The notes under the pieces are model-generated. The model was given only the letters and a program-made list of their open reading frames with translations. It had not been told where the DNA came from and searched no databases. The position numbers were made by a program, and so were the translations under genes. A stretch of DNA of 64,000 bases from contig QMVG01000002.1 in the NCBI GenBank assembly GCA_003660975.1, forward strand, positions 7,996-71,995, read 5' to 3'. Positions within the stretch are counted from its first letter, which is position 1, and each line of letters opens with the position of its first letter. Source of the stretch: Candidatus Micrarchaeota archaeon. Lineage in GTDB: Archaea > B1Sed10-29 > B47-G15. Shown here piece by piece: positions 1-64,000 of the stretch.

Positions 1-1
1 T

Positions 2-352
2 TTATTCCTGCTAATCATTCTGGCAGGCTGTGGTAGGCAGGAAGCAGTGAATGAAAAAATAGAGTCTCTTATACCCCCTTCCTGGCATATCTCATACTAC
101 AAAGAAGCAGGTGAAGAACCATATGGTTGGACAGGTCATGGCAGTTGTGCATATGTGAGATTAGAGAACGAGAGCAACGCATACGTTGAGCTTTGGTTTT
201 GCCCACCATCATGGCGCGCTGTAAAGGATGACCTTGTGCCATGGCCTATAAGCGCTGAAAAAGTAAAGCAAGGCAAGAATTATGATATATATCTCTACGC
301 AGTGGACAAGCAAGTAGGTTTCATAAAAACCCTATTAGATGCATTCAAATAA
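2..352 (+). CDS. Putative lipoprotein, 5' end truncated by the window edge
   Basis: The reading frame is open from position 2 and encodes ...LFLLIILAGCGRQEAV upstream of the annotated Met at 47. The LAGC motif looks like a lipobox at the end of a signal peptide. The downstream part is hydrophilic with Cys and Trp residues. There is no recognisable family. Confidence 0.35.
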   Translation, partial: LFLLIILAGCGRQEAVNEKIESLIPPSWHISYYKEAGEEPYGWTGHGSCAYVRLENESNAYVELWFCPPSWRAVKDDLVPWPISAEKVKQGKNYDIYLYAVDKQVGFIKTLLDAFK

Positions 353-602
353 GGAAAGCAGCTGTTTTTGCTATCATCCTGCTGATAGCGTTCATCTCAT
401 CCAGTCTCTGTATATAACTATAGCTTATTGCCATGGCCAACACTAAGAGAATAATAAGCACCACTAAAGCTATCAATATCATAAGGTTCAATTTGTTTTG
501 TTTCATCATCAAATATTGTGAATAACCGAGCTTGTACTGACCTTCCTTATCACTCCAAACCATTATTACTTCTTTGTCTTTTTTTGCCATATGCCTCACC
601 AA
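345..602 (-). CDS. Hypothetical small membrane protein
   Basis: 85-aa ORF with one strongly hydrophobic helix (LMILIALVVLIILLVLAMAI). No family recognised. It could be spurious. Confidence 0.25.
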   Translation of the reverse strand: MVRHMAKKDKEVIMVWSDKEGQYKLGYSQYLMMKQNKLNLMILIALVVLIILLVLAMAISYSYIQRLDEMNAISRMIAKTAAFLI

Positions 603-714
603 AACAAGGTATTTATATTTTGTAATAAAGCTTTTTTAATGCTTGTGGTTATGAAGGCAAAGCTTTAAAAAGCAGCTGTTTCACAAATATTACAGCTCTT
701 TTTAGGCGATCCAT

Positions 715-945
715 ATGCTGACACGTTTTGAGAAGGCAAGAGTAATTGGTGCCAGAGCCCTTCAGATAAGTATGGGAGCTCCAGTGCTTGTGAAGGTTCC
801 CAAGGGCGTTAAGGACCCTCTGAAAGTAGTTTTGGCAGAGCTGAGAGCAGGTGCAATTCCACTGACTGTTGTAAGGAAATTGCCAAATGGCGACACAATA
901 ATGATAGACATCAAAGGTGAGGATTTTGGGGAAGCAGAGATCTAA
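715..945 (+). CDS. rpoK: DNA-directed RNA polymerase subunit K (Rpb6/omega homologue)
   Basis: The sequence [22 protein letters not shown]...[27 protein letters not shown] matches the conserved Rpb6/RpoK core. Confidence 0.8.
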
Positions 946-1126
946 GATAATTACACGTGCTGTAAGACAACTCTATGAGCATTTGCCAGATAAGTTTAAG
1001 GCTGATTTTGAGTACAATAAGAAGGTTATGAAAGAGATGAATATATTTAGTGAGTCAAAAGTTAAGAGAAATATAGCAGCAGGTTATATGGCAAGGCTCA
1101 TTAAAAAGGGACCCTCAGTCAAGTAA
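917..1126 (+). CDS. rps17e: 30S ribosomal protein S17e
   Basis: The region [30 protein letters not shown]...[16 protein letters not shown] closely resembles archaeal S17e (IKRxAREL..YPDxFTxDFExNKKVV...RNRIAGYITRL). It overlaps the rpoK 3' end by 29 nt, so the exact start is uncertain. Confidence 0.6.
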
Positions 1127-3364
1127 AATTTTAGTAGCGCCATTTTCCTCCTTGTCTCTATCAAGCATATAGAGAGAAGCAGTCGCTGCTTCTTTTAACT
1201 CCTCTTCGTGAGTTATTACGAATATTTGTTCTACGAGACCAGAAAAGCCCTCTCTCAGCGTTTGGGCCAGTTCCCTTATTGCTTGTCTGTCGAGGTTATG
1301 CGTTGGTTCATCCAGCACTAACCAGGATAGATTTCCTGCCAGCACAGACGCAAGGGCAATTCTGAGGCAGAGGCAGGCAGTGGTCCTCTCCCCGCCACTA
1401 CTTATTCCCTCCACGTTTATCCATTCTCCATTGCGTTCTAATTGCAGGATGTAATCCCCTGCATCATCTATGCCTAACCTAAGAGAAGTAAAATCAGCAT
1501 ATGGGTAAATCTTTTTCCAGAAGTGCTTTAATGCTTCATTCGTCTCATTGGTAAATTTCTCTCTTATGATGCCCTGTGTTTTTGACAGGACATTTGACAG
1601 GATATCAAATGATTCAATCATCTCATCAAGGAAACTCAACTCTTCCCTTCCTTTTTCAACTTCCTTCCTTATTTTCTCTAGCTCTTGGAGCATTTCCTTC
1701 CTGTCTTCTATTTGTTTGACGAGCGAGCTATTTTCTACATTCAGTGCAGTTAATTTTGTTTCCAGCTCCTTAATCTTGTTATATACCTCCTCTTCAACTT
1801 CCTTACTGTATTTCACTTTCTTTAATTCATCGTTGAGTTGCCTCAACTCATTTTCAGTTTTTATAAGCATTTTTTGATTTTCATAGAATTCCAGGGCTTT
1901 GACCAGGGATTCTCGCCTCTCTTTGAGTTCTTCAATACCCCTTCCTTTACTTATCACATTAAACTCTTGCTTTAATTTCTGAATCTCAGTTTCATAGCCA
2001 CTCAATTCTTCCTCAGCCTCTGCCAATTGTTTTACAAGCAACTCTTTCTTGTCCTGCCTTCTTCTTTCCTGTTCCAAATCATTTACTTTCTTTTCTAAAC
2101 TTTTTCTTTTGTCCTTAGCTACTTCAATCTTTACTTTTATTTCTTTTAGTCTACCTTCGTTTTCCTCAATTCTTTTTCTCTTTTCCTTTGCCAACTCGTT
2201 TGCTTTTTCAACACTTAGCTCAGCCCCACAAACAGGGCATTTTTCTTCGGCGTGCATTAGCTTTTGTATGTTTTCCTCTAATTCACTATTTTCCTTTGAA
2301 AGTAAAACATAGCTGCTCTCAAGTTCAGCGATTTCTTTTTCAACAACCGATATCTCCTTTTTGAGCTCTTCGAGTTCGGCATCCACATCTATGCTTGGAA
2401 TCCTTTCTATCTCAGATTTGAGCTCAAACTTTTTAAGCTCGGCCTTTTTCCTAACTTCCATCTTACCCTTTAATTCTGCTTTCAATTCCTCTAACTGTTT
2501 TACCGCTTCCTCAACTTCCTGCACTTCTTTCCTTAACTCCTCTTCACTTTTTTCCGGTTTTTCCCTGAGCCTTTCTCTTATTGCTTCCAAAGCGCCTTGT
2601 TTGTTGGATATTGCGTCTTTTAACCTCTCATATAGCTCTCTATTCAAGCTTATCTCTTCTTGCTTCTTTTTGTGTTCATTTAACTTAAGCTGTAATTCAG
2701 AAATCTGCTTTTCATTTTGCTCGAAACGGTTTTTTAATTCCATTATTTCATTTTTGATTTTAGGAATTTTCTCTAAATCTTCACTGTATTTCTCTAGTTC
2801 TCTTCTGCTTTCCTTTTTTACCTTTAGATTTCTGATCAAAACATTTAGGTTTTTTCTTGCCACCTCAAATTTGTTTATGTTAAGCAATTCATCTATCTTT
2901 TCTCTGCGTTTGCCCTTTGGGATATCTAAAAAGTACTCTAAATTGTTCTGTTCAGAATACACTGCTTTAGTGAACATATCATAGCTCATTCCTAAAATTT
3001 TTACTATGTTTTCTGTCACTCTCTTTGTTTGCGGGGCCTCTATTATTGTACTTCCTTTTTTCAACTCACTGTATGTGTTTCCTTTTCCCCTCTCAATGAT
3101 ACGCTTTATTTGATACTCATCACCGTCTTTTTCAAAGAGAAGCAGCACTTTTGCCTTATTTTCCCCGTATCTGATAACATCGTCCAATTTCAACTTTTTC
3201 TGCTGTAAGCTTGGGTATGTTCCGTATAAGGCATAACACAGAGCATCCATTGCAGAACTTTTTCCAGCGCCCATTCTGCCTACTATCACATTTGTGCCTT
3301 TCTTAAAATCAAAAACAGTTCTTGCGTGTGAACGCCAATTTTCAAGTTCTAACCTTTTAATCAT
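1115..3364 (-). CDS. rad50: DNA double-strand break repair ATPase Rad50 (SMC-like)
   Basis: N-terminal Walker A (GRMGAGKSS), a very long K/E-rich coiled coil, a central zinc-hook (KCPVCGAEL), and a C-terminal ABC signature and Walker B (SGGERTTACLCLRIALA...LVLDEPTHNLD). Confidence 0.85.
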   Translation of the reverse strand: MIKRLELENWRSHARTVFDFKKGTNVIVGRMGAGKSSAMDALCYALYGTYPSLQQKKLKLDDVIRYGENKAKVLLLFEKDGDEYQIKRIIERGKGNTYSELKKGSTIIEAPQTKRVTENIVKILGMSYDMFTKAVYSEQNNLEYFLDIPKGKRREKIDELLNINKFEVARKNLNVLIRNLKVKKESRRELEKYSEDLEKIPKIKNEIMELKNRFEQNEKQISELQLKLNEHKKKQEEISLNRELYERLKDAISNKQGALEAIRERLREKPEKSEEELRKEVQEVEEAVKQLEELKAELKGKMEVRKKAELKKFELKSEIERIPSIDVDAELEELKKEISVVEKEIAELESSYVLLSKENSELEENIQKLMHAEEKCPVCGAELSVEKANELAKEKRKRIEENEGRLKEIKVKIEVAKDKRKSLEKKVNDLEQERRRQDKKELLVKQLAEAEEELSGYETEIQKLKQEFNVISKGRGIEELKERRESLVKALEFYENQKMLIKTENELRQLNDELKKVKYSKEVEEEVYNKIKELETKLTALNVENSSLVKQIEDRKEMLQELEKIRKEVEKGREELSFLDEMIESFDILSNVLSKTQGIIREKFTNETNEALKHFWKKIYPYADFTSLRLGIDDAGDYILQLERNGEWINVEGISSGGERTTACLCLRIALASVLAGNLSWLVLDEPTHNLDRQAIRELAQTLREGFSGLVEQIFVITHEEELKEAATASLYMLDRDKEENGATKILLD

Positions 3365-3372
3365 GAAAATAA

Positions 3373-3969
3373 TTATGTATTAACTCTTTTACTAACCTTT
3401 TGCTTTGCTATCTGCTTGGCCAATCTTCTTTCAGATATCTCACCATAGAGCCACGATAGACCCGCGAGTATTAGAAAGAAAAATACGAAAAAGTTTGGAT
3501 TCACCACAGTGCTTGCCTTTTCCATCAGAAATATCCAAAAAAGCAGTCCTAAAACATTTCCAACAGCGATGCTCTTATATGCTTGGTTCCTTGGCAGTTT
3601 AAAAGAGTAAGCGAAAACAGCTGCCCATAAAAAACCCATTGAGAAAGCCATGAAAACAGTTGCCACATTATGCCCCAGATAACCCCACTTTTTTTGAAAG
3701 ACCTTGAGCAGCTGTTCAGGAGCCTTTTTTGCCTTCCTGAATTCTCTTTCCCCTATACTTGAAAACAGAGAAAGAATTTTGTTCTCTGCCTTTTTTACAT
3801 AATCTACCTTGCTTAAGAATATGAAAAGCAACGGCAACGGAGCAGTGTAGCAAGTAAAGAGGAATGCAAAGGTGAGCTCCTTAGACCAAAATTGTATTGC
3901 ATAGGGCACAGCTGTAGCAGGGCCCAATGTATAAGTTAGCAGGAACATGTAAAGCAAATTTATAGGCAT
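3373..3969 (-). CDS. Hypothetical polytopic membrane protein
   Basis: 198 aa with 5 to 6 hydrophobic segments and a basic C-terminus. Its stop lies 9 nt upstream of the rad50 start, so the two are probably co-transcribed. No family recognised. Confidence 0.4.
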   Translation of the reverse strand: MPINLLYMFLLTYTLGPATAVPYAIQFWSKELTFAFLFTCYTAPLPLLFIFLSKVDYVKKAENKILSLFSSIGEREFRKAKKAPEQLLKVFQKKWGYLGHNVATVFMAFSMGFLWAAVFAYSFKLPRNQAYKSIAVGNVLGLLFWIFLMEKASTVVNPNFFVFFFLILAGLSWLYGEISERRLAKQIAKQKVSKRVNT

Positions 3970-4002
3970 AAGACTTTATTGTTGTTTTTACAATAAAAAG
4001 GC

Positions 4003-4425
4003 ATGCGATTCATTGCAGATGCCATGCTCGGCAAGATGGGCAGATGGCTGAGAATGTTAGGTTATGACACAATAATATGCAACAACAAAATTTCTGATGA
4101 TGAGATAGAGAGAATAGCCAAAAAGGAAGGGCGCATTATTTTGAGCAGGGATAAACATATACATGGATATTATGTGGAGAGCGATGACTTTAAGGAACAG
4201 CTGAGACAGGTGTTTAAGGAATTCAACCTTAAAGCAAGATTTCCAGAAGCTTCAAGGTGTAGTAATTGTAATGGTAGATTGATAAAAGTAAAAAGAGAAG
4301 AAGTGAATGTGCCTCCTTCTGTAAAGAGCGAGGTCTTTTTTCAATGTGAAAACTGTGGCCAAGTTTATTGGAAAGGCTCTCATTGGAAAAGAATAAAGGA
4401 AGTCATTGACTATATAAGCTCTTAG
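4003..4425 (+). CDS. Mut7-C/DUF82 family PIN-like nuclease domain protein with C-terminal Zn-ribbon
   Basis: N-terminal MRFIADAMLGKMGRWLRMLGYDT (characteristic Mut7-C RNase domain start) and a C-terminal CSNCNGRL...CENCGQVYWKGSHW zinc ribbon. Confidence 0.55.
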   Translation: MRFIADAMLGKMGRWLRMLGYDTIICNNKISDDEIERIAKKEGRIILSRDKHIHGYYVESDDFKEQLRQVFKEFNLKARFPEASRCSNCNGRLIKVKREEVNVPPSVKSEVFFQCENCGQVYWKGSHWKRIKEVIDYISS

Positions 4426-4676
4426 CTTATTAGCGTGACATCAAGGCTTTCCATTTCTCTTACTCCGGCAAGAGACCTTATCTTTTCCTCTGTTTCCTCC
4501 GGCTTATCTTTCTTGTCGTCAAAGAGGATGCCAACCTTTATCACTTCAAGGCCAAATGCAATTGGCTCTCTTTGCACGCTTTTTACTTTATCTATCTTAC
4601 TTATTTCGTCCACAAGCTGCGCTAAATCTGCATTTTCTTCAGGATATATTCTATACACTGCCATTGCCATTCCCAT
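4422..4676 (-). CDS. ef1b: Translation elongation factor aEF-1 beta
   Basis: The region AVYRIYPEE...VDEISKIDKVKSVQREPIAFGLEVIKVGILFDD...SLDVTLIS matches archaeal EF-1beta. The start is placed at the internal Met just after the upstream Zn-ribbon gene stop (the track ORF extends to 4715). Confidence 0.7.
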   Translation of the reverse strand: MGMAMAVYRIYPEENADLAQLVDEISKIDKVKSVQREPIAFGLEVIKVGILFDDKKDKPEETEEKIRSLAGVREMESLDVTLIS

Positions 4677-4684
4677 AACAACAC

Positions 4685-4840
4685 CTACGGACCAACAAAG
4701 CCACAAACAGGGCACGTGTACGGAACAACAGTTCTCTTACAGAGATCACACCTTACTATCTCTGCCTTGCCGCAGTTTGGACATTTGAACTTTACATAGT
4801 TGTCTGTAACTTCCCTGTTGCACGATGTACATCTTATCAT
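4685..4840 (-). CDS. Zn-ribbon protein (COG2888-like) conserved upstream of ef1b
   Basis: Not in the ORF track (51 aa). Reverse-strand translation gives MIRCTSCNREVTDNYVKFKCPNCGKAEIVRCDLCKRTVVPYTCPVCGFVGP, with four CxxC pairs. The Zn-ribbon to EF-1beta gene order is a conserved archaeal pairing. Confidence 0.55.
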   Translation of the reverse strand: MIRCTSCNREVTDNYVKFKCPNCGKAEIVRCDLCKRTVVPYTCPVCGFVGP

Positions 4841-4916
4841 AATTCCACCTCAAAAAGAAGCACTATTATTTCACATAGTCTTGTTTATAAACATTTTGGC
4901 ACATAAACTTTACTAT

Positions 4917-4988
4917 GCCCCTGTAGTTTAGCGGATAGAACGCAGGCTTGCGGAGCCTGTGACCCGAGTTCAAATCTCGGCAGGGGCG
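4917..4988 (+). tRNA. tRNA-Arg (anticodon GCG), no encoded CCA
   Basis: Cloverleaf folded by hand. Acceptor stem GCCCCUG/CAGGGGC, D-stem GUUU/GAAC, anticodon stem CAGGC/GCCUG with loop UUGCGGA (U33, anticodon GCG, G37). T-arm CCGAG-UUCAAAU-CUCGG, discriminator G. The 3' flank reads CTA, so CCA is not genomically encoded. Confidence 0.65.
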
Positions 4989-6266
4989 CTAACCTTTTCT
5001 GAAATAAAGTTCCATCATCTCCTTATGTTTTAAAACATCTTTTCCTGTTCTTATTTTTGCTTTTTTAGCAAGTTTTTGATAATGTGAAGGAACAACTATG
5101 CCTTCTTTTAATAATTGCCTTATAAATTCTTCTGCCTTCACAAATCTCCTTTTCCTCCAAGCGTAAACCCTGCTTCTGTAAAACCAAAAGTCTGGATTTT
5201 TTTCTATGAACGCCTTTGTGTTTTTTTCATCCCATATCTCAGGTCCTTTGTGCTTCACAACAGAACTCAACTCATCACTCAATAGTTCCATTAATATAAC
5301 AGACTCCTTCTTTTCATCAGTCCAGTAAAAGCTCCTGTAAACCTCAAACTCATTATCCCTTAGTTGTTCTTTTAACATCTTTGCCATCTTTTCAAGCTGT
5401 GACCAAGCAATTTCAGGAACCACATCAGGATATGGCATTGATATACTTATCAATTTCCTTCCTTGAGCCTTCTTCTTCAAATCAATCTTCTCATGTTTCC
5501 CAAAAAACTGTTCTTCGCTTGGATTTTCAAGATAGCTTCTGCAAGCCCATATGAATTTGCTGAGACTTGTCCTATCAACAGCACTGGCGACATTTCTTTC
5601 AGGGTCAACAGGGTCTATCACTATTAAAGGTTCTATGAAGGACCTGGTGTTTTTTCCATGGCCTTCAATATCTATTACTGTCTTCCGCTCCCACCTAGCC
5701 GCATTTTTTAAGAGTTCTTCGAAGCTGCCATAGTGCAATATCAATAGTTCGCAAAGATAGCCAGAGAAGCCATGTGTTTTTTGGTCGGCCCCATAGCAAT
5801 TTATATTTTTTAAAAACTGTTTTAACAGCAGGACCTCTCTTTTGTGTTTCTCTTTTAGCCTTTCCATCAGGTATTCATTGTGGAGAGGTGTCCTATCAAC
5901 AGCACTTTTTATTTTCTGCCCGGGCTTTATCTTATAACAAGGCACGAGCTCCACATAGAAACCCTTTACTTTTCCCTTAACATATGGATGCTCAGCATAG
6001 TGTGTTTCTGTCTTCTTAAAAACCTTTTTTCCCAAATCCTTTATTTTTTTGTCAAGCATCTCTTTTGGCATGTTTGACGGGAAAAATACGAAAATGTCAA
6101 TGTCTTTTATAGGTTTTAAAGCAGTCCCTCTGGCCACGCTGCCTACAAGCACAGCTTCGTAGTTCTCCTTGTTCAGCTTCTCAATGATTTTTTTAGCAAC
6201 TGCCCTGGCCTTCTCGATTTCCTTCTCAGAAGGTTCTATCTTTTTGATTACCTCTTCAAGCTGCAT
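4989..6266 (-). CDS. cca: tRNA CCA-adding enzyme (archaeal class I nucleotidyltransferase)
   Basis: GSVARGTALKPIKDIDIFVFF is the pol-beta-type nucleotidyltransferase motif. Length and downstream motifs fit archaeal Cca. The start is placed at the internal Met (MQLEEVIKK), because the track's N-terminal extension is low-complexity. The stop abuts the tRNA 3' end. Confidence 0.75.
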   Translation of the reverse strand: MQLEEVIKKIEPSEKEIEKARAVAKKIIEKLNKENYEAVLVGSVARGTALKPIKDIDIFVFFPSNMPKEMLDKKIKDLGKKVFKKTETHYAEHPYVKGKVKGFYVELVPCYKIKPGQKIKSAVDRTPLHNEYLMERLKEKHKREVLLLKQFLKNINCYGADQKTHGFSGYLCELLILHYGSFEELLKNAARWERKTVIDIEGHGKNTRSFIEPLIVIDPVDPERNVASAVDRTSLSKFIWACRSYLENPSEEQFFGKHEKIDLKKKAQGRKLISISMPYPDVVPEIAWSQLEKMAKMLKEQLRDNEFEVYRSFYWTDEKKESVILMELLSDELSSVVKHKGPEIWDEKNTKAFIEKNPDFWFYRSRVYAWRKRRFVKAEEFIRQLLKEGIVVPSHYQKLAKKAKIRTGKDVLKHKEMMELYFRKG

Positions 6267-6300
6267 TAATAATTTATACTTCTGCTTACTATTTAACCTT

Positions 6301-7821
6301 ATGGAGCTACTTGAAGAGAGAAAGAATGCGAGAATATATCGTTCATCTCCTTGGCACATCTATGAGCTAAAGTTTCCTGACCTGAACAAAGACGAAAAGG
6401 AATTTGTCGAGCTGTTCAGCAGAGCCTTGCTGAAAAAATACTCTGCAAGGGAACTTGAAATACTTTTCATAAAGGACAAAGAAGAGGAAGCCTTTGTGAA
6501 TAGGATATATGAACTACTGTCTCAAATAGGTGACACAAGCATACAAAAGCTCAGCGATGAAAAGGAAGAGGAGATAAGACAGAAAATAAGCCGTTTTGTA
6601 AAACAAAACATCAGCAATTTAGAACATCCATATGAGCTGTCTGATCTGTTATTTCACGAAATTGTAGGTCTCAGCAGAATTGATTACCTCCTAGAAGATG
6701 ATACTCTTGAGGAGATTATGATAAATTCCCATAAAAAACCTGTTTTTGTTTATGATAAAAAATATGGTCTATGTAAAACCAACATCCTTTTTGATTCAGC
6801 AGAAGAGCTGCTCGCTTTGGTGGAACGCATTGCCTCATACGTGAATAAAGATTTGAATAAAGATAAGCCACTTCTTGATGCCAGATTGCCTGATGGCTCT
6901 AGGGTGAATGCCACGATTGCACCTGCATCTCCTATGGGAGCCACACTTACTATCAGGAAGTTTGGGAGAAGTTCTCTGAGCATTACTCAGCTTATTAAAA
7001 ATAAAACCATAAGTCCTGTTGCAGCTGCTTTTCTTTGGATGGCAGTTGAGGGTCTATCTATATGTCCTCTTAATATGCTAATTGCAGGAGGCACGAGTAG
7101 CGGCAAGACAACCACCTTAAACGCCCTAACAGTTTTCATTCCAGAGAAAGAAAGAATAATAAGCATTGAAGACACACTGGAATTGAACTTACATGATAGG
7201 GAAAATTGGGTCCAGTTAGAGGCAAGATACGGTCCTTATGAAAAAGAGCTCAGCTTAAATGATTTATTAAAAAACGCCTTAAGGATGAGAGCTGACAGAA
7301 TCATAGTAGGAGAGGTTAGAGGGGAGGAAGCAGAAACTATGTTCACTGCGATGGACATAGGTCAACAAGGTATGATGGGAACCATGCACGCTAACAGCGC
7401 CAAGGAGGCTATAATAAGGCTGCAATCTCCTCCAATGGCTGTGCCTAAAGCAATGTTCTCCTTATTGGACCTCATTGTAATGCAGCATAGAATGAAGCTT
7501 CCAGGACAAGGGGTGGTTAGAAGGCTTACTGAAATTTGTGAGGTAAGTTTGATGGATGAGCAGGTGCTTCTCAATAACCTCTTCTCCTTTGACCGTCAAG
7601 ATTTCTCTTTAAAGAGAACGTCAATACCCTCACAGTCTGTTGAGAAGTGGGCCACTTTGACTGGAAAAACTAAGGCAGATATTAGCAAGGAGATAAGCAA
7701 CAGAGCCCGTCTCTTAAATAGCATGGCTGAAAAAGCTATTTTTGACTACCCTGCAATAAGGAAAGTAATTAATGCTTACCTATCAGATCCTTCAAGTGTT
7801 TCAGATTTAAATCCATCTTAA
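6301..7821 (+). CDS. Type II/IV secretion-family ATPase (FlaI/TadA/VirB11-like), orphan paralogue
   Basis: LDARLPDGSRVNATIAPASP..TIRKF, Walker A AGGTSSGKTTTLNAL, Asp box/Walker B RIIVGEVRGEEA, His box GTMHAN. The start is placed at the internal Met (MELLEERKN). The track ORF's first 44 aa overlap cca and look spurious. Confidence 0.8.
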   Translation: MELLEERKNARIYRSSPWHIYELKFPDLNKDEKEFVELFSRALLKKYSARELEILFIKDKEEEAFVNRIYELLSQIGDTSIQKLSDEKEEEIRQKISRFVKQNISNLEHPYELSDLLFHEIVGLSRIDYLLEDDTLEEIMINSHKKPVFVYDKKYGLCKTNILFDSAEELLALVERIASYVNKDLNKDKPLLDARLPDGSRVNATIAPASPMGATLTIRKFGRSSLSITQLIKNKTISPVAAAFLWMAVEGLSICPLNMLIAGGTSSGKTTTLNALTVFIPEKERIISIEDTLELNLHDRENWVQLEARYGPYEKELSLNDLLKNALRMRADRIIVGEVRGEEAETMFTAMDIGQQGMMGTMHANSAKEAIIRLQSPPMAVPKAMFSLLDLIVMQHRMKLPGQGVVRRLTEICEVSLMDEQVLLNNLFSFDRQDFSLKRTSIPSQSVEKWATLTGKTKADISKEISNRARLLNSMAEKAIFDYPAIRKVINAYLSDPSSVSDLNPS

Positions 7822-9292
7822 AATCAAAGCGCTTCTTTTCCGTTTTAGCGCTGCTCTCAATTTTTCTTTTTATTATGCCCTCTTTTATCATGAATTCCAC
7901 ACCTGATTTTATCAAATCTTCAGAGTATTTTGTCATCTCACTTATCGCTTTTATATTCACTAGGCCCTTATTTTCTTTTATTATTCTAAATAATTCGTCC
8001 AAGAAGCTGTCATTAAAGGCAGCATTATCTTTAAGCACCTCATATTCCCCGTTTATGTCTGCTTTGAGTGCTGGAATTTTCCGCTTTGCCATTTTGGTCA
8101 CTGTTTTTGCTTTCGCTTGAATAAGCAAGACAACAATAATGGCAATAGCCAAGACCAGCGCTATGTAAAATATGGAATTACTTTCGCTTATACTCATTAA
8201 AAACGAGGTTGCCTCAAAATACGCCTTGTTTTTGTCTTCCATGGGATCTACTTTCACCAACCTCATCATCGGCTCTTCATATATCACTTGTGCTGATGCA
8301 GGTACCTTGCTAAATAATGGGTTTTTTATCCACTGCTCGTTGTTGTAGTATTCAACCCACGCATAATAACTTCCTCCTTTCTCAGCCACCACCACCTTGC
8401 AAGGCTCTGACAGCTTATCACAGGCAGTATCATAATACGCAGCAGCAGATATAAAATCATTCAATTCTCCATGAAGGTCAACACTGTGAACAATTCTGGA
8501 AGCGCCTATGTTCTCCAATCTATCTAAGATCATTTTATTTAACTCATCTATAGTGGCAACTGTTTCAACATCTCCCCTCGTTCTAAAGCTTTGCTGAGGC
8601 ACATAAGCAGTCAGCTCTAAAGGAATATACAATTGTCTTTTTCTCTGTATGTTCATCGGATAATAAATAGTTCTTACTGTCATCTGAGCATTTGGCTGAA
8701 GCGCTGGGTTGCTTATGCTAACGATATGCCATGGAATCTCCTGAAAGTTTATTTTTTCAGTTTTTAGTGAAATGCCTGGAAAGACAACCCCCAGACTTGC
8801 CCCCTCGCCCTCTTTTGGCATAAAGAGCAAGTAATTCGCACCTTCTCTAAATTGGGAAGCATCAAATATAGTCATATTCTCCTTACTGCTAAAATTGAAG
8901 TTGAGCGTTATTGAGGCGCTCTCTCCCTTATTTTTTATCTTGACTACTGTTTCAATAAAAGCATTGTATATGTTTATCTCAATGCCTACATCAACATTGC
9001 TTATTTCATTGCTTATTTTTAGCCTGTAGCTATCCGCTGGGTTGAATTTGTTATCGCTTCCACCTGCCAATATCACAAATGAATTTCTTTCTATTGGCTG
9101 CCCGTTTACATATATCTGTGGCAGTAAAGTCACATAATACCTTTCAGAAATTATCGCTTTATCAGAGAGAAGCATTGGTAGCTCTATACTGTAGCTATCA
9201 GTGCTTATGAAATAGTAATTTTCGTAAGTATATGGGTTGCTTACGCAATACATAGCAGGCATTATAATCAAAAGCAACAGCAATCTTTTCAT
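7769..9292 (-). CDS. Secreted/membrane-anchored protein with cytoplasmic C-terminal winged-helix-like domain
   Basis: N-terminal signal peptide (MKRLLLLLIIMPAMYC). An extracytoplasmic region of about 370 aa rich in N, S and Y. A single TM (IFYIALVLAIAIIVVLLIQA). Then a roughly 110-aa basic C-terminal domain (ELFRIIKENKGLVNIKAISEMTKYSEDLIKSGVEFMIKEGIIKRK) that resembles a wHTH. Its 3' end overlaps the convergent ATPase gene by about 50 nt. Confidence 0.4.
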   Translation of the reverse strand: MKRLLLLLIIMPAMYCVSNPYTYENYYFISTDSYSIELPMLLSDKAIISERYYVTLLPQIYVNGQPIERNSFVILAGGSDNKFNPADSYRLKISNEISNVDVGIEINIYNAFIETVVKIKNKGESASITLNFNFSSKENMTIFDASQFREGANYLLFMPKEGEGASLGVVFPGISLKTEKINFQEIPWHIVSISNPALQPNAQMTVRTIYYPMNIQRKRQLYIPLELTAYVPQQSFRTRGDVETVATIDELNKMILDRLENIGASRIVHSVDLHGELNDFISAAAYYDTACDKLSEPCKVVVAEKGGSYYAWVEYYNNEQWIKNPLFSKVPASAQVIYEEPMMRLVKVDPMEDKNKAYFEATSFLMSISESNSIFYIALVLAIAIIVVLLIQAKAKTVTKMAKRKIPALKADINGEYEVLKDNAAFNDSFLDELFRIIKENKGLVNIKAISEMTKYSEDLIKSGVEFMIKEGIIKRKIESSAKTEKKRFDFKMDLNLKHLKDLIGKH

Positions 9293-9807
9293 AGCTTCAC
9301 CACGTGTAGTTTACTGTATATGGGGCCTCTTGTTGTTAGTTTGCTCTCATATAACACAAGGCCCTCTGCTGTGAATTCTCCCAAATCATTTAGGTTGAAT
9401 ACCTCTCTTATTTCCATTGGAGGTCTTTTTTTAACCCTTGCAAGTGTTATATGAGGTATAAACGCTTTGTCTTTTTTAATGCTTTTTAAAGGCTCTAAGG
9501 ACATGACTTTTTTCTCTAATTCCATTAGCTTATCTGAAACTGCAGAAGCCCATATAACGTTAATTCTTTCTTTACTTGGAAATGCGGAGATATAGCTTAC
9601 TCTTACCTTAAAGCTTCCAAAGCCTTCTAAACAATCTAAGGCATCTGCTATCTCATTTGCTTTCTCCTCTCTTATGTCTCCTAAAAACACGATGTTTATA
9701 TGCAGGTTTTCTTTTTCAACACATTTTACATCAAAGCGTTTTAGAAAATTTAATGCTTTGACAATCTTTGGTAATGGAGGCACAGCAATTCCAATAAAGG
9801 CCCTCAT
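9289..9807 (-). CDS. thpR: RNA 2',3'-cyclic phosphodiesterase / 2'-5' RNA ligase (LigT/ThpR, 2H phosphoesterase)
   Basis: Two H-x-T/S-x motifs in the expected positions (HINIVFLG and HITLARV). Size of about 170 aa. Confidence 0.65.
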   Translation of the reverse strand: MRAFIGIAVPPLPKIVKALNFLKRFDVKCVEKENLHINIVFLGDIREEKANEIADALDCLEGFGSFKVRVSYISAFPSKERINVIWASAVSDKLMELEKKVMSLEPLKSIKKDKAFIPHITLARVKKRPPMEIREVFNLNDLGEFTAEGLVLYESKLTTRGPIYSKLHVVKL

Positions 9808-11618
9808 TTGGCTTTCACCTTTACAAATTTCAATAACTCTGCCAGGGCAATGTCATCAGTTTCGTAAAATAAAGCCCCATCGCAGAGTTGCTGCAATCTC
9901 CTAACAACTGGAGGCTCTGCAGCTTTTGGTTTTATTTTTTCGCTTGACATCTCGATATCATACCTCTTGTTGTGTTCAGCGAAGTGTTCGTGAGCATCAC
10001 TTCCCACAACTTCCCCTATCCTAAACTTCAGTCCACTTGCTCTCTCCTCTTCCCTTATCTTCCTTCTCGTGAATCTAAGTATTTTTTCCATAAGGTCAAG
10101 TTCCTTACTTGTAAATGTTTCGCTGCCACTTAATATCTTAACTGCCTGAGGAAGCCCTTCATAAGTAATTATATTGAAATAATTTTCAAGCTTGATATAT
10201 GCTTCACCTTCATACTCCGCTGTAAGAACATTTAGAACATCATTTCCGGACAGCCTTCTCTCAATTATCTCATATTTCTTTTTGCACACATCGAAGGCCT
10301 TCTCTATGACATCTTCAAGTTTGTTATAAAACACTGTTTCATTTTTATTTTCATAAGCAATCTTCACGATGTTTATACTAACACTCTGCATCACACCTCC
10401 TCTCATGTTCATTGTAGGTAGAGTGTTTCCATAAACTAGATTGTCGCCTCTCGTTAGGTAAACTTCCTGTTTGGCTTCTTTCAATAAGCTTCGGCAGTCC
10501 TCGCCACAATAGGTAACATTGATGTCAGGGTATAGAAAGCTAACCTCTGGATACGATTTGTCTCTCATATACATCATCTCTCTGAGAAAAGCCCTGCTTT
10601 CATCTTCGTACTCTCCATAAGTGCCTTTGAACTCCCCGCCCTTAGAAACCGCTTTCTTGGAGGATAGCTCTTTTGGGATTTCAGAGTCCATATTTATTGT
10701 TATGGCTTTTTTGCCCATCAATTCATAATTTATTTCATAAAGGAATTTTTGGCAAAGCTGCCTGATGCTTTTCTTGCTCATTCTCCTTATGTATGGAGCA
10801 ATGAAAACATTGAAGTGGTCAATGCTTATTCCTCCACTGACGAACTTTATACTTGCAAGAGCTGCCCTCACAACATGAGATATCGCCACCTCTGCACTTT
10901 TTGCAGGTTTTGTTTTTATTATACCTGGAAAGGCCAAACCATTCTTTAGAAAGACACGGATGTCATGCTCAAAACTTATTGGGCTGGTGATAAAGTCATG
11001 CAAGTCATGGATGTGAAGGTCTGCATTTAAGTGCATGTTGCTAATCTGCTGAGGCAGTATTCTAGTTAGTATGTATTCCTGCATGATGGCGTTTATGAAA
11101 CTTTCCTTAAACAGGCGGGGCGATGACATTGATTTTTTTCTTATCATTTGGCTAATATCATATACAGGAAGCCCTATACGGGTGTACTTCAACTTTTCAC
11201 TATCCATCCTTTTCTCAAGTAGTTTTGCGTTCACCATTTCTCTGATTAAGGGGGCGCTTATGTTTCTCAACTGCAGTTTTCTTATGTCATTTTCAACATT
11301 CTTGGCTATCTCTTCAGCCACAATCTTTGAAACCCTTGTTTCCTTTATTAGCGACTTGACTATTTTATCGCGCTCGAACGGTTCAATTATATTTTTTGAT
11401 GTTCTCACATTTATGAAATGATAAGACTCGTATTGCTGAGCAGCATTGGGGTCGTGTTTCTTTAGCTCTTCAATTACCATTTTATCTATGGTGGCTTGTA
11501 GGAGCTTTCTTTTCATCTTATCTTTTAGAGCAATAGCGACTTGACCAGCGAGCCAGAAGTCAATGCCTGCTTTTATGCACCTTTGTATTATGATATTTGG
11601 GTTTATCCTTTCAACCAT
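9804..11618 (-). CDS. ATP-cone domain protein, possibly ribonucleotide reductase (class III NrdD)-like
   Basis: Residues about 70 to 150 (VRTSKNIIEPFERDKIVKSLIKETRVSKIVAEEIAKNV) fit the ATP-cone consensus (V.KRDG..E.F...KI..). The roughly 450-aa remainder was not confidently assigned. The C-terminus shows no glycyl-radical RVCGY-type motif and no CxxC zinc ribbon. Confidence 0.35.
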   Translation of the reverse strand: MVERINPNIIIQRCIKAGIDFWLAGQVAIALKDKMKRKLLQATIDKMVIEELKKHDPNAAQQYESYHFINVRTSKNIIEPFERDKIVKSLIKETRVSKIVAEEIAKNVENDIRKLQLRNISAPLIREMVNAKLLEKRMDSEKLKYTRIGLPVYDISQMIRKKSMSSPRLFKESFINAIMQEYILTRILPQQISNMHLNADLHIHDLHDFITSPISFEHDIRVFLKNGLAFPGIIKTKPAKSAEVAISHVVRAALASIKFVSGGISIDHFNVFIAPYIRRMSKKSIRQLCQKFLYEINYELMGKKAITINMDSEIPKELSSKKAVSKGGEFKGTYGEYEDESRAFLREMMYMRDKSYPEVSFLYPDINVTYCGEDCRSLLKEAKQEVYLTRGDNLVYGNTLPTMNMRGGVMQSVSINIVKIAYENKNETVFYNKLEDVIEKAFDVCKKKYEIIERRLSGNDVLNVLTAEYEGEAYIKLENYFNIITYEGLPQAVKILSGSETFTSKELDLMEKILRFTRRKIREEERASGLKFRIGEVVGSDAHEHFAEHNKRYDIEMSSEKIKPKAAEPPVVRRLQQLCDGALFYETDDIALAELLKFVKVKAK

Positions 11619-11654
11619 ATGCCATTATTAGGATGTTTTTAGCATAAGTATATT

Positions 11655-12074
11655 ATGGAAGAAATTGATGAGACCGATGAGAAGATTATAGAGATATTAA
11701 AAAAGGACTCAAGGACTGCATATACAGATATTTCGAAGAAGCTAGGCCTGTCTGACGTGGCTGTTAAGAAGAGAATTGACAAGCTAATTGAAAAAGGCAT
11801 AATAAAGCACTTCTCAATCACCCTTGATTACGCAAAAATAGGAAAGCCCCTGAGGGCCTTTCTTCTTTTGAGGATGAAGCCCAGCTATACAGAGGACATA
11901 ATAGAACACCTGGCAAAAATAGATGGAGTACTCAACGTTCTTCAAACTGTGGGGAGTTATGATTTTCTAGTGGAGCTTGTTTGTAGGGATATGGGTGAAT
12001 TAAAAAGAATAGCAGAGGAGCAGATAGGCAATTTAGAGGGAATAAATGAGATAAGGACCTTAATAGGTGTTTGA
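11655..12074 (+). CDS. lrp: Lrp/AsnC-family transcriptional regulator
   Basis: N-terminal HTH (DEKIIEILKKDSRTAYTDISKKLGLSDVAVKKRIDKLIEKGII) plus a C-terminal RAM/AsnC_trans domain. 139 aa. Confidence 0.8.
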   Translation: MEEIDETDEKIIEILKKDSRTAYTDISKKLGLSDVAVKKRIDKLIEKGIIKHFSITLDYAKIGKPLRAFLLLRMKPSYTEDIIEHLAKIDGVLNVLQTVGSYDFLVELVCRDMGELKRIAEEQIGNLEGINEIRTLIGV

Positions 12075-12368
12075 GTGAAAATTGTTGCTGACTTAATGGA
12101 GAGTGAAGACCCAAAAAAGCTTTTAAGAGCTCTCAAAAAGCTCTTTCCAGATGCCAACTTTACAGTAGGCCCTTCATTTATAGAGGGAGAGTCAGATCTG
12201 GAAGAATTTTGGACATTGGTTGACAAAGCAAAAATAGGCCCCACAATCGAAGAACTGATAGATGCAAATGGCTTTGTAGACCTAAATAAGATAGCTGCCC
12301 TAGCAGGTAAAGTAGCAATTGACCAAGGCTCACCGATCGGCAAGATACGCGTCTTTTTTAGCAAATAA
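12075..12368 (+). CDS. Hypothetical protein
   Basis: 97-aa ORF starting with GTG directly after the lrp stop. Acidic. No family recognised. Confidence 0.3.
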   Translation: MKIVADLMESEDPKKLLRALKKLFPDANFTVGPSFIEGESDLEEFWTLVDKAKIGPTIEELIDANGFVDLNKIAALAGKVAIDQGSPIGKIRVFFSK

Positions 12369-12398
12369 TTAATAAATAAGCTTAGCCAAAATAATACT

Positions 12399-13244
12399 AT
12401 GCTTAGAAAACTGCCAATTGCACTGCTTTTCATTTTAACAATCTCGCTAGCCAATATTTACATGCTTTATCCAAAGAGGATTACTTTTACTGAAGAGCGC
12501 TTAGACCTTGATGAGGGAGTTAGGTATCTTAAAGGCATAAACCTCGGTGATATGGCACCTGGTCAAACATTGAAAATCATAATTGACAGGAGAAGCAGCT
12601 CTGAAAGAAACCTACCTGGTGAGCAGTTTTTGTGGAATTATCTCGAAATTTCTTCTTACGAAGAGGGTTGGCAAGTGAGTTCATTTGAAACAGAGCCAAC
12701 AATGTTGAGCATAAGCATAACCGCTCCAAAAACAGCGTCAGGCACCTCTTCATTTTACCTCATCGCCAAGAATATAGAGCAAGAAGAGGGTTTGAGGACA
12801 CCTGAAAAGGTACTGCTGCAAGTGAACATAAAGCCAGATGTTTTTGACTACCTTGTAAGTGAAAATGAAACATATACAGCAGAGGCAGGCAGGTTGAATA
12901 ACGTAACATTTAACATAAAGAGCAGGTCTATTGCTATGGATAGTCTGCTTTTGGAGGCACAGACTTTGCCAAATAAATGGACAAAAGCAGCGTATATGGA
13001 TGTTGAACCTCTTGTTAACAACAAGGTAAGCTTGATGTTGGAGCCAATGGAGGAAGGTCTGTATCCTCTGACAGTGAAAGTGAGCAGAGCTTCAAATCCT
13101 GAAATAGTTGATTATTTCAACACGAGGTTAAGGGTGTATCCTACTATGGCTTCAAAGTTTAAGGCCTGTGCAGAAGGTTTTTCTATCACTAGCCTCGTTT
13201 TACAACCAATCTATTCCTTAATGGCGTTAATATCTTCACTTTAA
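12399..13244 (+). CDS. Hypothetical secreted protein
   Basis: N-terminal signal/TM (LPIALLFILTISLANIYML) and a 281-aa hydrophilic body. No family recognised. Confidence 0.35.
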   Translation: MLRKLPIALLFILTISLANIYMLYPKRITFTEERLDLDEGVRYLKGINLGDMAPGQTLKIIIDRRSSSERNLPGEQFLWNYLEISSYEEGWQVSSFETEPTMLSISITAPKTASGTSSFYLIAKNIEQEEGLRTPEKVLLQVNIKPDVFDYLVSENETYTAEAGRLNNVTFNIKSRSIAMDSLLLEAQTLPNKWTKAAYMDVEPLVNNKVSLMLEPMEEGLYPLTVKVSRASNPEIVDYFNTRLRVYPTMASKFKACAEGFSITSLVLQPIYSLMALISSL

Positions 13245-13254
13245 GACAGGTGAG

Positions 13255-14586
13255 TTGGTGTATTCAAAGAACATATCTGAGTTATTGGCTAAGATAAATG
13301 CGAATTACGGTGATTTTATAAAAATAGAAAAATCTGGCAGGCATTATGAAGGCATTTTAATGCCTCCGCCAGAAATTGGTGACAGCGATGCAATCATCAT
13401 AAAATTAAAAAACGGCTATAACATCGGTGTCTCTTATGATGCTTCTATGGCTGTATCTCTCATTGAAAAATCCAAGTGGAAGAAAAAAGAAACTAAGGTG
13501 AAGTTAAATTTTGACAAGAAAAAAAGCGATGTAGCGCTGATAAGCACAGGTGGGACCATAACATCCAAAGTAGACTATGAAACAGGAGGCGTTAGCTCTT
13601 TAATGAAAGCAGAGGAACTCATCTCTCTTGTGCCTGAAATTGTAGAGTGGGCGAATTTAGAGATAGTCACTCCCTTCAGCAGAATGAGTGAGTCGATAAG
13701 TCCGAAGGATTGGCAACAGCTGGCTAAGGCAACTTTTAAAGAACTCAAAAAAAGAGACGCCATTATAATAACCCACGGGACAGACACATTGCACTACACA
13801 GCAGCTGCCCTATCCTTTATGATAAGAAATCTAAACAAACCAATTATCTTAACAGCAGCCCAGAGGTCTTCTGATAGGGGAAGCACTGACGCTGCTTTGA
13901 ACCTACTCTGTTCTTCTATAGCAGCCTCTAAGTTAGATATAGCAGAGGTGTCCATATGCATGCACGCAAATATTAGCGATGATTTCTGTTATCTACTTCG
14001 TGGCACAAAGGTAAGAAAAATGCACAGTAGTGCAAGGAATGCCTTTAGACCAATAAACACCTTGCCAATAGCAGAGGTATGGCCTGACGGCAAGATAAAC
14101 ATTTTGTCTGACTACAAAAAGAGCAGCGATTTAGAAGCCAAATTAGACAACAAATATGAAGAAAAAGTGGCGCTTGTAAAAATATATCCTGGCATAAATT
14201 CAGATGTTTTGGATTATTATATTGACAGAGGTTATAAAGGGCTAATTCTTGAGGCCTTTGGATTAGGGCATGTGCCTACTGAGACGAGAGAAAAAAAGCA
14301 CTCACTTTACAATTCCATAAAAATGGCAATAGAAAGGGGAATATTTGTTGGCTTTGCTGCTCAGACCCTATATGGCTCGCTAAACCCATATGTTTACTCT
14401 AGCGGTAGGAAAATGTTGGATTTGGGCGTTGTCTACTTGAAAGACATGCTTCCAGAGGTAGCATTAGTGAAGCTGGGCTGGGTGTTAGCACACAGTAAAA
14501 ACATTGAGGAAACAAAGGCTTTGATGCTCAAAAATATCGCTGGAGAATTTAATGATAAAATCACTGCAGAGCAGTTTCTGTATTGA
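13255..14586 (+). CDS. gatD: Glutamyl-tRNA(Gln) amidotransferase subunit D
   Basis: N-terminal GatD-specific domain followed by an L-asparaginase fold with ISTGGTI and HGTDTLHYTAAALSFM motifs. Lies upstream of gatE. Confidence 0.85.
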   Translation: MVYSKNISELLAKINANYGDFIKIEKSGRHYEGILMPPPEIGDSDAIIIKLKNGYNIGVSYDASMAVSLIEKSKWKKKETKVKLNFDKKKSDVALISTGGTITSKVDYETGGVSSLMKAEELISLVPEIVEWANLEIVTPFSRMSESISPKDWQQLAKATFKELKKRDAIIITHGTDTLHYTAAALSFMIRNLNKPIILTAAQRSSDRGSTDAALNLLCSSIAASKLDIAEVSICMHANISDDFCYLLRGTKVRKMHSSARNAFRPINTLPIAEVWPDGKINILSDYKKSSDLEAKLDNKYEEKVALVKIYPGINSDVLDYYIDRGYKGLILEAFGLGHVPTETREKKHSLYNSIKMAIERGIFVGFAAQTLYGSLNPYVYSSGRKMLDLGVVYLKDMLPEVALVKLGWVLAHSKNIEETKALMLKNIAGEFNDKITAEQFLY

Positions 14587-14594
14587 GGGATTAT

Positions 14595-15116
14595 ATGATA
14601 ATAGGTGTCGCAGGTTACGCTGCAAGTGGAAAGGACAGCATAGCGGATTACTTAGAGAAGAAATATGGCTTTAAGCACCTGGATTTTTTTAGAGATATTT
14701 TGCTTTCAATGTTGAGGGAGAGGGGTTTGAAAGAAGACAAAATGAATGCCTCTGTTTTGGGAAATGAGCTCAGGCAGAACTATGGAAGGGGCGCTTTGGC
14801 AAAGTTGATGGCTGAAAGACTGATTGAAAACACGGATTATGTTATCACTGGTTTTAGGAGCCCTGAGGAGGTTGAAGAAATCAGGAAGAAAGGGGAATTT
14901 CTCCTCTTGTGGGTATGGGCACCGTTAAAGAAAAGATTCAGTAGGAGAAGGGACATAGACCCCCAAAACATAGAGGAATTTAAAAGAAGAGATGAGCTGG
15001 ATAAGGAAAAAGGCATGGATGAGGTTTTCAAAAGTGCAGACATTATAATAAACAATGAGGGCAGTATTGAGGAATTGCACCAGCTTATAGACAGCATTAT
15101 GGAGAAATTAAGATGA
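14595..15116 (+). CDS. P-loop NTPase, small nucleotide/nucleoside kinase-like (paralogue A)
   Basis: Walker A-like GVAGYAASGKDS at the N-terminus, about 175 aa. The C-terminal DPQNIEEFKRRDELDKEKGMDEV is shared with the downstream paralogue. Start placed at the first ATG (the track ORF begins at TTG 14583). Its TGA overlaps the next ATG (ATGA). Confidence 0.45.
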   Translation: MIIGVAGYAASGKDSIADYLEKKYGFKHLDFFRDILLSMLRERGLKEDKMNASVLGNELRQNYGRGALAKLMAERLIENTDYVITGFRSPEEVEEIRKKGEFLLLWVWAPLKKRFSRRRDIDPQNIEEFKRRDELDKEKGMDEVFKSADIIINNEGSIEELHQLIDSIMEKLR

Positions 15117-15640
15117 AGATAATCATCGTGGTTGGTCTCGTAAGAAGCGGAAAGGACACGGTTTCTGAGTATATTTCAAGAGCTTATGGCTATCAATTAT
15201 TGGTAGCAAGTGATGTTATCAGAGAGGAAGCCAAGAAGAGAGGAATAACACCAAGCAAAGAAAACCTTACAAAGCTTACAGAGGAATTATATGAGAATGG
15301 CTTTCAGGGCGAGATTGCAAGGCGTTTAATGAAGCGCTTTAGCTCGGACAGAGTCGTAATAAACGGCTTTAGGAGCCCTGTTCAAATAGACTTTCTTAGA
15401 AACGAATATAATGGAGATGTTTATGTTTTAGAAGTGTTCAGCCGCTCTGATCTGCGTTTCGCTAGGCGGGAAAATGACGATCCTCAAAATGAGGAAAAAT
15501 TTTTTGAGAGAGACAAGATAGACATAGAAAAATTTGCCCTAAATAAAGTGCTTGAGATGGCTGATTACAGAGTAAACAATAATGGCAGCAAAGAGGAACT
15601 ATATAAGCAGATAGATGAGTTTATGAAGGAGATTGAATGA
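15113..15640 (+). CDS. P-loop NTPase, small nucleotide/nucleoside kinase-like (paralogue B)
   Basis: Walker A-like VVGLVRSGKDT. It aligns by eye with paralogue A along its length (GFRSP motif, DPQN...F.RD..D.EK tail). Confidence 0.45.
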   Translation: MKIIIVVGLVRSGKDTVSEYISRAYGYQLLVASDVIREEAKKRGITPSKENLTKLTEELYENGFQGEIARRLMKRFSSDRVVINGFRSPVQIDFLRNEYNGDVYVLEVFSRSDLRFARRENDDPQNEEKFFERDKIDIEKFALNKVLEMADYRVNNNGSKEELYKQIDEFMKEIE

Positions 15641-17484
15641 ATTACAAGAAACTGGGTTTAAAAGTTGGCCTGGAATTTCACCAAAGATTGGATACTCATA
15701 AGCTGTTTTGCAATTGCTCCTCTGTTATGGAGGACAGTCCTGTGATTTACACTGTTACGCGAAGGCTTAGGCCAGTAGCAGGAGAGCTTGGAGAATTAGA
15801 CGAAGCAGCCCTTCAAGAGTTCAAGAGAGGAAAGGTTTTTGAATACGAGCTGAGAAAAGGAAGCTCTTGTTTGGTAGAACTTGATGAAGAGCCTCCACAT
15901 GAAGTCAACAAGGATGCTTTGCATATAGCGTTAACTATATCTCTCATGCTGAACTGCAACATTGTTGATGAGATTCATTTCATGCGAAAAACAGTGATCG
16001 ATGGGAGCAATACCTCTGGCTTCCAACGAACCGCAATGGTGGCGCACGGCGGTTTTTTGAAGACCCCTTATGGCAGGATACCAATAGAGGCAATCTTTTT
16101 GGAAGAGGAGTCGGCAGGCATAGTGGCCGAGACAGAAGAAAAAAAAGTTTACCGCTTGGACAGGCTTGGCATACCTTTAGTTGAAATAGCAACAGGCATC
16201 ATAGAAAAAGAGCCAAAAGAGATAAAAGACATTGCCTTGCGTCTCGGCCGCCTTCTCAGGTTGACAGGAAGGGTACAGAGGGGCATAGGGAGCATAAGAC
16301 AGGATGTAAACATTTCCATTGAGAAGGGCAACAGAGTGGAGATAAAGGGTTTACAGGAAGTAGAGCTTTTGGATAAGGCGATTGACTTAGAAATTAAAAG
16401 GCAGCTTTCGCTTTTAGAGATACAAAAAGAGCTAAAAAGAAGACAGCTGAAGCACGGCAATTATATCGTAAAGGATGTTACAGCTGCCTTTGAAGGCTGT
16501 GAGAACAATTTTATTAAGAAGGCCTTACAAAAAGGGCACAAAGTGTATGCCATGTATTTGCCTGGCTTTGAAGGAATTTTAGGAAAAGAGCTCACGCCCG
16601 GACGCAGGTTTGGCTCAGAGCTCGCAGACCACGCTAAGGGCTTTGGTCTTGGAGGAATAATCCACTCTGATGAAGACCTTGGAAAATATAAGCTTTCAGA
16701 TGCATTTAATAAGATTAAGAGAAAAGGTGAAGCTGTTTTGATAGTTGTCGGAGAAGAGAGAAAAGCATTGTCTGCATTACAGGACATATCCAATAGAATA
16801 AAGCAAGCATTTGACGGTGTGCCTAAGGAAACAAGAAGGTTCCTTCCAGATGGCAATTCTGCTTTTATGAGAGTGCTGGCAGGCGCAAAGAGAATGTATC
16901 CTGAAACAGATGTGCCGACAGTCAAGGTCAATAGTAAGATGCTTTCCGATATCAAAAAACAGCTTCCTGAGGATTTGGACACTGTTTTGAAGAAATTGAG
17001 AAAAATGGGTTTGAGCGAAGAATTAGCAGAAAGGGTTGTTATTAGCAAGAGAGCCAAGCTTTTTTATAAACTCGTTGATATGGGGGTCAGCCCCACGCTT
17101 GCAGCTTCAACACTGGAGGATGAACTAATTTCAATAAGGAGAGAGGGGCTGGATATAGATAATATATCAGAGAAATCTATTGAGGATATTTTTGTAGATT
17201 ACCTTAGAGGCAGGTTTTCGAAGGAAGCAATACCTAAAATACTGAGAAGCTTAGCGAAATCAACGGATAAAGATGTAGAAGCTGTCATCAAAAACTTAGG
17301 TATTGAAACCGTTCCTAAGGAAAAGATCGAAGAAGAGATAACGAGAATTATCAGAGAGGAAAATCTCAACTTGAGCGACAAAAGAAAGTCCTTCCGTGCT
17401 ATAATGGGAGAACTTATGAAAAAATACAGGGGAAGAGTTGATGGGGGCCTCATGGCAGAACTTGTTAAGAAAAAATTGGGGTGA
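15637..17484 (+). CDS. gatE: Glutamyl-tRNA(Gln) amidotransferase subunit E
   Basis: N-terminal GLEFHQRLDTHKLFCNC and the overall GatB/GatE-type fold, with a C-terminal GatB/YqeY-like tail. 615 aa. Confidence 0.85.
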   Translation: MNYKKLGLKVGLEFHQRLDTHKLFCNCSSVMEDSPVIYTVTRRLRPVAGELGELDEAALQEFKRGKVFEYELRKGSSCLVELDEEPPHEVNKDALHIALTISLMLNCNIVDEIHFMRKTVIDGSNTSGFQRTAMVAHGGFLKTPYGRIPIEAIFLEEESAGIVAETEEKKVYRLDRLGIPLVEIATGIIEKEPKEIKDIALRLGRLLRLTGRVQRGIGSIRQDVNISIEKGNRVEIKGLQEVELLDKAIDLEIKRQLSLLEIQKELKRRQLKHGNYIVKDVTAAFEGCENNFIKKALQKGHKVYAMYLPGFEGILGKELTPGRRFGSELADHAKGFGLGGIIHSDEDLGKYKLSDAFNKIKRKGEAVLIVVGEERKALSALQDISNRIKQAFDGVPKETRRFLPDGNSAFMRVLAGAKRMYPETDVPTVKVNSKMLSDIKKQLPEDLDTVLKKLRKMGLSEELAERVVISKRAKLFYKLVDMGVSPTLAASTLEDELISIRREGLDIDNISEKSIEDIFVDYLRGRFSKEAIPKILRSLAKSTDKDVEAVIKNLGIETVPKEKIEEEITRIIREENLNLSDKRKSFRAIMGELMKKYRGRVDGGLMAELVKKKLG

Positions 17485-17488
17485 GAGT

Positions 17489-17938
17489 ATGGTAACCATT
17501 CTTTGCAGTGCTTGTCTTTTAGGTGTTAACTGCAAATATAATGGAAAAGCAAGCCCTAACGAGAGGGTTTTGCAGCTAGGAAAGAAGTATAACCTAATTC
17601 CTGTTTGTCCAGAGCAATTGGGAGGTTTGCCCACCCCAAGAGTGCCTCAGGAAATTCAAGGCATGGATGGGGACGCAGTGCTAGATGGCAAATGCAAGGT
17701 AGTAAACAAAGAGGGCAAAGACGTTACAGAAAACTTCATTAGAGGAGCGCATGAAACACTAAAAATAGCCAAGCTTTTTAATGCCAAGCTTTTCATTGGG
17801 AAGCAAAGAAGCCCTTCCTGTGCATGCGGTGAAACATATGATGGTTCTTTTACTGGAAGGACAGTAAAGGGCGACGGTGTCACAACTGCCCTGCTGAAAA
17901 GAAACGGCATAAAATGTATGAGTCAAGAAGAGCTATAG
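17489..17938 (+). CDS. DUF523 family protein (TudS-like [4Fe-4S] thiouracil desulfidase family)
   Basis: MVTILCSACLLGVNCKYNGKA...IPVCPEQLGGLPTPR carries the DUF523 cysteine signature. Start placed at the internal ATG directly after the gatE stop. Confidence 0.6.
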   Translation: MVTILCSACLLGVNCKYNGKASPNERVLQLGKKYNLIPVCPEQLGGLPTPRVPQEIQGMDGDAVLDGKCKVVNKEGKDVTENFIRGAHETLKIAKLFNAKLFIGKQRSPSCACGETYDGSFTGRTVKGDGVTTALLKRNGIKCMSQEEL

Positions 17939-18468
17939 TTTGCAGCCCTTATTTTCTCGAAACTTGAGAGAAGCTTAAATTTGGCTCCAGGCTGATTTTT
18001 TTCAATGTCTTCAAGCATTTGCATTATGTACCCTTCCATTTCAGTATTAACGCAGTTTTTCTTTCTTTTATATGTTATACCTTCTAATTCCGCATACAAT
18101 TCGTTTTCCCTTGCATAAAACCTGCTGAGGACATTTTTATTTTCATACGCTTGGCCTGTGATAAATGCCTTGAGGTAATCCTTTAAGCTGCACTCAATGT
18201 TAGAGGCATCAAGCAGGATGCTGTTCTCTTCATTGCTCATTTTGTAGTAATACTTTTTAAGGTAATGTTTTACAATTGCATTCTCAAGGAAACTGTCTTC
18301 TTTAACATTTACTTTTGTTTTCTTATTTATGCCTCTTTTAGTTAATTCAAGCTTCAGCCTCTTTTCATATACTTTGATAAAGTGTTCCTTACACAGGTGT
18401 TGGCTCATATATGGCAGATATATAACTGCCTTTCTTGCACAGCGGGAGCAGTTCATAAAATCAACCAA
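17923..18468 (-). CDS. Hypothetical protein with N-terminal Cys-rich (Zn-ribbon-like) segment
   Basis: N-terminal CSRC...C..H motif and 181 aa. No PP-loop or other catalytic motif recognised. Confidence 0.3.
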   Translation of the reverse strand: MVDFMNCSRCARKAVIYLPYMSQHLCKEHFIKVYEKRLKLELTKRGINKKTKVNVKEDSFLENAIVKHYLKKYYYKMSNEENSILLDASNIECSLKDYLKAFITGQAYENKNVLSRFYARENELYAELEGITYKRKKNCVNTEMEGYIMQMLEDIEKNQPGAKFKLLSSFEKIRAANYSSS

Positions 18469-20317
18469 AAAACACCACTCTTTTACTCAATAGCGTTGGC
18501 AGATTTAATTGCCTAAATGGCTTGCCTTTGCACTCTTCACTAATTGTCTTTTGCAATTCTTCCATAGCCATCTCTCTAACTTCTTTTCTTTCCCTTACTC
18601 TAACATTCAGCTTTCCTGATTTCACTTCTTTATCGCCCAGCACGGCAATGTAAGGTATCCACTCCTTTTCTGCCTTTCTTATCTTCTTGCTTAAACTATC
18701 AGCGCTGTCATCAATGTCCACCCTTACGTTTTTTAGTTGATTTGCAAAGTCAATAGCATTTTTTAAGTACTTATCAGACACAGGGATTATTCTTACTTGT
18801 GTTGGGGATAGCCATACAGGAAGCATAGGGCTTTTCCCTTCTCTCATCCTTCTGTACTCTCTCTCAAGCAATGCGTACATTATTCTCTCTATGGCCCCTG
18901 GCGAGAAGTGCATTATAATAGGCCTTTCTCTGTTCCCACTTTCATCTATAAAGTTTATATTATACGCCTCAGCGTTTTCAACATCAAACTGGTCTGTCGT
19001 TAGTGCAGCTGCTTTGTTGTTATTGTCCACAAAATTCCACTCATATTTTAAGACAAAATAGAAGAACCTTTCATCCCACATTTCCAAGAGGGCAGGTTTG
19101 CCCCACAATTTTACTAATTCATTAATGAAATCTTTATGCTCATTGTAGAATGATTTAGTTACTCTTATTCCCAGTTCAAAGTCTTCCTTGATATTAAATC
19201 CTATAGCTTGGTGGATTTTTTTTGCGACTTTGAATCTCGTAATCATCTCTTCCTTTGCTTGCTCGAAGTCACGGCAGAGGGCATGGCAGTCAGGCATAGT
19301 GAAAGCCCTAAGCCTTCTCAATCCAGCAATTTCTCCCCTTTGCTCTGCCCGATAGCACTTTGCCATTTCATACAGCCGCACAGGCAGTTGTTTGTAGCTT
19401 ATTACAGCGTCTTTTGCTGTTAGAAACTGGCCAAAACAGGCAGCAAATCTTAAAAATAGTTTTTTATTTGGGCTATTCACGACATACTGCCTCGCTGGAA
19501 ATCTGTTTAAGTATTTTTTAAGGCTTTCATGCTCGTAATCATACATTATAGGGGTCTCAAGTTCCATTGCACCATAAGACAGCATTTCCCTTGTTATGAG
19601 CTCCTCAAGAAGCGCCTTAATCAACCTGCCTTTTGGGTAAAATTTGAGATTTCCCGGGTCACTACCACCCTCATAATTTGCTATCTCCTGTTCTCTCATC
19701 AGTTTTACATGTGGTGGTTCCTTCTTTACCTCCCTTGATTTGGATATCTCATAAGCTGCAAATGCTTTTAGCCTTTCATAGCCAGTGAAATCAAAACCAG
19801 ATATGTCTCCATTTTTTTTCTCTATCCTGTATAGGGCACCGTGAGTGTCAACGATATACCAATGGCTCTTGAGTTTCCTCTCAGCCACCAAGGCCTTGCT
19901 TTCTTCTTTAGCAGCCCTTATTTCACGGGACAGTTCACTTAGGGGATGGCCCTTTACTTTCACTGTAAAGCTCTTGTACCAGCCAAAAGGAGCTTTTTTA
20001 ACATCACAGTTTTTCTTTATCTCCCTGTACAGCTTTTCAAGTATTTTTCCAGCATCTTCTAAATCAGCTAACTCTGAACTCAGGTGTGCCCAAGGATATA
20101 TCATAACCTTTTTTGTTCCAACTTCTCTGCATATCTTCTCAATCTCTTCAGCAGCTTTTTTCACTTCAGCTTCGCCGTCATTTTTCTCAACGCTTGTTAG
20201 CACTAACAAACATTCTTCCATTCTATCTGTTTTTTCTTTTATTTGCTCGGGCTTTTTAACAGCTGGCTTTATAGCTTGAAATTCAACGAAGTCAGAATGC
20301 AGCATTATAATTCTCAT
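18461..20317 (-). CDS. thrS: Threonyl-tRNA synthetase, archaeal type with N-terminal editing domain
   Basis: The N-terminus MRIIMLHSDFVEFQAIKPAVKKPE is the archaeal ThrRS editing-domain start. Class II aaRS core motifs and a C-terminal anticodon-binding domain follow. Confidence 0.85.
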   Translation of the reverse strand: MRIIMLHSDFVEFQAIKPAVKKPEQIKEKTDRMEECLLVLTSVEKNDGEAEVKKAAEEIEKICREVGTKKVMIYPWAHLSSELADLEDAGKILEKLYREIKKNCDVKKAPFGWYKSFTVKVKGHPLSELSREIRAAKEESKALVAERKLKSHWYIVDTHGALYRIEKKNGDISGFDFTGYERLKAFAAYEISKSREVKKEPPHVKLMREQEIANYEGGSDPGNLKFYPKGRLIKALLEELITREMLSYGAMELETPIMYDYEHESLKKYLNRFPARQYVVNSPNKKLFLRFAACFGQFLTAKDAVISYKQLPVRLYEMAKCYRAEQRGEIAGLRRLRAFTMPDCHALCRDFEQAKEEMITRFKVAKKIHQAIGFNIKEDFELGIRVTKSFYNEHKDFINELVKLWGKPALLEMWDERFFYFVLKYEWNFVDNNNKAAALTTDQFDVENAEAYNINFIDESGNRERPIIMHFSPGAIERIMYALLEREYRRMREGKSPMLPVWLSPTQVRIIPVSDKYLKNAIDFANQLKNVRVDIDDSADSLSKKIRKAEKEWIPYIAVLGDKEVKSGKLNVRVRERKEVREMAMEELQKTISEECKGKPFRQLNLPTLLSKRVVFFG

Positions 20318-20374
20318 ATGAACACCAATGCTAGAATTAGTGATTTTGGAATTAAAATATTTATTATGGAAAAC

Positions 20375-21946
20375 TCAGATAGATGGAGGCACAGCTGTTT
20401 CTTTCCACCTGTAATATAAGTCATCTTTTAATTTTTTGCCTGTTCTCGCTTCCCATTCCTTTGGACTTTCACCGTAATCAAGCTGCATCTTTATGGCGTA
20501 CTCTTGCTGCAAGCCCCAGAAAGCACAGAATGGAACGATTCTGCCATCAGGCATGGCATAATGGATCACACACCTTTTGACACGCTCAATGTCATAATTG
20601 TACGGGTCCATGAAGTGCATATTTCCTATAAACATCATCTTATAGTGGAATTCGCCTAGAGAGTGGTAGTCTCTTTTTGCCAAAACCTCAAGTATTATTT
20701 TCTTTAAGTCAAATTCTTTAGGGGCTTTCTTGCTATCGATAATCTTATTCAATTCTATCAGTGCATTAGCCAAGAATTTCGCCTTTGTTATCTTTCCTCC
20801 TTTCTTTATCTTTTCACTCCATTCCTCTAAGAAGTTGAAGAATCTCTTTACATCCACAAACTTTGTTATAGGCACTAACTTGTTGTTTTCCTTATCTATG
20901 TAAACATAAGTAGCTCCTCCGCAGTGCGGGTGAGCTGTAAACTCAAGGTCCAACTCGCCGGTCCAAGCCTCGCTGAACTTGGAGACAGGCACTACAGAAG
21001 GAATAGGATAAAAGTCCTCCCCTGTTATTTGCCCATCGGTTTGCTCCTCTATCCATTTGTACAGGTCAGGTATGGTTACCCTTTCCCTGTTTCTTTGTTC
21101 TGCAGGCATGCTACCAACAAAAGATACTGGCTGGAAGTTTACGCCTCTAACTATATCGCTGTTTTCAGCAGCAAATCTTATGATGTCTCCTACCTCCTGG
21201 TCATTTACTCCCCTTATCAATGTAGGCACTAGGACAACTCCAAGCCCTACTTTCCTGCAATTTTCAATGGTTTTTTTGTTTTCCTCCAACCACGGATTGC
21301 TCTTCATCGTAACGCCATCAAAGGACATATACAATACATTGACACCTGCCTTTCTGACCTTCACACAAAGCTCTGGGTCTTCAGCAGTTTTTATACCGTT
21401 TGTGTTCAGCTGTATATGGGTGAAACCTTTCTCCTTCGCCATTTTTATTATATCAATTAAGTCGTCTCTAACAGTTGGCTCTCCCCCTGTTATTTGCAGA
21501 GCTTTCGCAGGGACAGGTCTTTCAGCCCTCAAAGCATCTAACATTTTTTCTATAACCTCTAATGGAGGATCAAAAACCTTCCCTACTCTTCCAACATTGG
21601 CAAAGCAATACCAGCATCTTAAATTGCATCTGTTAGTGACAAATATGTTAGCCAAACCTGTCGTAGATAAGTGAAGTTTACACAAGCCGCAGTCATGAGG
21701 GCAAACAGGGTTTTCCTTTGTTATTGCTGGGTTTTCAATGCCAGGGCCGTCTCTTAGGTATTTTGCAGCTTCGTGGTACAATTTGGCATCAGACCAATAT
21801 GTTTCTTTAAAGTGGCCGTGTTCTGGGCAGGTCTTTTCCAGATATATTTTACCATCTTCCTCTATTATATCTGCTTTTAACACTTTGAAGCATACAGGAC
21901 ATATTGATTCTGTTTCCTTTATTTTCTTCGCAACCATAATATCCAC
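20375..21946 (-). CDS. Radical SAM enzyme with rubredoxin-like N-terminus, resembling tetraether lipid synthase (Tes/GDGT-MAS)-like proteins
   Basis: N-terminal CPVC...CPEHGH (rubredoxin-like), then CPHDCGLCKLH, the radical SAM CNLRCWYC box, GGEPT and a C-terminal HPHCGG cluster. 523 aa. The Tes-like assignment is from memory of that family's domain architecture, not from a search. Confidence 0.5.
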   Translation of the reverse strand: MDIMVAKKIKETESICPVCFKVLKADIIEEDGKIYLEKTCPEHGHFKETYWSDAKLYHEAAKYLRDGPGIENPAITKENPVCPHDCGLCKLHLSTTGLANIFVTNRCNLRCWYCFANVGRVGKVFDPPLEVIEKMLDALRAERPVPAKALQITGGEPTVRDDLIDIIKMAKEKGFTHIQLNTNGIKTAEDPELCVKVRKAGVNVLYMSFDGVTMKSNPWLEENKKTIENCRKVGLGVVLVPTLIRGVNDQEVGDIIRFAAENSDIVRGVNFQPVSFVGSMPAEQRNRERVTIPDLYKWIEEQTDGQITGEDFYPIPSVVPVSKFSEAWTGELDLEFTAHPHCGGATYVYIDKENNKLVPITKFVDVKRFFNFLEEWSEKIKKGGKITKAKFLANALIELNKIIDSKKAPKEFDLKKIILEVLAKRDYHSLGEFHYKMMFIGNMHFMDPYNYDIERVKRCVIHYAMPDGRIVPFCAFWGLQQEYAIKMQLDYGESPKEWEARTGKKLKDDLYYRWKETAVPPSI

Positions 21947-21967
21947 TCTTCAATTCTCTCGCATAGT

Positions 21968-22015
21968 TTTTTAAATATATAAATATAAAACAATATTGTT
22001 GTTTAAAAGACAACA
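21968..22015. promoter_or_regulatory. Divergent promoter region with TATA-like AT tract and inverted repeat TGTTGT-N7-ACAACA upstream of the TrmB-family regulator gene
   Basis: AT tract tttaaatatataaatataaaa (21968 to 21990), followed by the perfect inverted repeat tgttgt-ttaaaag-acaaca (21997 to 22015), 15 nt upstream of the ATG at 22030. This looks like a candidate autoregulatory operator. Confidence 0.35.
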
Positions 22016-22029
22016 TTTGAGATGGTCAT

Positions 22030-22761
22030 ATGTCTGATTTGGTTTCTAAGTTAAAAACACTTGGTTTTACAGATTACGAAGCAAAAGCATACATTGCTCT
22101 AGTTAGCTCTGGGGCTGCTTCTGTGACTGAGATAAGTCAAATATGCGATGTGCCTCGTTCCAACCTTTACTCTGTTTTGGAAAAATTAAATGAAAAAGGT
22201 TTTGTTGAAATTCAACGCGGAAGGCCTATAATGTTTCAAGCAGTGAAACCCTCAAAAGCGTTAAATGAGCAAGTAGACAAGCTGACAAAAAGCATAGAAA
22301 AAGCGAAGAAGGAGGCAATAAAGGAACTGGAAGCCATGATAAAGTCAACACAGAAGAACATAGAACCTGCACTGATATGGGCAGTTAAGGGCAGCTCTGC
22401 TGTTACAACCAGGTTAGCAGAGATGATAAAGCGCTCTAGAAAGGAGGTTCTGATAAATACCCCTTCTCTCTCATTGCTGAATGAGAATGTCGTAAAAGCA
22501 ATAAAAGAAGCCTCTGAAAGAGGAGTGAAGATAAAAGTGGTCACTCAGTCAACAAGAGGAATAGAACTATTTAGAAAAATATGCATAGTGAGAAGCAGGG
22601 ATAAGATATATGGTCTTGATGCTGTGGTTGATGAGAGGGAAGTACTTGTCGCTCCTGCTATGCCTGCAATTGCTGTTTGGGTAGATAACCCCACGATGGC
22701 TGCTCATGTGAAGGATTTTCTCAACCTTGTTTGGAAGGACTCAAACATAATAGGCAAGTAG
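22030..22761 (+). CDS. TrmB-family transcriptional regulator
   Basis: N-terminal LGFTDYEAKAYIALVSSGAASVTEISQICDVPRSNLYSVLEKLNEKGFVE is the canonical TrmB wHTH. 243 aa with a C-terminal effector domain. Sits directly upstream of the pilus genes. Confidence 0.75.
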   Translation: MSDLVSKLKTLGFTDYEAKAYIALVSSGAASVTEISQICDVPRSNLYSVLEKLNEKGFVEIQRGRPIMFQAVKPSKALNEQVDKLTKSIEKAKKEAIKELEAMIKSTQKNIEPALIWAVKGSSAVTTRLAEMIKRSRKEVLINTPSLSLLNENVVKAIKEASERGVKIKVVTQSTRGIELFRKICIVRSRDKIYGLDAVVDEREVLVAPAMPAIAVWVDNPTMAAHVKDFLNLVWKDSNIIGK

Positions 22762-22797
22762 TAAATTCTTATAAACGAGTAGTGATTTCTTAACAAT

Positions 22798-24300
22798 ATG
22801 GACTATTTGAAGAAGCTTGTAGACAGTGCTAAAGACACAGGAGTAAATCAAGCATCTACCAAAAAGACACTAGTAGCAAGCTATGGAGATGTCAAAATAT
22901 ATAAGATAGAGGGAGAAGCGCTTCTTCTTTATACTGTTCCGGTTGTGAAGCCTACAGGTCCTGAGAGAGAAATCATAGACACTTTGAAAGAAGCAGCAAC
23001 ACGTTTAATAAGCATAAGTCCTGAAGAGATAAGAGACCCAAAGCTCATGAGAGACATATACACACAGAGAGTGAAGGAGATTATCGAGTCAAGCCCAGAA
23101 CTAGGCATACCAAAGACGCGATTTGACTTTTATGCTGAAATGGTCGTTAGGGAAATGATAGGATATGGTTATCTAGACCCCTTAATTCACGATGACAAGT
23201 TGGAGGAAATAATGGTTATAGGAGCGCAGAAACCTGTCTATGTCTTTCATAGGGATTATGACATGATGAAAACCAACATTGTTTTTAGCACTGACAGCGA
23301 GATATACAACTTAATTTCCAGGATTGCGATGGGAGTGGGAAGGCGAATTGACAAGCAAAACCCCATATTAGATGCCAGATTGCCTGATGGCTCTAGGGTG
23401 AATGCCACGATAAAGCCAATAAGCTTGAATGGCTCAACCATAACTATAAGGAAATTTAGAGAGGATCCGCTAACTGTAGTTGATTTGATAAATAATGGAA
23501 CCATGGACTCCTATTTAGCTGCTTTTCTTTGGCTGGCAGTTGATGGTCTTTACAGTAAGCCTGCCAACATCCTCGTTTCAGGTGGCACAGGTAGTGGTAA
23601 AACAACCACCTTAAACGTACTGGCCAGTTTTATCCCAAGAGAGGAAAGGGTGGTGACGATAGAAGACACTGCTGAGCTAAAGCTTCCAATAGAGCACATA
23701 GTGAGGTTTGAGACGCGTCCTCCAGGGCTTGAAGGCACAGGCGAAATAAGTATGGATGCCCTTGTCAAAAATGCTTTAAGGATGAGGCCTGATAGGATCA
23801 TAGTAGGCGAGATAAGGCACGCTGAGGCCTTCACGCTTTTCACAGCCATGAACACAGGACATCAGGGTTGCATGGGAACAGTGCACGCTAATGACGCTTC
23901 AGAAACGGTAATTAGGTTGACAAACCCACCAATGAGTGTTCCGAAGATTATGCTTACCGCGCTTGACTTGATAGTGGTTCAGAGCAGGATAAGAGACAGG
24001 AGAAAAGGCACAATAAGGAGAGTTACAGAACTTGCAGAGCTTACTGCTGTGTCCAATGAAGGCGACGTTCATTTACAAACGCTGTTTTCATGGGATCCTG
24101 TCTCAGATAGTATAAATCATATGAAAATCAACTCACACTATCTCAAAGAGCTATCCAGATATGCGGGTATGTCTGTTGATGACATTGAGCTTGAAATAGA
24201 GAAAAGGAAACAGGTTTTAGAAGAGCTTACATCCAAAGGGATTAGAGACCTTAAAACTGTGTCTACATATCTAAACCGTTTTGAGGTAAGTAATAAATGA
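22798..24300 (+). CDS. Type IV pilus assembly ATPase (FlaI/TadA/VirB11 family)
   Basis: LDARLPDGSRVNATIKP...TIRKF, Walker A VSGGTGSGKTTTLNVL, Walker B/Asp box RIIVGEIRHAEA, His box GTVHAN. 500 aa. Confidence 0.85.
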   Translation: MDYLKKLVDSAKDTGVNQASTKKTLVASYGDVKIYKIEGEALLLYTVPVVKPTGPEREIIDTLKEAATRLISISPEEIRDPKLMRDIYTQRVKEIIESSPELGIPKTRFDFYAEMVVREMIGYGYLDPLIHDDKLEEIMVIGAQKPVYVFHRDYDMMKTNIVFSTDSEIYNLISRIAMGVGRRIDKQNPILDARLPDGSRVNATIKPISLNGSTITIRKFREDPLTVVDLINNGTMDSYLAAFLWLAVDGLYSKPANILVSGGTGSGKTTTLNVLASFIPREERVVTIEDTAELKLPIEHIVRFETRPPGLEGTGEISMDALVKNALRMRPDRIIVGEIRHAEAFTLFTAMNTGHQGCMGTVHANDASETVIRLTNPPMSVPKIMLTALDLIVVQSRIRDRRKGTIRRVTELAELTAVSNEGDVHLQTLFSWDPVSDSINHMKINSHYLKELSRYAGMSVDDIELEIEKRKQVLEELTSKGIRDLKTVSTYLNRFEVSNK

Positions 24301-25409
24301 CAGAAATAAAGAAACTAAAAAAAATTTTGGAAGCCGAGGATAGGAAAGAGAAAGAGCAGTCGCCATACCTGAACAGACAGTTGCTTTCTAAGATAATAAA
24401 GAGGATGGAAAAAAAATATGAAAAGGAGGGACTTAGCACCCCTGATTATGCTGCAAGAGAAAAAAAAGCAGAAAAGCTTAAAGTAATCACAGGCTCTCCA
24501 AAGGAATTGCTCTTGTCAAAAAAGCCAATAGTAAGGTTTCTAATTAGCATATATATGTTATCTTCTCCAATCAGTTATTACCTTCTAACATTTCTTGAGA
24601 AAATTTTAGGCAAGAGCTTGGAAAAAGACCTTAAAGCTTCTGGCATGATGTATTCCCAGAAGCAATACCTTGCATTGACTATGTCGCTTGTGTTTATCCT
24701 GTGGGTTTCATTTTTAATCCCTCTGACAGCACTGACGCTGCTCTTTCATTTTTCTCTATTCTACCTGCTTCTTTCAGCCATTTTAATCCCTTTGCTTGCT
24801 TTTTCAATTGCATTTTTACTACCAAGCACAAGGGCCAGCAAAATAGCAAATGAGATTGACAAGGAGCTTCCATTTGCATTGAGACATATGAGCATACAAA
24901 TACGGGCTGGAGTTGGAATATACAATTCCATGGAGTCAATAGCTGTGTCTGATTATGGCTATTTGTCAAAAGGTTTCAAATTCGTTCTCAGCAATATCCA
25001 AAAAGGCATGCCAACTGAAGAAGCTTTAGAGTCGTGGGCATATATGACACGGTCAGAAGCCCTTCAAAGGGTTATAAGCCACATAGTTAGAGCTCTAAGA
25101 ACAGGCGGCAATCTCTCTGATATTATGCTAAGCATTTCAGAGGACATATCATTTGAAAGAAGAATGAAAATATCTGACTTTGCCGAGAAACTCAACCTCA
25201 TGGCTCTTTTTTTGATGATGGTGGCCATAGTAGTACCTGTTATGGTAGGCATACTGACTGCCATTGCATCAATGCCCTCTCTTAGCTCTTATGTAAATGT
25301 CTTTTCTATATTCTCACTAACTTTTCTGCAGTTGCTGTATTTTCTGATAAGCCCAAGCCTTATATTGCTCTTCCTTTACTTCATAAAGATCTCAGATCCA
25401 GGTGCTTGA
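24297..25409 (+). CDS. Pilus platform membrane protein, N-terminal T2SSF-domain half (TadB/FlaJ-like)
   Basis: Cytoplasmic K/E-rich N-terminus, TM helices, and a T2SSF-type soluble segment (LPFALRHMSIQIRAGVGIYNSMESIA). It ends at TGA 25407 to 25409, in the same frame as the next ORF. Confidence 0.65.
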   Translation: MTEIKKLKKILEAEDRKEKEQSPYLNRQLLSKIIKRMEKKYEKEGLSTPDYAAREKKAEKLKVITGSPKELLLSKKPIVRFLISIYMLSSPISYYLLTFLEKILGKSLEKDLKASGMMYSQKQYLALTMSLVFILWVSFLIPLTALTLLFHFSLFYLLLSAILIPLLAFSIAFLLPSTRASKIANEIDKELPFALRHMSIQIRAGVGIYNSMESIAVSDYGYLSKGFKFVLSNIQKGMPTEEALESWAYMTRSEALQRVISHIVRALRTGGNLSDIMLSISEDISFERRMKISDFAEKLNLMALFLMMVAIVVPVMVGILTAIASMPSLSSYVNVFSIFSLTFLQLLYFLISPSLILLFLYFIKISDPGA

Positions 25410-26264
25410 ATGAAGGCATTAGAAAAGTATCAAGAAATAGCCCATTTCGCAGGGATTTCACAGCCCTGGCTTTTGTTGGGAGGAAGTATTTCAATAGGCG
25501 CAATACTGTTTTTCCTTTTGTTGTCCTATGACCCAATACTCTCAGTGCTTGTATTACTTATCTCCTTAGATGTATCTTTCGGCCTGCCTTTTTTGCTCGC
25601 AAGTAGGAAGGTTGAGAAGATTGAAGACAGCTTGCCAGATGTATTGCAGCACATAAGCACCACACTGAAAGCAGGCTCCACAATAGAGATGGCTCTAAAG
25701 GAGGTCTCCTTAGTTGACTATGGCCCAATAAGCCAAGAGATGAAACGGATGCTGGACGAAATAAACAAAGGCAAGACATTTGAAGAGGCCTTCAACGACT
25801 TTGCTGAAAGTTCTCACTCAAAACTTGTTAAGAAGATTGCAATCATAATCTCAGCCGCAAGGCGAAGCGGTGGGGCTCTATTACAGACTTTGAGCCTCAC
25901 AGCAGAGGATATAAGAGCTGTTAACCGCTTGAGACGGGAGAGAAAAAGCAAAACACTTATGCAGTTCTTGTTTTTGATAGCAGCAAGCTCTATCGTAGCT
26001 CCTTTTATATTTGGCATAGTGCGGGCTGTTCTGTCAACACTTCTTTCAATAAGCCCTTTTACCAACACAGATACATTGCAAGCCTTTGATTTTACATTTA
26101 AGCTATTTCTGGTATTGCAAGGTACTCTTACAACTATTGGAGCTGTTATGGTGAAAGAAGGCAAATTAGAAAAAAGTGCGCTTTACATCCCATTTTCTCT
26201 CTTCTCTATTTACGTGATATACAGCCTCGTGTCTGTCCTCTTTATGTCTTTAATAGGTGTTTGA
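25410..26264 (+). CDS. Pilus platform membrane protein, C-terminal T2SSF-domain half (TadC/FlaJ-like)
   Basis: Second T2SSF-like segment (LPDVLQHISTTLKAGSTIEMALKEVS) flanked by TM helices. Its ATG immediately follows the in-frame TGA of the upstream half. Confidence 0.65.
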   Translation: MKALEKYQEIAHFAGISQPWLLLGGSISIGAILFFLLLSYDPILSVLVLLISLDVSFGLPFLLASRKVEKIEDSLPDVLQHISTTLKAGSTIEMALKEVSLVDYGPISQEMKRMLDEINKGKTFEEAFNDFAESSHSKLVKKIAIIISAARRSGGALLQTLSLTAEDIRAVNRLRRERKSKTLMQFLFLIAASSIVAPFIFGIVRAVLSTLLSISPFTNTDTLQAFDFTFKLFLVLQGTLTTIGAVMVKEGKLEKSALYIPFSLFSIYVIYSLVSVLFMSLIGV

Positions 26265-26571
26265 TATGAAAGCCCAAACTGCTATGGAATACCTAGTCCT
26301 GACAGCTGTTGTGTTGACCATTGTAACTGTTGTAAGTTATATGATACTTACGGCATCAAAAGCAAGTGGTCAGACAGCCTCAGAGATGACCTGCAGGGCA
26401 ACAGCCTCCTCATATAAGTTAGCTATAATGGCAGACCCAAATGCCTGCGATGCAGAATGCGAAAAGGCCTGCGAAAAAGCCTGCGTGGACAGCAATGGCT
26501 ATGATGTAATTGGAGGCGAAAAAGGTTGCGGAACAGGTTGTCAGGCTTGCAAAAGCGGGACATTGCATTAA
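26257..26571 (+). CDS. Class III signal peptide (type IV pilin-like) protein, Cys-rich
   Basis: MKAQTAMEYLVLTAVVLTIVTVV is a K-A|Q prepilin-type N-terminus followed by a hydrophobic helix. The C-terminal domain carries 10 Cys, including CDAECEKACEKAC. The true start is probably the Met of MKAQ. Confidence 0.55.
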   Translation: MFDMKAQTAMEYLVLTAVVLTIVTVVSYMILTASKASGQTASEMTCRATASSYKLAIMADPNACDAECEKACEKACVDSNGYDVIGGEKGCGTGCQACKSGTLH

Positions 26572-26594
26572 TCTTTTTATAGAACAATGCTCTT

Positions 26595-26921
26595 ATGTTC
26601 TCTGGTGTTATCATGAAGGCACAGGGCTCACTTGAATACCTAATCATATTAGCAGCTGTATTGGCAATAGGAGCTATAGTGGTTTTGTTTGTGACAGATG
26701 CTTTTAGCCAGACAAAAACAGCTGCGAGCGTTGAGAATTGTAGAAATGCACTTACAAAAGTATATCAAGAATACAAACTTCACGGGTCTGTTGCCAAAGA
26801 CATTTCGGACAGCTGCTATGAAATCTGCAAGGATTTCGTTTATGCATCCTCACCAGCAACAGACTTTTGTGATGGGGAAGGTTTGACAGAAGACATAATA
26901 AACCACATAAGCCAATCCTAA
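26595..26921 (+). CDS. Class III signal peptide (pilin-like) protein
   Basis: MKAQGSLEYLIILAAVLAIGAIVVL prepilin-like N-terminus with 4 Cys in the globular part. The true start is probably the Met of MKAQ. Confidence 0.55.
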   Translation: MFSGVIMKAQGSLEYLIILAAVLAIGAIVVLFVTDAFSQTKTAASVENCRNALTKVYQEYKLHGSVAKDISDSCYEICKDFVYASSPATDFCDGEGLTEDIINHISQS

Positions 26922-26953
26922 TCGTTAAATATTCTTTTTGATACTATTCTCCT

Positions 26954-27904
26954 ATGTATGCTTTTCTAGCATTTGCACTGTTGCTTACAGCAAGCTATTT
27001 TGACTTAAAGGATAGGAGAATACCTCCCACGCTAAGCTACTCATTCATCTTGATTGGACTCACAGCCCACCTATTAGAAGGAATATCTCTCCAATATATC
27101 TATATCGTGTTTGCCTCTTTTTTCTTTGCCTACGCACTTTATAAGTTTGGGGTGTGGGCAGGGGGAGACTTCAAACTATTCGTGGCGCTTTCCCTCCTAC
27201 TGCCCACATACAAATCTATTGACTTCTTTTCATTTTATGTGCTGTTTTTTGCTGTGCTTGCCGTTCTGCCTTTTCTACTTGTATTTTTTGCGTACAAGCT
27301 TTTTCTTTCGAAAGAGTTCAGGAGAGGGGCGAAGGCAAAAGCTAAATCATGGCTAAAGCGTTCACTTTTTATCGCTATAATCGCTACAGCCTCTTATGAA
27401 CTTTCATCATTTTTCACATTGCCTCCTGAGTTATCTGTGCTCTTCTTTTTCATGCTTTTCTTGCTTAAGCAAAGTGGCTCTTTCATTGCTGTAGTTTTTC
27501 TATTAAACAGCATAATCAGAAATCCATCATATGTCTTAACAGTCATTTACTTGTTTTTAGTTTCCCTGCTTATTTCCATAGCTATCTACTCATTTAAGGT
27601 TTTGAGAAAAACTGTTCTCAGAAAAAAGCTGCCCATAGCCAAGATAAAGGAAGGCATGATACCTGCCCAGCACTTAATAAAGAAGGGAAAGAGGTATTAT
27701 CTAAAAGAAGCAGAATGGCGCGACTTATTCCATAAAGATAATATCGTGATAGACTCTATGAAGGCCAGAGGGCTGAACAGGGATGAAATCCTATTGATTA
27801 AGAAATCAGGCATAAAAGAAATAGAAATAAAGAAGTCACTTCCTTTTGTCCCCTTCATGTGCCTGGGATTTGTTCTAGCTCTCCTTAGTTTATTTATATT
27901 TTGA
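26954..27904 (+). CDS. Prepilin/preflagellin peptidase (A24 family, PibD/FlaK-like)
   Basis: Polytopic membrane protein with the two catalytic Asp contexts (YFDLKDRRIP and VWAGGDFKLF). It sits inside the pilin array. Confidence 0.6.
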   Translation: MYAFLAFALLLTASYFDLKDRRIPPTLSYSFILIGLTAHLLEGISLQYIYIVFASFFFAYALYKFGVWAGGDFKLFVALSLLLPTYKSIDFFSFYVLFFAVLAVLPFLLVFFAYKLFLSKEFRRGAKAKAKSWLKRSLFIAIIATASYELSSFFTLPPELSVLFFFMLFLLKQSGSFIAVVFLLNSIIRNPSYVLTVIYLFLVSLLISIAIYSFKVLRKTVLRKKLPIAKIKEGMIPAQHLIKKGKRYYLKEAEWRDLFHKDNIVIDSMKARGLNRDEILLIKKSGIKEIEIKKSLPFVPFMCLGFVLALLSLFIF

Positions 27905-27919
27905 CTGCCTTATTCTATC

Positions 27920-28087
27920 ATGGATGACAGGGCCCAGGTAAGCACGGAGTATCTAATAATACTCGCAGTGTCTTTGGTTCTAGCAGCAGTTGTGACTCTT
28001 TTAACAGTGAACCTCTTTAGCGTGAAGTCATCCGTGAAGGAATTGATAGAAATATACTACAAACGCGCCTTGCAACTGGTGACTTAA
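27920..28087 (+). CDS. Minor pilin-like protein (55 aa, class III signal peptide)
   Basis: Not in the ORF track (<60 aa). Sequence MDDRAQVSTEYLIILAVSLVLAAVVTLLTV..., stop TAA. Tandem with the next gene. Confidence 0.5.
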   Translation: MDDRAQVSTEYLIILAVSLVLAAVVTLLTVNLFSVKSSVKELIEIYYKRALQLVT

Positions 28088-28255
28088 ATGGATGATTGCG
28101 CACAGGTTTCAATAGAATATATGTTCACAGCAGCTATTTTTCTTATAATTGCAGCCATTCTATCTGTTTACGTAGAGAGGATATTTGCAATGAAAGACAC
28201 GATTTTCAAGACAAACAGCATATATTCAAAATCACTCTCAAACCTATTAAAGTGA
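28088..28255 (+). CDS. Minor pilin-like protein (55 aa, class III signal peptide)
   Basis: Not in the ORF track. Sequence MDDCAQVSIEYMFTAAIFLIIAAILSVYV..., stop TGA. Paralogue of 27920 to 28087. Confidence 0.5.
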   Translation: MDDCAQVSIEYMFTAAIFLIIAAILSVYVERIFAMKDTIFKTNSIYSKSLSNLLK

Positions 28256-28259
28256 TATT

Positions 28260-28640
28260 ATGAAAGCTCAGCTGACATTGGAATACCTTATTATTTTTGT
28301 AATCTTACTGCTACTGTTTTCAAATGTTTCTATGGATTTAATGGGTTCTTCAATGAGCTCTGCCCTGCAGATACAGAAGCAACAGATAATGAAAGCAGCC
28401 AATCTCTCTTTAGAGTCAGCTGCATCCAAGCTTCAGTATCAGGGAGAAGGGGCCAGGATATTAGTAAAGATAAGAGCAGCACCTGATTGCAATTACATAT
28501 TTGAGGAGAAAAGAGCATACGCTGAATGCAGGAGCGGAACTTATGATATAGGTCCAAATCCTTTACCAGCTGATTTGGTGTACTCTGAAAAGACAATAAA
28601 GGAGAATGAGTTGGATGTTGTTGAAATTAGTAAAGAGTAA
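28260..28640 (+). CDS. Class III signal peptide (pilin-like) protein
   Basis: MKAQLTLEYLIIFVILLLLF N-terminus, 126 aa. Confidence 0.55.
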   Translation: MKAQLTLEYLIIFVILLLLFSNVSMDLMGSSMSSALQIQKQQIMKAANLSLESAASKLQYQGEGARILVKIRAAPDCNYIFEEKRAYAECRSGTYDIGPNPLPADLVYSEKTIKENELDVVEISKE

Positions 28641-28962
28641 GGGACAGCTTTCAATTGAACTTTTGTTTATCATTTCAATACTGATTCTCCTATGCTCATC
28701 CATAACACTGGACGCATTGGCCACTTCATCACGAATGTTTGACATATCACACGTTAAAGACGCTGTAAATACTTATCTTTACAAAAAAGGCATTGAAGAC
28801 AAAGCATGCCTTTCAATGAGGCTTTCTGCGTTGTCAGTAAAGCAAAATACAGTTTACGTCAGGATAGATGGAGACAAAAGCTGCAAGCCTAGCTCTGATG
28901 AACTGCTTTATTTAATAAAAAAAGAAAACCCTTCTTTTGCGCTTTCCGTGGAGGTGATTTAA
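28606..28962 (+). CDS. Class III signal peptide (pilin-like) protein
   Basis: KSKGQLSIELLFIISILILL prepilin-like segment near the N-terminus. 118 aa. The start is uncertain. Confidence 0.45.
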   Translation: MSWMLLKLVKSKGQLSIELLFIISILILLCSSITLDALATSSRMFDISHVKDAVNTYLYKKGIEDKACLSMRLSALSVKQNTVYVRIDGDKSCKPSSDELLYLIKKENPSFALSVEVI

Positions 28963-29499
28963 TTGGAATGGACTAAAACTAATGTTATTATACTGCTTCA
29001 GTCAGCAGTCCTATTCGCTGTCATTCTCGCAGTAGTTGCGAGTTTTTTGTCAGAACCATTTTTACTGCTTCTGGACATGGTTAGCTTGATTATGCTTGGT
29101 TATGGCCTTTGCTTAGTATATAAAAATTGGAGAAAGGAGTTCAAAACATATGCATTGCTTTTCAGTGTTCTCTTTTTTATAACAGTAGCTTTCCCAATTT
29201 TGATAATATCCAAATTTATAAACAGTTTCAATACCTCTTTATTACTTCTCTTTTTGCTGCTTTTCTATTTTATCTTGAAGGCTTATTTGACACCAAAGCA
29301 GCTGGAAGGTATAGTAGTAATGGCAGACAAAGAGAGAGCAGTGGTGCATATAGATTACAATATCCTTTTGTCATTACCTGCAGGGGATTATGTTGTCAGA
29401 AATAATGGAGCCAAGAAGGGACATAAAGTTCTGCTGTCTTATAAAAAGAGCATATTCAGGACTGTAAAGCCAGAAGCCGTGATCAAGGTGATAAAATGA
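28963..29499 (+). CDS. Membrane protein (about 4 TM) with small C-terminal soluble domain, embedded in the pilin array
   Basis: Four hydrophobic helices, then a roughly 70-aa beta-rich-looking tail (GIVVMADKERAVVHIDYNILLSLPAGDYVVRNNGAKKGHKVLLSYKK). No family recognised. Confidence 0.4.
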   Translation: MEWTKTNVIILLQSAVLFAVILAVVASFLSEPFLLLLDMVSLIMLGYGLCLVYKNWRKEFKTYALLFSVLFFITVAFPILIISKFINSFNTSLLLLFLLLFYFILKAYLTPKQLEGIVVMADKERAVVHIDYNILLSLPAGDYVVRNNGAKKGHKVLLSYKKSIFRTVKPEAVIKVIK

Positions 29500-29870
29500 A
29501 GAAGGGCATGTTTAGCATAGATTTTATTATGGCCCTTGTGATAGTTAGCTTTGTAGTTTTCTTTATACAAGAGCATACATATAGGAGTTTGAGACACAGC
29601 GAAGAGTTTGGAAGATTGGAGCAGCTCTCAAGCATGACATCTTCTGTTGCATCTCAGCTAAATGCTTTTTATGCCCTATCACCAGAAAAGGGAGACTTCT
29701 TTAATTTATTACCCCCTAAAATAAGCAGTTTCAGCAGAACCCAGGATTGCACTGTCTTGAAATACGCTTCGTCTCTGACACTTAGTTGTGGAGATTCTTC
29801 CCTCTCCTTTCCACTTTGTTTTGACGATGCATCTTACGAGGTTGGTGAAAAGGCGGTTGAGAAGGTATGA
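29496..29870 (+). CDS. Pilin-like protein
   Basis: MKKGMFSIDFIMALVIVSFVVFFI N-terminus, which is K-G followed by a hydrophobic helix. 124 aa. Confidence 0.45.
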   Translation: MKKGMFSIDFIMALVIVSFVVFFIQEHTYRSLRHSEEFGRLEQLSSMTSSVASQLNAFYALSPEKGDFFNLLPPKISSFSRTQDCTVLKYASSLTLSCGDSSLSFPLCFDDASYEVGEKAVEKV

Positions 29871-30268
29871 AAGCACAGATATTTTCATTGGACGCCATGC
29901 TTGCCATTGTAGCTCTTACAGTTATCGTGGGCTATTTTTCGTGGTCCCTTGAGAATACATTACATAGCGCAGATATTTCGGAGTATGAGAGCTTGCAGCG
30001 TATGGCAGATGATTGGGCACAGCTGGCTGTTAAAAGAATCTTGGCGCAAAGAGACGAACCAAATAAGGTAGACAGCTCAAGGCTTAGTGATCTTGCAGCG
30101 CAGATGTCAGAACTGCTTGTTTCACCATATGACTTTGAGCTGCATCTTGGCAATTCTAAGCTGGGTGGGGACTGCAGTTCAAAGCAAAATGTGGTTTCTG
30201 TCAGGCGATTGGTTTATGACAAGGACTCAGCAGAAGGGAAAGTATTTGAATTGAGGTTATGTGTATGA
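29867..30268 (+). CDS. Class III signal peptide (pilin-like) protein
   Basis: MKAQIFSLDAMLAIVALTVIVGYF N-terminus. 133 aa. Confidence 0.55.
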   Translation: MKAQIFSLDAMLAIVALTVIVGYFSWSLENTLHSADISEYESLQRMADDWAQLAVKRILAQRDEPNKVDSSRLSDLAAQMSELLVSPYDFELHLGNSKLGGDCSSKQNVVSVRRLVYDKDSAEGKVFELRLCV

Positions 30269-30564
30269 AAGGCTTGCTCTTTAGCGTTGATTCGGTGTTG
30301 GCATTGTTGCTGTTGTTTGTAATTAGCTCAACATATCTTGTTATGCTGGAAGTGCAGGAAAAAAACAAAGACAACGTTTTGATGCTTAGCAGGTTGGCAA
30401 GAGACATAATAGACATAAGGTATTACCAGCCTTCATATTCGCCGCCAGACTGGCTAAAAGAGGAAAACTGCCAGCACAATGTGGTTTCTCTGGACTATTT
30501 TGTTTACGATAGCAGCTCTAATAAGGTAATTAAAAAAACTCAAAAGGTGTGCTTCAATGAATAG
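30259..30564 (+). CDS. Pilin-like protein
   Basis: MKGLLFSVDSVLALLLLFVISSTYLV N-terminus. 101 aa. Confidence 0.45.
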   Translation: MCMKGLLFSVDSVLALLLLFVISSTYLVMLEVQEKNKDNVLMLSRLARDIIDIRYYQPSYSPPDWLKEENCQHNVVSLDYFVYDSSSNKVIKKTQKVCFNE

Positions 30565-31036
30565 GGCCTTCGTTATCTCCTCATCTGTCTTCATTCTGCT
30601 GTTAGCCAGCTTATTTCTCATAAACTTTATTATGCTGACCTCTACATACCAGTCATCTGCTGATGAAAGGAAGCTGATGCTGGATTCCCTTTACAATGTT
30701 TTAACAGATGCAAAGCGCCTCTTATTCTACGCAGGAGAGAATGTGCTTGATGATGCTGTGGCGGACCATATAGGACACTGCCCTAAAGACGCGATTCTTG
30801 AGGCATGGGTAGATAACGCATTGCAAAACAGCATTGCAGAAATGAACAGCTTTTTGAGAGATAAAAACATAAGGCTTAGCTTATCCTATGACGGGCCCTT
30901 TGTCAGTAAAACTGGGCTGTGCTCTTATAAGGTGAGCTTAACAAATGTTAAAATTACTGCTGTTAAGCAGATGGGAGACATAACAGAAGCAAAGCTCAGC
31001 CACAGTTTGCCAGACATAAACAGGAATTATCCTTGA
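30557..31036 (+). CDS. Pilin-like or pilus-associated secreted protein
   Basis: N-terminal hydrophobic helix (FVISSSVFILLLASLFLINFIM), 159 aa. Translationally coupled to the upstream gene. Confidence 0.4.
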   Translation: MNRAFVISSSVFILLLASLFLINFIMLTSTYQSSADERKLMLDSLYNVLTDAKRLLFYAGENVLDDAVADHIGHCPKDAILEAWVDNALQNSIAEMNSFLRDKNIRLSLSYDGPFVSKTGLCSYKVSLTNVKITAVKQMGDITEAKLSHSLPDINRNYP

Positions 31037-31090
31037 CTAACCTATAACCGTTGGTAAATTCTTAAAAAAATAACGAAAAACAAACGTAGC

Positions 31091-31423
31091 ATGCGGCTTT
31101 TAACAGGCGTTTATATGCTGACTGCATTGTTTTCCTTATCTCTTATCTACTTTTTCTCACCCCAGCTTTCATACAAGGCAGTTAGTGCTGAGGAGCTTTA
31201 CAGCAACTGTGAAGGCAGCGTGCAGGCAACTGTTCTTCTTCAAGATGTCTTCATATCAAAAAATGGAAACCGAATAGGTATCGTGTCAGATAGCCCTCGC
31301 ACTTTTGTGCTGCTCAATGATATTTACGCCACAAAAGGGGACCGCTTGCTGTTGAAAGCCAGAGCCTCTCGCTTTAGAAAGGCCTGTTGGCTTTTTCCTG
31401 AAAAGGTGAAATGGCTTGATTGA
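31091..31423 (+). CDS. Hypothetical secreted protein (last gene of pilin array)
   Basis: N-terminal signal or anchor (LLTGVYMLTALFSLSLIYFF). 110 aa. Confidence 0.35.
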   Translation: MRLLTGVYMLTALFSLSLIYFFSPQLSYKAVSAEELYSNCEGSVQATVLLQDVFISKNGNRIGIVSDSPRTFVLLNDIYATKGDRLLLKARASRFRKACWLFPEKVKWLD

Positions 31424-32552
31424 CTTTGCTTTTTTCTTTCTCGGCATTTTTATTGGGATTTTAGTTGGCTTCATTCCAGGACTCCATGTGAATAGCATTC
31501 TGCCTTTTCTTTTTCTCACTTCAGGGTATCAAATGCACTGCCTTGTTATCCCTATGTCTGTTGCCTTTGTCTTTTCATCCTTCTTTCCAGCAGCACTTCT
31601 TGGGCTGCCTGACGAAGACAACGCATTATCTGTTTTGCCTGCTCACAGGTTGTTAGCAAGGGGAAAGGCATACACTGCGTTTAGGCTCTATTTTTTAGGC
31701 GCTCTGACCTCGTCTTTCTTTTCATTCATCTTTCTGGTTTTCTTTTTGATATTTCTGAAGGACTTCTATCAAGCGCTAAAGCCCATTATTCCTCTCATTT
31801 TGCTTTTCATACTTGTTGTTATGCTATTTTCTAACAAATACGCTTTCATAGTCATAGTGCTGTCTTCTGCACTAGGATATATGACAGTTAATTACAACAC
31901 AATCCTTCCACTGCTTACAGGTTTCTTTGCAATGAGCAACCTTATCCTCTCACTGTTTTCCACGGGCAGACAGCCAACGCAAAGGCTGAAAAGTGAAATC
32001 TCAATAAGCAGGTTTGACATAATTCATAGCTCTCTTGTGGCTTCTGTTCTGGCCTCTTTCTTCTCCCTTATTCCGGCAATTTCTTCTGGCATATCTGCTA
32101 CTGCTTCCAAGATTTTCGGGCGTTTCAATACAGAAGAGTTTCTAGTATTGATAGGCTCTACAAATATGGCATATATGGTTTTTTCATTTTTTACACTGTC
32201 TTTGCTGGGCATAAGCAGAAGCGGTTCTGCTGTTTTATTATCAAACGTAGAGAATGTTAGCGCTTTTTTTATGGCTGCTTTGGTACTCCTCTCCTCTTTG
32301 CTAAGTTTTCTGATATTGGAGTCCGTTTACAAAAGACTGCTGCCTTTGTACACAAAGCTTAAACAGAAAAGCATAAACATTGCAGCGGCGTTTGTACTAC
32401 TTCTTATAGTCTTTTTAACTTCTTCTTACTTCGGCCTTCTCGTTTTCTTGGCATCTACCAGCATAGGCCTGCTCTCTAATGAATTAGGAGTGAAACGAAT
32501 AAATTGCATGTCTGCCCTAATTTTTCCAACGGTGCTGTTGATATGGCAGTGA
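31416..32552 (+). CDS. Polytopic membrane protein, TctA/DUF112-like
   Basis: The GFIPGLHVNS motif near the N-terminus and at least 10 predicted helices resemble the tripartite tricarboxylate transporter TctA-type (DUF112) family. Confidence 0.45.
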   Translation: MIDFAFFFLGIFIGILVGFIPGLHVNSILPFLFLTSGYQMHCLVIPMSVAFVFSSFFPAALLGLPDEDNALSVLPAHRLLARGKAYTAFRLYFLGALTSSFFSFIFLVFFLIFLKDFYQALKPIIPLILLFILVVMLFSNKYAFIVIVLSSALGYMTVNYNTILPLLTGFFAMSNLILSLFSTGRQPTQRLKSEISISRFDIIHSSLVASVLASFFSLIPAISSGISATASKIFGRFNTEEFLVLIGSTNMAYMVFSFFTLSLLGISRSGSAVLLSNVENVSAFFMAALVLLSSLLSFLILESVYKRLLPLYTKLKQKSINIAAAFVLLLIVFLTSSYFGLLVFLASTSIGLLSNELGVKRINCMSALIFPTVLLIWQ

Positions 32553-32902
32553 AAATAAAGAGAGAAGTGATTGGAAACTTATTGGAGCTATGCAGGGCTG
32601 CCTATCCCAACGAGGTAGGCGGTATGCTCCTAGGGAAGGAGATAATAGATGATTTTGTTTTAACACCAAGTGAATATGGACCCTCTTCAATAATAACGAG
32701 AATGCAGGACATGCCAATATACACTAACATCGCAGGCAGTTTTCATTCCCATCCAACAGGAGACAATAGGCCATCCAGGGCAGATTTAAACTTTTTCTCC
32801 AAGACAGGCAAATACCACCTTATAATTGCGTATCCATATACTTTAAATAAGGTGGCAGCTTATGATGTTAAGGGCAGAGCTGAAGAATTGGTGATAATAT
32901 GA
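32543..32902 (+). CDS. JAMM/MPN+ family metalloprotease
   Basis: E(VGG) ... HSHPTGDNRPSRADL matches the JAMM motif E-x(n)-H-x-H-x7-S-x2-D. Start placed at the internal Met (MAVKIKREV). The track ORF starts 39 nt earlier, inside the upstream gene. Confidence 0.65.
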   Translation: MAVKIKREVIGNLLELCRAAYPNEVGGMLLGKEIIDDFVLTPSEYGPSSIITRMQDMPIYTNIAGSFHSHPTGDNRPSRADLNFFSKTGKYHLIIAYPYTLNKVAAYDVKGRAEELVII

Positions 32903-34080
32903 AGCAGATAATATATCTTCTCTTGGACGGTCTCGGTGATTATTCTTATGCAGAGTTAGGCATAAAAACACCCTTAGAATATGCTAACACTCCCTTCTTT
33001 GACTCTCTTGCCTCAGGAGGAAAAGAGGGGCTTATAGTACCAACAGGTCTTGGAAGGGAAATCTTGATGGAAAACGCCTCTCTCATGCTTTTCAGCGATC
33101 TTGGTTATGACTTGAGGACCTTTCCTCATGCAAGAGGCATTATTGAGGCTGTTGGCCATGGCTTTGATGTTAAAGATGGTGAGCTGTGGGCAAGAACTAA
33201 TTTTGCTACTGTTGATGAGAATTGGGTATTGATAGACCTTAGGGCAGGTAGAATCTCCCAGACAGAGGAACTGGTAAAGGCAGTGAACGAAATCCAAATG
33301 GATGTGGAGTTTCATTTCTATGGCACTCAGGTATATAGGGGCCTCCTTGTTTTTAGGGATGACAAAGCGCTGTCTGATGAAATAACAGGCGTTGACCCGC
33401 ACATGCCCGGGAAGAAAGTAATGATGGCAAAGGCTTTGAAGCCAGAAGCAAAGCGCTCAGCTGAACTGATAAATGATTTTATGAAAAAGGCTTATGAGGT
33501 GTTAAAGCAGCATCCAATTAACATTGAACGAAGAGAGATGGGCTTGCCTGAAGCCAACTTTATTCTGCCAAGGGGAATTGGTTCAAAACTTCCCCACTTA
33601 CAGCCTTTTGAGGAAAGGCATAACTTAAAGGCGGTCTCAATTACTGGCATAAATGTCAATAAGGGCATATCTAAGTTATTGGGGATACCTATATGGGAAG
33701 TGCCTGAAGAAATAGGAGAAAAGGAATATGAAGTTAAAAGAGAGCCTATTCTAAAAGCCATTGACCAAGGCTATGATTTTATATCAGTACATGTGAAGCC
33801 AACAGATGACGCTGGTCACGATGGCGATGTGCATAAAAAGGTTAGGGAGATTGAAAGGGCAGACGCTTTCTTCTCTTCCTTAGAGCTTGATGATGTGCTG
33901 TGGGCGATATACGCAGACCACTGCACTCCTTGTTTCATAAAGGCACATTCTAATGACCTAATACCCTCTTTGATATCTTCTAAAAAAGCATCTGGGAGGC
34001 AGTTTGCCGAGAAATATTGTACTGATTATACAGTTCAAGCATACGATTTTATCAAACTCGCTTTAAAGGAAGCGCGTTAG
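32899..34080 (+). CDS. apgM: 2,3-bisphosphoglycerate-independent phosphoglycerate mutase, archaeal type
   Basis: 393 aa. LLDGLGD near the N-terminus and the C-terminal metal-binding DAGHDGD...YADHCTP are consistent with the archaeal iPGM (ApgM) family. Confidence 0.75.
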   Translation: MKQIIYLLLDGLGDYSYAELGIKTPLEYANTPFFDSLASGGKEGLIVPTGLGREILMENASLMLFSDLGYDLRTFPHARGIIEAVGHGFDVKDGELWARTNFATVDENWVLIDLRAGRISQTEELVKAVNEIQMDVEFHFYGTQVYRGLLVFRDDKALSDEITGVDPHMPGKKVMMAKALKPEAKRSAELINDFMKKAYEVLKQHPINIERREMGLPEANFILPRGIGSKLPHLQPFEERHNLKAVSITGINVNKGISKLLGIPIWEVPEEIGEKEYEVKREPILKAIDQGYDFISVHVKPTDDAGHDGDVHKKVREIERADAFFSSLELDDVLWAIYADHCTPCFIKAHSNDLIPSLISSKKASGRQFAEKYCTDYTVQAYDFIKLALKEAR

Positions 34081-35831
34081 ACTGAGTAATAATATCTACC
34101 TGATTTTCTTTGTTCTATATCCTTCTGGGAGCCTTTTTTGTTTATCCTTGGCCTGCCAGTGCTCGGGTCTCTTCTGAATGTAATCTCCATCATCTTGAGG
34201 AAGTCATTCATGCCTTCTTCCATTGCTTTTGCTCTTTTCGCTCTTCCGTATCGCCCAGGCTTTCCCTCAAAATTTATAATCCTGTTTGAAACAGCATCTA
34301 TGAAGATTATGTCATGGTCTATAACCATCGTCGCTTCTTCCTTCTTTTCACTTACCCTTTTTATCAGCTCTGCCAATCTCAGGCGTTGCTCTATATCTAG
34401 GAAGGCGCTAGGCTCGTCTAATAGACAAAGGTCTGCGCGCTTAGCCAGCGTTAAGGTTATTGCCAACCTTTGCAGTTCGCCTCCAGACAGGTTTTCCAAT
34501 TCCTTCTCCATTAAATCTTCAACAGTGTTCCTCATCAAACTGTTGAACAGCTCCATGTCAATATCTTGATTTCTTATAAAGTCCATAACCTTCACGTGTC
34601 CGCTCGCTTTCACATACTGAGGCTTATACGCTATCCTTAATTTTAACCCTGGCTCTCCCTCTGTAGTTTTTTCAATGCCAGCAAGCACTTTAAAGAAGGT
34701 TGACTTTCCAATTGCATTAGGTCCTAATATGCCTATGCACTCTCCTCTTTTGATTTCGCCCCCTTCTACCTCCAAAGTAAAACCAGGATAATCTTTCCTA
34801 AAAGCACCATATTCAAACATCTCTTTATTTTTCCACTCCTCCGCAGGAGGCCTTGGAGGGAAGCTAATGCTGTAATCCCTTATCCTTATGTTCTCTGCCT
34901 TCAAAAAGCCGTCCAAGAACTCGTTTATGCCTGCCCTTGATGTTTTTAATCCAGAAACAACACCATACACTCCAGGTTCACCAAACAGTATATGCACATA
35001 GTCTGTCAAATAGTCAAGTATTGCCAGATCATGTTCAACAATAAATACTGTTTTGTCTTCGCCTAACCTCCTTAAAAGCTTCGCGACCTTTATTCTTTGT
35101 CTTACATCTAGATAAGAGCTTGGCTCATCAAAAAAGTAATAATCGGCCTCCTTCATCATAGTAATCGCTATAGCCAGCCTCTGTAGTTCTCCACCACTGA
35201 GCTCTGAGACCTTTCTTTTCCTCGCCTCTTCCAACTCAAACAACGATATGTACTCATCTAAGACTCCTTTTTCATCTGCAACTTTTAAGACATCCCCCAC
35301 AACTTTGTCTCTCCTGCCCTCAAAAAAGGCATCTATATCCTGTGGCTTGTAAGATAACTTAGCTTTTTTCTCACTTAGCGCTTTCAAGTAACCATGAATC
35401 TCATGGCCTTTTAGCTCTGCCAGAATCTCGTCCCATGAAGGAGCATTGTCATGGTGGCCTAAATTTGGTTTTATTTCTCCTGCCAGTATCCTCACAAGCG
35501 TGCTCTTTCCAATACTGTTTCTACCTACGATCCCTATGACAGCCTTTTTCGGTGAAGGCAGATTATACAACCTAAAGCTATTCTTTCCGTATTGGTGGAT
35601 TATCTGTCCCAGCTCTTCTGCTGTGTTTATTATCTTTATAGCTTTGTAGGGGCATTTCTTAGGACATATGCCACAGCCAGTGCATAACAGTTCATTTATT
35701 ATTGGGTATCCATCCTCCCCCTGCACTATGGTTTCATCGCCCATTCTTACGCCAGGACATACAGAAATACAAATATAGCCACATTTCTTCGGAGAACATT
35801 TTTCCCTGTCAATCACAGCAATCCTGACCAT
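34077..35831 (-). CDS. abcE1: ABCE1/RLI ribosome-recycling ABC ATPase
   Basis: N-terminal 4Fe-4S ferredoxin-like Cys clusters (CGYICISVCPG...CTGCGICPKKCP) followed by two ABC ATPase domains (GRNSIGKST...LSGGELQR; GPNAIGKST...LSGGELQR). Confidence 0.85.
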   Translation of the reverse strand: MVRIAVIDREKCSPKKCGYICISVCPGVRMGDETIVQGEDGYPIINELLCTGCGICPKKCPYKAIKIINTAEELGQIIHQYGKNSFRLYNLPSPKKAVIGIVGRNSIGKSTLVRILAGEIKPNLGHHDNAPSWDEILAELKGHEIHGYLKALSEKKAKLSYKPQDIDAFFEGRRDKVVGDVLKVADEKGVLDEYISLFELEEARKRKVSELSGGELQRLAIAITMMKEADYYFFDEPSSYLDVRQRIKVAKLLRRLGEDKTVFIVEHDLAILDYLTDYVHILFGEPGVYGVVSGLKTSRAGINEFLDGFLKAENIRIRDYSISFPPRPPAEEWKNKEMFEYGAFRKDYPGFTLEVEGGEIKRGECIGILGPNAIGKSTFFKVLAGIEKTTEGEPGLKLRIAYKPQYVKASGHVKVMDFIRNQDIDMELFNSLMRNTVEDLMEKELENLSGGELQRLAITLTLAKRADLCLLDEPSAFLDIEQRLRLAELIKRVSEKKEEATMVIDHDIIFIDAVSNRIINFEGKPGRYGRAKRAKAMEEGMNDFLKMMEITFRRDPSTGRPRINKKGSQKDIEQRKSGRYYYSV

Positions 35832-35882
35832 AGTACCACATAGATAACATTAAGCAAAAACAGAAAAAGAGAGAAAATTGGA

Positions 35883-36152
35883 TTAAAGCACGAGCAACAT
35901 TATGCCTATCAATATCATAATTACTGCCAGAATTAATATACCGCCCTCAATTGCCGTTACTACGGCGTTTATAAGTCCCTCCAGTGTCCATACACCGTTG
36001 CTCATGAAGCCGAAGTGGAGCATTGCCACTAACAATATTAAGCCAACAACAAGCGAAGCCACGCCGAACTTGTCCACCTTCATTGTTTTCACCACCTTTT
36101 TATAGAGAGAACTATATTTAAAAACGTTTTCATATAATAAAGCCATGCTCAT
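35883..36152 (-). CDS. Hypothetical small membrane protein
   Basis: 89 aa with two hydrophobic helices. No family recognised. Confidence 0.3.
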   Translation of the reverse strand: MSMALLYENVFKYSSLYKKVVKTMKVDKFGVASLVVGLILLVAMLHFGFMSNGVWTLEGLINAVVTAIEGGILILAVIMILIGIMLLVL

Positions 36153-37170
36153 ACTGTACAGGAAGGATAATCAGATTAAACTTAGGGTTCAAAGCTTGGA
36201 AGACCTCTGGCATTTGGAAAAGATAATCAGAAAGGGGGACAGGGTCTCCTCCCTTACTACAAGAAAATTCGTTGCAGATTCAGGAAGCCAGGAGAGAAAG
36301 AAGCTTTTTATCAAGATAGCAGTAGAGAAGCTCAGCTTTCACAGAGACATGTCAAAGCTGCGTATTTTGGGAAGCATAGTTGAAGCACGCCCAGAGGAGT
36401 TAGCCCAAATAGGGCAGCACCACAGTATTGATATTGGTGTTGGCGATGAGCTAACAGTAGAAAAGGACAGATGGACCAATTACGAGCTTGCAAGATTGAG
36501 GGAAGCTGAAAAACATGGCAAAAGAGAAAAGTTATCCGTGCTAACGATAGATGACTCATCAGCGCAACTTTTCCACATCTTAGGTTATGGCTTAAAAGAA
36601 GCTGGGGAAGTTCATGCTAGAGGGCTGCGAAAATACAGGCAGGTTTCGGATAAGGCGAGGCAAGATTACTACAACGATATCTATCAGCTGATTTCCTCTG
36701 TTGATAAGTTAATAATAACTGGCCCTGGCTTTGAGAAAGACAGATTCAGGAAGTATCTAGAAGAAAAAGGAAAGGCAACAAAAATTATGTTCGAGAAAAG
36801 CAGTTCTACTGGCAAATCAGCTGTTGCTGAGCTGATAAACAAGGGAGTCATAGACAAAATTATGCGTGATTCCAGGCTGGTAAAAGAAAATAAGGCGGTT
36901 GAAGAGTTTGTTTCTTCGTTGGCCAAGGGCAGAGCAATATACGGGGAGAAAGAAGTTATAAATGCCTTAAAGTCAGGAGCTGTTGCGAAATTGCTTATTC
37001 TTGATGAGCTACTTTTTACTCACAGGGAAAAGATAGATATGCTGTCTGAATTAGCTTCCAGAACAGGGACTGAACTGCTGTTTATAAGCCGTGAGAACGA
37101 GGCATCGGAGAAAGTGAAGGCATTTGGCGGAATTGTCGGGATTTTGCGCTTTTCCCTAAGTAAATCATAA
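36145..37170 (+). CDS. pelA: Pelota/Dom34 (mRNA surveillance, aRF1-like)
   Basis: 341 aa. N-terminal MLILYRKDNQIKLRVQSLEDLWHL, an eRF1-like central domain and a C-terminal domain. It is flanked by ABCE1, its functional partner. Confidence 0.8.
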   Translation: MLILYRKDNQIKLRVQSLEDLWHLEKIIRKGDRVSSLTTRKFVADSGSQERKKLFIKIAVEKLSFHRDMSKLRILGSIVEARPEELAQIGQHHSIDIGVGDELTVEKDRWTNYELARLREAEKHGKREKLSVLTIDDSSAQLFHILGYGLKEAGEVHARGLRKYRQVSDKARQDYYNDIYQLISSVDKLIITGPGFEKDRFRKYLEEKGKATKIMFEKSSSTGKSAVAELINKGVIDKIMRDSRLVKENKAVEEFVSSLAKGRAIYGEKEVINALKSGAVAKLLILDELLFTHREKIDMLSELASRTGTELLFISRENEASEKVKAFGGIVGILRFSLSKS

Positions 37171-37193
37171 ATAGTTTGTAAATCTTCAAAACT

Positions 37194-39068
37194 ATGGTTG
37201 TTATGAAAAAGAAAGCCTTGTTGATTCTTTTGATTTTTAGCCCAGTTGTAAACGCCATCGCGCTTAATATAGTCCCACAAGTGTTAAACAATACCATAGG
37301 CAATGTTTCTTTGGTTTTCTTCAACGATGAGAATATCAGCATATCGCAGTTATACTTCAATTCAAGTGACATAGCGATATCATCAGTGTCCGAAGACAAT
37401 TGTTTGCTTTCAACATTTTCATTTAACTGTGATATTGATGTAAAGCCGTCTTCCCAACATTCTCTTTCTTTCACTTACATGGCGAATGCAGGCCAACACA
37501 ATGCGAGCATAACCCTTGAAGACCTGTCTTCAAGGCGATTTGTTTTTAATAAATCCATAGTCGTTGACTTGGATAGACCAATTATGGCCAAGGTAGAAGT
37601 TGAATATCCCCCTGGCTACTTGGCTGCAAAAACAGGAACAGTTGTTATATTAAAAGCTTTCGTGGTTGATGCGACGAGTTATGTAAAAAAGGTAGTGGTT
37701 GATGCCGCTCCCATAGGCTGCGGCGAGCTTCAGTTGAGCAAGGGAGTTAGTTATTGGTCAGGCATTTGTAAGGTGGAGGCTAAGGATGGGGTTAAAATTC
37801 TGAAAGCAATTGCTTACGATGCCGCAGGAAATAAAGAAGAAAAGAACTTTCAAGTGATAATAGACAACAGTCCTTCAAAGATAAACTTAATTCACTTCAA
37901 GCAAGCTTCACGGATAGGCGAGACAGTTACATTTACATTTAATTTAAGCGAGAAGGGCACAAGCATTAAAGATGTTGTGATTGACATGTCTGAGCTGGGC
38001 TGCCCTGTCAAGCACCTTGAAGCAAGCGATGCTGTCTATTCCAGTTCATGCACTGTGGTTTCAGGAGAAGGCCATTATAATATTAGCATAGATGCTTATG
38101 ATTACGCCGGCAATGTGGAGAGAAAGCTTATAGATTTCTTCGTTGACAATCATCCTCCACAAATAAATAGTGTAGAGCTTAAGTATACAGGAAAGCAAAA
38201 GGCTGCAAAACAAGGAGACACTATTCACATCTTAGTTAACGCCAATGATTCTCTAAGTGGTGTTTCAAAGGTAATTCTACAGCAAAACAGCGTTTGTAGT
38301 GCTAACTTCTCATATGAAAAAGGAGTGTGGGAAGGGCTTTGCACAGTTGAGGAAAAAAAGAGTGGCAATTACAAAATCATGCTTTTGGCTTATGACCAAG
38401 CAGGCAATGTCGTTAATGAGAGTATCAATATATCAATAGACAATGACGTTCCAGAAAGCCTTGAAATAGAGATGTTCAATAGCACACATCCCATTAACAA
38501 TTTGAAGAACGGAGACATACTGTCCTTTGTTATCTCTGCTTATGACAGTCAGTCAGGCATTCAGTCAGTAAGGGTTTATGGTCAGGGAACTGGTTGCGAT
38601 GCTACTTTAAACTATGCTAACGGCTATTGGAGCGGCTTCTGCAAGGTTCACAGGGCTTCTATGGGGCCTGCCTCCATTGCAATTATAGCATATGATTACG
38701 CCAATAACAGCATTTCACACAGCATTGACATCAACATAAATGACAGCTTCTGCGACAAAATCTGTGACATTGGATACAGATTAAACTACAGCACCTGCAC
38801 TTGTGAAAAAATGGCATGTAACAAGATATGCCCTCGCGGCTTCAATCTTAACAGGGAGTCATGCACCTGCGAGGCTCCAAAGGTTTGCAATAAAAAATGC
38901 AAAGAAGGGGAAAAATTGAACACTCAAGATTGCGTTTGCGAAAAAGTTAAGGCAGAGGAAACAGATTATACATGGGTTTTGTATCTGGGGGTCATAGTTG
39001 TTTTGCTTGTTCCATTAACCTTTGCGTTGAACTCAAAAATGATAAATTCCTTGAAAAAATACGACTAA
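37194..39068 (+). CDS. Large surface protein with tandem Ig-like repeats, C-terminal Cys-rich CxCE repeats and C-terminal TM anchor
   Basis: Signal peptide (MVVMKKKALLILLIFSPVVNA). At least four roughly 100-aa repeats ending in AYD(A/Y/Q)AGN(K/V).... A C-terminal fourfold repeat C(T/V)CE...CNK(I/K)C. A terminal hydrophobic helix (YTWVLYLGVIVVLLVPLTFAL). Confidence 0.5.
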   Translation: MVVMKKKALLILLIFSPVVNAIALNIVPQVLNNTIGNVSLVFFNDENISISQLYFNSSDIAISSVSEDNCLLSTFSFNCDIDVKPSSQHSLSFTYMANAGQHNASITLEDLSSRRFVFNKSIVVDLDRPIMAKVEVEYPPGYLAAKTGTVVILKAFVVDATSYVKKVVVDAAPIGCGELQLSKGVSYWSGICKVEAKDGVKILKAIAYDAAGNKEEKNFQVIIDNSPSKINLIHFKQASRIGETVTFTFNLSEKGTSIKDVVIDMSELGCPVKHLEASDAVYSSSCTVVSGEGHYNISIDAYDYAGNVERKLIDFFVDNHPPQINSVELKYTGKQKAAKQGDTIHILVNANDSLSGVSKVILQQNSVCSANFSYEKGVWEGLCTVEEKKSGNYKIMLLAYDQAGNVVNESINISIDNDVPESLEIEMFNSTHPINNLKNGDILSFVISAYDSQSGIQSVRVYGQGTGCDATLNYANGYWSGFCKVHRASMGPASIAIIAYDYANNSISHSIDININDSFCDKICDIGYRLNYSTCTCEKMACNKICPRGFNLNRESCTCEAPKVCNKKCKEGEKLNTQDCVCEKVKAEETDYTWVLYLGVIVVLLVPLTFALNSKMINSLKKYD

Positions 39069-40024
39069 TGCCTAGAGCTTAAAACAAGATAAGCCAAAAA
39101 TGCCTCCATTTGTATTCTCTCATTTGCGCCCTCACTTATTCTAAAATTATATTCTCCCAATTTATCTATAATTCTCAGCTTTGTCTCTGCATCTATTTCC
39201 ATGGCATTTATTTCTGAGTAGATCTGAGCCATCACGTCCTCACCGCTCATTCCATACTCATACAGCAAAATGTCTAATTGCTTTCTTGCCTCTTCAAACT
39301 TTCCTTTGATGGCCTCACTAAGCATCTTCTTGATTTCCTCTGGTTTGGCTCTCGTAGCCACTTTATATATCTCTGCCTCTGTGATTTTTTTAGCTGTTGT
39401 GCTAGCTGTCTGCAGGAAGTTTATCGCCTTTCTCATATCTCCCTCTGAGACATAAACCAAAGCTTCATATGCTTTTTTGTCCACATGTAGTTTTTCTTTT
39501 TCTGCTATATACTGCAGCCTTTTTATTATCTGCTCTTTGTTTAGTGGTTTGAACCTAAATACTGCACATCTGGATTGGATGGGCTCTATTATCTTTCCTG
39601 AGTAATTGCATGACAAGATAAAACGAGTAGTGCCCGCAAATTTTTCCATAGTTCTTCTTAAAGCGTTTTGCGCGTCTTTTGTCAGGGCATCTGCTTCATC
39701 AAGGAAGATGATTTTAAAACCACTGCGACCATATGCAAGAGAACTGGCAAAGTCTTTTATCTTTCCTCTTATGATATCTATGCCTCTCTCGTCAGAAGCG
39801 TTTAACTCTAAAAAGTTTCGCTTAAAGTCATCACCGAAAAGCTCCTTCCCAAGTGCCACTGCACACACGGTTTTGCCTATGCCTGGTGGACCAGCAAATA
39901 ACATATTCGGCATGTTTCTTTGCTTTACATATGCTTGCAGTCTCTCAACAATCCGTTCATGACCTACAACATCTGAAAGCCTGTTTGGTCTGTACTTTTC
40001 TGTCCAAGGCAGTTCGATTTCCAT
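39065..40024 (-). CDS. rfcS: Replication factor C small subunit
   Basis: PWTEKYRP, Walker A GPPGIGKT, DEAD-like IIFLDEADALT, SRC motif (QSRCAVFRF). 319 aa. Confidence 0.85.
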   Translation of the reverse strand: MEIELPWTEKYRPNRLSDVVGHERIVERLQAYVKQRNMPNMLFAGPPGIGKTVCAVALGKELFGDDFKRNFLELNASDERGIDIIRGKIKDFASSLAYGRSGFKIIFLDEADALTKDAQNALRRTMEKFAGTTRFILSCNYSGKIIEPIQSRCAVFRFKPLNKEQIIKRLQYIAEKEKLHVDKKAYEALVYVSEGDMRKAINFLQTASTTAKKITEAEIYKVATRAKPEEIKKMLSEAIKGKFEEARKQLDILLYEYGMSGEDVMAQIYSEINAMEIDAETKLRIIDKLGEYNFRISEGANERIQMEAFLAYLVLSSRH

Positions 40025-40097
40025 GTTAAATAATATGCCAAGTGATTATTAAATATCTTTAGGGATAACTTTAAATAGGGCGCTTTAATAAAAGCTT

Positions 40098-40457
40098 ATG
40101 AGTGCTATGAAAGAATACATACATGTGGTAAGTACAGCTGAAGTGCCTGGCTATGAAATAATTGACATAAAGGGTCTTGTTTGGGGAACTACTGTTAGAG
40201 CTAAGTTTCTAGGAAAAGACCTGTTAGCTATTTTTCGCTCTCTTGTCGGCGGAGAGATAAAGGAGTATACTGATATGGTCAATATTGCAAGGAGGCAAGC
40301 AATAGAGAGAATGGTTGCCAATGCCAAGGCCTTAGGCGCAAATGCAGTCGTTAATGTTCACATTGGAAGCACATCACAGGTTCTACCTGGCACTGTGGAG
40401 CTTTTTGCTTATGGCACAGCCGTTGTTATAAGGCCTAAAAAGAAAAAGAGGAAGTAA
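40098..40457 (+). CDS. YbjQ/UPF0145 family protein
   Basis: About 110-aa domain with the GANAVVNV...Y.GTAV signature of the UPF0145 (YbjQ) family. Confidence 0.6.
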   Translation: MSAMKEYIHVVSTAEVPGYEIIDIKGLVWGTTVRAKFLGKDLLAIFRSLVGGEIKEYTDMVNIARRQAIERMVANAKALGANAVVNVHIGSTSQVLPGTVELFAYGTAVVIRPKKKKRK

Positions 40458-40459
40458 CA

Positions 40460-40768
40460 ATGACAGTTGCAGAGATTAGCCTAAAACTTTTCGCTTTAAT
40501 CTTTGGTTACTTATACCCAGATTTACTGCTTCTCTTTGGAGCAAAAAAGAAATTTGCGTTTTCTCTTATAAGTATTGCTCTACTTGCTTTTGTTATATTT
40601 GTAGCTTTTTTATTTGCACCTTTTCTCGCTTTTGGCCGTATGACTGCCTTACCAATACATGAATTTTATAAGCACGACATGTTTTGGATAGCTGTTTTTT
40701 CAGTCATCGGTGGAGGCATTAGATTCATCCAGAACATTGTTTCAGAGAAATTTTTTAATAAGAAGTGA
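40460..40768 (+). CDS. Hypothetical membrane protein
   Basis: 102 aa with three hydrophobic helices. Confidence 0.3.
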   Translation: MTVAEISLKLFALIFGYLYPDLLLLFGAKKKFAFSLISIALLAFVIFVAFLFAPFLAFGRMTALPIHEFYKHDMFWIAVFSVIGGGIRFIQNIVSEKFFNKK

Positions 40769-40774
40769 AATCAG

Positions 40775-41992
40775 ATGAATATCTTTCTAGACACATATGG
40801 CTGTGCCATAAACAAGGCAGATTCAAATATCATAAGAGCCATACTTGGAAAGCACAACTTCACTTCTCTGGAAAAGGCAGAAATCGTTATAGTTAACTCA
40901 TGCGCTGTCAAAGCACAAACAGAGTCACGAGTGGCTGATGCTGTCAGGAAATACAAAAGATTAGGGAAGAGGGTTATTCTACTTGGTTGTTTGCCCCGTA
41001 TCAACCCAAAACTCAGCAGAAGCTTGGGCGTCGAAATTGTGGACTTAGACGACTATCACTTATTGCCTTATATTATAGATGGGGACAGAGCGCTTGAAGA
41101 AAAAGACAGAATCAAATTGCCGATGTACGATGATTCTTCAGTAACAGGCATAATACCAATAGCAGAGGGCTGTTTGGGGAATTGCACTTATTGCGCAGTT
41201 AAAAATGCAAGGGGAAGGCTAAGAAGCTATCCAGAGGACTGGATTGTCAAGAAGCTAAAACATTTAGTCAAAATCGGAAAAAAGCAGATTTTTATAACTG
41301 CTCAGGACACTGGTTGCTATGGCCTTGACATCAACAGCTCTCTCCCTGAACTGGTAAAAAAATTGCTGGAAGTAGAAGGAGAATTCCGTATCAGGATTGG
41401 AATGATGAACCCACAATTTGCCAAAGAGATAAGCAAAGACTTACTGCCCTTATTTTCTGATAAAAGGTTGTACCGCTTTGTTCACATCCCACTGCAATCT
41501 GGCTCGAACAAAGTATTAAAAGATATGAAGAGAAGCTATACTGTTGAGGACTTTATGGAAACAGTCAAAAATTTTAGAAAAGTTAAAGACATGTCTATCG
41601 CAACAGATATGATAGTTGCGTATCCAACAGAAAGTGAAGGGGATTTTGAAGATTCGATGGAAGTTCTAAAAAAGACAAAACCAGATGTTACCAATATATC
41701 AAAGTTTTATCCAAGACCCATGACAGAAGCAGCCCGGCTTAAGCCTCTTCCAACGCAGATTCTCGCAGAACGCTCCTTGAAAATGTCAAAATTGTGTAGG
41801 CAAATAAGCCTCGAGTCAAATTTGAACTATGTTGGCAGAGAATTAGAGTGCTTGGTCACTGGGAAGACAAAATATGGTCAGCTTAAAGGCAGGGCCATAA
41901 ACTTCAAGCAAGTAGCTCTTCACAGCGGTAGACTGGGAGAATTTGTCAAAGTAAAAGTAAAGGGCGCGAGCCCCACGCTTTTGAAGGCATAA
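40775..41992 (+). CDS. MiaB-like tRNA methylthiotransferase (radical SAM, archaeal MtaB/CDKAL1-type)
   Basis: N-terminal UPF0004/MTTase domain (FLDTYGCAINKADS), radical SAM CLGNCTYC, C-terminal TRAM-like domain. 405 aa. Confidence 0.7.
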   Translation: MNIFLDTYGCAINKADSNIIRAILGKHNFTSLEKAEIVIVNSCAVKAQTESRVADAVRKYKRLGKRVILLGCLPRINPKLSRSLGVEIVDLDDYHLLPYIIDGDRALEEKDRIKLPMYDDSSVTGIIPIAEGCLGNCTYCAVKNARGRLRSYPEDWIVKKLKHLVKIGKKQIFITAQDTGCYGLDINSSLPELVKKLLEVEGEFRIRIGMMNPQFAKEISKDLLPLFSDKRLYRFVHIPLQSGSNKVLKDMKRSYTVEDFMETVKNFRKVKDMSIATDMIVAYPTESEGDFEDSMEVLKKTKPDVTNISKFYPRPMTEAARLKPLPTQILAERSLKMSKLCRQISLESNLNYVGRELECLVTGKTKYGQLKGRAINFKQVALHSGRLGEFVKVKVKGASPTLLKA

Positions 41993-42033
41993 CCCTCGTA
42001 TATTTTATATAGAAGTTAAACCCTATTTTTATC

Positions 42034-42777
42034 ATGCAACTTGCATTAAAGAAGAGCATTAAAATGTATCTAGATTCATTCGGAATTATTGCAGGTTTTA
42101 GCATATTTGCCCTTTGTTCTTTGATTCTAATTCCTCTAATTGCCAGCTATATTGATTTGGGCAGTGGTTTTATTAGGTACTCATCATTATACCTTGATAT
42201 AAACACGGTTCAAGCAACTGTTTTCCTCTTTGTCGGGATTATCTCCCTGCTTTTCATGGCTTTCTTTATGTCCTCAATTATTACAACCGTCAAATTAAAA
42301 GAGACCCTGGACCACGTGGGCTTTACAAAAGTGCTTCATTCATTTTACTCTTATGTGCTACGTATATTCTCTTTGCTTGTGTTTTTGGGCATAGCAACAG
42401 CTGGCATCGGAGTCCTATTTACATATCTTCAGCTTCCAAACGCAGCGCTCCAGTTAATAATATTTGCCATATGGCTGCCATTTATCTTTGTTCCACAAAT
42501 TGTCATTCTCGATGATTTCAGTATAACTAAGGCAATAAAGGATTCATTCAACTTTATAGTAAATAATCCCAAGCCGACTTTATTTTACTTTATTGTGGGA
42601 TTCGCTTTGATGCTCATATTGGCAGTAATAGAAGTACTGCTGGGACACCTCTTCATATGGGAACATAAACTAATCACGATATTCTTGCTCTCATTGGGGG
42701 TTTTGCCTTTTATGTTGATATTCACAACCGAGCTATACCTAAGCAGGTATCCTCTCTCCCATACTAAGTCGGTTTAA
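42034..42777 (+). CDS. Hypothetical polytopic membrane protein
   Basis: 247 aa with at least 6 hydrophobic helices. No family recognised. Confidence 0.35.
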   Translation: MQLALKKSIKMYLDSFGIIAGFSIFALCSLILIPLIASYIDLGSGFIRYSSLYLDINTVQATVFLFVGIISLLFMAFFMSSIITTVKLKETLDHVGFTKVLHSFYSYVLRIFSLLVFLGIATAGIGVLFTYLQLPNAALQLIIFAIWLPFIFVPQIVILDDFSITKAIKDSFNFIVNNPKPTLFYFIVGFALMLILAVIEVLLGHLFIWEHKLITIFLLSLGVLPFMLIFTTELYLSRYPLSHTKSV

Positions 42778-42814
42778 GCAAATCTTTTTATATGCTGCCT
42801 ACTTTTTAAGACTG

Positions 42815-43201
42815 ATGAGGAAGAGAGATACAGATTATTATCTCATTGTCTTAGCTATTCTTCTATTTTTGGGAGGCCTCTTGATGATGGCCTACGATTA
42901 TAAGTTTTCTGCTTCTGCAGTAAGAAAATTCGAACAAAAGCTTCCACCGCAGGTTTCCTTTAATTATGGCCAGTGCGGAGAAGACCCCTTAACTTACTGT
43001 TTTGAGGGAGGGGCTTATGACCCTGATGGTGGAGACATCCTCTTTATGACGTGGGACCTTGGAGATGGCAGGATAGCCAGCTCGCTCTACAATCACATAG
43101 AGCACCACTACAAAAAAGCAGGGACATACACTGTTACGCTTAGATGCATAGATGATGAAAATACCATGTCAAGCTATTCAAAGACAATCCATGTGGGCTG
43201 A
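42815..43201 (+). CDS. PKD-domain secreted protein
   Basis: N-terminal anchor, then a PKD-like signature (CFEGGAYDPDGGDILFMTWDLGDG....YKKAGTYTVTLRCIDD). Confidence 0.5.
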   Translation: MRKRDTDYYLIVLAILLFLGGLLMMAYDYKFSASAVRKFEQKLPPQVSFNYGQCGEDPLTYCFEGGAYDPDGGDILFMTWDLGDGRIASSLYNHIEHHYKKAGTYTVTLRCIDDENTMSSYSKTIHVG

Positions 43202-43234
43202 CTTTTTATACTTGATATTCCAATAAGATAAAGC

Positions 43235-45238
43235 ATGAAATTGATTATAGCTGAAAAGGCCAGTGCAGCGCGTAGGATTGCGGAGATACTTGGCATTAAA
43301 AAAAGCGAGAAATATAAGGGCATTCCAATATATCATCTAAAAGACGCTGTTGTTATTCCTCTTAGAGGCCATATCGTTGATTTGGAATTTCCCAAGGAGT
43401 ATTCCAGTTGGACCAGAGTAAGTCTTTCATCTCTTCTCAAAGCGCCAATACTCTATAAACTGGCCAATAAGGACATAAGAGATGTTTTAAAAAAATATGC
43501 AAAAGATGCGGATATTCTTATAATAGCAACTGATTACGACAGAGAAGGAGAAAGCATAGGCAAAGAGGCAATAAACATAGTGAAAGAATTTAACCCAGGA
43601 ATAAAAGTAAAACGCGCCAAGTTTTCTGCTATAACTGAGAAAGATATTAAAGAGGCTTTTACACATCTCCAGGATTTTAATTACAAAATGGCCAATGCAG
43701 CAGATGCTCGCAGGGAAATAGACTTGTTGTGGGGGGCAATACTAACACGATATGTATCCTTAGCCTCTCAGCGCTTGGGAAAATCCTTTCTCTCTGTTGG
43801 CAGGGTTCAGACTCCCACCTTATCTCTCATAGTATCTAGGGAGGAGGAAATAAAAAGCTTCAAACCCAAGCCATATTGGCAGGTCAAGATTCGCTGCACA
43901 AAGAAAAAGAAGAGCTTTGATGCAGTATATCACAAAGAAAAGATTTTTGAGAAGTCAGAAGCAGATCGTTTATCTCTTTTAAAAGCTGACACTGCTAAGG
44001 TTCTTGCTGTTGAGAAGAAAAGGTTAAAGCAAGCAGCTCCTACCCCGTTCTCAACAAATGACTTTTTGAGAGCAGCAGCTTCTCTTGGCTTCAGCCCAAA
44101 AAGGGCCTTAGACATAGCGGAATCTCTTTATATTCAGGGATATATCTCATATCCAAGAACAGACAATACAGTGTATCCATCCACACTAAACCTAAGGGAG
44201 ATATTAAAAAAGCTTTCTAAATCCCCTGATTACAGAGCATATGCAGAAAAAGTTCTGTCTATGAAGAAACTCCAGCCTAGCAAAGGTAGGAAAAAAGCCA
44301 CAGACCACCCACCAATACACCCAGTGGATATTGCCAAGGGATTGAGTAAACAAGAGAAAAAGATTTATGACTTAATCGTAAGAAGATTTCTGGCCACCTT
44401 GTATCCTCCAGCAGAGTTGGAAAGCGTTTCAGTTAAGTTGGGCTACTGTGGTGAGTTCTTTCTTGCCTCTGGAAAGCGTTATGTTGAAAAAGCTTGGAAG
44501 GAAGTTTATACATTTGGCAAGGACAAGGAAGAGATACTTCCTCCTTTGCTGGAAGGTGAGGAAGTTAAAGTAAAGAAATTGATTGTGGAAGAGAAAGAAA
44601 CAAAGCCAAAACCAAGGTTTTCAGCATCTGCACTGTTAAAGCTTATGGAGGACCTAGGACTGGGGACCAAAAGCACCAGGGCTGAAATTATCCAGAAGCT
44701 CCAGAGCAGGGGTTATATATCTGGCGCCAAGGTTTTTGTACCATCAAAAATAGCTCATGCAGTTGTTGACATGCTCAGGAAATATGGTAGAAAAATAACA
44801 GAGGCATCTATGACTGCTGAGCTTGAAAAGGAAATAGATGACATAGAGAAGGGGAAAAAGAAGAAAGAGGAAGTGGTTAAAAATTCAAGTAAAATGCTTT
44901 CAGAAGTGCTAGAAGTCTTGGAGGACAATAAGTTCAGAGTAGCAGGCGACCTTCAAAAGGCATTGAAAGAAGACAGCGTGCTTGGAAAATGCCCAAAATG
45001 TGGAGGAGATTTACTTATAATAGAAACGAATAAAGGCACCCGTTTTGTCGGATGCTCTGGCTACAAAAACGGTTGTGATGTTTCCTATCCATTACCTGCC
45101 AAGGGAAAGATAGTGAACCTTCATAAGAAGTGTAATGTATGTGGTCTTCCCATGATAAGGGTTATCCGTGGCAGGCGATATTTTGATATGTGCATAAACC
45201 CAAATTGCCCCAGCAAAAAGGATTGGTCCAGCAAGTGA
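43235..45238 (+). CDS. topA: DNA topoisomerase I (type IA) with C-terminal zinc ribbons
   Basis: N-terminal Toprim (LIIAEKASAARRIAEIL...ATDYDREGE), catalytic Tyr context (GYISYPRTDN), and C-terminal CPKCGGDL...GCSGYKNGC...CNVCG...CINPNC zinc ribbons. Confidence 0.8.
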   Translation: MKLIIAEKASAARRIAEILGIKKSEKYKGIPIYHLKDAVVIPLRGHIVDLEFPKEYSSWTRVSLSSLLKAPILYKLANKDIRDVLKKYAKDADILIIATDYDREGESIGKEAINIVKEFNPGIKVKRAKFSAITEKDIKEAFTHLQDFNYKMANAADARREIDLLWGAILTRYVSLASQRLGKSFLSVGRVQTPTLSLIVSREEEIKSFKPKPYWQVKIRCTKKKKSFDAVYHKEKIFEKSEADRLSLLKADTAKVLAVEKKRLKQAAPTPFSTNDFLRAAASLGFSPKRALDIAESLYIQGYISYPRTDNTVYPSTLNLREILKKLSKSPDYRAYAEKVLSMKKLQPSKGRKKATDHPPIHPVDIAKGLSKQEKKIYDLIVRRFLATLYPPAELESVSVKLGYCGEFFLASGKRYVEKAWKEVYTFGKDKEEILPPLLEGEEVKVKKLIVEEKETKPKPRFSASALLKLMEDLGLGTKSTRAEIIQKLQSRGYISGAKVFVPSKIAHAVVDMLRKYGRKITEASMTAELEKEIDDIEKGKKKKEEVVKNSSKMLSEVLEVLEDNKFRVAGDLQKALKEDSVLGKCPKCGGDLLIIETNKGTRFVGCSGYKNGCDVSYPLPAKGKIVNLHKKCNVCGLPMIRVIRGRRYFDMCINPNCPSKKDWSSK

Positions 45239-45242
45239 TGAA

Positions 45243-46400
45243 ATGAAATTTGAAAAGCCCTTCATTGCACTTTTATTTTCAACATTTTTTCTTACAGCTG
45301 CATCATCAATTATTGCTCCAATAGAGTCGAGGTTTATACAAACCCTAAATGCAGACCCTGCCGTGATAGGCTTTACCCTGTCAATCCCTTCAATAGTGTT
45401 TATAATTATTTCTCCTTTAATTGGCAGGCTGTCTGTTAAGTACGGTCTTCGTAAGTTAACACTCTATTCTATCTGGTTTTCTGTTGTGATTCCCATAGTA
45501 TATGCGAGTAGCCAAAATATACTCCAATATATGGGGGCAAAGTTAGGTTATGGGCTTACTGCAGTGGTCTTCGGTCCAATTATGTATTCAATACTGCAAT
45601 ATTATATATCAGATAGAAAGGAAAGCAGAGGCCAGCTATCTGGCTTTTACTTCTCTGCCCAAGCCATAGGAGGAAGCTTAGCTTCTTTCATGGGAGGGTT
45701 TATAGCAGATAGCTTTTTTCTGGCTGCCCCATATTATGCGATGGCAGTTTTTACATTGCTTTCTGCTTTGTCTATGCATTTCGTCGATGTAAAAGAGAAA
45801 ATAGAAGTACCCAGATATCACAAACCATTCCAGCTCTTGAGATACTTAATAAAGGATAAAACCGTTCGTTTTACATTTATCTTTTCTTCTATGGCTAGTA
45901 TGCATTGGGGCATGAGGGCTGTAATATTTCCCCTATTTATTTTTTCTATGACAGGTGCAAACTTTTACACCGGTCTCTTGTACTCGTCAATGGGCTTGCT
46001 TGCTATGTTTACATTACCTATGGCAGGCCATTTACTAGACAAAAAGGGCATAAGAGTAAGCATCTATGCTATTGCAGTCCTCGCTATTTCTTCCCTTCTT
46101 ATGGCCTTCTCAAACAACTTTCTTTTTTTCTATTTATTTTCACTTCTTTATGTCATCGGAGAGGCATTTAACGGCACTACTCTTAGTTATGTTGATGTTA
46201 GTCATTTACCTGAACAAATACGCAAAGAACTAATTTCTTTGAGGGCCTCTCTCTTTGCGTTGGTCTCTTTTATTGCCCCTTTTCTTGCTGGCCTCGTTCT
46301 TAAATACAGCTCCTACCAAGTTGTATTGCTTTTATTTTCATCTTTTTTCTGGATATTGCTTTTTTACACCTTGTTTTTGTTTGGACGGGGAGAATTATAG
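45243..46400 (+). CDS. MFS transporter
   Basis: About 12 TM helices. Conserved MFS motif A-like GRLSVKYGLRK between TM2 and TM3. 385 aa. Confidence 0.55.
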   Translation: MKFEKPFIALLFSTFFLTAASSIIAPIESRFIQTLNADPAVIGFTLSIPSIVFIIISPLIGRLSVKYGLRKLTLYSIWFSVVIPIVYASSQNILQYMGAKLGYGLTAVVFGPIMYSILQYYISDRKESRGQLSGFYFSAQAIGGSLASFMGGFIADSFFLAAPYYAMAVFTLLSALSMHFVDVKEKIEVPRYHKPFQLLRYLIKDKTVRFTFIFSSMASMHWGMRAVIFPLFIFSMTGANFYTGLLYSSMGLLAMFTLPMAGHLLDKKGIRVSIYAIAVLAISSLLMAFSNNFLFFYLFSLLYVIGEAFNGTTLSYVDVSHLPEQIRKELISLRASLFALVSFIAPFLAGLVLKYSSYQVVLLLFSSFFWILLFYTLFLFGRGEL

Positions 46401-46431
46401 AAAACACTAACATAATCTTTAAAAATAGCCT

Positions 46432-47496
46432 ATGTCATTTAATACTCAGCTGGTGAGTGTCATGAATACCTCTCGTTTTAGGATTTTAGTTAAGCACCCT
46501 TTTCACGTGTTGAGGTTTGTGCTGAAAAAGGACATTCCCATATTCACACATATCTATGTGACAAGAAGATGTAATTTGCACTGTGCAAAATGTAGGGTAA
46601 TTGAGAGGAGAGGTTCAAGAGAGCTGAGCCTGGAAGAATGGAAGAAAGTAATGGACAGAATGAGTGAATGGGGAACGATAATACTTACTGTTCAGGGTGG
46701 GGAAGGAATGTTAAGGCCAGATATTTATGATATTCTATCTTATGCATCAAAGAAATTCTACACCACATTTTATACTAATGCAGTTTTATTGGATGAAGTA
46801 AAAATTAATAAGTTAATAAGCACAGGTATTGCAGGTATTGGTGTCTCTCTTGACTCTCTCTCTGCTGTGAAGGAAGCAAAGATGGGGAGAGGAGACATTG
46901 CAACTAAGAAAGTGATAGAGTTTCTAGAATACGTGAAAAATATAAAAAGGAAACCAAAGATTACAGTAAATACAGTAATAACACACCTTAACCTGTCAGA
47001 GATACCTGACCTGGCCAAGTTTGCCAATGAGCATGGTGCATTTTTCTCAGTGGCAGTTCTAGAGTCAACACCTGGAGACAGGTGGTGGTTCAGGAATTAT
47101 GCTCCTTTCCTGGAGATAAAAGAGAAAGATTATCCAGAGCTAGAGAGGGTTATCAATGAGCTAATTAGAATGAAGAAGAAGGGCTATAAAATCTCCAACG
47201 ATGTAAACCAATTGAAAAATGCCGTTCGTTATATCAAAAAAGAATACACTCCGCCCTGTAATGCAGCCAAGCTTTATTATTCTGTAAATGAAGACGGGCG
47301 TTTTATGGGCTGTCAGGACCTGGAACCTATACCTAAGAGGATTGATGAAATGCAGTCAATAAAGGAAGCCTGGCAATACAAAAAGATGATTAAGGACATT
47401 GAGACATGCCCAGGTTGCTACTATGGCTGTTATGTTTCTATAACTGATTTGGCCAGCAATCCTTTGAAGTTTTTGATAGGAGAAATTCTCCATTAG
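46432..47496 (+). CDS. Radical SAM protein with SPASM-like C-terminal Cys cluster
   Basis: THIYVTRRCNLHCAKC (CxxxCxxC) and GGEG, then a C-terminal CNAAKLYYSVNEDGRFMGC...CPGCYYGCY cluster typical of SPASM/twitch auxiliary clusters. Confidence 0.55.
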   Translation: MSFNTQLVSVMNTSRFRILVKHPFHVLRFVLKKDIPIFTHIYVTRRCNLHCAKCRVIERRGSRELSLEEWKKVMDRMSEWGTIILTVQGGEGMLRPDIYDILSYASKKFYTTFYTNAVLLDEVKINKLISTGIAGIGVSLDSLSAVKEAKMGRGDIATKKVIEFLEYVKNIKRKPKITVNTVITHLNLSEIPDLAKFANEHGAFFSVAVLESTPGDRWWFRNYAPFLEIKEKDYPELERVINELIRMKKKGYKISNDVNQLKNAVRYIKKEYTPPCNAAKLYYSVNEDGRFMGCQDLEPIPKRIDEMQSIKEAWQYKKMIKDIETCPGCYYGCYVSITDLASNPLKFLIGEILH

Positions 47497-47499
47497 AAG

Positions 47500-48642
47500 G
47501 TGTGGTATATGAAATTGGCTGTGATACAACCACACCTCCATGTATATGGCGGTGTAGAAAAGGTCATATTAGAAATCGCAAAGAATTTTGATGTCACTGT
47601 TTATACTTTGACATATAAGCCTGAATCTCTGTATCCTGAATTTGGTAACCTAGATATTAGAGTACTCAAACCCATGTGGCCAAGCGCTTTATTACCTAGC
47701 AACCGAATTTTCAACGCCCTCAAAGCTTCGTGGACTTTCTACAAAACAGAATTAGATGATTATGATATCATAAACCCCCATGGCAGTCCGGCAGAATGGA
47801 TAGCTAATAAAAATTCAAATGTTTTGTGGTACAATCATGGAATAATGCGTGAAGTTTTTGACATTTCTTCTTTTAGAAGGAAAGCATATAAACCACCAAC
47901 ACGCGTTGCACATTTTGTTTTCTCAAATATCTTCAAATTCATAGAGAAACACATGGTGAAAAATATAAGTTACACTTTAACAAACAGCAATTATTCAAAG
48001 ACCCTGCTTTGGAAATATTTAGGTATTGAAGCAGAGGTTTTGCACCCTGCAGTAGATTTAGGACATTTTAAACCGAAAGCCCACAGCAAATATTTCCTGG
48101 TTGTCTCTAGAATTGGGTATGAAAAGCGCCAGCATTATGCAATAGAAGCATTCAAGAAATTTATACAAAAGACTAAGAGAAAAGATTGGAAATTGATAAT
48201 TGCAGGAGGATATGGAGATGGAGGCAAAGCCCAAGAAGATTATTTTAATATGTTAAAAAGTATTGCACCAAAAAATGTACAGTTTATGTTAAACATAACT
48301 GAGCCAGAGAAGAGAAAATTGATTGAAAATTGTTATGCTTTGCTTTTCCCTTCAATGAATGAGCCATTCGGCATTGTTCCTTTAGAGGCCATGGCCGCTG
48401 GAAAAGTTGTTATCGTCATGAGGGACTGTGGAGGGCCATTGGATTACATGCAAGAAGGCAAGAACGGTTTTATTGCACCTTCAATAGAAGCAATGGCGGA
48501 TAGGATGAATTTTCTTGTTGAGCATAGAAAAATTAATGAGGAAATGGGCAAGTTTGCAAGAAAATACGTATTTAATAACTTCAAAACGCACGACTTTATA
48601 AGAGCTTTTAAGAAAGCCTGCCGTTTAGTTATGGGTGGGTAG
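47500..48642 (+). CDS. Glycosyltransferase family 4 (GT-B)
   Basis: C-terminal donor-binding signature (FPSMNEPFGIVPLEAMAAGKVVI) typical of GT4. Confidence 0.7.
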   Translation: MWYMKLAVIQPHLHVYGGVEKVILEIAKNFDVTVYTLTYKPESLYPEFGNLDIRVLKPMWPSALLPSNRIFNALKASWTFYKTELDDYDIINPHGSPAEWIANKNSNVLWYNHGIMREVFDISSFRRKAYKPPTRVAHFVFSNIFKFIEKHMVKNISYTLTNSNYSKTLLWKYLGIEAEVLHPAVDLGHFKPKAHSKYFLVVSRIGYEKRQHYAIEAFKKFIQKTKRKDWKLIIAGGYGDGGKAQEDYFNMLKSIAPKNVQFMLNITEPEKRKLIENCYALLFPSMNEPFGIVPLEAMAAGKVVIVMRDCGGPLDYMQEGKNGFIAPSIEAMADRMNFLVEHRKINEEMGKFARKYVFNNFKTHDFIRAFKKACRLVMGG

Positions 48643-49420
48643 CATGGAAATTGTGATAGACCCCAAGAAATCTATTAATGAAAATATATCTCACTATTAT
48701 GAAAAAGCGAAAAAGGCAAAGGCAAAGCTGAAAGGTCTTGAGAGAGCCATTGAAGAAACAAAAAGGCTGATTGCGATTGAAGAGGAAAAGGAAGCAGAAG
48801 CAAATGTTTTGCAAAAGAAAAAAGTTAGGAAAAAAGAATGGTATGAAAAATTTCACTGGTGCTTTACTAGGAACGGTCTTTTACTGCTTGCTGGAAAAGA
48901 TGCTAAAAGCAACCAGGTTTTGGTTTCAAGGCATATGGAGAAGGATGACTTGTACTTCCATGCAGATGTGCAGGGAGCACCTTCTGTATTGTTGAAGAAA
49001 GGCAGGAATGCAAAGCAAGAGGATATAGAAGACGCAGCAGTATTTGCAGCCTCATATTCAAGCGCTTGGAAAAAAGGAGCCAATGCTGTTGATGTGTATT
49101 ATGTTGGACCCTCACAGGTTAGCAGGTCTGCTCCATCTGGAGAATATTTGCCTAAGGGAGCTTTTATGATCAAAGGAAAGAAAAATTACATAAGAAATGT
49201 TCCTTTGCAGTTATGGGTTTCTTTCTTTGATGGTAAACTGCAAACCCTTCCATACAAGACAAATGAAAAAGCATTTCTAATAAAGCCAGGAGGCAGCAGC
49301 TCAAAACACGAAACTGCTAAAAAGTTGCTCAAGCTATTGAAAGAAGCGTTTCCAGATGCAGACATTGACATTGACTGGCTAATGCAGAGACTACCTAATG
49401 GAAACTCCATAGTTATGTGA
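48635..49420 (+). CDS. NFACT-R (DUF814) domain protein
   Basis: WYEKFHWCFTRNGLLLLAGKDAKSNQVLVSRHMEKDDLYFHADVQGAPSVLLKKG is the characteristic NFACT-R/DUF814 core, without the long NFACT-N domain. Confidence 0.5.
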   Translation: MGSMEIVIDPKKSINENISHYYEKAKKAKAKLKGLERAIEETKRLIAIEEEKEAEANVLQKKKVRKKEWYEKFHWCFTRNGLLLLAGKDAKSNQVLVSRHMEKDDLYFHADVQGAPSVLLKKGRNAKQEDIEDAAVFAASYSSAWKKGANAVDVYYVGPSQVSRSAPSGEYLPKGAFMIKGKKNYIRNVPLQLWVSFFDGKLQTLPYKTNEKAFLIKPGGSSSKHETAKKLLKLLKEAFPDADIDIDWLMQRLPNGNSIVM

Positions 49421-50519
49421 TAAATTCCTTTAGCCTTCTCACCGCGTTTTTCTTTTCCTTATCCCCTATTTTCGCCTTTTCTATGGCCTCCTCCAACACA
49501 GATATGCTTTTATCATATACTGCTTTATTAACTGGATAAGGAAAGCCGTCCTTACCGCCATGAGCAAAGGAATATTTTACTGGGTCCTTCCAACTAAGCT
49601 CTGCGCCGTATATCAGTTCAGAAATAAGCGCCAAAGCTCTGATTGTTTTTGGACCAAGCCCTCTTATCGCTATCAGCTCTTGGTAATTTTCAGGCTGCAA
49701 TTCATAAGCTTTGTATAAAACTTTCCATGCTCTTTTGCTCAAATCACTTTTTTTCACTTGGTGGTGCTTGGGCAACTTCAAATATTTCATAGAGGTCTGG
49801 CCGTTAAAGTATTTTTCTAAATGCACAGGATTGTCTTTAACAATGTCAACAGATACCTTTCTCGCCTCCTCGCTGTTCTTTGATGTCATGTCTAAAACAT
49901 TTCTCTTTTTGACATCTCCACATATCGCTGTGTGAGGTTCTATAACCAATGATTTTAAGCCCTCAGACAACCAATGATATCTTCTTGCATTGCCTGAAGC
50001 AGCCATCCCCTGCTGTATAACAGCCCAATTACCTGTTTCAGATATAAAAAATGAGTGTTGGTATAGCTGATAGCCATCTTGTATACAAGCATTGTCCACT
50101 TTAGCGACAATCCTGCTTGTTTTTACAAGTTCTTCATTCCCTGTTGTTTTTATTATCTCTTCAGGCGTTCTCCTAGAAGCTTTTCCTTTTCCCCCACAAA
50201 CCACAACACCATGTTCTTTCAGGGATAAAGACAGCTTCAAAGCAGCGCATAGTGTTGTGGTGCTTCCTGATGAGTGCCAGTCAAAACCCAGCACACAAGC
50301 AAAAGCTTGAAACCAGTAGGGATCTGATAACCTTTTTAACAACTCATTAGGGCCATAATCATCAACTATTATTTTACTTACTGTTCCACCCAATCTCTGC
50401 ATTCTCTCAAATAGCCATTTTGGTGCCTTCCCATAATGCAATGGCAGGTCAGCAATGCCAGTCCTCATGTAGCTCCCATAGAAAATTAAGAGGGATATAC
50501 TTATAAACGCACGCTGCAC
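49413..50519 (-). CDS. DUF763-like hypothetical protein
   Basis: 368 aa. Resembles the archaeal DUF763 family by general appearance (YGPNELLKRLSDPYWFQAFACVLGFDWHSSG). Low certainty. Confidence 0.4.
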   Translation of the reverse strand: MQRAFISISLLIFYGSYMRTGIADLPLHYGKAPKWLFERMQRLGGTVSKIIVDDYGPNELLKRLSDPYWFQAFACVLGFDWHSSGSTTTLCAALKLSLSLKEHGVVVCGGKGKASRRTPEEIIKTTGNEELVKTSRIVAKVDNACIQDGYQLYQHSFFISETGNWAVIQQGMAASGNARRYHWLSEGLKSLVIEPHTAICGDVKKRNVLDMTSKNSEEARKVSVDIVKDNPVHLEKYFNGQTSMKYLKLPKHHQVKKSDLSKRAWKVLYKAYELQPENYQELIAIRGLGPKTIRALALISELIYGAELSWKDPVKYSFAHGGKDGFPYPVNKAVYDKSISVLEEAIEKAKIGDKEKKNAVRRLKEFIT

Positions 50520-50533
50520 ATGGCGATTGTCCT

Positions 50534-51190
50534 TTATTCATCATCTACTATGCCACTGCCAACTATTCTAAAAAGAGCTTCCTCACCCTCTTTTTTAAAG
50601 AGGTGCTTCCTGAGTATTGCCTTCCTTCTCCCATCTCCACCATTTTTCTGCAGTTCTACTATTACCTTTGAGTCATACTTTACTGTATCTCCCCCAACAG
50701 GCTCAACTCTGCCAGAGTCAAAGTTTTCATATACTTGGTTAGTGACAAGAACAGGCACATCATAGGTTCTTGCATATTGCAGAAGGCTGTTCATCTGCTT
50801 ACCCATAAGCCTATTTATCTCTTTAACATTACTCTCATCTCTCTCCAACCTATACAAAGATGAGATGCTGTCTACAATTACAAAATCTGCTCTTTTGAGA
50901 TTTTTTATCACTTTATCCTGCTCTTCAAAGCTTGTAATTTCATATAAAATGGTGTTTTTAAGCACCTCTTCATAGCTCTTAGCAGCTATCTGCCTCAGTC
51001 TTTTCTCATTGAAGCTTCCTTCAGTGTCTATGAAAATGGCTTTTTTTCCTATTTTTACAGCATTGACGAGAGCTTGGAGGGCAATATTGGTTTTTCCACT
51101 GCCTGCAGGTCCATATATCTGGGTAAGCATCTTTTTTGCTATGCCTCCTCCAAGGAGTTGGTCCAATGCTCTGCAACCAATAGGAACCAT
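50534..51190 (-). CDS. radB: DNA repair/recombination protein RadB (RecA-family paralogue)
   Basis: MVPIGCRALDQLLGGGI...TQIYGPAGSGKTNIALQ is a RadA/RadB-type Walker A. Its short length (218 aa) and lack of an N-terminal HhH domain point to RadB. Confidence 0.75.
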   Translation of the reverse strand: MVPIGCRALDQLLGGGIAKKMLTQIYGPAGSGKTNIALQALVNAVKIGKKAIFIDTEGSFNEKRLRQIAAKSYEEVLKNTILYEITSFEEQDKVIKNLKRADFVIVDSISSLYRLERDESNVKEINRLMGKQMNSLLQYARTYDVPVLVTNQVYENFDSGRVEPVGGDTVKYDSKVIVELQKNGGDGRRKAILRKHLFKKEGEEALFRIVGSGIVDDE

Positions 51191-51433
51191 AAAGTTATTA
51201 TACCCTTAATTCTTTATACTGCTTGCGACGGTGACTGTATGGACAAAATACAAGCAGTAATACTGGGCGTTTTCGTTATACTTGTTCTGACAGGTCTTAT
51301 AGGTAGCTCCAGCTCTCCAACCTCTATTGAGCAGGAGATAACATTTATGAGCTTTGAAGAGTATCACCAAATGCAACATAGCGAGGCTATGGGCAATGTT
51401 CAGAGTGTTCAACCATTAGGTTTTAATTCATAA

Positions 51434-53617
<2,184 letters not shown>

Positions 53618-53618
53618 T

Positions 53619-54242
53619 CTAGAGTAAAGACCTTACCAGCTCTACTGTGCCTCCAAAGCCCAGCCAGAAATTGAACAGCAACATTGTGATAAAGACAACA
53701 GCCCAGACCTTGAAGCTCCATGCAGCTACTTTTGAGCCGTCAAGTGGAGGTATTGGCAGGAGGTTGAAGAGGCCTAAAAAGATATTTATGGTAAATCCCC
53801 AAGAGGCAAGTGTTTTAATGAAAGCGATCTGGGGAAGAAGGACATAAAGAAACACAAAAAGTATGGACAGCACAAAATTGGAAAAAGGCCCTGCTAAGCT
53901 TATAATGCCATCTTCTCTTCGCGTTAGATTTGCCTTGTAAATGTAAACAGCACCAGGCGCTGCGAATATAAACCTACCTCCTGTTATAACTGCCATCATA
54001 AGCGCAAAAACAAGCCCCATGGTCCATGCCTTGTAAAACGCATGACAGCCAAAATGGATAGCCACGAACCTATGAGATAACTCGTGGACAACAAAGCCAA
54101 GGCCAACTGCAAGAAATATTATTGGAATAAGCTGATAATTGCCAAAGTTTATGGCAAAAAGACTGAATGCTAATGAAATGGTGAAAAAAGACACAAACAA
54201 GTCAAAAATCTCTCCTCTGTAAAACAGCCCCATGGGAATCAA
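53619..54242 (-). CDS. Membrane metalloprotease, M50/site-2 protease-like
   Basis: Polytopic membrane protein with HELSH (HExxH) inside a TM helix (VVHELSHRFVAIHFG) and a later LDG motif. Confidence 0.55.
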   Translation of the reverse strand: MIPMGLFYRGEIFDLFVSFFTISLAFSLFAINFGNYQLIPIIFLAVGLGFVVHELSHRFVAIHFGCHAFYKAWTMGLVFALMMAVITGGRFIFAAPGAVYIYKANLTRREDGIISLAGPFSNFVLSILFVFLYVLLPQIAFIKTLASWGFTINIFLGLFNLLPIPPLDGSKVAAWSFKVWAVVFITMLLFNFWLGFGGTVELVRSLL

Positions 54243-54291
54243 GAAGATTACTCAGAAGATATAAAAAAGCTTTACCAATACGTTTAAAAAT

Positions 54292-55074
54292 TTGTCAGTT
54301 CACAATAGATGGGGGATCGCTATGAAATTTGTAAATGTATTTGTTGTACTTGTATCAGCCGTTGCAATTGTTATGCTTTCACTTTTAATCCATCCAGCGA
54401 ACAATGCAGTGGCGGCCCAAGAGGGGCAGATAACAGAGAGCTTTAATGTTTCTGTAACAGGAGAAGCCTCTGTATATCTCAACCCAAATAAGGTAATTGT
54501 TAATCTGGGAGTTGAAACGCTCTCAAAAACCGCAAAAGAGTCTCAGGAGAGAAACGCAGAAATAATGAACGACGTGCTTGCAGCTTTAGAGCAGGCAGGC
54601 ATAAGCAGGGAGCAGATAAAGACAACGCACTACAGCTTATATGCTGACTATGACTGGAGTAATGGAGATAGGGTATTCAAAGGCTATAAAACAAGGCATT
54701 ACATACAAGTGAGCTCTAAGAACATAGACAAGGCAGGAAGCATAGTTGACGCTGCCTCCTCAGCAGGGGCCAACTACATAGGAGACATACAATTTACATT
54801 AACAGATGAGGCTATGCTGGAAGCCAAGAAAGCTGCAATTGCCATAGCTACAAACAATTCCAAAGAAAAGGCAATGGCAATCGCCAGAACCTTCGGAAAT
54901 TACCGCATTGTGCCTGTGAAGCTGAGCCTTTCTTCATATAGCCCATATCCCATATACAAAGGTGCCATAGGAAACTATATGGAAAGCGAGAGGTCTGCCT
55001 CAACACAGATATATAGTGGAGACATACGTGTTTCAGCAACTGTTCAGGCCCTCTATAAGGCGATTCCCTCTTAA
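54292..55074 (+). CDS. SIMPL/DUF541-domain secreted protein
   Basis: N-terminal anchor, then a body consistent with the SIMPL family (ISREQIKTTHYSLYADYDW...GYKTRHYIQVSSKNIDKAG). 260 aa. The start is possibly at the internal MKFVNV. Confidence 0.55.
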   Translation: MSVHNRWGIAMKFVNVFVVLVSAVAIVMLSLLIHPANNAVAAQEGQITESFNVSVTGEASVYLNPNKVIVNLGVETLSKTAKESQERNAEIMNDVLAALEQAGISREQIKTTHYSLYADYDWSNGDRVFKGYKTRHYIQVSSKNIDKAGSIVDAASSAGANYIGDIQFTLTDEAMLEAKKAAIAIATNNSKEKAMAIARTFGNYRIVPVKLSLSSYSPYPIYKGAIGNYMESERSASTQIYSGDIRVSATVQALYKAIPS

Positions 55075-55134
55075 CTCTTTTTAACCTTTTCTTGTTGGGA
55101 AACAGTTTTAAGCCCTGTTTTTTCAAAGACAGTT

Positions 55135-55314
55135 ATGGACAATAGGGCCCAAATTTCTATAGAGATGCTCCTCGTGGCAGGGGCTTTGTTCGCCGTGGCA
55201 GTTCTTGTTGTCAGCAGCCTGACGCAGAGTTCAAAAGAAGCAAGTGATAAGATGAGCGCCAAGGTAAGCGAGGTTTTGGAGAAAATTGACAAGATGACAG
55301 AAGGTGCTTCCTAA
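55135..55314 (+). CDS. Minor pilin-like protein (59 aa, class III signal peptide)
   Basis: Not in the ORF track. Sequence MDNRAQISIEMLLVAGALFAVAVLVVSSL..., stop TAA overlapping the next ATG (TAATG). Confidence 0.5.
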   Translation: MDNRAQISIEMLLVAGALFAVAVLVVSSLTQSSKEASDKMSAKVSEVLEKIDKMTEGAS

Positions 55315-55481
55315 TGGACGATAAAGCGCAGATTAGCCTTGAAATGCTCTTGTTGGCAGCTGCGTTGATAGCTGTGGCTGTCTTGTTTCTGAGCGGTGTT
55401 AGGACTTCTTCAAAGTCATTCCAATCAAAGATGACTGCCAACAGCAAGCAGGCCCTGTCAAAATTGGGGCAAATCAAATGA
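55314..55481 (+). CDS. Minor pilin-like protein (55 aa, class III signal peptide)
   Basis: Not in the ORF track. Sequence MDDKAQISLEMLLLAAALIAVAVLFLSG... It is a tandem paralogue of the upstream gene. Its stop overlaps the next ATG (ATGA). Confidence 0.5.
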   Translation: MDDKAQISLEMLLLAAALIAVAVLFLSGVRTSSKSFQSKMTANSKQALSKLGQIK

Positions 55482-55876
55482 GGGGTCAGCTGAGCCTTGA
55501 AATGTTATTGCTGATGTCTGCAATGATGGGAGCGTTAGCAGTTATCCTGCCTTTATATAACTCACTATTTTCTGCTTCCAACACCGTTCTTGAAAAACAA
55601 GGGGCTCTGGAAATGGCAAGGAGCTTTAAACATTTATGCTCAATGCTTGATGTTATGGGGAAGGAGTCCTCGGCTAACTTTCTTTTTAATTCTCCATGCG
55701 ATTATGAGATTAGGAAAAAAGAGAATTCAGCAGAAATCAGCTTTGGAGAAGGAAGTATCAGCTTTGAGCTGGAGGAAAACTGTGAGCTGCCAACCATGGT
55801 TGGAAGGGGCAAGCACAATTTTTTTGTTAAGAAAGAGGGGAGCAAGGTTATTGTTTATGACAGACAAGCAGGTTAA
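55478..55876 (+). CDS. Class III signal peptide (pilin-like) protein
   Basis: MRGQLSLEMLLLMSAMMGALAVILPLY N-terminus. 132 aa. Confidence 0.55.
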   Translation: MRGQLSLEMLLLMSAMMGALAVILPLYNSLFSASNTVLEKQGALEMARSFKHLCSMLDVMGKESSANFLFNSPCDYEIRKKENSAEISFGEGSISFELEENCELPTMVGRGKHNFFVKKEGSKVIVYDRQAG

Positions 55877-56153
55877 AGCTCCCATCAATCTTTTTTCTTG
55901 AGAAGCTGATGCCTGTCTCGCAGTCCTCATCAAATGCCACAGAGACACCAACATGATTCATCAGCTTTTTTACGCAGCTTTTGCTTAACTCAGCTTTGAG
56001 GTTGCAGACCTCTATCGCATCTTGCGTCATTTGGAACAAGATTTCATTGTTTAGGTCAGGGAGTGGCTGCCTTGACATAATCATAACAGACAATATGACC
56101 ATAACTAAGAAAAATGCCAGCAAAGCGTCTGTTGTGAACAGAAAAGCTTTCAT
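55848..56153 (-). CDS. Pilin-like protein
   Basis: MKAFLFTTDALLAFFLVMVILSVMIM N-terminus. Start placed at the internal Met. The track ORF begins 30 nt upstream at 56183. Confidence 0.4.
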   Translation of the reverse strand: MKAFLFTTDALLAFFLVMVILSVMIMSRQPLPDLNNEILFQMTQDAIEVCNLKAELSKSCVKKLMNHVGVSVAFDEDCETGISFSRKKIDGSFNLLVCHKQ

Positions 56154-56596
56154 TCGCATTTGCCCCACAGCTCCACTACACATTCTTTATTTCCACATAG
56201 CGCGAACCTTCTTAGCGCCAGCCCCTCCTTTTTTCCAGCTGAGAAAAGCTCACGCCCATTTATCTCATAAATAAACAGACCCCAATGCCTCGGCAGTGCC
56301 AGTTCCCTGCCCAAATCGTCATGTTTTTTAAGCATTTCAATGCTTTTTTTGGATAACTGGTGGTGTTTTACGTTATTGGCCATTTTTACAGCAAGACCTA
56401 TGCCATTGTCCTCAGATGATGTGGAGATTAGCAGCTCTGAGGCATCTATCAGCGCCCTCTGGCTTTCGAAACAATTATATGATTGTTTTATAGATGCATA
56501 TCTTTGCGTAATGAATATTTGGAATAGAGAAATGGACAGGATTAAGACAAAGAAAGCAATTAACACATCACTTAGGAATATCTGGGCCTTTCGCAT
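56150..56596 (-). CDS. Class III signal peptide (pilin-like) protein
   Basis: MRKAQIFLSDVLIAFFVLILSISLF N-terminus. 148 aa. Confidence 0.55.
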   Translation of the reverse strand: MRKAQIFLSDVLIAFFVLILSISLFQIFITQRYASIKQSYNCFESQRALIDASELLISTSSEDNGIGLAVKMANNVKHHQLSKKSIEMLKKHDDLGRELALPRHWGLFIYEINGRELFSAGKKEGLALRRFALCGNKECVVELWGKCE

Positions 56597-56865
56597 CCTA
56601 ACACCTTTTTTGATAGCATGTCTTTCCCCAACTTTAGATATATCTTATCACCTTGCTTGCCAGCGTAGGCAAAATGAAAATCGCTGTCAAATAAGAGCCT
56701 ATTGCAGGCAGAGGCGTAGTAGCTCAACTCTGCCTCTTTTTTAAGCTTTGACAGGCCTGAAGCCAGCATAGTGTTGCTTTTCTCAGCTGTGAATATTATC
56801 ATTGAGATAACGCTCGCTATTAATGCCACAGAAATTATAAACTCAAGGCTAAGCTGCCCTTTCAA
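56572..56865 (-). CDS. Class III signal peptide (pilin-like) protein
   Basis: MKGQLSLEFIISVALIASVISMIIF N-terminus. 97 aa. Confidence 0.55.
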   Translation of the reverse strand: MKGQLSLEFIISVALIASVISMIIFTAEKSNTMLASGLSKLKKEAELSYYASACNRLLFDSDFHFAYAGKQGDKIYLKLGKDMLSKKVLGCERPRYS

Positions 56866-57451
56866 GCACTTCCCCTCCCCTTATGATTAGGTGAACCGTT
56901 TTACCTCCTATCTTCTTCTCAGCAACAAAGGCTGGTTCAGGCATCTTCATTTCGGATTTTAGCCTGCTGGCCACTTCATTGAGAATTCCCCTGACCTCTT
57001 TTATTGACTTTAAGTATGCAGGGCAAGCAGTGATATCCAAGAGAGGCGGACACTTTTCGCTGATTTCAACATTGTTGTTGTTAAAACCTATGAAGAGCAT
57101 GCACTGGGCATAACTCATTTTTTCGAAAGGCGGGACAAAGAAAAGGATATTAGCGCCATCAGTATACGCTATGCCTGTTTTTGCATCCAGACCAGAAGCC
57201 CACTCGTATATTTCATGACACAGCCGGACATCATCAATATACACATCACCAGTTCTCATTTCAAACGCTTCTTCAGCAATATCAAAAAAAGCGTCTTCTA
57301 TTTCATACCTAAACTCATCAAAGGCCAGCCTTTCGTTTATGTTTTCCTTTACCTGCCACATCGCCTCACTGATTCCTTCTTCCTGCTCTAAATAGAGCAG
57401 CACAAATGGGCTTATTACAATAAGCAGTGATATGCTTAGGAAGGCTCTCAT
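56849..57451 (-). CDS. Secreted or pilus-associated hypothetical protein (first gene of minus-strand pilin operon)
   Basis: N-terminal hydrophobic helix (MRAFLSISLLIVISPFVLLYL) followed by an acidic soluble domain. 200 aa. Confidence 0.4.
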   Translation of the reverse strand: MRAFLSISLLIVISPFVLLYLEQEEGISEAMWQVKENINERLAFDEFRYEIEDAFFDIAEEAFEMRTGDVYIDDVRLCHEIYEWASGLDAKTGIAYTDGANILFFVPPFEKMSYAQCMLFIGFNNNNVEISEKCPPLLDITACPAYLKSIKEVRGILNEVASRLKSEMKMPEPAFVAEKKIGGKTVHLIIRGGEVLERAA

Positions 57452-57554
57452 CTCTCTTAATCCTGTCCTGTCCTCATTTATCTGTTTTGCTACCTTTAAC
57501 AGTTAAACTAAGTTAATCGTTATTTTAAAATACCTATAACGTCCAAAAATACAC

Positions 57555-58202
57555 ATGGCAATTTTTAAGAAGAGCAAGTTAGCTACGAAGGACATACAGT
57601 CTCTTGTTCTTGAAATGATTACAAAGGCAAAGCCAAAGGAAGAGGTAATTCAGACGCTGACAGCATCAGGTCTGTCTGGTGAAGAAGCCGAAATGATTTA
57701 TGAATCTGCCAAAAAAGAGTACGAAAAGCTGCTGAAGTCAGAGATAGGCAAAGCAATACAAAAAGCGGCTGATGAAAGAAAGCAGGAGATTATAAGGCAA
57801 TTGGAGGAAGAGATGGCAGCAATGGAAAAAGAGCTTAAAACACACCTGGACCTTGAAGCTATGAAGGAGAAACAGGAGCTCAACAAAAAACTTGAACATG
57901 TGGATGCAGAGGTTGGTGCCTTAAAGTCAGAGCTTTTTTCAGTCAAGATGGATACAAAGAAAAAAATCAGTGAATTGGAAAGTGAAGTAGAGACAGTGCG
58001 CCTGAAAGGCTTTATAAAAATCCTGCTTTCCATTGTTACTATCTTAGCATCCATTGTTATGGCCCTCTTCTCAGTCACTAATATATATAAGGTTTTAGCC
58101 AATATGGAAGGAGATGTTCTACTGCCAATCGTGCTTTATTTGGTTGTTTTCATAGGCGCAGTTATGTTTACTTGGCTTGGGGTTAAGGTCTACAGAGCAT
58201 AG
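57555..58202 (+). CDS. Coiled-coil protein with C-terminal double TM anchor
   Basis: About 150 aa of K/E-rich heptad-like sequence, then two hydrophobic helices (IKILLSIVTILASIVMALF; LLPIVLYLVVFIGAVMFTWLGV). Confidence 0.4.
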   Translation: MAIFKKSKLATKDIQSLVLEMITKAKPKEEVIQTLTASGLSGEEAEMIYESAKKEYEKLLKSEIGKAIQKAADERKQEIIRQLEEEMAAMEKELKTHLDLEAMKEKQELNKKLEHVDAEVGALKSELFSVKMDTKKKISELESEVETVRLKGFIKILLSIVTILASIVMALFSVTNIYKVLANMEGDVLLPIVLYLVVFIGAVMFTWLGVKVYRA

Positions 58203-58210
58203 GAGATTTT

Positions 58211-58924
58211 ATGGCAGCAAAAGACGATATTTTATTTGAAGAGCTAGTCCAAAAGAAGAATAACTTAAGAAAAAAGCTTAGAGACATCAAAAAGAAAGTA
58301 GTTGACTTAAAGAAAAAGAGAGATGAGAAGAACAAGACAGTAGCGGAGAACAAAGAGAAAAGGAAGAAAGCGACAGCTAAAATAATAGCAATAAAAGCAG
58401 AGCTAGATGTCTTGAACAAAAAAATGAAGGACGCTCCTGAAAAAGCGTATGCTCTGCTTAAAAAGGAATATGACAGGCTTAATTGGAGATATCAAACAGA
58501 GGTATTTAGCAGGAAGAGAGAGGAAGCCATTGTAAAGAGATTGGACGAATTAGAGCTTGAGATGGAGAGGGCTAGGGAATATGAGGAGCTAAGGAGGAGG
58601 TACAAAAAACTCATTAGGCAAATGAAAGCTCTGAAAGAGGATGCAAAGACATACCATGAAATAGTGATTCAGAACGCTGCTGAGAGCGAGGCTTACCACA
58701 GAGAGCTTGTTAAGTTATATGACTGCATGGACGAGCTGAAGAAGGAGCTTTCTTCTGTTGAAAAGCAATTGAAAGAGGAGTTTCCAGAAGCAAAAAGCAT
58801 TGTGAGGAAAAGCCAGAAAAGGGAGATGAAGCAGAAGGCGACTCAAATACTTGAAGAGTTCAAAAAAGGCAAGAAAAAAATAACCACAGAGGATTTGGCC
58901 GTGCTCCAGCAACATTTGGTCTAA
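58211..58924 (+). CDS. Coiled-coil protein (archaeal uncharacterised coiled-coil family)
   Basis: 237 aa, strongly K/E/R-rich with heptad periodicity throughout. No catalytic motif. Confidence 0.4.
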   Translation: MAAKDDILFEELVQKKNNLRKKLRDIKKKVVDLKKKRDEKNKTVAENKEKRKKATAKIIAIKAELDVLNKKMKDAPEKAYALLKKEYDRLNWRYQTEVFSRKREEAIVKRLDELELEMERAREYEELRRRYKKLIRQMKALKEDAKTYHEIVIQNAAESEAYHRELVKLYDCMDELKKELSSVEKQLKEEFPEAKSIVRKSQKREMKQKATQILEEFKKGKKKITTEDLAVLQQHLV

Positions 58925-58975
58925 TTCAGGCAAAGCTTTTTAATCTATTCTGCTTTTTATTATCTTGGTGTAGCT

Positions 58976-59242
58976 ATGCCAGAGGACAAACCTTCTGATG
59001 AGGAAATGGCCTTTAAGTTGGTCAGCTTGTATGTCAGTGAAATTTCAAGGAAGGGAGAAAAAAGACAGATGGGTTTGGACACCATAATAAACGCTTACTT
59101 TTACACTCTCCTGCGGTTGAAGAAGAAAAGAAAGGAGATGGAATATATAGAACCAGCTGTTAAGAGGGAAGAGGAGGAATTGGCGAGCTCATTGGACGAA
59201 CTTCCGATACCACAAATGGACGACCAGTTTAATTTTGACTAA
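58976..59242 (+). CDS. Hypothetical small acidic protein
   Basis: 88-aa ORF with an acidic C-terminus (DELPIPQMDDQFNFD). Confidence 0.3.
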   Translation: MPEDKPSDEEMAFKLVSLYVSEISRKGEKRQMGLDTIINAYFYTLLRLKKKRKEMEYIEPAVKREEEELASSLDELPIPQMDDQFNFD

Positions 59243-60387
59243 TGCCTTGTGAGTATCTGTATCACATCTCCGTCTGAGAGGCGATGCTCCCTTCCTATCT
59301 TCATCTTTTTCTTGCAGTCAAAGGCAGCTATGAACTTTTCCCCTATATCTGAATGTATCTTATAAGCGAGGTCTATGGCAGTGCTGCCTCTTTCCATTAG
59401 GTAAGCATCAGGAAGCACATTGCCTTTTTTGTCTGAAAAGTGATTTCTATCTTCCACAGGGTATACAACAATGTAGCCCAGGCTTTCAAAAACTACCTTA
59501 TTTAAGACCTGTTGCACTCCGGTGCTACCGTAAACATCCAATATCTTTTCCTTTATGAATTCAAGCGCTTTTTTCTGTTTTCCAGATACTTCTTTCAGGT
59601 ATTCAAAGCCAGAAGCTCCTGGCACATATCTTATTAATCCATCTGCATTGGCCCTTCTCAAAGCAAGCTCTGCCTCAGCGCAGACAGGTATTATATCATA
59701 CTTTTTCTTTAGCCGTTTAAAGTTTTCCTGTGCAGATGGCAAATCTATTTTATTGCCTGCAAGCACAATGGGCTTATTTTTTTCTCTTATCCTTCTGGCA
59801 AGCTCATATAAGCCTTCATAACCTTCTTCCACAATTTCCCTGATAAGCTCTTCTTTCATGCCCAATCCTGAGAGCTGTTTGTACAACAGCTCATATAGCT
59901 TAAAACCCATTTTGCTCTTTCTCTCAATTTCCTTCCACTTCTTCTCAAGCATGCCCTCTATCCAAAAGTCAATTTCTTTCTCCAAAAATTCAATGTCTTT
60001 TTCAGGGTCATATCCCTCACAAGCCTCTCCCTTTTCATTGGTCATTCCAGACAAATCAAGCACATGTATCAGAGCACTGGCTTCCATCAGGTCAGAGAGA
60101 AATTGATTTCCAAGCCCTTTGCCCAAATGCGCGTCAGGAACCAGACCAGCCACATCAACGAGAGTAATTGGAATAAAGCGCATCCCATTCTCACATTTGC
60201 CATTTTTCGGCTTGCATTTTACATTGAGCTCTCTATCCACACAGGGTTTTGAAACATACGACACGCCCACATTTGGTTTTATCGTAGTAAAAGGATACGC
60301 TGCCCTTGGCACATCTACCAGCGTAGCTGCTGAGAAAAAAGTACTTTTTCCCGAAGAGGGCTTGCCAACTATGCCTACTTTAAGCAT
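59239..60387 (-). CDS. Obg-like GTPase/ATPase (YchF/OLA1-type) with C-terminal TGS domain
   Basis: G1 GIVGKPSSGKSTFF and the YPFTTIKPNVG switch region. C-terminal TGS-like (GREHRLSDGDVIQILTRH). 382 aa. Confidence 0.65.
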   Translation of the reverse strand: MLKVGIVGKPSSGKSTFFSAATLVDVPRAAYPFTTIKPNVGVSYVSKPCVDRELNVKCKPKNGKCENGMRFIPITLVDVAGLVPDAHLGKGLGNQFLSDLMEASALIHVLDLSGMTNEKGEACEGYDPEKDIEFLEKEIDFWIEGMLEKKWKEIERKSKMGFKLYELLYKQLSGLGMKEELIREIVEEGYEGLYELARRIREKNKPIVLAGNKIDLPSAQENFKRLKKKYDIIPVCAEAELALRRANADGLIRYVPGASGFEYLKEVSGKQKKALEFIKEKILDVYGSTGVQQVLNKVVFESLGYIVVYPVEDRNHFSDKKGNVLPDAYLMERGSTAIDLAYKIHSDIGEKFIAAFDCKKKMKIGREHRLSDGDVIQILTRH

Positions 60388-60457
60388 GAAAATCTTCTGT
60401 TTTTTTCCTTATTAAAGCCTAACTAATTATAAAAAATAAGCGCCATAATATCTGCTA

Positions 60458-61717
60458 ATGTGGGTAGAAAAGTACAGGCCTAAGAACCTAGATGATGTGA
60501 TAGGTTATCCTTCTGTAGTGGAAAAGCTCAGAATATGGGCAGACAACTGGGAAAAGGGCAGGCCCCAAAAAGCTCTTTTGTTCTCAGGCAGGCCAGGCAT
60601 AGGAAAGACAGCAATAGCACTAGCCCTGGCATCCGAATATAACTGGGAAGTGCTTGAGATGAATGCTTCTGATATAAGGGATAAGAAAAGTATAGAAAGG
60701 ATTGCTGGTCTTGCCTCTGTTTCAAGAACCTTTTCAGGCAATTTGAGGCTGCTTCTTTTTGACGAGATTGACGGTCTCTATGCTGCTGACAGGGGAGGAG
60801 CCTCTGCTGTGCTTAACATAATAAAGACAGCGAAGTGCCCTGTTATTTTAACAGCGAACAATGCATGGGACAGGAAGATTGCTAATTTGAGACCTGCTGT
60901 TGAGATTATAAGTTTCAAAAAAATCCACCACAGTTCTATAAAAAAGCTGCTCCAAAAGATAGTTAAAAAAGAAGGCCTTAACATACCAGACACGGTTATT
61001 TCATTTATTGCAGAAAATGCAGAAGGGGACGTGCGCTCTGCAATAAATGACTTGGAGAGCATTGCATTCTCAAAGCACTTTGACAAGGAAGTTCTTGAGA
61101 GCATCGCGAAGAGAAACAGGCAAGAGGACATATTCAATGCTATGAAAAAAATCCTGAAAGAAAAGAACTACTTTGAGAGCATATCAGTTGTTGATGAGCT
61201 TTCTGAAGACCCCTCCATGCTCATGGCGTGGATAGAGGAAAACATTCCAGCAGAGTACAAGAGAGCAGAAGACCTGTTTAGAGCTTTTGATATACTCTCT
61301 CGTGCAGACCTCTTTTTTGGGAGGACATTGAGCAGGCAGGATTACTCTTTATGGAGGTATGCAATTACACTTATGACAGCTGGCGTTAGCTATGCAAAAA
61401 AAGAAAAATACCCTGGCTTTACCAGATACAATTTCCCAAAGAAGATCTCTTATTTGTCAGCCAGTAAAAAGCAGAGGAACATCCTAAAAAGCATTGCCCT
61501 GAAAGTAGCTAAGCGCTGCCACCTGTCATCAAAAAAGGTTATTTTAGAATACATGCCTCTGATAAAAGTTCTAGCAAAAAAAGAGGCAGTAAAGGTGGCT
61601 GCCCAGTTTGAGCTTTCAGATGAAGAGTTGAGTTATCTCGGTGTTAAAGACAGCAAAAAAGTTGTTAAGGAAGCAAATGCATTAAGGGAGGAATATATTA
61701 AAAAACTAGTCGCCTAG
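60458..61717 (+). CDS. rfcL: Replication factor C large subunit
   Basis: MWVEKYRPKNLDDVIG, Walker A GRPGIGKTAIALALA, Walker B LLLFDEIDG, and a C-terminal extension typical of the archaeal RFC large subunit. 419 aa. Confidence 0.8.
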   Translation: MWVEKYRPKNLDDVIGYPSVVEKLRIWADNWEKGRPQKALLFSGRPGIGKTAIALALASEYNWEVLEMNASDIRDKKSIERIAGLASVSRTFSGNLRLLLFDEIDGLYAADRGGASAVLNIIKTAKCPVILTANNAWDRKIANLRPAVEIISFKKIHHSSIKKLLQKIVKKEGLNIPDTVISFIAENAEGDVRSAINDLESIAFSKHFDKEVLESIAKRNRQEDIFNAMKKILKEKNYFESISVVDELSEDPSMLMAWIEENIPAEYKRAEDLFRAFDILSRADLFFGRTLSRQDYSLWRYAITLMTAGVSYAKKEKYPGFTRYNFPKKISYLSASKKQRNILKSIALKVAKRCHLSSKKVILEYMPLIKVLAKKEAVKVAAQFELSDEELSYLGVKDSKKVVKEANALREEYIKKLVA

Positions 61718-63340
61718 TGGCTTTATATCTATTTCCAACGCAGACACTGGAAGCTCTATGTCAAAGTTGTTTAGCACAAGCGGATGAATCTCTCCCATGA
61801 CACCTATTTTCTTTCCATCCAGAAGGATGGCAGCGCACCTTCCTCCTATGAAAGCAGGGTCTTTTTCTTCAACCACGTCTATCTTTTTTCCACACTCTCT
61901 TGCTACTGCCTCTGCCACTGCTTTTATTGATGAGAAATCAGCATTTTTGTGGCACAGGGCAACTGCAAGATGCAATTCCTCTCTTGCCTTGTTTTCGCTT
62001 TTCTCATCTGGGAAAACAACACGGCCTATCTCAAAAATGTTCTGTGGGTATTCATAATGCTTGTTTTCCGAAAGCACTTTCATAAGCCCTGGCAGCAGAG
62101 AGTTCCTGATAATATTGTAGTTTTCGTTCTTGGCATTGGCCAATTCAATATATTTTTCTGCTTTTCTGTTCATCTTTTTGAACTCTTCGTCTACATTTGT
62201 TAGGTGGTAATTGTAACACTCTAAGAAGGAAAAGCCAACACAGACCTCTGCAATCTTTCTGGCTAATATCTCTTCATAGCTTTCTTCCCCCATTGTGTAA
62301 ACATTTGGGATTTCTTCTTTAAAGTTGTCATATCCATAAGCAATTGAAATGTCATTTATGAGGTCAACAGGATGCAATATGTCTGTTCTATATGCAGGAT
62401 AAAGGACCTCCAAAACATCGCCCTTTACTCTTGCCTCATGCCCCATCATTGCCAGCAGTTTTGCCATTTCACTGCCAGAAAGCTTTAGACCAAGCCTCCT
62501 GTTCGCGTCAGCTATATCAACCTCCATGCTCAGTGGCTCTAGTTTAGGATAAGAAATTTCGTTAACCTTAACCTCATATATCTCTCCACCCATATCAGCC
62601 AACTGTGCAACAACAATATTTAATGTCTGCTCCACCGTTTGCTTATGCGTGCCAGTTACATCAATGAAAACATTTTTTGTTTTTTCTGTCACAGCTGTTT
62701 CTGCGCTGTTTATTATTGGTGGTAATGACAAAACCTGTTTCTTGCTGTCTATCCATATAGGGTATTTTGGACCAGCTAGCAGGTGCCCGTATGCTTTTCC
62801 TTTGGGGTGCTCTTCAAGAATTTGCTTAACAGTCATCTCATTATCATAACCCAGGGGCCTAAACTTGAAGCTGCTGTCAACAGCCTTATATGTCAGCGGA
62901 AAAGTTATTGTGTCAAGGTCATACAGGCCTATGCTGGCTTTCTTCCTGTTTCTGCACTGGGTTGTATGCAACTTCTCTTGCATCTGCATTAAGCTTTTGA
63001 CAGTATAGTCATCAACCTCTATGCCTTTTACTACTGCATTGGCCACGAACGGTCTTATCTTAACAGCGTCTTTCTCTAATATTGACTTATAATCTGATTT
63101 TTTTACTGCGTACCTTCTCAGCCCTGTTCTTATGCCCAAAAAAGATGAAAGCGCTCTGGCAAAGCCTTCCTCTGAAAGCATGTCAGGTCTGTTTGGAAAT
63201 ATCTCAACGTCTATCTCTGCGTCAGTCACGGCGCTGAGGTCTGTTCCTAACATAGGTATTTTCTCTATAAGCTCCTTATCACTAATTTCTTTTCCAAGGT
63301 AGTCAAGCACCTTTCTTTTGTTTAATATTATGTTCGGCAT
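61706..63340 (-). CDS. pheT: Phenylalanyl-tRNA synthetase beta subunit (archaeal)
   Basis: 544 aa. An N-terminal B3/B4-like region and a C-terminal B5 plus class II-like domain. Sits adjacent to pheS. Confidence 0.8.
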   Translation of the reverse strand: MPNIILNKRKVLDYLGKEISDKELIEKIPMLGTDLSAVTDAEIDVEIFPNRPDMLSEEGFARALSSFLGIRTGLRRYAVKKSDYKSILEKDAVKIRPFVANAVVKGIEVDDYTVKSLMQMQEKLHTTQCRNRKKASIGLYDLDTITFPLTYKAVDSSFKFRPLGYDNEMTVKQILEEHPKGKAYGHLLAGPKYPIWIDSKKQVLSLPPIINSAETAVTEKTKNVFIDVTGTHKQTVEQTLNIVVAQLADMGGEIYEVKVNEISYPKLEPLSMEVDIADANRRLGLKLSGSEMAKLLAMMGHEARVKGDVLEVLYPAYRTDILHPVDLINDISIAYGYDNFKEEIPNVYTMGEESYEEILARKIAEVCVGFSFLECYNYHLTNVDEEFKKMNRKAEKYIELANAKNENYNIIRNSLLPGLMKVLSENKHYEYPQNIFEIGRVVFPDEKSENKAREELHLAVALCHKNADFSSIKAVAEAVARECGKKIDVVEEKDPAFIGGRCAAILLDGKKIGVMGEIHPLVLNNFDIELPVSALEIDIKPLGD

Positions 63341-63344
63341 GAAA

Positions 63345-64000
63345 TCAACCCATCAACCACTTTTTGCTTTGCCTCAATTTTTGGATGTCGTTTTTGTAAA
63401 GCTCTCTCAAGTCGTTTATCTTGTAGTAATCCATCATTATTCTGTCAAGACCAGGCCCCCACGCAAGCACAGGAATATCCTCTCCCAATAGAGGCACAAC
63501 CACTTCTGGCCTAAATATGCCTGCTCCTCCAAGCTCTATCCATTGTTTCTGAGCAGGGTGGAATATCTCCATCTCTGTGCTGAAATATGTATAAGGGAAA
63601 TAAGCAGGCCTAAATCTGGCTTTAAGCTTCATTTTTTTGAAGAACTGCTTCAGGTAGCCTAAAAGGTGTCTAAAATTGGCATTCTTATCAACAACTATAC
63701 CCTCAAATTGGTTGAACTCAAAGCTGTGACTCCAATCAACTGTTTCATTCCTAAAGCACCTACCTATGGCAAAGTACTTTGCAGGCAGGTCTTTTTTTAT
63801 GTCCAGAGACGCAAGTGTTATAGCACTTAGACAGGTAGTGTGTGTTCTCATGACAAGTTTTTTAGCTTCATCTGCACTCCATTTGTAATTCCACCCTTTT
63901 GAGCCATGTCCCCCTTCTTCGTGCATTCTTTTGACTCTCTCAACAAGCTCTTTTTTTGGAAGCTCTCCTTTTCCCTTTACATAAAAGGTATCCTGCATTT
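63345..64000 (-). CDS. pheS: Phenylalanyl-tRNA synthetase alpha subunit, C-terminal part (5' end beyond window)
   Basis: Class II motifs (FRPAYFPYTYFSTEMEIF; GAGIFRPEV; GPGLDRIMMDYYKINDLRELYKN). The ORF runs off the window end. Confidence 0.75.
   Translation of the reverse strand, partial: MQDTFYVKGKGELPKKELVERVKRMHEEGGHGSKGWNYKWSADEAKKLVMRTHTTCLSAITLASLDIKKDLPAKYFAIGRCFRNETVDWSHSFEFNQFEGIVVDKNANFRHLLGYLKQFFKKMKLKARFRPAYFPYTYFSTEMEIFHPAQKQWIELGGAGIFRPEVVVPLLGEDIPVLAWGPGLDRIMMDYYKINDLRELYKNDIQKLRQSKKWLMG

Follow-up and report, generated by a model that had tools for sequence, protein, structure and literature searches.

Two paralogous NMP-kinase-like genes between gatD and gatE in an archaeon labelled Candidatus Micrarchaeota

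We analyzed a 64,000-nucleotide stretch of contig QMVG01000002.1 (hereafter the window), in which a tightly packed, co-directional block on the + strand carries gatD, two genes that we call K1 and K2, and gatE, with all four open reading frames (ORFs) present. The block extends both ways, with three co-directional genes upstream from position 11655 and a TudS-like gene downstream, so that it contains the following features:

11655-12074, + strand: Lrp/AsnC-family regulator (Pfam AsnC_trans_reg, HTH_24 and HTH_AsnC-type)
12075-12368, + strand: 97-aa ORF with no assigned function (sole match PF01877, sub-threshold)
12399-13244, + strand: 281-aa ORF with no assigned function and no Pfam family, ending 10 nt before gatD
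13255-14586, + strand: gatD, glutaminase subunit of the Glu-tRNA(Gln) amidotransferase (NCBIfam NF003217 GatD, 499 bits, cut-off 310)
14595-15116, + strand: K1, 173-aa P-loop protein of predicted nucleoside-monophosphate (NMP) kinase fold; alternative TTG start at 14583
15113-15640, + strand: K2, 175-aa paralogue of K1 and the more divergent copy
15637-17484, + strand: gatE, kinase/amidotransferase subunit (NCBIfam NF003107 GatE, 739 bits, cut-off 456)
17441-17938, + strand: TudS-like 2-thiouracil desulfurase (Pfam PF04463 2-thiour_desulf, E 9.5e-44; gene call in L001)

The gatD product contains the Pfam domains GatD_N, Asparaginase and Asparaginase_C, and GatE is canonical and full length, aligning end to end with Pyrococcus abyssi GatE (1ZQ1, E 6e-148). 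From gatD to gatE, both of which score as equivalogs, the genes lie on one strand in one block, with gaps of at most 8 nt or overlaps throughout. K1 and K2 share an ATGA overlap at 15113-15116, as do K2 and gatE at 15637-15640, while the K1 ATG at 14595 lies 8 nt past the gatD stop with GAGGG in front of it. Public gene calls start K1 at this ATG, and the resulting product of 173 aa matches P0001 exactly. An earlier reading made from the sequence only had described the four genes as closely coupled and operon-like, and the layout bears this out; its further statement that each kinase gene is coupled by an overlap holds for K1/K2 and K2/gatE, but for gatD/K1 it requires that translation start from the TTG at 14583.

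The surroundings of these four genes recur in part among relatives. The regulator gene is the first of the co-directional cluster and is divergent from nrdD, and an AsnC-type gene is likewise found upstream in the relatives L003, L005 and L043. ORFs of 96-99 aa occupy the position equivalent to that of the 97-aa ORF in L005 and L043, and gatD is preceded by a 258-281-aa gene without Pfam matches in L003, L038 and L043, as well as in L005, where ELP3 lies between. The TudS-like gene closes the block, its first 44 nt lying within the end of gatE. When the window was scanned with Rfam and for tRNAs, the only hit was one tRNA-Arg, distant from the gatDE locus.

K1 and K2 are 36% identical across 174 residues (E 5e-33) and are thus paralogues. 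Their P-loops read GYAASGKDS and GLVRSGKDT, both contain GFRSP, and their C-terminal tails are DIDPQNIEEFKRRDELDKEK and NDDPQNEEKFFERDKIDIEK; the GKD P-loops, GFRSP and the tail motif that had been claimed as shared are therefore found in both sequences. In an alignment of 19 sequences, including both K1s, both K2s and the Saccharolobus solfataricus protein SSO1041, the residues G7, G12, K13, R88, R114, R117 and N154 (K1 numbering) are invariant, so that the phosphate-binding Arg residues of the NMP site and lid (R88, R114 and R117) are present in 19 of 19. R60, the otherwise invariant Arg of an ‘ELR’ motif, is kept in K1 and is Tyr in K2, and is Tyr or Lys across the K2 orthologues. We also considered whether the two proteins might complete each other, K1 lacking the Arg of ‘SDxLRE’ and K2 that of ‘ELR’. 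This idea was rejected, because the first Arg is missing from the K2 of L038 too (SDVITDE) and both Arg residues of the motif are absent from singleton kinases, for instance that of L015.

The pair does not look like a recent tandem duplication, as K1 and K2 were sisters in 0 of 200 bootstrap neighbour-joining trees. The two K2s grouped together in 200 of 200 trees and the two K1s in 128 of 200, which is moderate; the rest of this 174-column tree is unresolved, so that K2 may stem either from an old duplication or from a second acquisition. Where relatives have one kinase between gatD and gatE, K1 is its orthologue; K1 is 41-53% identical to gatDE-linked kinases in other lineages.

Structure prediction indicates that K1 and K2 have a P-loop NMP-kinase fold of the adenylate or UMP-CMP kinase kind. 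The AF2 models have pLDDT values of 95.2 (K1) and 93.6 (K2) and contain five strands alternating with helices. The top PDB match in Foldseek was AMP-bound SSO1041 (3LW7), with TM scores of 0.82 (K1) and 0.87 (K2), followed by adenylate, UMP/CMP, shikimate and dephospho-CoA kinases; the probability was 1.00 for SSO1041 and for adenylate and UMP/CMP kinases. SSO1041 was also the best PDB match by sequence (E 1.4e-11 for K1 and 7e-13 for K2), at 23-30% identity, whereas homologues from CPR bacteria are closer, at 39-42%. The comparison with UPF0200 and NMP-kinase families that had been proposed as a check thus yields a P-loop NMP-kinase fold with UPF0200 as the closest solved relative, and the description of two paralogous P-loop proteins of NMP-kinase size (173 and 175 aa) agrees with these results.

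Profile matches point in the same general direction. Pfam gave AAA_18 (39.7 bits) and AAA_17 (34.0 bits) for K1 and AAA_17 (52 bits) for K2. The phage dNMP kinase family phrog_139 matched with E-values of 6e-17 (K1) and 8e-13, and the N-terminus of K2 resembles that of T4 dNMP kinase over its first 26 residues, RSGKDT included. The PADLOC dCTPase model also matched (E 1e-13), within its kinase-like domain. However, the T4-type DNMK model (PF21448, 232 positions) reached 23.5 bits (K1) and 22.8 bits (K2) against a cut-off of 27.1, with the two ends of the model aligning only, and the scores lay below the curated cut-offs for every characterised kinase family scanned, which counts against a kinase reading. 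Paper searches found nothing on the K1/K2 subfamily and no match for the function of UPF0200 or SSO1041.

K1 and K2 belong to a large family, with 1,544 clusters at E<=1e-30. The sequence-only reading had treated Asp at the Walker A position usually held by Ser or Thr as unusual. Asp is indeed present in both proteins, but it is the majority state of the family: among the top representatives (137 of 149 scorable), the residue after the P-loop Lys is D in 95, G in 20, S in 8 and T in 6. The SGKD P-loop is identical in T4 dNMP kinase (RSGKDT), and adenylate kinases carry Gly at this position. Eighteen of the top representatives are at least 300 aa long, and the 14 of these that we examined comprise five double kinases, three fusions to an adenylate kinase with lid and six fusions to a dCMP deaminase. 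The two halves of the double kinases, one UPF0200-like and the other K-like, are distinct paralogues. One K homologue adjoins a canonical adk. Most family members, those of bacteria included, are encoded away from gatDE, and homologues of at most 41% identity lie elsewhere or in bacteria that use GatCAB.

The premise of the sequence-only reading that gatD and gatE usually form a conserved pair was sampled in 11 lineages. A profile scan of genome contigs with a four-sequence alignment reached close relatives only. In 10 distinct lineages, all from a single group of uncultured archaea with small genomes and some labelled Micrarchaeota, gatD and gatE have a kinase gene between them, with GatE 43-64% identical; the K1/K2 pair is common to the window and one relative (L038). 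The spacing between kinase and neighbour is usually a gap of 2-25 nt or a 4-nt overlap, with 126 nt to gatE in L022, and in L015 the kinase is in the slot despite quite different flanking genes. Other occupants in relatives are NUDIX, SemiSWEET, DUF5680 and a 366-aa unknown protein, and an Aenigmarchaeota record has a HepT/MNT toxin-antitoxin pair in the slot and no kinase. Nucleotide-related extras in the relatives’ gatD-gatE block are a NUDIX hydrolase or a YfbR-like HD 5'-nucleotidase; in the window, the nucleotide-related neighbours are TudS in the block and NrdD nearby. Of the genes seen in the slot, the kinase alone is present throughout the 10 lineages, and its spacing is usually tight, so that the linkage is stronger than a neutral passenger needs. 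Paper searches found neither a gatD-kinase-gatE order nor a kinase in gatDE operons. The contrary case named beforehand, that of a widespread housekeeping kinase adjacent to gatDE in many lineages, is thus correct as to the kinase being widespread, while the adjacency is confined to one clade.

Taken together, we favor, with modest confidence, the explanation that K1 and K2 are housekeeping or salvage (d)NMP kinases, passenger genes that were inherited vertically in a permissive slot of the operon, and that their family consists of small P-loop NMP kinases related to T4 dNMP kinase, UPF0200 SSO1041 and the DcdV-type kinase-like domain. The analysis shows the fold, the conserved motifs, the membership of the family, its fusions and the synteny; we infer the kinase activity, the substrate class and the passenger status, the last of these from the openness of the slot to unrelated genes, the off-locus position of distant homologues and the completeness of GatE. 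Each K protein would bind ATP at its GxxxxGK P-loop, a short Arg-bearing lid (R114 and R117) would close, and the gamma-phosphate would pass to a (deoxy)nucleoside monophosphate held by the GFRSP Arg (R88) and neighbouring residues; salvaged nucleotides could in this way be returned to the di- and triphosphate pools. The position between gatD and gatE may reflect an ancestral insertion into a permissive slot, followed by vertical inheritance in one small-genome archaeal lineage, and would let the kinases be expressed together with housekeeping translation genes without giving them a part in the catalysis of Glu-tRNA(Gln) amidation. AMP is probably not the substrate; a pyrimidine (d)NMP is more likely, a suggestion based on the fusion partners only. 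The two proteins probably act on different substrates, since an Arg that is otherwise invariant has been lost from K2.

The same loss raises the question of whether K1 and/or K2 are instead non-catalytic nucleotide-binding proteins, that is, pseudo-kinases or regulators, with K2 a degenerate modulator of K1. Both K2 and its L038 orthologue lack Arg60, and the K2 of L038 and the kinase of L039 have GKG-E/A P-loops without a hydroxyl residue after the P-loop, so that some copies may bind nucleotides rather than catalyze. The resemblance to the PADLOC dCTPase in its kinase-like domain fits as well, since that domain of DcdV is needed for activity and phosphotransfer was not demonstrated (bioRxiv 10.1101/2021.03.31.437871). 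However, every copy, the two K2 orthologues among them, retains the Lys of the P-loop, the two Arg residues of the lid, the Arg of GFR and N154. In addition, the K2 of the window and its L038 orthologue share 57% identity, at a divergence where GatE identity is 63%, so that K2 is conserved and not decaying. We therefore regard a pseudo-kinase as unlikely.

We also considered the possibility that the kinase is an accessory of GatDE in this lineage, a third, so far unrecognised component linking either the local supply of adenine nucleotides or the nucleotide status of the cell to Gln-tRNA(Gln) synthesis. It might be a bound subunit that regenerates ATP near the GatE kinase site (2 ADP -> ATP + AMP), or a nucleotide-status sensor that gates Gln-tRNA(Gln) formation, with K1 and K2 as a specialised hetero-pair in the sub-lineage that has both. 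The persistence of the kinase in the slot across 10 lineages with GatE this divergent and flanks that partly differ would be in keeping with such a role, as would the ATGA overlaps, which suggest translational coupling, the AMP in the crystals of the nearest solved relative, and the double-kinase fusions, by which two such domains can operate in one polypeptide. However, we saw no GatD or GatE fused to such a kinase (the 120 best-matching GatE homologues measure 597-646 aa), and the fusion partners of the family are adenylate kinase, dCMP deaminase and a second kinase, not tRNA enzymes. Most family members are distant from gatDE, and the slot is also taken by unrelated genes. The GatDE enzymes of P. 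abyssi and Methanothermobacter thermautotrophicus were crystallised without a kinase subunit (1ZQ1 and 2D6F). These enzymes are known to work without one. As for the adenylate-kinase version, the occurrence of family members fused or next to real adenylate kinases speaks against K being one. We looked for a degeneracy of GatE that would call for a separate kinase and found none: the protein is canonical over its full length and leaves no gap for a kinase to fill. The idea of a dedicated GatDE partner, hetero-pair included, thus draws on gene linkage only, a true association kept across 10 lineages of a single group, and such a partner seems rather improbable; the placement probably does not signal a new tRNA-charging factor.

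It is very improbable that the proteins are dephospho-CoA kinases or the CMP or adenylate kinase of known type in this lineage. The JGI annotation of P0005, P0014 and P0015 is ‘dephospho-CoA kinase’, and there are weak matches to CoaE, cmk and adk profiles, but all of these scores are far under the curated cut-offs. For CoaE, PF01121 gave 21.7 bits against 27, and TIGR00152 gave 27 and 24.5 bits against 65.55 with the alignment confined to the P-loop region; the archaeal CMP kinase model TIGR02173 gave 19.9 bits (K1) and 26.4 bits (K2) against 102.1. The adk models (including TIGR01351) gave 16-22 bits against cut-offs of 155-284, and PF00406 did not match. Archaeal dephospho-CoA kinase, moreover, belongs to a different, GTP-dependent family.

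Finally, the alternative raised in the sequence-only reading, a recent selfish or anti-virus insertion of the K1/K2 pair splitting the gatDE operon, is hardly credible and effectively already refuted: K1 and K2 do resemble the kinase-like domain of a defence deaminase, and the Aenigmarchaeota slot does hold a HepT/MNT pair, but the match is to that domain only, no deaminase or other effector lies in their neighbourhood, their GC content (0.40-0.41) equals that of the flanks, no notable direct or inverted repeats were found at the flanks, and the arrangement is common to 10 divergent lineages, and the pair to two, with the order kept at the GatE identities given above.

If the favored explanation of K1 and K2 as salvage kinases holds, its main value lies in annotation. 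A very large unnamed family, covered in Pfam by the generic AAA_17/AAA_18 only, could be described as T4-dNMP-kinase/UPF0200-like NMP kinases, and its fusion partners point to nucleotide salvage, a central pathway for CPR bacteria and small-genome archaea that lack de novo nucleotide synthesis. The gatD-kinase-gatE order would serve as a synteny marker for one archaeal lineage. A nucleotide-handling partner of the indirect tRNA-aminoacylation pathway would be new, if true.

Among known systems, UPF0200 SSO1041 (3H0K and 3LW7, an ‘adenylate kinase related protein’ bound to AMP) has the same length as K1 and K2 (~175 aa) and the same fold (TM 0.82-0.87), and shares the invariant G, GK, R88, R114, R117 and N154 as well as a C-terminal ‘ADxxIxN’ strand. 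It differs in its P-loop, GMPGSGKS against SGKD[ST], and its identity of 23-30% is low. T4 gp1 dNMP kinase (1DEK; PF21448; phrog_139) has the identical RSGKDT, similar first 26 residues and a similar C-terminal strand and helix (positions 170-230 of Pfam DNMK), and the phrog_139 match (E 6e-17) is full-length; however, gp1 is a phage protein of 241 aa whose middle contains a large insert absent from K, whereas K1 and K2 are cellular chromosomal genes. DcdV, the anti-phage dCTP deaminase, has a similar kinase-like (PLK) domain (PADLOC dCTPase, E 1e-13; NCBIfam NF041025, E 2e-7), and dCMP deaminase fusions occur among close K relatives, but K1, K2 and their neighbours have no zinc deaminase domain (HAE...PCxxC), NF041025 scored 30 and 25 bits, far under its cut-off of 400, and the pair sits in a housekeeping operon and not in a defence island. 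Archaeal adk and cmk are embedded in the ribosomal-protein/secY cluster. They belong to another kinase family and another operon, but they too are small nucleotide kinases that are co-transcribed with translation genes and have no part in their chemistry.

The two small kinase-like genes between gatD and gatE, K1 and K2, lie in a tight co-directional block of eight plus-strand genes, running from an Lrp/AsnC regulator to a TudS-like gene.

Genes of the block and two upstream genes (window positions)
9289-9807, LigT-like 2',5' RNA ligase/phosphoesterase gene
9804-11618, nrdD, upstream of the block
11655-12074, + strand, Lrp/AsnC regulator
12075-12368, + strand, 97-aa ORF, no Pfam family above threshold
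12399-13244, + strand, 281-aa ORF directly upstream of gatD, no Pfam family above threshold
13255-14586, + strand, gatD (NCBI equivalog model, 499 bits against a cut-off of 310)
14595-15116, + strand, K1 (173 aa)
15113-15640, + strand, K2
15637-17484, + strand, gatE (NCBI equivalog model, 739 bits against a cut-off of 456)
17441-17938, + strand, TudS-like 2-thiouracil desulfurase (PF04463, E 9.5e-44)

Both amidotransferase genes exceeded their equivalog cut-offs by wide margins, and GatE aligned end to end with that of Pyrococcus abyssi (1ZQ1; E 6e-148), so that it shows no sign of degeneracy. The sequence-only reading had described gatD-K1-K2-gatE as a block coupled throughout by overlapping genes. 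The block itself was confirmed with one start-codon correction; ATGA overlaps join K1 to K2 and K2 to gatE, whereas an overlap of gatD with K1 requires a TTG start at 14583. The ATG at 14595, 8 nt past the gatD stop and preceded by GAGGG, is the start in public gene calls. Oligo-T tracts can serve as archaeal termination signals, and we observed runs of 7 T at 14684-14690 (K1, D-F-F codons) and 6 T at 15500-15505 (K2, K-F-F codons) within coding sequence.

Above threshold, Pfam assigned K1 and K2 only to the generic AAA_17 and AAA_18 families. Sub-threshold Pfam and NCBIfam matches included T4-type dNMP kinase, CoaE, cytidylate kinase, adenylate kinase, PRK08356 (‘hypothetical protein’) and, for the anti-phage dCTP deaminase, its kinase-like domain. 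Stronger were the matches to phrog_139, a phage ‘deoxynucleoside monophosphate kinase’ family (E 6e-17 and 8e-13), to the kinase-like domain of the PADLOC dCTPase (E 1e-13) and, in the set of solved structures, to SSO1041, a UPF0200 protein of Saccharolobus solfataricus (E 1e-11 to 7e-13). The AlphaFold models were confident (pLDDT 95.2 for K1 and 93.6 for K2), and Foldseek ranked AMP-bound SSO1041 first for both (TM 0.82 and 0.87), followed by adenylate, UMP/CMP, shikimate and dephospho-CoA kinases; the proposed P-loop NMP-kinase fold is thus confirmed. The earlier interpretation stands in part: the fold and the paralogy of the two proteins (36% identity, E 5e-33; old copies at the DNA level) hold, but the Asp of their GKD motif is no oddity, being nearly invariant in an 18-sequence family alignment. 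Among the top representative proteins with a scorable P-loop motif, the residue after GK was D in 95 of 137, G in 20, S in eight and T in six; within the gatDE-linked group, GKG-E/A P-loops occur in the K2 orthologue of locus L038 and the kinase of L039. T4 dNMP kinase (N-terminus MKLIFLSGVKRSGKDT) shares the RSGKDT P-loop of K2; the corresponding motif of adenylate kinase 1 is GSGKGT, in which Gly takes the place of the Asp. G7, G12, K13, R88 (in GFRSP), R114, R117 and N154 (K1 numbering) are invariant in an alignment of 19 sequences that covers the two K1, the two K2 and SSO1041; they comprise the P-loop Lys and the Arg residues expected for NMP-kinase phosphate handling.

We also read 11 gatD/gatE neighbourhoods, including those of relatives with a single kinase (K).

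Gene orders in relatives, by locus
L003/L006/L020; L005/L007/L021; L008; L015/L016; L022: gatD, K, gatE
L039: gatD, K, NUDIX (4555-5004), gatE
L040/L041: gatD, K, 366-aa unknown protein without a Pfam family (L040 2900-4000), gatE
L043: gatD, 91-aa SemiSWEET (3184-3459), K, gatE
L038: gatD, K1, K2, DUF5680 (4521-5000), gatE, HD 5'-nucleotidase-like gene
L042 (Aenigmarchaeota): gatD, HepT/MNT pair on the opposite strand (3178-3945) as sole insert, gatE; no kinase

The insertion is therefore shared: a kinase occupies this position in 10 distinct lineages, the window included, and the pair recurs in L038. The Aenigmarchaeota record has no kinase there. Candidatus Micrarchaeota, a DPANN phylum, is the label of some of these records. 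GatE of the kinase-carrying lineages is 43-64% identical to that of the window; since the GatE of other phyla is itself as much as 45-48% identical, this is no shallow group. Reciprocal orthology links the L038 kinases to K1 (50%) and K2 (57%), so that the pair predates the split between the two genomes. Homologues at least 41% identical to K1 with readable context all lie between gatD and gatE, except P0008; those at or below 41% (P0008, P0020, P0021, bacterial and CPR proteins) lie elsewhere. The neighbour-joining tree of the kinases was poorly resolved. The gatD-gatE gap in related archaea is a permissive slot that accepts unrelated cargo, and we found no description of the gatD-kinase-gatE arrangement in the literature searched. 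K1 and K2 thus add new members to a kinase family that is known but uncharacterised, and the operon arrangement in which they sit is lineage-specific.

Counterparts of the 281-aa and 97-aa genes, similar in size and position, occur upstream of gatD in L003, L005, L038 and L043, and these genes may thus be part of one conserved transcription unit with it. The TudS-like gene, the last of the block, overlaps the gatE 3' end by 44 nt and was not at this position in the relatives examined; TudS recycles thiolated uracil nucleotides. Beyond it, a TtuA-like gene (17923-18468, minus strand) encodes 181 aa with only the N-terminal LIM zinc-finger domain (PF22082). This truncated form (L038: 8253-8819) is common to both genomes with the pair, while single-kinase relatives L003 and L005 have a TtuA of 299-300 aa with a PP-loop ATPase domain and an adjacent ThiS-like gene. 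A 507-aa ORF without a Pfam family (7769-9292, minus strand) adjoins the LigT-like gene and nrdD; L038 has a 518-aa gene in its position.

Searching 1.84 billion representative proteins with a profile yielded 29,772 matches at E<=1e-3; 7,919 of them reached E<=1e-10, and 1,544 reached E<=1e-30. Eighteen of the best matches were at least 300 aa long, and 14 of these were examined for fusions. Five are double kinases (P0143-P0146, P0171) with a UPF0200-like N-terminal half and a K-like C-terminal half, so that two such domains together are recurrent; for P0143 and P0145 the N-terminal half shares 34-39% identity with SSO1041. Three carry a complete adenylate kinase with zinc lid (P0152, P0166, P0214) and six a dCMP/cytidine deaminase domain (P0170, P0213, P0223, P0230, P0241, P0271); the deaminase fusions are short (~310-370 aa) compared with the 532-aa defence protein DcdV. 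A canonical adk also adjoins a more distant homologue of K. Partners of this kind assign the family to nucleotide metabolism.

On the evidence of their fold, motifs, relatives and fusion partners alike, K1 and K2 are putative (d)NMP kinases of nucleotide salvage, and the NUDIX, HD 5'-nucleotidase-like, TudS and NrdD genes in or beside the block fit such a role. Given this evidence and the unrelated cargo of the slot (SemiSWEET, DUF5680, the unknown protein and the toxin-antitoxin pair), we lean modestly towards the simplest account: a housekeeping kinase would have been inserted once, ancestrally, as a passenger in a permissive, constitutively expressed gatDE operon and then inherited vertically, with a second copy added later in one sub-lineage. 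The ‘ELR’ motif Arg is absent solely from K2 and its orthologue, which have Tyr or Lys there, and this suggests an altered second-substrate site in K2; that one copy, or both, should be regulatory and non-catalytic is nevertheless unlikely. The kinase is truly persistent and tightly coupled, which hitchhiking explains only in part; a direct role with GatDE is conceivable, though we give it slightly less credence still. That K1 and K2 are simply CoaE, cmk or adk of known type is improbable. The adenylate-kinase fusions and the adjacent adk argue that K itself is not the adenylate kinase.

A selfish or defence-type insertion is very improbable: the GC content of K1 and K2 is that of the flanks, and a search for flanking repeats found none of note.

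Follow-up and report, generated by a model that had tools for sequence, protein, structure and literature searches.

A pilus type of archaea has been described as clade 1 (Makarova et al. 2016, PMC4858521), as System 1 (Sivabalasarma & Albers 2026 preprint) and as Epd-like pili (Denise et al. 2019, PMC6668835), with the Tad/Flp pili of bacteria as its sister group. Its hallmarks are two platform genes, a dedicated long-form 9-TM prepilin peptidase, EppA, in pilin gene context, and at least five minor pilins together with major pilins of ~70 amino acids that lack a globular domain (PMC4858521, PMC6668835, Sivabalasarma & Albers 2026). The literature already has a clade 1 locus in a micrarchaeon, Mia14, and describes "key components shared by many Ca. 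Micrarchaea" (PMC5498576). In M. maripaludis, the Epd pilus genes are each essential for natural transformation, as are two Epd-adjacent genes, MMJJ_13020 for a single-TM OB-fold protein and MMJJ_13030 for a TctA-like protein, the candidate DNA transporter; a TctA-like homologue is likewise essential for natural transformation in Methanoculleus thermophilus (PMC10133366).

We analyzed a 64-kb stretch of DNA (the window) from a Candidatus Micrarchaeota (DPANN) MAG. Its plus strand encodes, between 22798 and 31036, an ATPase, two half-size platform proteins, an A24 peptidase, a DUF2101 protein and ten proteins with class III-type signal peptides (Table 1). An earlier note, made from the letters alone, had placed these genes; a Pfam profile search of the ORFs bore out its coordinates and the plus strand throughout, with matches to the T2SSE ATPase, both parts of the split T2SSF platform and the A24 peptidase. 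From the protein families and their arrangement, we regard the block as very probably the Micrarchaeota version of the archaeal clade 1/System 1/Epd-like pilus. The note had instead seen an undescribed variant, a view we abandon because each feature it called unusual is a published clade 1 hallmark (PMC4858521, PMC6668835) and the type is known in Micrarchaeota (PMC5498576). The peptidase indeed lies within the pilin array and the pilin-like subunits are indeed many, i.e., ten, but neither is unusual for clade 1, where EppA in pilin context is a trait.

Table 1. Features of the pilus locus and its surroundings in the window. A slash within a signal sequence marks the predicted cut.
Feature	Position	Strand	Evidence or remark
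TrmB-family transcription regulator	22030-22761	+	PF01978 1e-23, PF11495 4e-11
BRE/TATA-like promoter motif GTAAATTCTTATAAA	22761-22775	+	starts 37 nt upstream of ATPase ATG
CpaF/TadA-like pilus assembly ATPase (clade 1, arCOG01819-type)	22798-24300	+	PF00437 1.6e-52
First half-size TadB/TadC-like platform protein, one T2SSF domain	24297-25409	+	PF00482 3e-19
Second half-size TadB/TadC-like platform protein, one T2SSF domain	25410-26264	+	PF00482 6.7e-20
Pilin MKA/QTAMEY (EppA-type signal), Cys-rich C-terminal part with 9 Cys	26266-26571	+	PF04021
Pilin MKA/QGSLEY (EppA-type signal)	26613-26921	+	PF04021 28.7 bits, over gathering cut-off
Long-form prepilin peptidase (EppA-like, arCOG02300-type)	26954-27904	+	PF01478 8.8e-12, PF06819 Arc_PepC 5e-06
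Short pilin MDDRA/QVSTEY, 55 aa, without globular domain	27920-28087	+	strict match; PF04021 21 bits, under cut-off
Tandem paralogue of short pilin, MDDCA/QVSIEY	28088-28255	+	PF04021 15.5 bits
Pilin with globular domain, MKA/QLTLEY	28260-28640	+	strict pattern match
Pilin KSKG/QLSIEL	28615-28962	+	PF04021 20.1 bits; strict pattern match
DUF2101/COG4025 membrane protein, 4 TM + small beta-rich C-terminal domain	28963-29499	+	PF09874
Minor pilin-like B1, MKKG/MFSID, Asp at +5	29496-29870	+	relaxed class III pattern
Minor pilin-like B2, MKA/QIFSLD	29867-30268	+	orthologues KG/QIFTLD in L076, L077, L079, L078, L003
Minor pilin-like B3, MKG/LLFSVD	30265-30564	+	orthologues in L076, L077, L079, L003
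Minor pilin-like B4, MNRA/FVISSS	30557-31036	+	strict pattern match
BRE/TATA-like promoter motif GTAAATTCTTAAAAA	31054-31068	+	starts 37 nt upstream of OB gene ATG
Single-TM signal-anchored OB-fold protein	31091-31423	+	one N-terminal hydrophobic segment
Archaeal TctA-like permease, about 11 hydrophobic segments	31416-32552	+	PF01970 5.6e-36
Prok-JAB (MPN+) domain protein	32543-32902	+	PF14464 1.3e-13
Seven paralogous pilin genes (second cluster)	55135-57451	both	relaxed class III scan

The ATPase, named "CpaF family protein [Candidatus Micrarchaeota archaeon]" at NCBI, has more than 100 relatives with 58–75% identity in Micrarchaeota, Diapherotrites, Nanoarchaeota and other DPANN MAGs. It shares 55% identity with an ATPase of Methanobrevibacter, whose ATPases are assigned to clade 1 (Makarova Table S2, PMC4858521), and 41–46% with bacterial Tad-type matches. 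A PDB search scored AfGspE at 272 bits, CpaF at 265 and FlaI at 219. Among NCBIfam models, FlaI outscored TadA in bits, each staying under its own cut-off. We rejected an archaellum on the FlaI model score of 339 bits against a cut-off of 550 and on a profile search in which no ORF matched archaellin, FlaF/G/H, FlaC/D/E or FlaX; the earlier reading of a pilus-like locus rather than an archaellum hence stands.

The first platform gene, whose protein has orthologues in every related locus, shares 4 nt with the ATPase gene and adjoins the second with zero gap. Both catalytic Asp motifs of the peptidase are present (YFD17LKDRRIP and GGD72FKLF), and it has about 9–10 hydrophobic segments; a PDB sequence search with it, in a library that may not include FlaK, gave no peptidase match at E ≤ 1. 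The previously noted 4-TM protein with a small C-terminal domain inside the array was identified as DUF2101, with four uncharged segments and a PF09874 score of 22.3 bits (gathering cut-off 22), and its orthologues in L077 and L078 also bear this domain. The COG4025 protein is entered as "clade_1, 4 TM, COG04025" in Makarova Table S1 (PMC4858521); the DUF2101 protein is thus a known clade 1 accessory, arCOG05786.

For pilin-like proteins we used our own re-implementation of a FlaFind-like pattern, which asks for (K/R)(A/G) and then a stretch of 19 or more hydrophobic residues. Nine ORFs carry such N-termini, i.e., all first-cluster pilins of Table 1 except 28088–28255, which has the same QVSIEY helix with Cys replacing Arg/Lys at −2. 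The strict form was failed by four B-type and two A-type proteins, B4 nonetheless being listed as a strict match. Six ORFs show the QxSxEY motif of PF04021, in which Gln takes +1; only two reach the PF04021 gathering score and four others score under it. We also tried 31091–31423 as an eleventh pilin and rejected it, as it has no (K/R)(G/A) site, has an OB-fold and is coupled to a TctA-like gene. Without this cleavage site, the "at least 11" class III genes claimed before become ten, one of them with the atypical Cys. A relaxed scan of all six frames of the 64 kb found 16 genes in two clusters, at 26.2–31.0 kb and 55.1–57.5 kb, and elsewhere only about five scattered false positives; this clustering is far beyond chance.

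The first pilin is a strict pattern match with a PF04021 score of 27.7 bits (gathering cut-off 23.7). Its relatives in L077 and L080 join the same N-terminus to large C-terminal domains, a layout consistent with an adhesin-bearing pilin. Orthologues of 26613–26921 start with MKGQGSLEY or MKAQGSLEY in L076, L078, L079 and L080. The short pilin 27920–28087 has its own TATA-like box and is a candidate for the major subunit, Flp/EpdE-like; pairs of short pilin orthologues, 41–53% identical, occur in L076, L077 and L079. Processing of its Cys-bearing paralogue is uncertain; orthologues of the latter have R/K at −2. Protein 28260–28640 has orthologues in L076, L077 and L079 (E down to 1e-25), and its AF2 model (pLDDT 70) predicts helix 3–59 followed by six strands, a shape like a pilin "lollipop"; a fold search with this model gave no significant match. 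AF2 and fold search on the pilin-like proteins overall yielded no positive pilin-fold identification, the B2 model (pLDDT 48) being unusable.

For B1, which has no Pfam match, the motif (K/R)KG, cut, xx(T/S)LD is kept in L076, L077, L079 and L078. The B2 family has 45 representatives at E ≤ 1e-3 among 1.84 billion, and B3 orthologues share (K/R)G, cut, xxF(S/T)xD. B4 is without an acidic residue at +5/+6, likewise its orthologues with (K/R)G, cut, (F/Y)xI(T/S)G; by likeness to GspK-type minor pilins it is a candidate tip subunit.

The second cluster encodes MDNRAQISIEM (55135–55314), MDDKAQISLEM (55314–55481) and MRGQLSLEM (55478–55876) on the plus strand, and MRAFLSIS (56849–57451), MKGQLSLEF (56572–56865), RKAQIFLSD (56150–56596) and MKAFLFTTD (55848–56153) on the minus strand. 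These proteins are 21–26% identical to first-cluster paralogues. Between 55135 and 57451 there is no ATPase, platform or peptidase gene, and the second-cluster pilins probably use the machinery of the first.

Comparison with eight related loci (L002, L003 and L076–L081) upheld the locus in relatives: gene order was retained in six, identical with one-to-one orthologues in L076, L077 and L079 and varied in L078, L081 and L003. The peptidase gene is embedded at the equivalent position in L003, L076–L079 and L081. The TrmB-type regulator proposed as head of the system is present, but no related locus (0/8) has it next to the ATPase: neighbourhood inspection found no adjoining TrmB gene in L002, L003, L076, L078, L080 and L081, and in L077 and L079 it lies on the opposite strand, about 10 kb upstream. 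It forms a divergent pair with tetraether synthase Tes in both the window and L077, and the window's arrangement can be derived by inversion of L077's TrmB..ThrRS block. The TrmB gene is a neighbour whose belonging to the pilus system is doubtful.

From the ATPase gene to 31423, 11 of 16 junctions overlap or lie at most 1 nt apart, as the earlier proposal of a single operon would have it. That proposal over-reads them, since gaps of 15–54 nt precede the ATPase, the second pilin, the peptidase, the short pilins and the OB gene, each with a TATA-like box about 25–37 nt 5′ of the ATG, and overlaps run on into the housekeeping gene apgM; tight packing is therefore a property of the genome and no proof of co-function. 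The motifs at 22761–22775 and 31054–31068 are exact 15-mer twins and the only two copies in the window. TATA-like boxes occupy the equivalent position before the ATPase in L076–L081, and we infer a promoter role for the motif there.

The block delimited earlier ended at 31423; the TctA-like gene begins at 31416 and runs beyond. With 8 nt in common, it is translationally coupled to the OB gene, and its TTG start is supported by an N-terminus, MIDxxxG..PG(L)H(V/I)N, conserved in L078. A Thermococcus homologue with 30% identity is one of the grounds for matching the pair to MMJJ_13020/MMJJ_13030. An HMM of the OB protein's orthologues matches the L083 OB protein at 2.5e-06, and its equivalents in L084 and L085 carry PF01336. 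Of 67 metagenome loci, 55 have an OB gene immediately 5′ of a TctA-like one. The TctA-like gene occurs in L076–L079 and L081; the pair stands 3′ of the pilin array in the window, L076, L077, L079 and L081, within it in L078 and probably in L003, and directly after pilin genes and DUF2101 in L132. The DUF2101 gene is immediately 5′ of OB-TctA in L078, L099, L104, L132 and L158, and in L133 the genes for an ATPase (51% identical) and TadC directly adjoin a TctA-like gene. The Prok-JAB gene, overlapping the TctA-like gene by 10 nt, follows it in L076, L078, L079 and L104 and in 10 of 63 metagenome loci.

The earlier guess of a pilus for adhesion or DNA uptake was reasonable, and uptake gains real support from this coupled pair, which had been missed. 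Joined to it, a clade 1 pilus may form a complete DNA-uptake machine, and the ATPase and OB genes share their promoter-like motif. Alternatively, pair and pilus could be neighbours in part because the gene order was inherited: synteny extends past the locus, to ThrRS on the upstream side and to JAB and apgM on the downstream side. Overlaps reaching apgM make coupling not specific to the pilus system, and of the 42 TctA-like loci with sufficient flanking sequence, 32 lack a T4P core gene up to a distance of about 10 kb. The ten that have one are mostly from related DPANN lineages and thus not independent. Next to the locus we saw neither a nuclease gene nor any gene for DNA processing. We hold joint action of pair and pilus in DNA uptake as tentative, at somewhat under even odds.

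From the encoded proteins we infer how the clade 1-type pilus might work. Prepilins would insert into the membrane and be cleaved by the EppA-like A24 peptidase after (K/R)-(A/G), so that position +1 is Gln or hydrophobic. A hexameric CpaF-like ATPase, acting via the two platform proteins, would then lift subunits into a thin filament made mainly of the ~50-residue pilins without globular domain (27920–28255), primed or capped by the four conserved minor pilin-like proteins (29496–31036) and decorated by the larger Gln+1 pilins. Its role would probably be attachment, in an episymbiont lineage likely to the host cell; with the OB-fold protein, the permease and perhaps the DUF2101 protein, it may also capture and import DNA.

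As a whole, we read the locus as a clade 1/Epd-like pilus joined to an OB-fold and TctA-like pair, with a probability of roughly 0.8. The pair is what this analysis adds, several DPANN loci having it beside or inside the pilin array. The methanococcal/thermococcal model has a MinD/FleN or FlaH/KaiC-like ATPase and a DUF2341 adhesin, in contrast to the window's locus, which has none of these. With published clade 1 systems the window shares the split platform, the embedded peptidase, the many pilins, the 4-TM protein and the ~55-aa Gln+1 pilins without globular domain. Compared by Pfam family, architecture and adjacency, its one-TM OB protein and ~11-segment TctA-like protein match MMJJ_13020/MMJJ_13030, to which they would correspond.

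We defined the array by a six-frame ORF listing together with profile searches; the same genes are called on the identical public contig, the window being part of a 128-kb metagenome contig. HMM searches bore out the core assignments, i.e., T2SSE, T2SSF, Peptidase_A24 and Class_IIIsignal were all matched in the array.

Features of the pilus array and of associated loci in the window.
Feature	Position	Strand	Remarks
Lone T2SSE ATPase	6169-7821	+	46% identity with the pilus ATPase across 384 residues; no adjoining platform gene
ThrRS	18461-20317	-	
Tetraether lipid synthase Tes	20375-21946	-	NCBIfam equivalog, 713 bits, above cut-off
Inverted repeat TGTTGT-N7-ACAACA	22007-22025	+	Flanked by an A/T-rich TATA-like stretch and the start codon of trmB; Tes/TrmB divergent intergenic region
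TrmB-family regulator	22030-22761	+	
15-nt motif GTAAATTCTTAWAAA	22761-22775 and 31054-31068	+	37 nt upstream of the ATPase and OB-gene ATG, respectively
T2SSE ATPase	22798-24300	+	
Platform genes	24297-25409 and 25410-26264	+	Single PF00482 stretch each
Pilins above the Pfam Class_IIIsignal gathering score	26266-26571 and 26613-26921	+	
A24 peptidase with archaeal Arc_PepC domain	26954-27904	+	316 aa
Tandem 55-aa pilins	27920-28087 and 28088-28255	+	
Pilins of ~115-126 aa	28260-28640 and 28615-28962	+	
DUF2101 protein	28963-29499	+	22.3 bits vs gathering cut-off of 22; 4 TM segments
Four small proteins without Pfam family (B1 to B4)	29496-31036	+	
OB-fold protein	31091-31423	+	One N-terminal hydrophobic anchor, beta-rich domain
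TctA-family protein	31416-32552	+	378 aa; PF01970 5.6e-36; ~11 hydrophobic segments
Prok-JAB/MPN+ protein	32543-32902	+	Overlaps 3' end of the TctA-like gene
Second pilin cluster	55135-57451	both, convergent	Seven pilin-like genes

Class III signal peptide sites were scored with a re-implemented FlaFind-like pattern, i.e., a basic residue, G/A and a hydrophobic stretch of at least 19 residues, and sites were present in nine array ORFs. At least 11 such genes had been counted from the sequence alone; ten of them stood, whereas the eleventh, the OB gene, has no cleavage site and carries one N-terminal anchor. The motif (K/R/C)(A/G)↓Q..(S/T).E(Y/L), with the arrow at the cleavage site, occurs in six ORFs, two above the PF04021 gathering score and four sub-threshold. 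Beside the two short pilins there are eight further pilin-like ORFs, where the published clade 1 criterion is at least five minor pilins. An N-terminal alignment separated two signal classes. Class A reads (K/R)(A/G)↓Q-x-(S/T)-x-E-(Y/F), and class B comprises four conserved consecutive families with the signals KG↓xx(S/T)LD (B1), (A/G)↓QIF(S/T)LD (B2), G↓xxF(S/T)xD (B3) and, without an acidic residue, (A/G)↓(F/Y)xI(S/T)G (B4). The NCBIfam search gave no name for the small ORFs. For B2, only 45 representatives at E ≤ 1e-3 were found among 1.84 billion proteins; judged from sequence, B2 is a small, fast-evolving family.

Two pilins deviate from their relatives. The second of the 55-aa pilins (28088-28255) has the same helix as its twin, but a Cys at -2 (MDDCAQ) where the twin and all orthologues have Arg/Lys, and it may be poorly processed or decaying. 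The first pilin of the array (26266-26571) has nine Cys in its ~60-residue C-terminal part with CxxxC-like spacing (ACDAECEKACEKAC...CGTGCQAC), which could form a disulfide- or metal-stabilised structure; its relatives have a conserved Cys ~35-40 residues past the cleavage site. Members of this family are fused to large domains in two related DPANN pilus loci, i.e., in a 712-aa beta-propeller protein (L077) and a 2430-aa LamG protein (L080); such fusions are compatible with an adhesive role.

AlphaFold modelling of pilin-like proteins, as the earlier note had suggested, gave a partial result without structural confirmation. AF2 was run on two of them with only a window paralogue as alignment input. 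The model of the 126-aa pilin (28260-28640; pLDDT 70) has a 57-residue N-terminal helix and a six-stranded sheet, with no significant PDB match by Foldseek (best E = 0.08). For the 133-aa protein at 29867-30268 a word-indexed homologue search returned the self-match only, and its model was unusable (pLDDT 48).

Clade 1 of the archaeal type IV pili, also named System 1 or Epd-like pilus, gave rise to the bacterial Tad pili (Denise et al. 2019, PMC6668835). Its published hallmarks are two platform genes with a single T2SSF domain each (PMC6668835; Sivabalasarma & Albers 2026 preprint), a dedicated 9-TM peptidase EppA (arCOG02300) amid the pilin genes and a COG4025 4-TM protein, arCOG05786 (PMC4858521), as well as Gln at +1 (motif QxSxExxxL, Pfam PF04021), short major pilins of ~70 aa (range ~55-75 aa) without globular domain and at least five minor pilins (PMC4858521, PMC6668835, System 1 preprint). 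The window has all of them: a split platform, a long-form peptidase amid pilins, short pilins and Gln at +1, the minor pilins and COG4025. Hydropathy gives the peptidase ~9-10 hydrophobic segments, both catalytic Asp motifs are present, and the gene lies between pilin genes in the window and in six relatives; a sequence search against the PDB found no relative of it. The ATPase is identical to NCBI 'CpaF family protein [Candidatus Micrarchaeota archaeon]', and one small ORF is DRN74_01685. Pilus ATPases of clade 1 are of the CpaF type (arCOG01819, clade 1 of the archaeal VirB11 tree). The window ATPase is 55% identical to a Methanobrevibacter ATPase, and Methanobrevibacter ATPases belong to clade 1 (Makarova 2016, PMC4858521). 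Its nearest bacterial relatives are CpaF-like proteins at 41-46% identity, and against the PDB it scores 272 bits with A. fulgidus GspE, 265 with CpaF and 219 with FlaI. Pfam searches of 22030-34080 found neither a MinD/FleN-type ATPase nor a DUF2341 adhesin, which are frequent, not universal, in clade 1. Profile searches detected no secretin RcpA, TadZ, TadD, TadG, TadE/F (PF07811) or TadV. The surrounding genes are archaeal, among them Tes, GatDE, RFC, ABCE1 and a ThrRS with an archaeal editing domain. The locus had been taken for an undescribed variant. A clade 1 locus is known in Mia14 (PMC5498576), and since every trait that had seemed unusual is a published clade 1 hallmark, the locus is very probably of a known kind. 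On its gene content it is a further member of the described family, which by itself changes little.

The alternative that the locus encodes an archaellum, or a bindosome or secretion pseudopilus instead of a pilus, draws on the ATPase: FlaI is its top NCBIfam model by bits and the bindosome model BasE the next such model, and many of its relatives carry the JGI name 'flagellar protein FlaI'. However, both scores lie far under the cut-offs (FlaI 339 bits, cut-off 550; BasE 193, cut-off 1000; for comparison TadA 254, cut-off 373), and FlaJ models reach at most 54 bits against cut-offs of 400-570. The platform consists of two genes in place of the single-gene FlaJ, and the peptidase is of the long EppA form, not FlaK/PibD. 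Pfam and NCBIfam searches found no archaellin (FlaB), FlaF/G/H, FlaX or FlaCDE and no substrate-binding protein with a class III signal, and archaella are generally absent from DPANN genomes (PMC5498576). We hence consider this alternative effectively refuted and reject the archaellum reading, in agreement with the initial view of a pilus-like locus.

Surveying related genomes, as had been suggested, yielded a consistent picture. Relatives of the ATPase at 58-75% identity number more than 100 cluster representatives; they come from MAGs of Micrarchaeota, Diapherotrites, Nanoarchaeota and further DPANN lineages. Three related pilus loci (L076, L077, L079) match the window order, with a one-to-one orthologue for essentially every gene, three more (L078 from Diapherotrites, L081 and L003) have the same kit rearranged, and L080 departs from it. 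In the part of L080 seen, the ATPase and platform genes are accompanied by two pilins, the LamG protein and a short peptidase; DUF2101, OB and TctA-like genes are absent from the stretch covered.

The head of the array is less conserved. A TrmB gene next to the ATPase is found in this window only; in most relatives ThrRS is upstream. Of six related DPANN loci, five (L076, L078-L081) have ThrRS as the co-directional gene directly before the pilus ATPase, a position kept despite differing domain types (L081 has the TGS/SAD type, and the L079 enzyme has no editing domain). ThrRS and ATPase are separated by a minus-strand ACT-domain gene in L077, and in the window ThrRS is near but inverted. In L077 and L079 a TrmB gene is found ~10 kb upstream on the opposite strand, in L077 divergent from Tes as in the window, and inverting the TrmB to ThrRS block of L077 yields the window arrangement. 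Whether the TrmB gene at the head belongs to the system is doubtful, and TrmB as pilus regulator is rejected, since it has no comparative support and the adjacency is unique to the window. The inverted repeat in front of trmB is a possible TrmB operator, for autoregulation at most. Tes homologues are also found near the pilus locus in L076 and L077. Micrarchaeota are usually thought to depend on host lipids, and given this presumed dependence a Tes gene on a Micrarchaeota contig is worth noting.

Expression as a single operon had been proposed from the overlapping gene junctions. The overlaps are real, but they run on past the JAB gene into apgM, and TATA-like boxes lie 25-37 nt upstream of the ATPase, second pilin, peptidase, short pilin and OB genes. 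Several transcription units are therefore likely in the array. The 15-nt motif is present in two exact copies in the 64 kb, i.e., only those in front of the ATPase and OB genes. It is probably a BRE/TATA promoter pair, and the two genes may be co-regulated; a specific operator is rejected, because relatives have TATA-like boxes at the same distance without the extended identity.

The OB gene overlaps the TctA-like gene by 8 nt, and the TTG start of the latter is supported by the conserved N-terminus in L078. An HMM built from orthologues of the OB protein matched an OB-fold protein upstream of TctA-like genes in Hadarchaeales (E = 2.5e-06), and equivalents in other archaea carry PF01336. In the OB/TctA orthology comparison, the nearest homologue with a name belongs to Thermococcus sp. 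4557, at 30% identity across 97% of the query. We surveyed 80 metagenome loci with TctA-like relatives of 27-48% identity, counting ATPase, TadC or A24 matches of at least 100 bits as T4P core. An OB gene is directly upstream of the TctA-like gene in 55 of the 67 loci with enough sequence. T4P core genes were found at 10 of the 42 TctA-like loci with enough flank, and the linked cases are phylogenetically related. A JAB gene follows the TctA-like gene in 10/63 loci, and DUF2101 is upstream in 7/54. The pair follows the pilin array in the window, L076, L077, L079 and L081. In L078 it is located within the array, in the order DUF2101-OB-TctA-JAB and then B-type pilins. Among the further OB/TctA-type loci, L132 has the pair directly after four class A pilins and DUF2101, and L133 next to a 51%-identical ATPase and TadC. 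In L003 the pair is probably also within the pilin array, where a 320-aa multi-TM protein is weakly TctA-like (blastp E = 0.09, HMM E = 0.0097, no Pfam match). Several relatives (L076, L078, L079, L104) likewise have a JAB gene that overlaps the TctA-like gene at its 3' end; the JAB protein has only a weak RadC-like match (E = 0.035). At two Hadarchaeales-type loci a divergent gene for a transglutaminase-core protein adjoins the pair (L083, 7997-9316, minus strand; L086, 7742-9214, minus strand), in L083 followed by small ORFs and a T2SSE ATPase. Transglutaminase-family peptidases have been linked to clade 1 pili (Makarova et al., PMC4858521).

In M. maripaludis, Epd pilus genes are required for natural transformation, as found in a transposon screen and with clean deletions; a TctA-like homologue is likewise essential in Methanoculleus thermophilus, and the TctA-like protein was proposed as an archaeal DNA transporter (PMC10133366). 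A more far-reaching proposal, to which we give a probability of roughly 0.35, is that Micrarchaeota, Diapherotrites and allied DPANN lineages have a single consolidated 'competence' cluster of the Epd-like pilus, DUF2101, the membrane-anchored, DNA-binding OB-fold protein and the TctA-like channel, perhaps together with the JAB protein. DNA from outside the cell or from the host would be caught by the pilus, received at the membrane by the OB-fold protein and translocated by the TctA-like protein. Among the unassigned ORFs of the window we found no nuclease, MinD or PC4 competence-type genes.

Alternatively, the pilus might serve purely for adhesion or host attachment, with the OB-fold, TctA-like and JAB genes as unrelated syntenic neighbours and the TctA-like protein as a small-molecule transporter. 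Bacterial TctA proteins are tricarboxylate permeases. OB-TctA is found without a nearby T4P gene in L084, L085 and L086 and in 32 of the 42 metagenome loci, and synteny among these genomes extends to the flanking housekeeping genes ThrRS and apgM. Moreover, M. maripaludis Epd pili mediate surface attachment (PMC6668835; System 1 preprint), and ARMAN/Micrarchaeota touch Thermoplasmatales hosts via pilus-like structures (PMC5498576). Yet the pair lies inside the array in L078 and probably in L003, or directly after pilins and DUF2101 in L132; given these varied positions, at least three rearrangements have left it linked with the pilus genes. In five loci OB-TctA directly follows the gene for DUF2101, a published clade 1 accessory. 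TctB and TctC are absent from archaea, and Methanococcus genetics joins exactly these three functions (PMC10133366). Attachment and DNA uptake can also coexist, and we regard a purely adhesive role as rather unlikely.

A different alternative concerns the filament itself, i.e., one machinery might build two filaments under different conditions, a thin Flp/EpdE-like fibre of 55-aa pilins and another whose subunits would be either the Gln+1 pilins of ~100-130 aa or the pilins of the second cluster. In this second cluster, two Gln+1 pilins are ~55 aa long, two class A pilins are larger and three proteins are class B-like; all are paralogues of first-cluster genes (21-26% identical), and no ATPase, platform or peptidase gene is near. 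The window thus has 17 pilin-like genes in two clusters, each with a ~55-aa pair and a B-type set, and individual pilin genes are preceded by TATA-like boxes. The lone CpaF-like ATPase might act as an additional motor that serves the second pilin cluster or retraction. Two pilus types were also proposed for System 1, given its pilin diversity (Sivabalasarma & Albers 2026 preprint). On the other hand, the major pilin of M. maripaludis is outside the main locus as well, yet one pilus type is known, and the larger pilins are equally well explained as minor subunits. Two filaments hence appear improbable to us.

For the pilus we envisage the following sequence. The EppA-like peptidase would cut the prepilins, and the CpaF-like ATPase, acting via the TadB/TadC-like platform, would polymerise a thin Flp/EpdE-like fibre from the ~50-residue pilins. 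The four B-type proteins might prime or cap the fibre, with the last one lacking the acidic residue; bacterial tip subunits likewise lack it. The larger class A pilins would be minor or decorating subunits. The fibre would mediate attachment, probably to the host cell. A further role of the fibre in passing DNA on to the OB-fold protein and TctA-like permease has, in our estimate, slightly less than an even chance. Retraction, by analogy and speculatively, might be achieved by the same bifunctional ATPase, as for Caulobacter CpaF, or by the second CpaF-like paralogue.

To our knowledge, the sole candidate for a DNA importer in archaeal natural transformation stems from one Methanococcus genetic screen. 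The pair is unlinked to the pilus in Methanococcus, and its position contiguous with or inside DPANN Epd-like arrays supplies the gene-neighbourhood evidence previously missing; none of the papers searched ties TctA-like genes to DPANN pilus loci. If the proposal is true, this would be independent comparative-genomic evidence for TctA-like proteins as the long-sought archaeal ComEC counterpart, and nucleotide-auxotrophic DPANN cells would gain nucleotides and genes. The linkage predicts that such host-dependent archaea are naturally competent DNA scavengers; parallels would be the competence of CPR bacteria and, in Liberibacter, DNA uptake that depends on Tad.

The window locus resembles Tad/Flp (type IVc) pili in its ATPase, at 41-46% identity to CpaF/TadA, in a platform split into TadB and TadC, and in Flp-like pilins of ~50 residues that have Glu-Tyr at +5/+6. 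Unlike them, it has no RcpA, TadZ, TadD, TadG or outer membrane, and it has an archaeal Arc_PepC long-form peptidase and Gln at +1. Tad ATPases are able to drive both extension and retraction, and some bacteria use Tad pili for DNA uptake. With the M. maripaludis Epd pilus it has in common a probably CpaF-type ATPase, two single-T2SSF platform genes, a long-form A24 peptidase amid pilins, Gln+1 QxSxEY pilins, a very short non-globular major pilin, many minor pilins and the COG4025/DUF2101 4-TM accessory. In M. maripaludis, however, the genes are dispersed, with epdJKL, the eppA-epd locus and the OB/TctA pair lying apart and epdE, for the major pilin, at a distance, whereas the window has them in one array. 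The window locus further differs in having no MinD/FleN or FlaH-like ATPase, DUF2341 adhesin or transglutaminase, in its four B-type minor pilins without detectable Pfam family, and in belonging to a DPANN episymbiont lineage instead of a methanogen. Compared by its published description, the Mia14 locus ('Ca. Mancarchaeum acidiphilum', MIA14_0170-0177) is from the same phylum and of the Methanococci/Methanothermobacteria/Thermococci-type T4P group, with no archaellum (PMC5498576). It was described as 'key components shared by many Ca. Micrarchaea' (Golyshina et al. 2017, PMC5498576), and an OB/TctA-like pair at the pilus locus is not mentioned there. The Methanococcus transformation genes MMJJ_13020/13030, again compared by description, have in common with the window pair that a signal-anchored single-TM OB-fold protein adjoins a ~380-400-aa, ~11-TM TctA-family protein without TctB/TctC, alongside an Epd-type pilus. 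They are far from the pilus loci, whereas the window pair is contiguous with the pilin array, inside it in relatives, and is followed by the JAB gene.

Follow-up and report, generated by a model that had tools for sequence, protein, structure and literature searches.

Two pilus platform ORFs that share a reading frame and are parted by nothing more than a single TGA could be two genes, or one gene carrying a false, recent or leaky stop. We examined such a pair in a 64,000-nucleotide stretch of a Candidatus Micrarchaeota genome (contig QMVG01000002.1; hereafter the window). A sequence-only reading of this DNA had proposed four explanations: a bacterial-style split with initiation at the downstream ATG, a recent nonsense mutation, stop-codon read-through and a sequencing error. 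We conclude that the TGA at 25407-25409 is very probably a genuine, selected stop that ends the first of two adjacent, separately translated platform genes in an Epd/Tad-type pilus operon, and no evidence contradicting the two-gene explanation was found in this analysis. The junction is real but ordinary, as split platforms are already known from Epd-type pili of archaea and Tad pili of bacteria.

Two complete platform proteins at a zero-spacer junction

Read directly, the letters at 25395-25415 (...gat cca ggt gct TGA ATG aag...) bear out that the two ORFs lie in the same frame and are separated only by one TGA. The upstream ORF, ending in ISDPGA, closes at the stop, and the ATG of the downstream ORF (MKALEKY...) begins at the very next base, with a spacer of 0 nt:

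24297..25409, + strand: platform gene 1, 370 amino acids, one T2SSF domain (Pfam, 3e-19), stop codon TGA at 25407-25409
25410..26264, + strand: platform gene 2, 284 amino acids, one T2SSF domain (Pfam, 6.7e-20), ATG directly after the gene 1 stop

The description of each half as one T2SSF domain with transmembrane helices held up. The whole 125-position T2SSF model (PF00482) is covered once by gene 1 (69.7 bits) and once by gene 2 (71.8 bits; gathering cut-off 25.2 in both cases), and hydrophobic segments of 19 residues flank the domain in the two halves. Gene 1 also encodes a charged N-terminal extension of about 75 amino acids. AlphaFold models of the two proteins (mean pLDDT 80 for gene 1 and 86 for gene 2) have the cytoplasmic helical-bundle fold of the GspF/PilC type with flanking membrane helices. 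In Foldseek comparisons, the cytoplasmic domain of gene 1 matched EpsF and PilC with probability 1.0 and target-normalised TM-scores of 0.71-0.77, and gene 2 matched EpsF with probability 1.0 and a target-normalised TM-score of 0.78. PDB was also searched with the sequence and the profile of each half, and the only match was a weak one to an EpsF domain.

Homologues of both genes are similarly self-contained. All 88 homologues of gene 1 are 199-419 amino acids long (344-419 for the full-length ones) and all 28 homologues of gene 2 are 271-334 amino acids long, with no fused protein in either set. In these alignments, the C-terminus of gene 1 (...SDPG) is conserved, with P368 invariant, and the initiator methionine of gene 2 is an invariant column. 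Neither half is truncated, and both have conserved cores and confidently predicted folds.

The halves are colinear with fused platforms

Platforms of the FlaJ/UpsF/AapF type are single chains in which two T2SSF repeats are joined; in the window and in every relative, a stop lies between the repeats. Gene 1 matches positions 33-247 of the NCBIfam UpsF model and gene 2 matches positions 271-437, with gene 2 also matching the C-terminal repeat of FlaJ, although only half the length of the UpsF and FlaJ models was matched, at scores far below their cut-offs. A profile search covering 1.84 billion proteins gave the same arrangement. The approximately 110 best matches are all single-domain proteins (best split match, 556 bits), and fused proteins (558-706 amino acids, with two matched stretches) occur only at about 180 bits or lower; within these, the best stretch for the gene 1 profile is the N-terminal repeat. 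In BLASTP comparisons with one fused protein, gene 1 scored 64 bits on the N-terminal repeat and 49 on the C-terminal repeat, whereas for gene 2 the C-terminal repeat was the better match, at 54 bits against 35 for the N-terminal one (protein P0220).

Genes 1 and 2 are ancient paralogues, each with one T2SSF domain, and their correspondence to the N- and C-terminal repeats of two-domain platforms points to an old gene fission, rather than to a recent mutation or a tandem duplication of a whole gene. Published comparisons match TadC best to the N-terminal repeat and TadB to the C-terminal one (PMC6668835), so the earlier labels of 'TadB-like' for the first half and 'TadC-like' for the second may be the wrong way round.

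The split is uniform across related loci

To place the junction in its family, we compared the window with 77 related loci in genome bins of Micrarchaeota and Iainarchaeota (78 loci in total). In all 78, which span two DPANN lineages and identities down to about 30%, the platform is encoded by two genes, with gene 1 ending at the same conserved C-terminus and gene 2 coming next. By the test that the sequence-only reading had itself set, a comparison of fused with split orthologues, this consistent split indicates a genuine two-gene system.

The details of the junction vary. Gene 1 stops at TGA in 38 loci, TAA in 31 and TAG in 9, and the spacer between the genes has a median of 4 nt and is at most 12 nt in 66 of the 78 loci. 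Relative to gene 1, gene 2 lies in frame 0, +1 or +2 in 25, 32 and 21 loci, respectively (binomial p = 0.90 against one third). For any two neighbouring genes the probability of a common frame is one third, so the shared frame in the window is no more than chance would give. In the two closest relatives (59% and 56% identity), the zero-spacer junction is again present but the stop is TAA, indicating that the codon was kept as a stop while its sequence changed. This zero-spacer, in-frame geometry is common to the three closest genomes, this one and its two nearest relatives. We also considered that it might be left over from the mutation behind the original fission, and rejected the idea because both frame and spacer differ freely from one member of the family to another.

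Neither damage nor recoding explains the stop

Had a new TGA recently interrupted a gene for a two-domain platform and started its decay into a pseudogene, the result would look much as it does here, with two ORFs in frame and nothing between them, and the original fission could have arisen in just this way, as has been suggested (PMC6668835). A stop at the same conserved C-terminus in every locus, the lack of any fused homologue among the approximately 110 best profile matches, and two intact products, the second opened by a conserved methionine, contradict a recent event. Any nonsense event at this junction is ancient and fixed, and we regard a recent one as extremely improbable. We give just as little credence to a sequencing or assembly error that placed a false stop in a single gene. 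The window does come from a metagenome-assembled genome, in which single-base errors occur, but coverage of the ENA contig is 27x, and over 2,313 nt that include TGA|ATG it is 100% identical to a Logan assembly with another run accession (SRR14699971). This agreement is at the level of assemblies, and both may stem from the same environmental population. A JGI contig opens with GA-ATG at the same place and, because it starts 2 nt before the ATG, confirms only the last two bases of the stop. A split that is universal among relatives also argues against an error.

Read-through, programmed or leaky, would yield a fused platform of 655 amino acids, besides or instead of the two proteins. TGA is generally the leakiest stop codon, and with gene 2 in frame and without a spacer, any read-through would give a colinear fusion like the ancestral single-chain platform. 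However, neither the frame nor the specific stop is kept among orthologues, and the random frame means that no fused read-through product can be under selection. Moreover, the closest relatives carry TAA at this position. Within the window, TGA also ends more genes than either other stop (30 of 70 crude gene calls, among them lrp, the ATPase and the prepilin peptidase), confirming the earlier remark that it is an ordinary stop here. Global recoding of TGA was rejected, as no other codon terminates so many of the window's well-supported genes. Scanning the window with Rfam returned a single tRNA (tRNA-Arg) and no recoding element. Functional read-through is thus very unlikely, although slightly less so than damage or error; incidental trace read-through, of no demonstrated function, may nevertheless occur.

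A Shine-Dalgarno-like motif at the end of gene 1

Of the four explanations, initiation at the downstream ATG also finds support in its sequence context, in which the sequence-only reading had recommended looking for a ribosome-binding site. One candidate is present:

25399..25402, + strand: Shine-Dalgarno (SD)-like GGTG (context cc-AGGTG-cttga-ATG), in the last codons of gene 1 and 5 nt before the gene 2 ATG

GGTG would pair with the anti-SD sequence that is general to archaeal 16S rRNA; the 3' end of the host 16S rRNA lies outside the window. The same GGTG motif precedes 26266, 28088, 28963, 29496 and 30557 in the operon. Among the 78 orthologous junctions, 56 have an SD-like motif between positions -18 and -4 relative to the start of gene 2, compared with a background of about 10%; the other 22 have none recognisable with a simple pattern.

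Gene 2 would be translated from its own ATG straight after the gene 1 stop. Given the position of GGTG, it is most likely that ribosomes ending gene 1 re-initiate at gene 2, or that new ribosomes are recruited there. Such translational coupling would yield matched amounts of the two platform proteins; these presumably associate within the membrane, under the ATPase, into a two-chain counterpart of the single-chain platform.

We also considered a more elaborate role for the junction, in which a minor fused isoform is made by the small share of ribosomes that the zero-spacer, in-frame geometry could let read through or, in a milder version, the end of platform 1 is dual-coding and serves an obligatory, SD-driven 1:1 coupling. 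Both versions seem to us improbable to a high degree. If the former were true, the fused isoform in this genome and its two closest relatives would recreate the ancestral single-chain protein, with a role of its own. If the latter were true, the SD-like sequence would constrain the last residues of platform 1 (..DPG-A/V here and ..QP-K/R-V in Iainarchaeota).

The platform pair lies in a compact pilus operon

The surrounding genes form a tightly packed cluster on the same strand:

22030..22761, + strand: transcriptional regulator of the TrmB family, first in the pilus cluster (Pfam TrmB 1e-23, Regulator_TrmB 4e-11)
22798..24300, + strand: pilus assembly ATPase (T2SSE, FlaI/TadA-like), 500 amino acids (Pfam T2SSE 1.6e-52)
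26266-26571 and 26595-26921, + strand: two pilin genes (Pfam Class_IIIsignal, PF04021; 2.4e-6 and 1.2e-6)
26954..27904, + strand: large prepilin peptidase, 316 amino acids (Pfam Peptidase_A24 8.8e-12; Arc_PepC, the archaeal C-terminal domain, 5e-6)
27920..31036, + strand: small pilin-like genes, many with N-terminal ..AQ/GQ...E, and a DUF2101 membrane protein (match at 28963-29499), tightly packed

The regulator gene lies 36 nt upstream of the ATPase gene, which ends in TGA and overlaps platform gene 1 by 4 nt (ATGA). NCBIfam FlaI and TadA-family models both match the ATPase, below their cut-offs, and in 79 of 81 loci the gene directly before platform gene 1 encodes a homologous ATPase. Another T2SSE ATPase is encoded far off in the window, at 6169-7821. 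The two pilins (MKAQTAMEYL and MKAQGSLEYL) begin with EppA-type class III signal peptides (KA|Q...E), following the EppA substrate rule of Gln at +1 and Glu at +5 (PMC4371748). At least six downstream ORFs begin with ..(K/R)(A/G)Q...E, predicted to be signals of the same type. A homologue of the prepilin peptidase is found no more than 4 kb downstream in 60 loci, and the available downstream sequence exceeds 3 kb in 63 loci.

Tight junctions are common in this DNA, with 21 of 48 same-strand junctions in the window being 5 nt or shorter. Within 27920..31036, the genes abut (0 nt) or overlap by 4-10 nt, with one overlap of 35 nt. The operon contains two further zero-spacer, in-frame junctions (28087/28088 and 28962/28963), and ATGA overlaps occur at 24297, 29496 and 29867.

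Relation to known pilus systems

Judged by gene content and order, the operon appears to be of the Epd/Tad type, and it would encode a pilus. Like the window, the Epd (EppA-dependent) pilus of Methanococcus maripaludis (EpdJ and EpdK, with ATPase EpdL and peptidase EppA) has two adjacent single-T2SSF platform genes (PMC6668835, PMC4371748), both of which are essential in that organism (PMC4371748). Shared features extend to class III pilins with Gln at +1 and Glu at +5, a large dedicated A24 prepilin peptidase and a single FlaI/TadA-like ATPase. In contrast to the Epd system, the host here is a DPANN archaeon (Micrarchaeota) and not a methanogen, and the ATPase, both platform proteins, pilins and peptidase are all encoded in one compact operon. 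A second ATPase of the TadZ/MinD-like or FlaH/KaiC-like kind was not seen among the Pfam-scanned operon genes at 22030-31423, a set that omits several small ORFs; the gene for this component often lies at another place in the genome (PMC4858521).

In bacterial Tad/Flp (type IVc) pili, TadB and TadC (CpaG/CpaH) are likewise adjacent, paralogous single-T2SSF membrane proteins, and the order tadA-tadB-tadC places the pair directly after the ATPase gene, as in the window. Unlike Tad loci, the operon shows no secretin, TadZ or other bacterial envelope component, and the similarity of its platform halves to bacterial proteins is weak: in tblastn searches of PLSDB plasmids, half 1 had one weak actinobacterial match and half 2 had none. 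In Epd-like and Tad systems alike, the two single-T2SSF platform genes have been interpreted as arising by fission of an ancestor with two repeats (PMC6668835), and Tad systems are proposed to owe their split to such two-gene archaeal systems (PMC6668835, PMC4858521, PMC4371748).

FlaJ/ArlJ, UpsF, AapF and PilC/GspF have the same T2SSF helical-bundle cytoplasmic domain as the two window proteins (whose Foldseek target-normalised TM-scores to EpsF, OutF and PilC are 0.7-0.78), but they are single polypeptides with two repeats and lack the charged N-terminal region of half 1, whereas the repeats in the window are separate proteins. The earlier statement that archaeal platforms are normally one two-domain chain is too broad: it stands for FlaJ, UpsF and AapF but not for Epd-like pili or for many clade 2 (euryarchaeal) pili. 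Two tadC genes occur in archaeal pili of clade 1 and in many of clade 2 (PMC4858521).

Implications

For annotation, these ORFs should be treated as two separate platform genes of an Epd/Tad-type pilus, and not as a pseudogene or a recoded gene; the finding has little import beyond this. A large set of Micrarchaeota and Iainarchaeota (DPANN) bins uniformly has the split platform, a modest addition to the published cases. Their loci share a pattern in which the ATPase gene is followed by the gene for the N-terminal repeat and then that for the C-terminal repeat, with very tight junctions and an SD-like motif inside the upstream coding sequence, an arrangement that would fit selection for coupled synthesis in equimolar amounts. 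Studies of the origin of TadB and TadC could also use these loci as additional archaeal outgroups.

The in-frame TGA is an ordinary gene boundary

The sequence-only reading reported a single in-frame TGA that splits a pilus platform protein into two halves without a spacer. Read directly from the window, positions 25395-25418 are GAT CCA GGT GCT TGA ATG AAG GCA, and the products of the two ORFs that meet here (halves 1 and 2, from platform genes 1 and 2) each have one Pfam T2SSF domain (69.7 and 71.8 bits, respectively; gathering score 25.2). The sequence, the ORF coordinates and the single domain in each product therefore bear out that observation as written. A Candidatus Micrarchaeota genome bin matches the window at 100% identity, and its annotation gives each ORF its own entry as a hypothetical protein (DRN74_01635 and DRN74_01640). 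We conclude that the feature at 25407-25409 is a real, ordinary gene boundary and that the shared frame of the two genes is a coincidence. The ORF list and Pfam place both genes within a compact plus-strand operon.

Genes of the pilus operon
22030-22761, +, TrmB-family regulator
22798-24300, +, T2SSE ATPase
24297-25409, +, platform gene 1 (370 aa; TGA stop at 25407-25409)
25410-26264, +, platform gene 2 (284 aa; ATG directly after the gene 1 stop, identical frame)
26266-26571, +, pilin with class III signal peptide
26595-26921, +, pilin with class III signal peptide
26954-27904, +, A24 prepilin peptidase with archaeal C-terminal domain (316 aa)
to ~31036, +, row of small genes for pilin-like products, with a DUF2101 membrane protein gene

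Tight junctions occur throughout the operon, with ATGA overlaps at 24297, 29496 and 29867. Two further junctions are in frame with zero spacer: 28087/28088 (TAA/ATG), between tandem 55-aa pilin paralogues (27920-28087 and 28088-28255), and 28962/28963 (TAA/TTG), between a pilin-like gene (28606-28962) and the gene for the DUF2101 membrane protein (28963-29499). In a crude gene set for the whole window, spacers were ≤5 nt at 21 of 48 same-strand junctions, and TGA was the commonest terminator (30 TGA, 25 TAA and 15 TAG).

The split is conserved across related loci

Database searches returned no fused homologue of either half: all 88 homologues of half 1 were ≤419 aa, and all 28 of half 2 spanned 271-334 aa. 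When a single genome was scanned for each GTDB species, 80 loci were returned, chiefly in Micrarchaeota and Iainarchaeota (Diapherotrites) bins; the junction statistics (n = 78) cover the window and the 77 loci that could be analysed. In all 78, gene 1 ended at a conserved C terminus (..SDPG in Micrarchaeota, ..QP[KR]V in Iainarchaeota) and was followed by gene 2, so the orthologue comparison proposed in the sequence-only reading indicates a genuine split. Spacers had a median of 4 nt (range -4 to 168 nt; ≤12 nt in 66 of 78), the gene 1 stop varied (TGA 38, TAA 31, TAG 9), and the frame of gene 2 relative to gene 1 (same 25, +1 32, +2 21) showed no departure from equal thirds (p = 0.90). With a universal split, exchangeable stops and chance-level frames, a fused product, by read-through or otherwise, therefore cannot be under selective maintenance. 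The order ATPase, platform 1, platform 2 was found in 79 of 81 loci, and a peptidase homologue lay ≤4 kb downstream in 60, with >3 kb of downstream sequence present in 63.

The window shares its zero-spacer in-frame geometry with the two nearest relatives (protein identity 59% and 56%), which carry TAA at the position of the window's TGA (..GATCCAGGTGTTTAAATG and ..GACCCGGGTGCTTAAATG). The junction codon differs between the window and these relatives yet is a stop in all three. The comparative data contradict a recent nonsense mutation and programmed read-through, as well as an assembly error as the origin of the TGA. Regarding the assembly, contig coverage in ENA is 27x, the Logan assembly of SRR14699971 (a different run accession) is identical to the window over 2313 nt across the junction, and a JGI contig starts with GA/ATG at the junction position. 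Trace, incidental read-through of the TGA may occur, with no sign of function.

The locus was also present on contigs labelled 'Candidatus Falkowbacteria bacterium' (L039) and 'Thaumarchaeota archaeon' (L067), where the DPANN-type ATPase, platform 1 and platform 2 genes have 32-33% identity to the window; mis-binning probably explains both cases, not transfer between domains.

Platform gene 2 has a probable start signal of its own

A candidate for the ribosome-binding site that the sequence-only reading suggested looking for is a Shine-Dalgarno (SD)-like GGTG (context AGGTG) at 25399-25402, 5 nt before the gene 2 ATG and within the Gly-Ala codons of gene 1. We take archaeal 16S rRNA, which is not encoded in the window, to be complementary to this motif at its conserved 3' terminus. 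Of the 78 orthologous junctions, 56 have an SD-like motif between -18 and -4 relative to the gene 2 start; in the window's crude gene set 22 of 70 starts are preceded by one, and random positions give a background of ~10%. Closely similar GGTG motifs lie ahead of 26266, 28088, 28963, 29496 and 30557, and thus upstream of both other zero-spacer junctions, and Met1 is invariant across the aligned gene 2 homologues. The position of the GGTG, the motif frequencies and the invariant Met1 suggest that gene 2 initiation is SD-assisted and probably coupled to gene 1 termination, which would provide matched amounts of both platform proteins.

In the window (25395-25409) and across loci L014-L080, the final gene 1 codons (..DPG-A/V in Micrarchaeota, ..QP-K/R-V in Iainarchaeota) nearly always include a GGTG or AGGTG for gene 2. 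The sequences suggest a dual constraint on these codons, as protein C terminus and as ribosome-binding site of gene 2.

The halves correspond to the two repeats of single-chain platforms

Halves 1 and 2 are paralogues (28% identity; hhalign probability 99.7%). On the NCBIfam model of UpsF, a single-chain archaeal platform, half 1 aligned with positions 33-247 and half 2 with 271-437; half 2 also aligned with the C-terminal part of FlaJ. When 1.84 billion representative proteins were searched with a half 1 profile, the best ~110 matches (556 down to ~180 bits) were exclusively single-stretch proteins of ~340-480 aa. Two-stretch proteins (558-706 aa) appeared only at ~180 bits and lower, with the N-terminal repeat as the profile's top match. 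In one fused platform from another archaeal bin (P0220, 564 aa; L085 4001-5695, adjoining an ATPase gene), half 1 fits the N-terminal repeat best, ends included (..IKYATPA versus ..IKISDPG), and the C-terminal repeat is the best match of half 2. AlphaFold models of both halves were confident (mean pLDDT 80 and 86), and their cytoplasmic domains superpose on those of EpsF, OutF and PilC (target-normalised TM-score 0.71-0.78). This pattern is as expected for an ancient fission between two repeats.

The nearest fused two-T2SSF platforms (558-706 aa) come from other archaeal bins and could be useful outgroups in dating the fission. At two such loci, L085 and L086, the fused gene adjoins an ATPase gene, and the called neighbours include neither pilin nor peptidase genes.

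Other genes in the window

A second, orphan T2SSE-family ATPase (6169-7821, +, 550 aa) lacks an adjoining platform gene; its convergent neighbour (7769-9292, -, 507 aa) has a signal sequence and membrane anchor and gave no Pfam matches. An Ig-like domain protein (Big_13, DUF7743; 37194-39068, +, 624 aa), encoded a few kb beyond the downstream end of the pilus operon, may be a surface protein or adhesin. An ABCE1/RLI gene (34077-35831, -) is divergent from a gene (36145-37170, +) whose 341-aa product has eRF1 domains 1-3 and is Pelota-like judging by its length; the two are a ribosome-rescue and recycling gene pair. An ORF at 48635-49420 (+, 261 aa) has only NFACT-R_1 and an NFACT_N tail, presumably short for an NFACT/Rqc2-type protein, and it overlaps the end of an upstream glycosyltransferase gene by 8 nt.

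The platform is a known archaeal two-gene form

The sequence-only reading set one-chain archaeal platforms against two-chain bacterial Tad platforms. This contrast is too simple because two-gene archaeal platforms have been described: in Epd-like archaeal and bacterial Tad pili the platform is encoded by a pair of homologous genes, each with a single T2SSF domain (PMC6668835), clade 1 and many clade 2 euryarchaeal pili have two TadC components (PMC4858521), and piliation requires both epdJ and epdK (PMC4371748). The platform in the window is this known archaeal form. As TadC is reported to align with the N-terminal repeat (PMC6668835), half 1 may be TadC-like, the opposite of the TadB/TadC labels first given.

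The locus resembles the Epd-like clade in architecture, pilin signals and peptidase type, and its putative placement there rests on these features. In the pilin N termini (MKAQTAMEY, MKAQGSLEY, DRAQVSTEY, MKAQLTLEY and others), position +1 is Gln and +5 is Glu, the signature of EppA peptidase substrates in Epd pili (PMC4371748). Among those operon genes that were scanned with Pfam, none encodes a TadZ-like or FlaH-like ATPase. The window adds DPANN archaea as another lineage with the published two-gene system.
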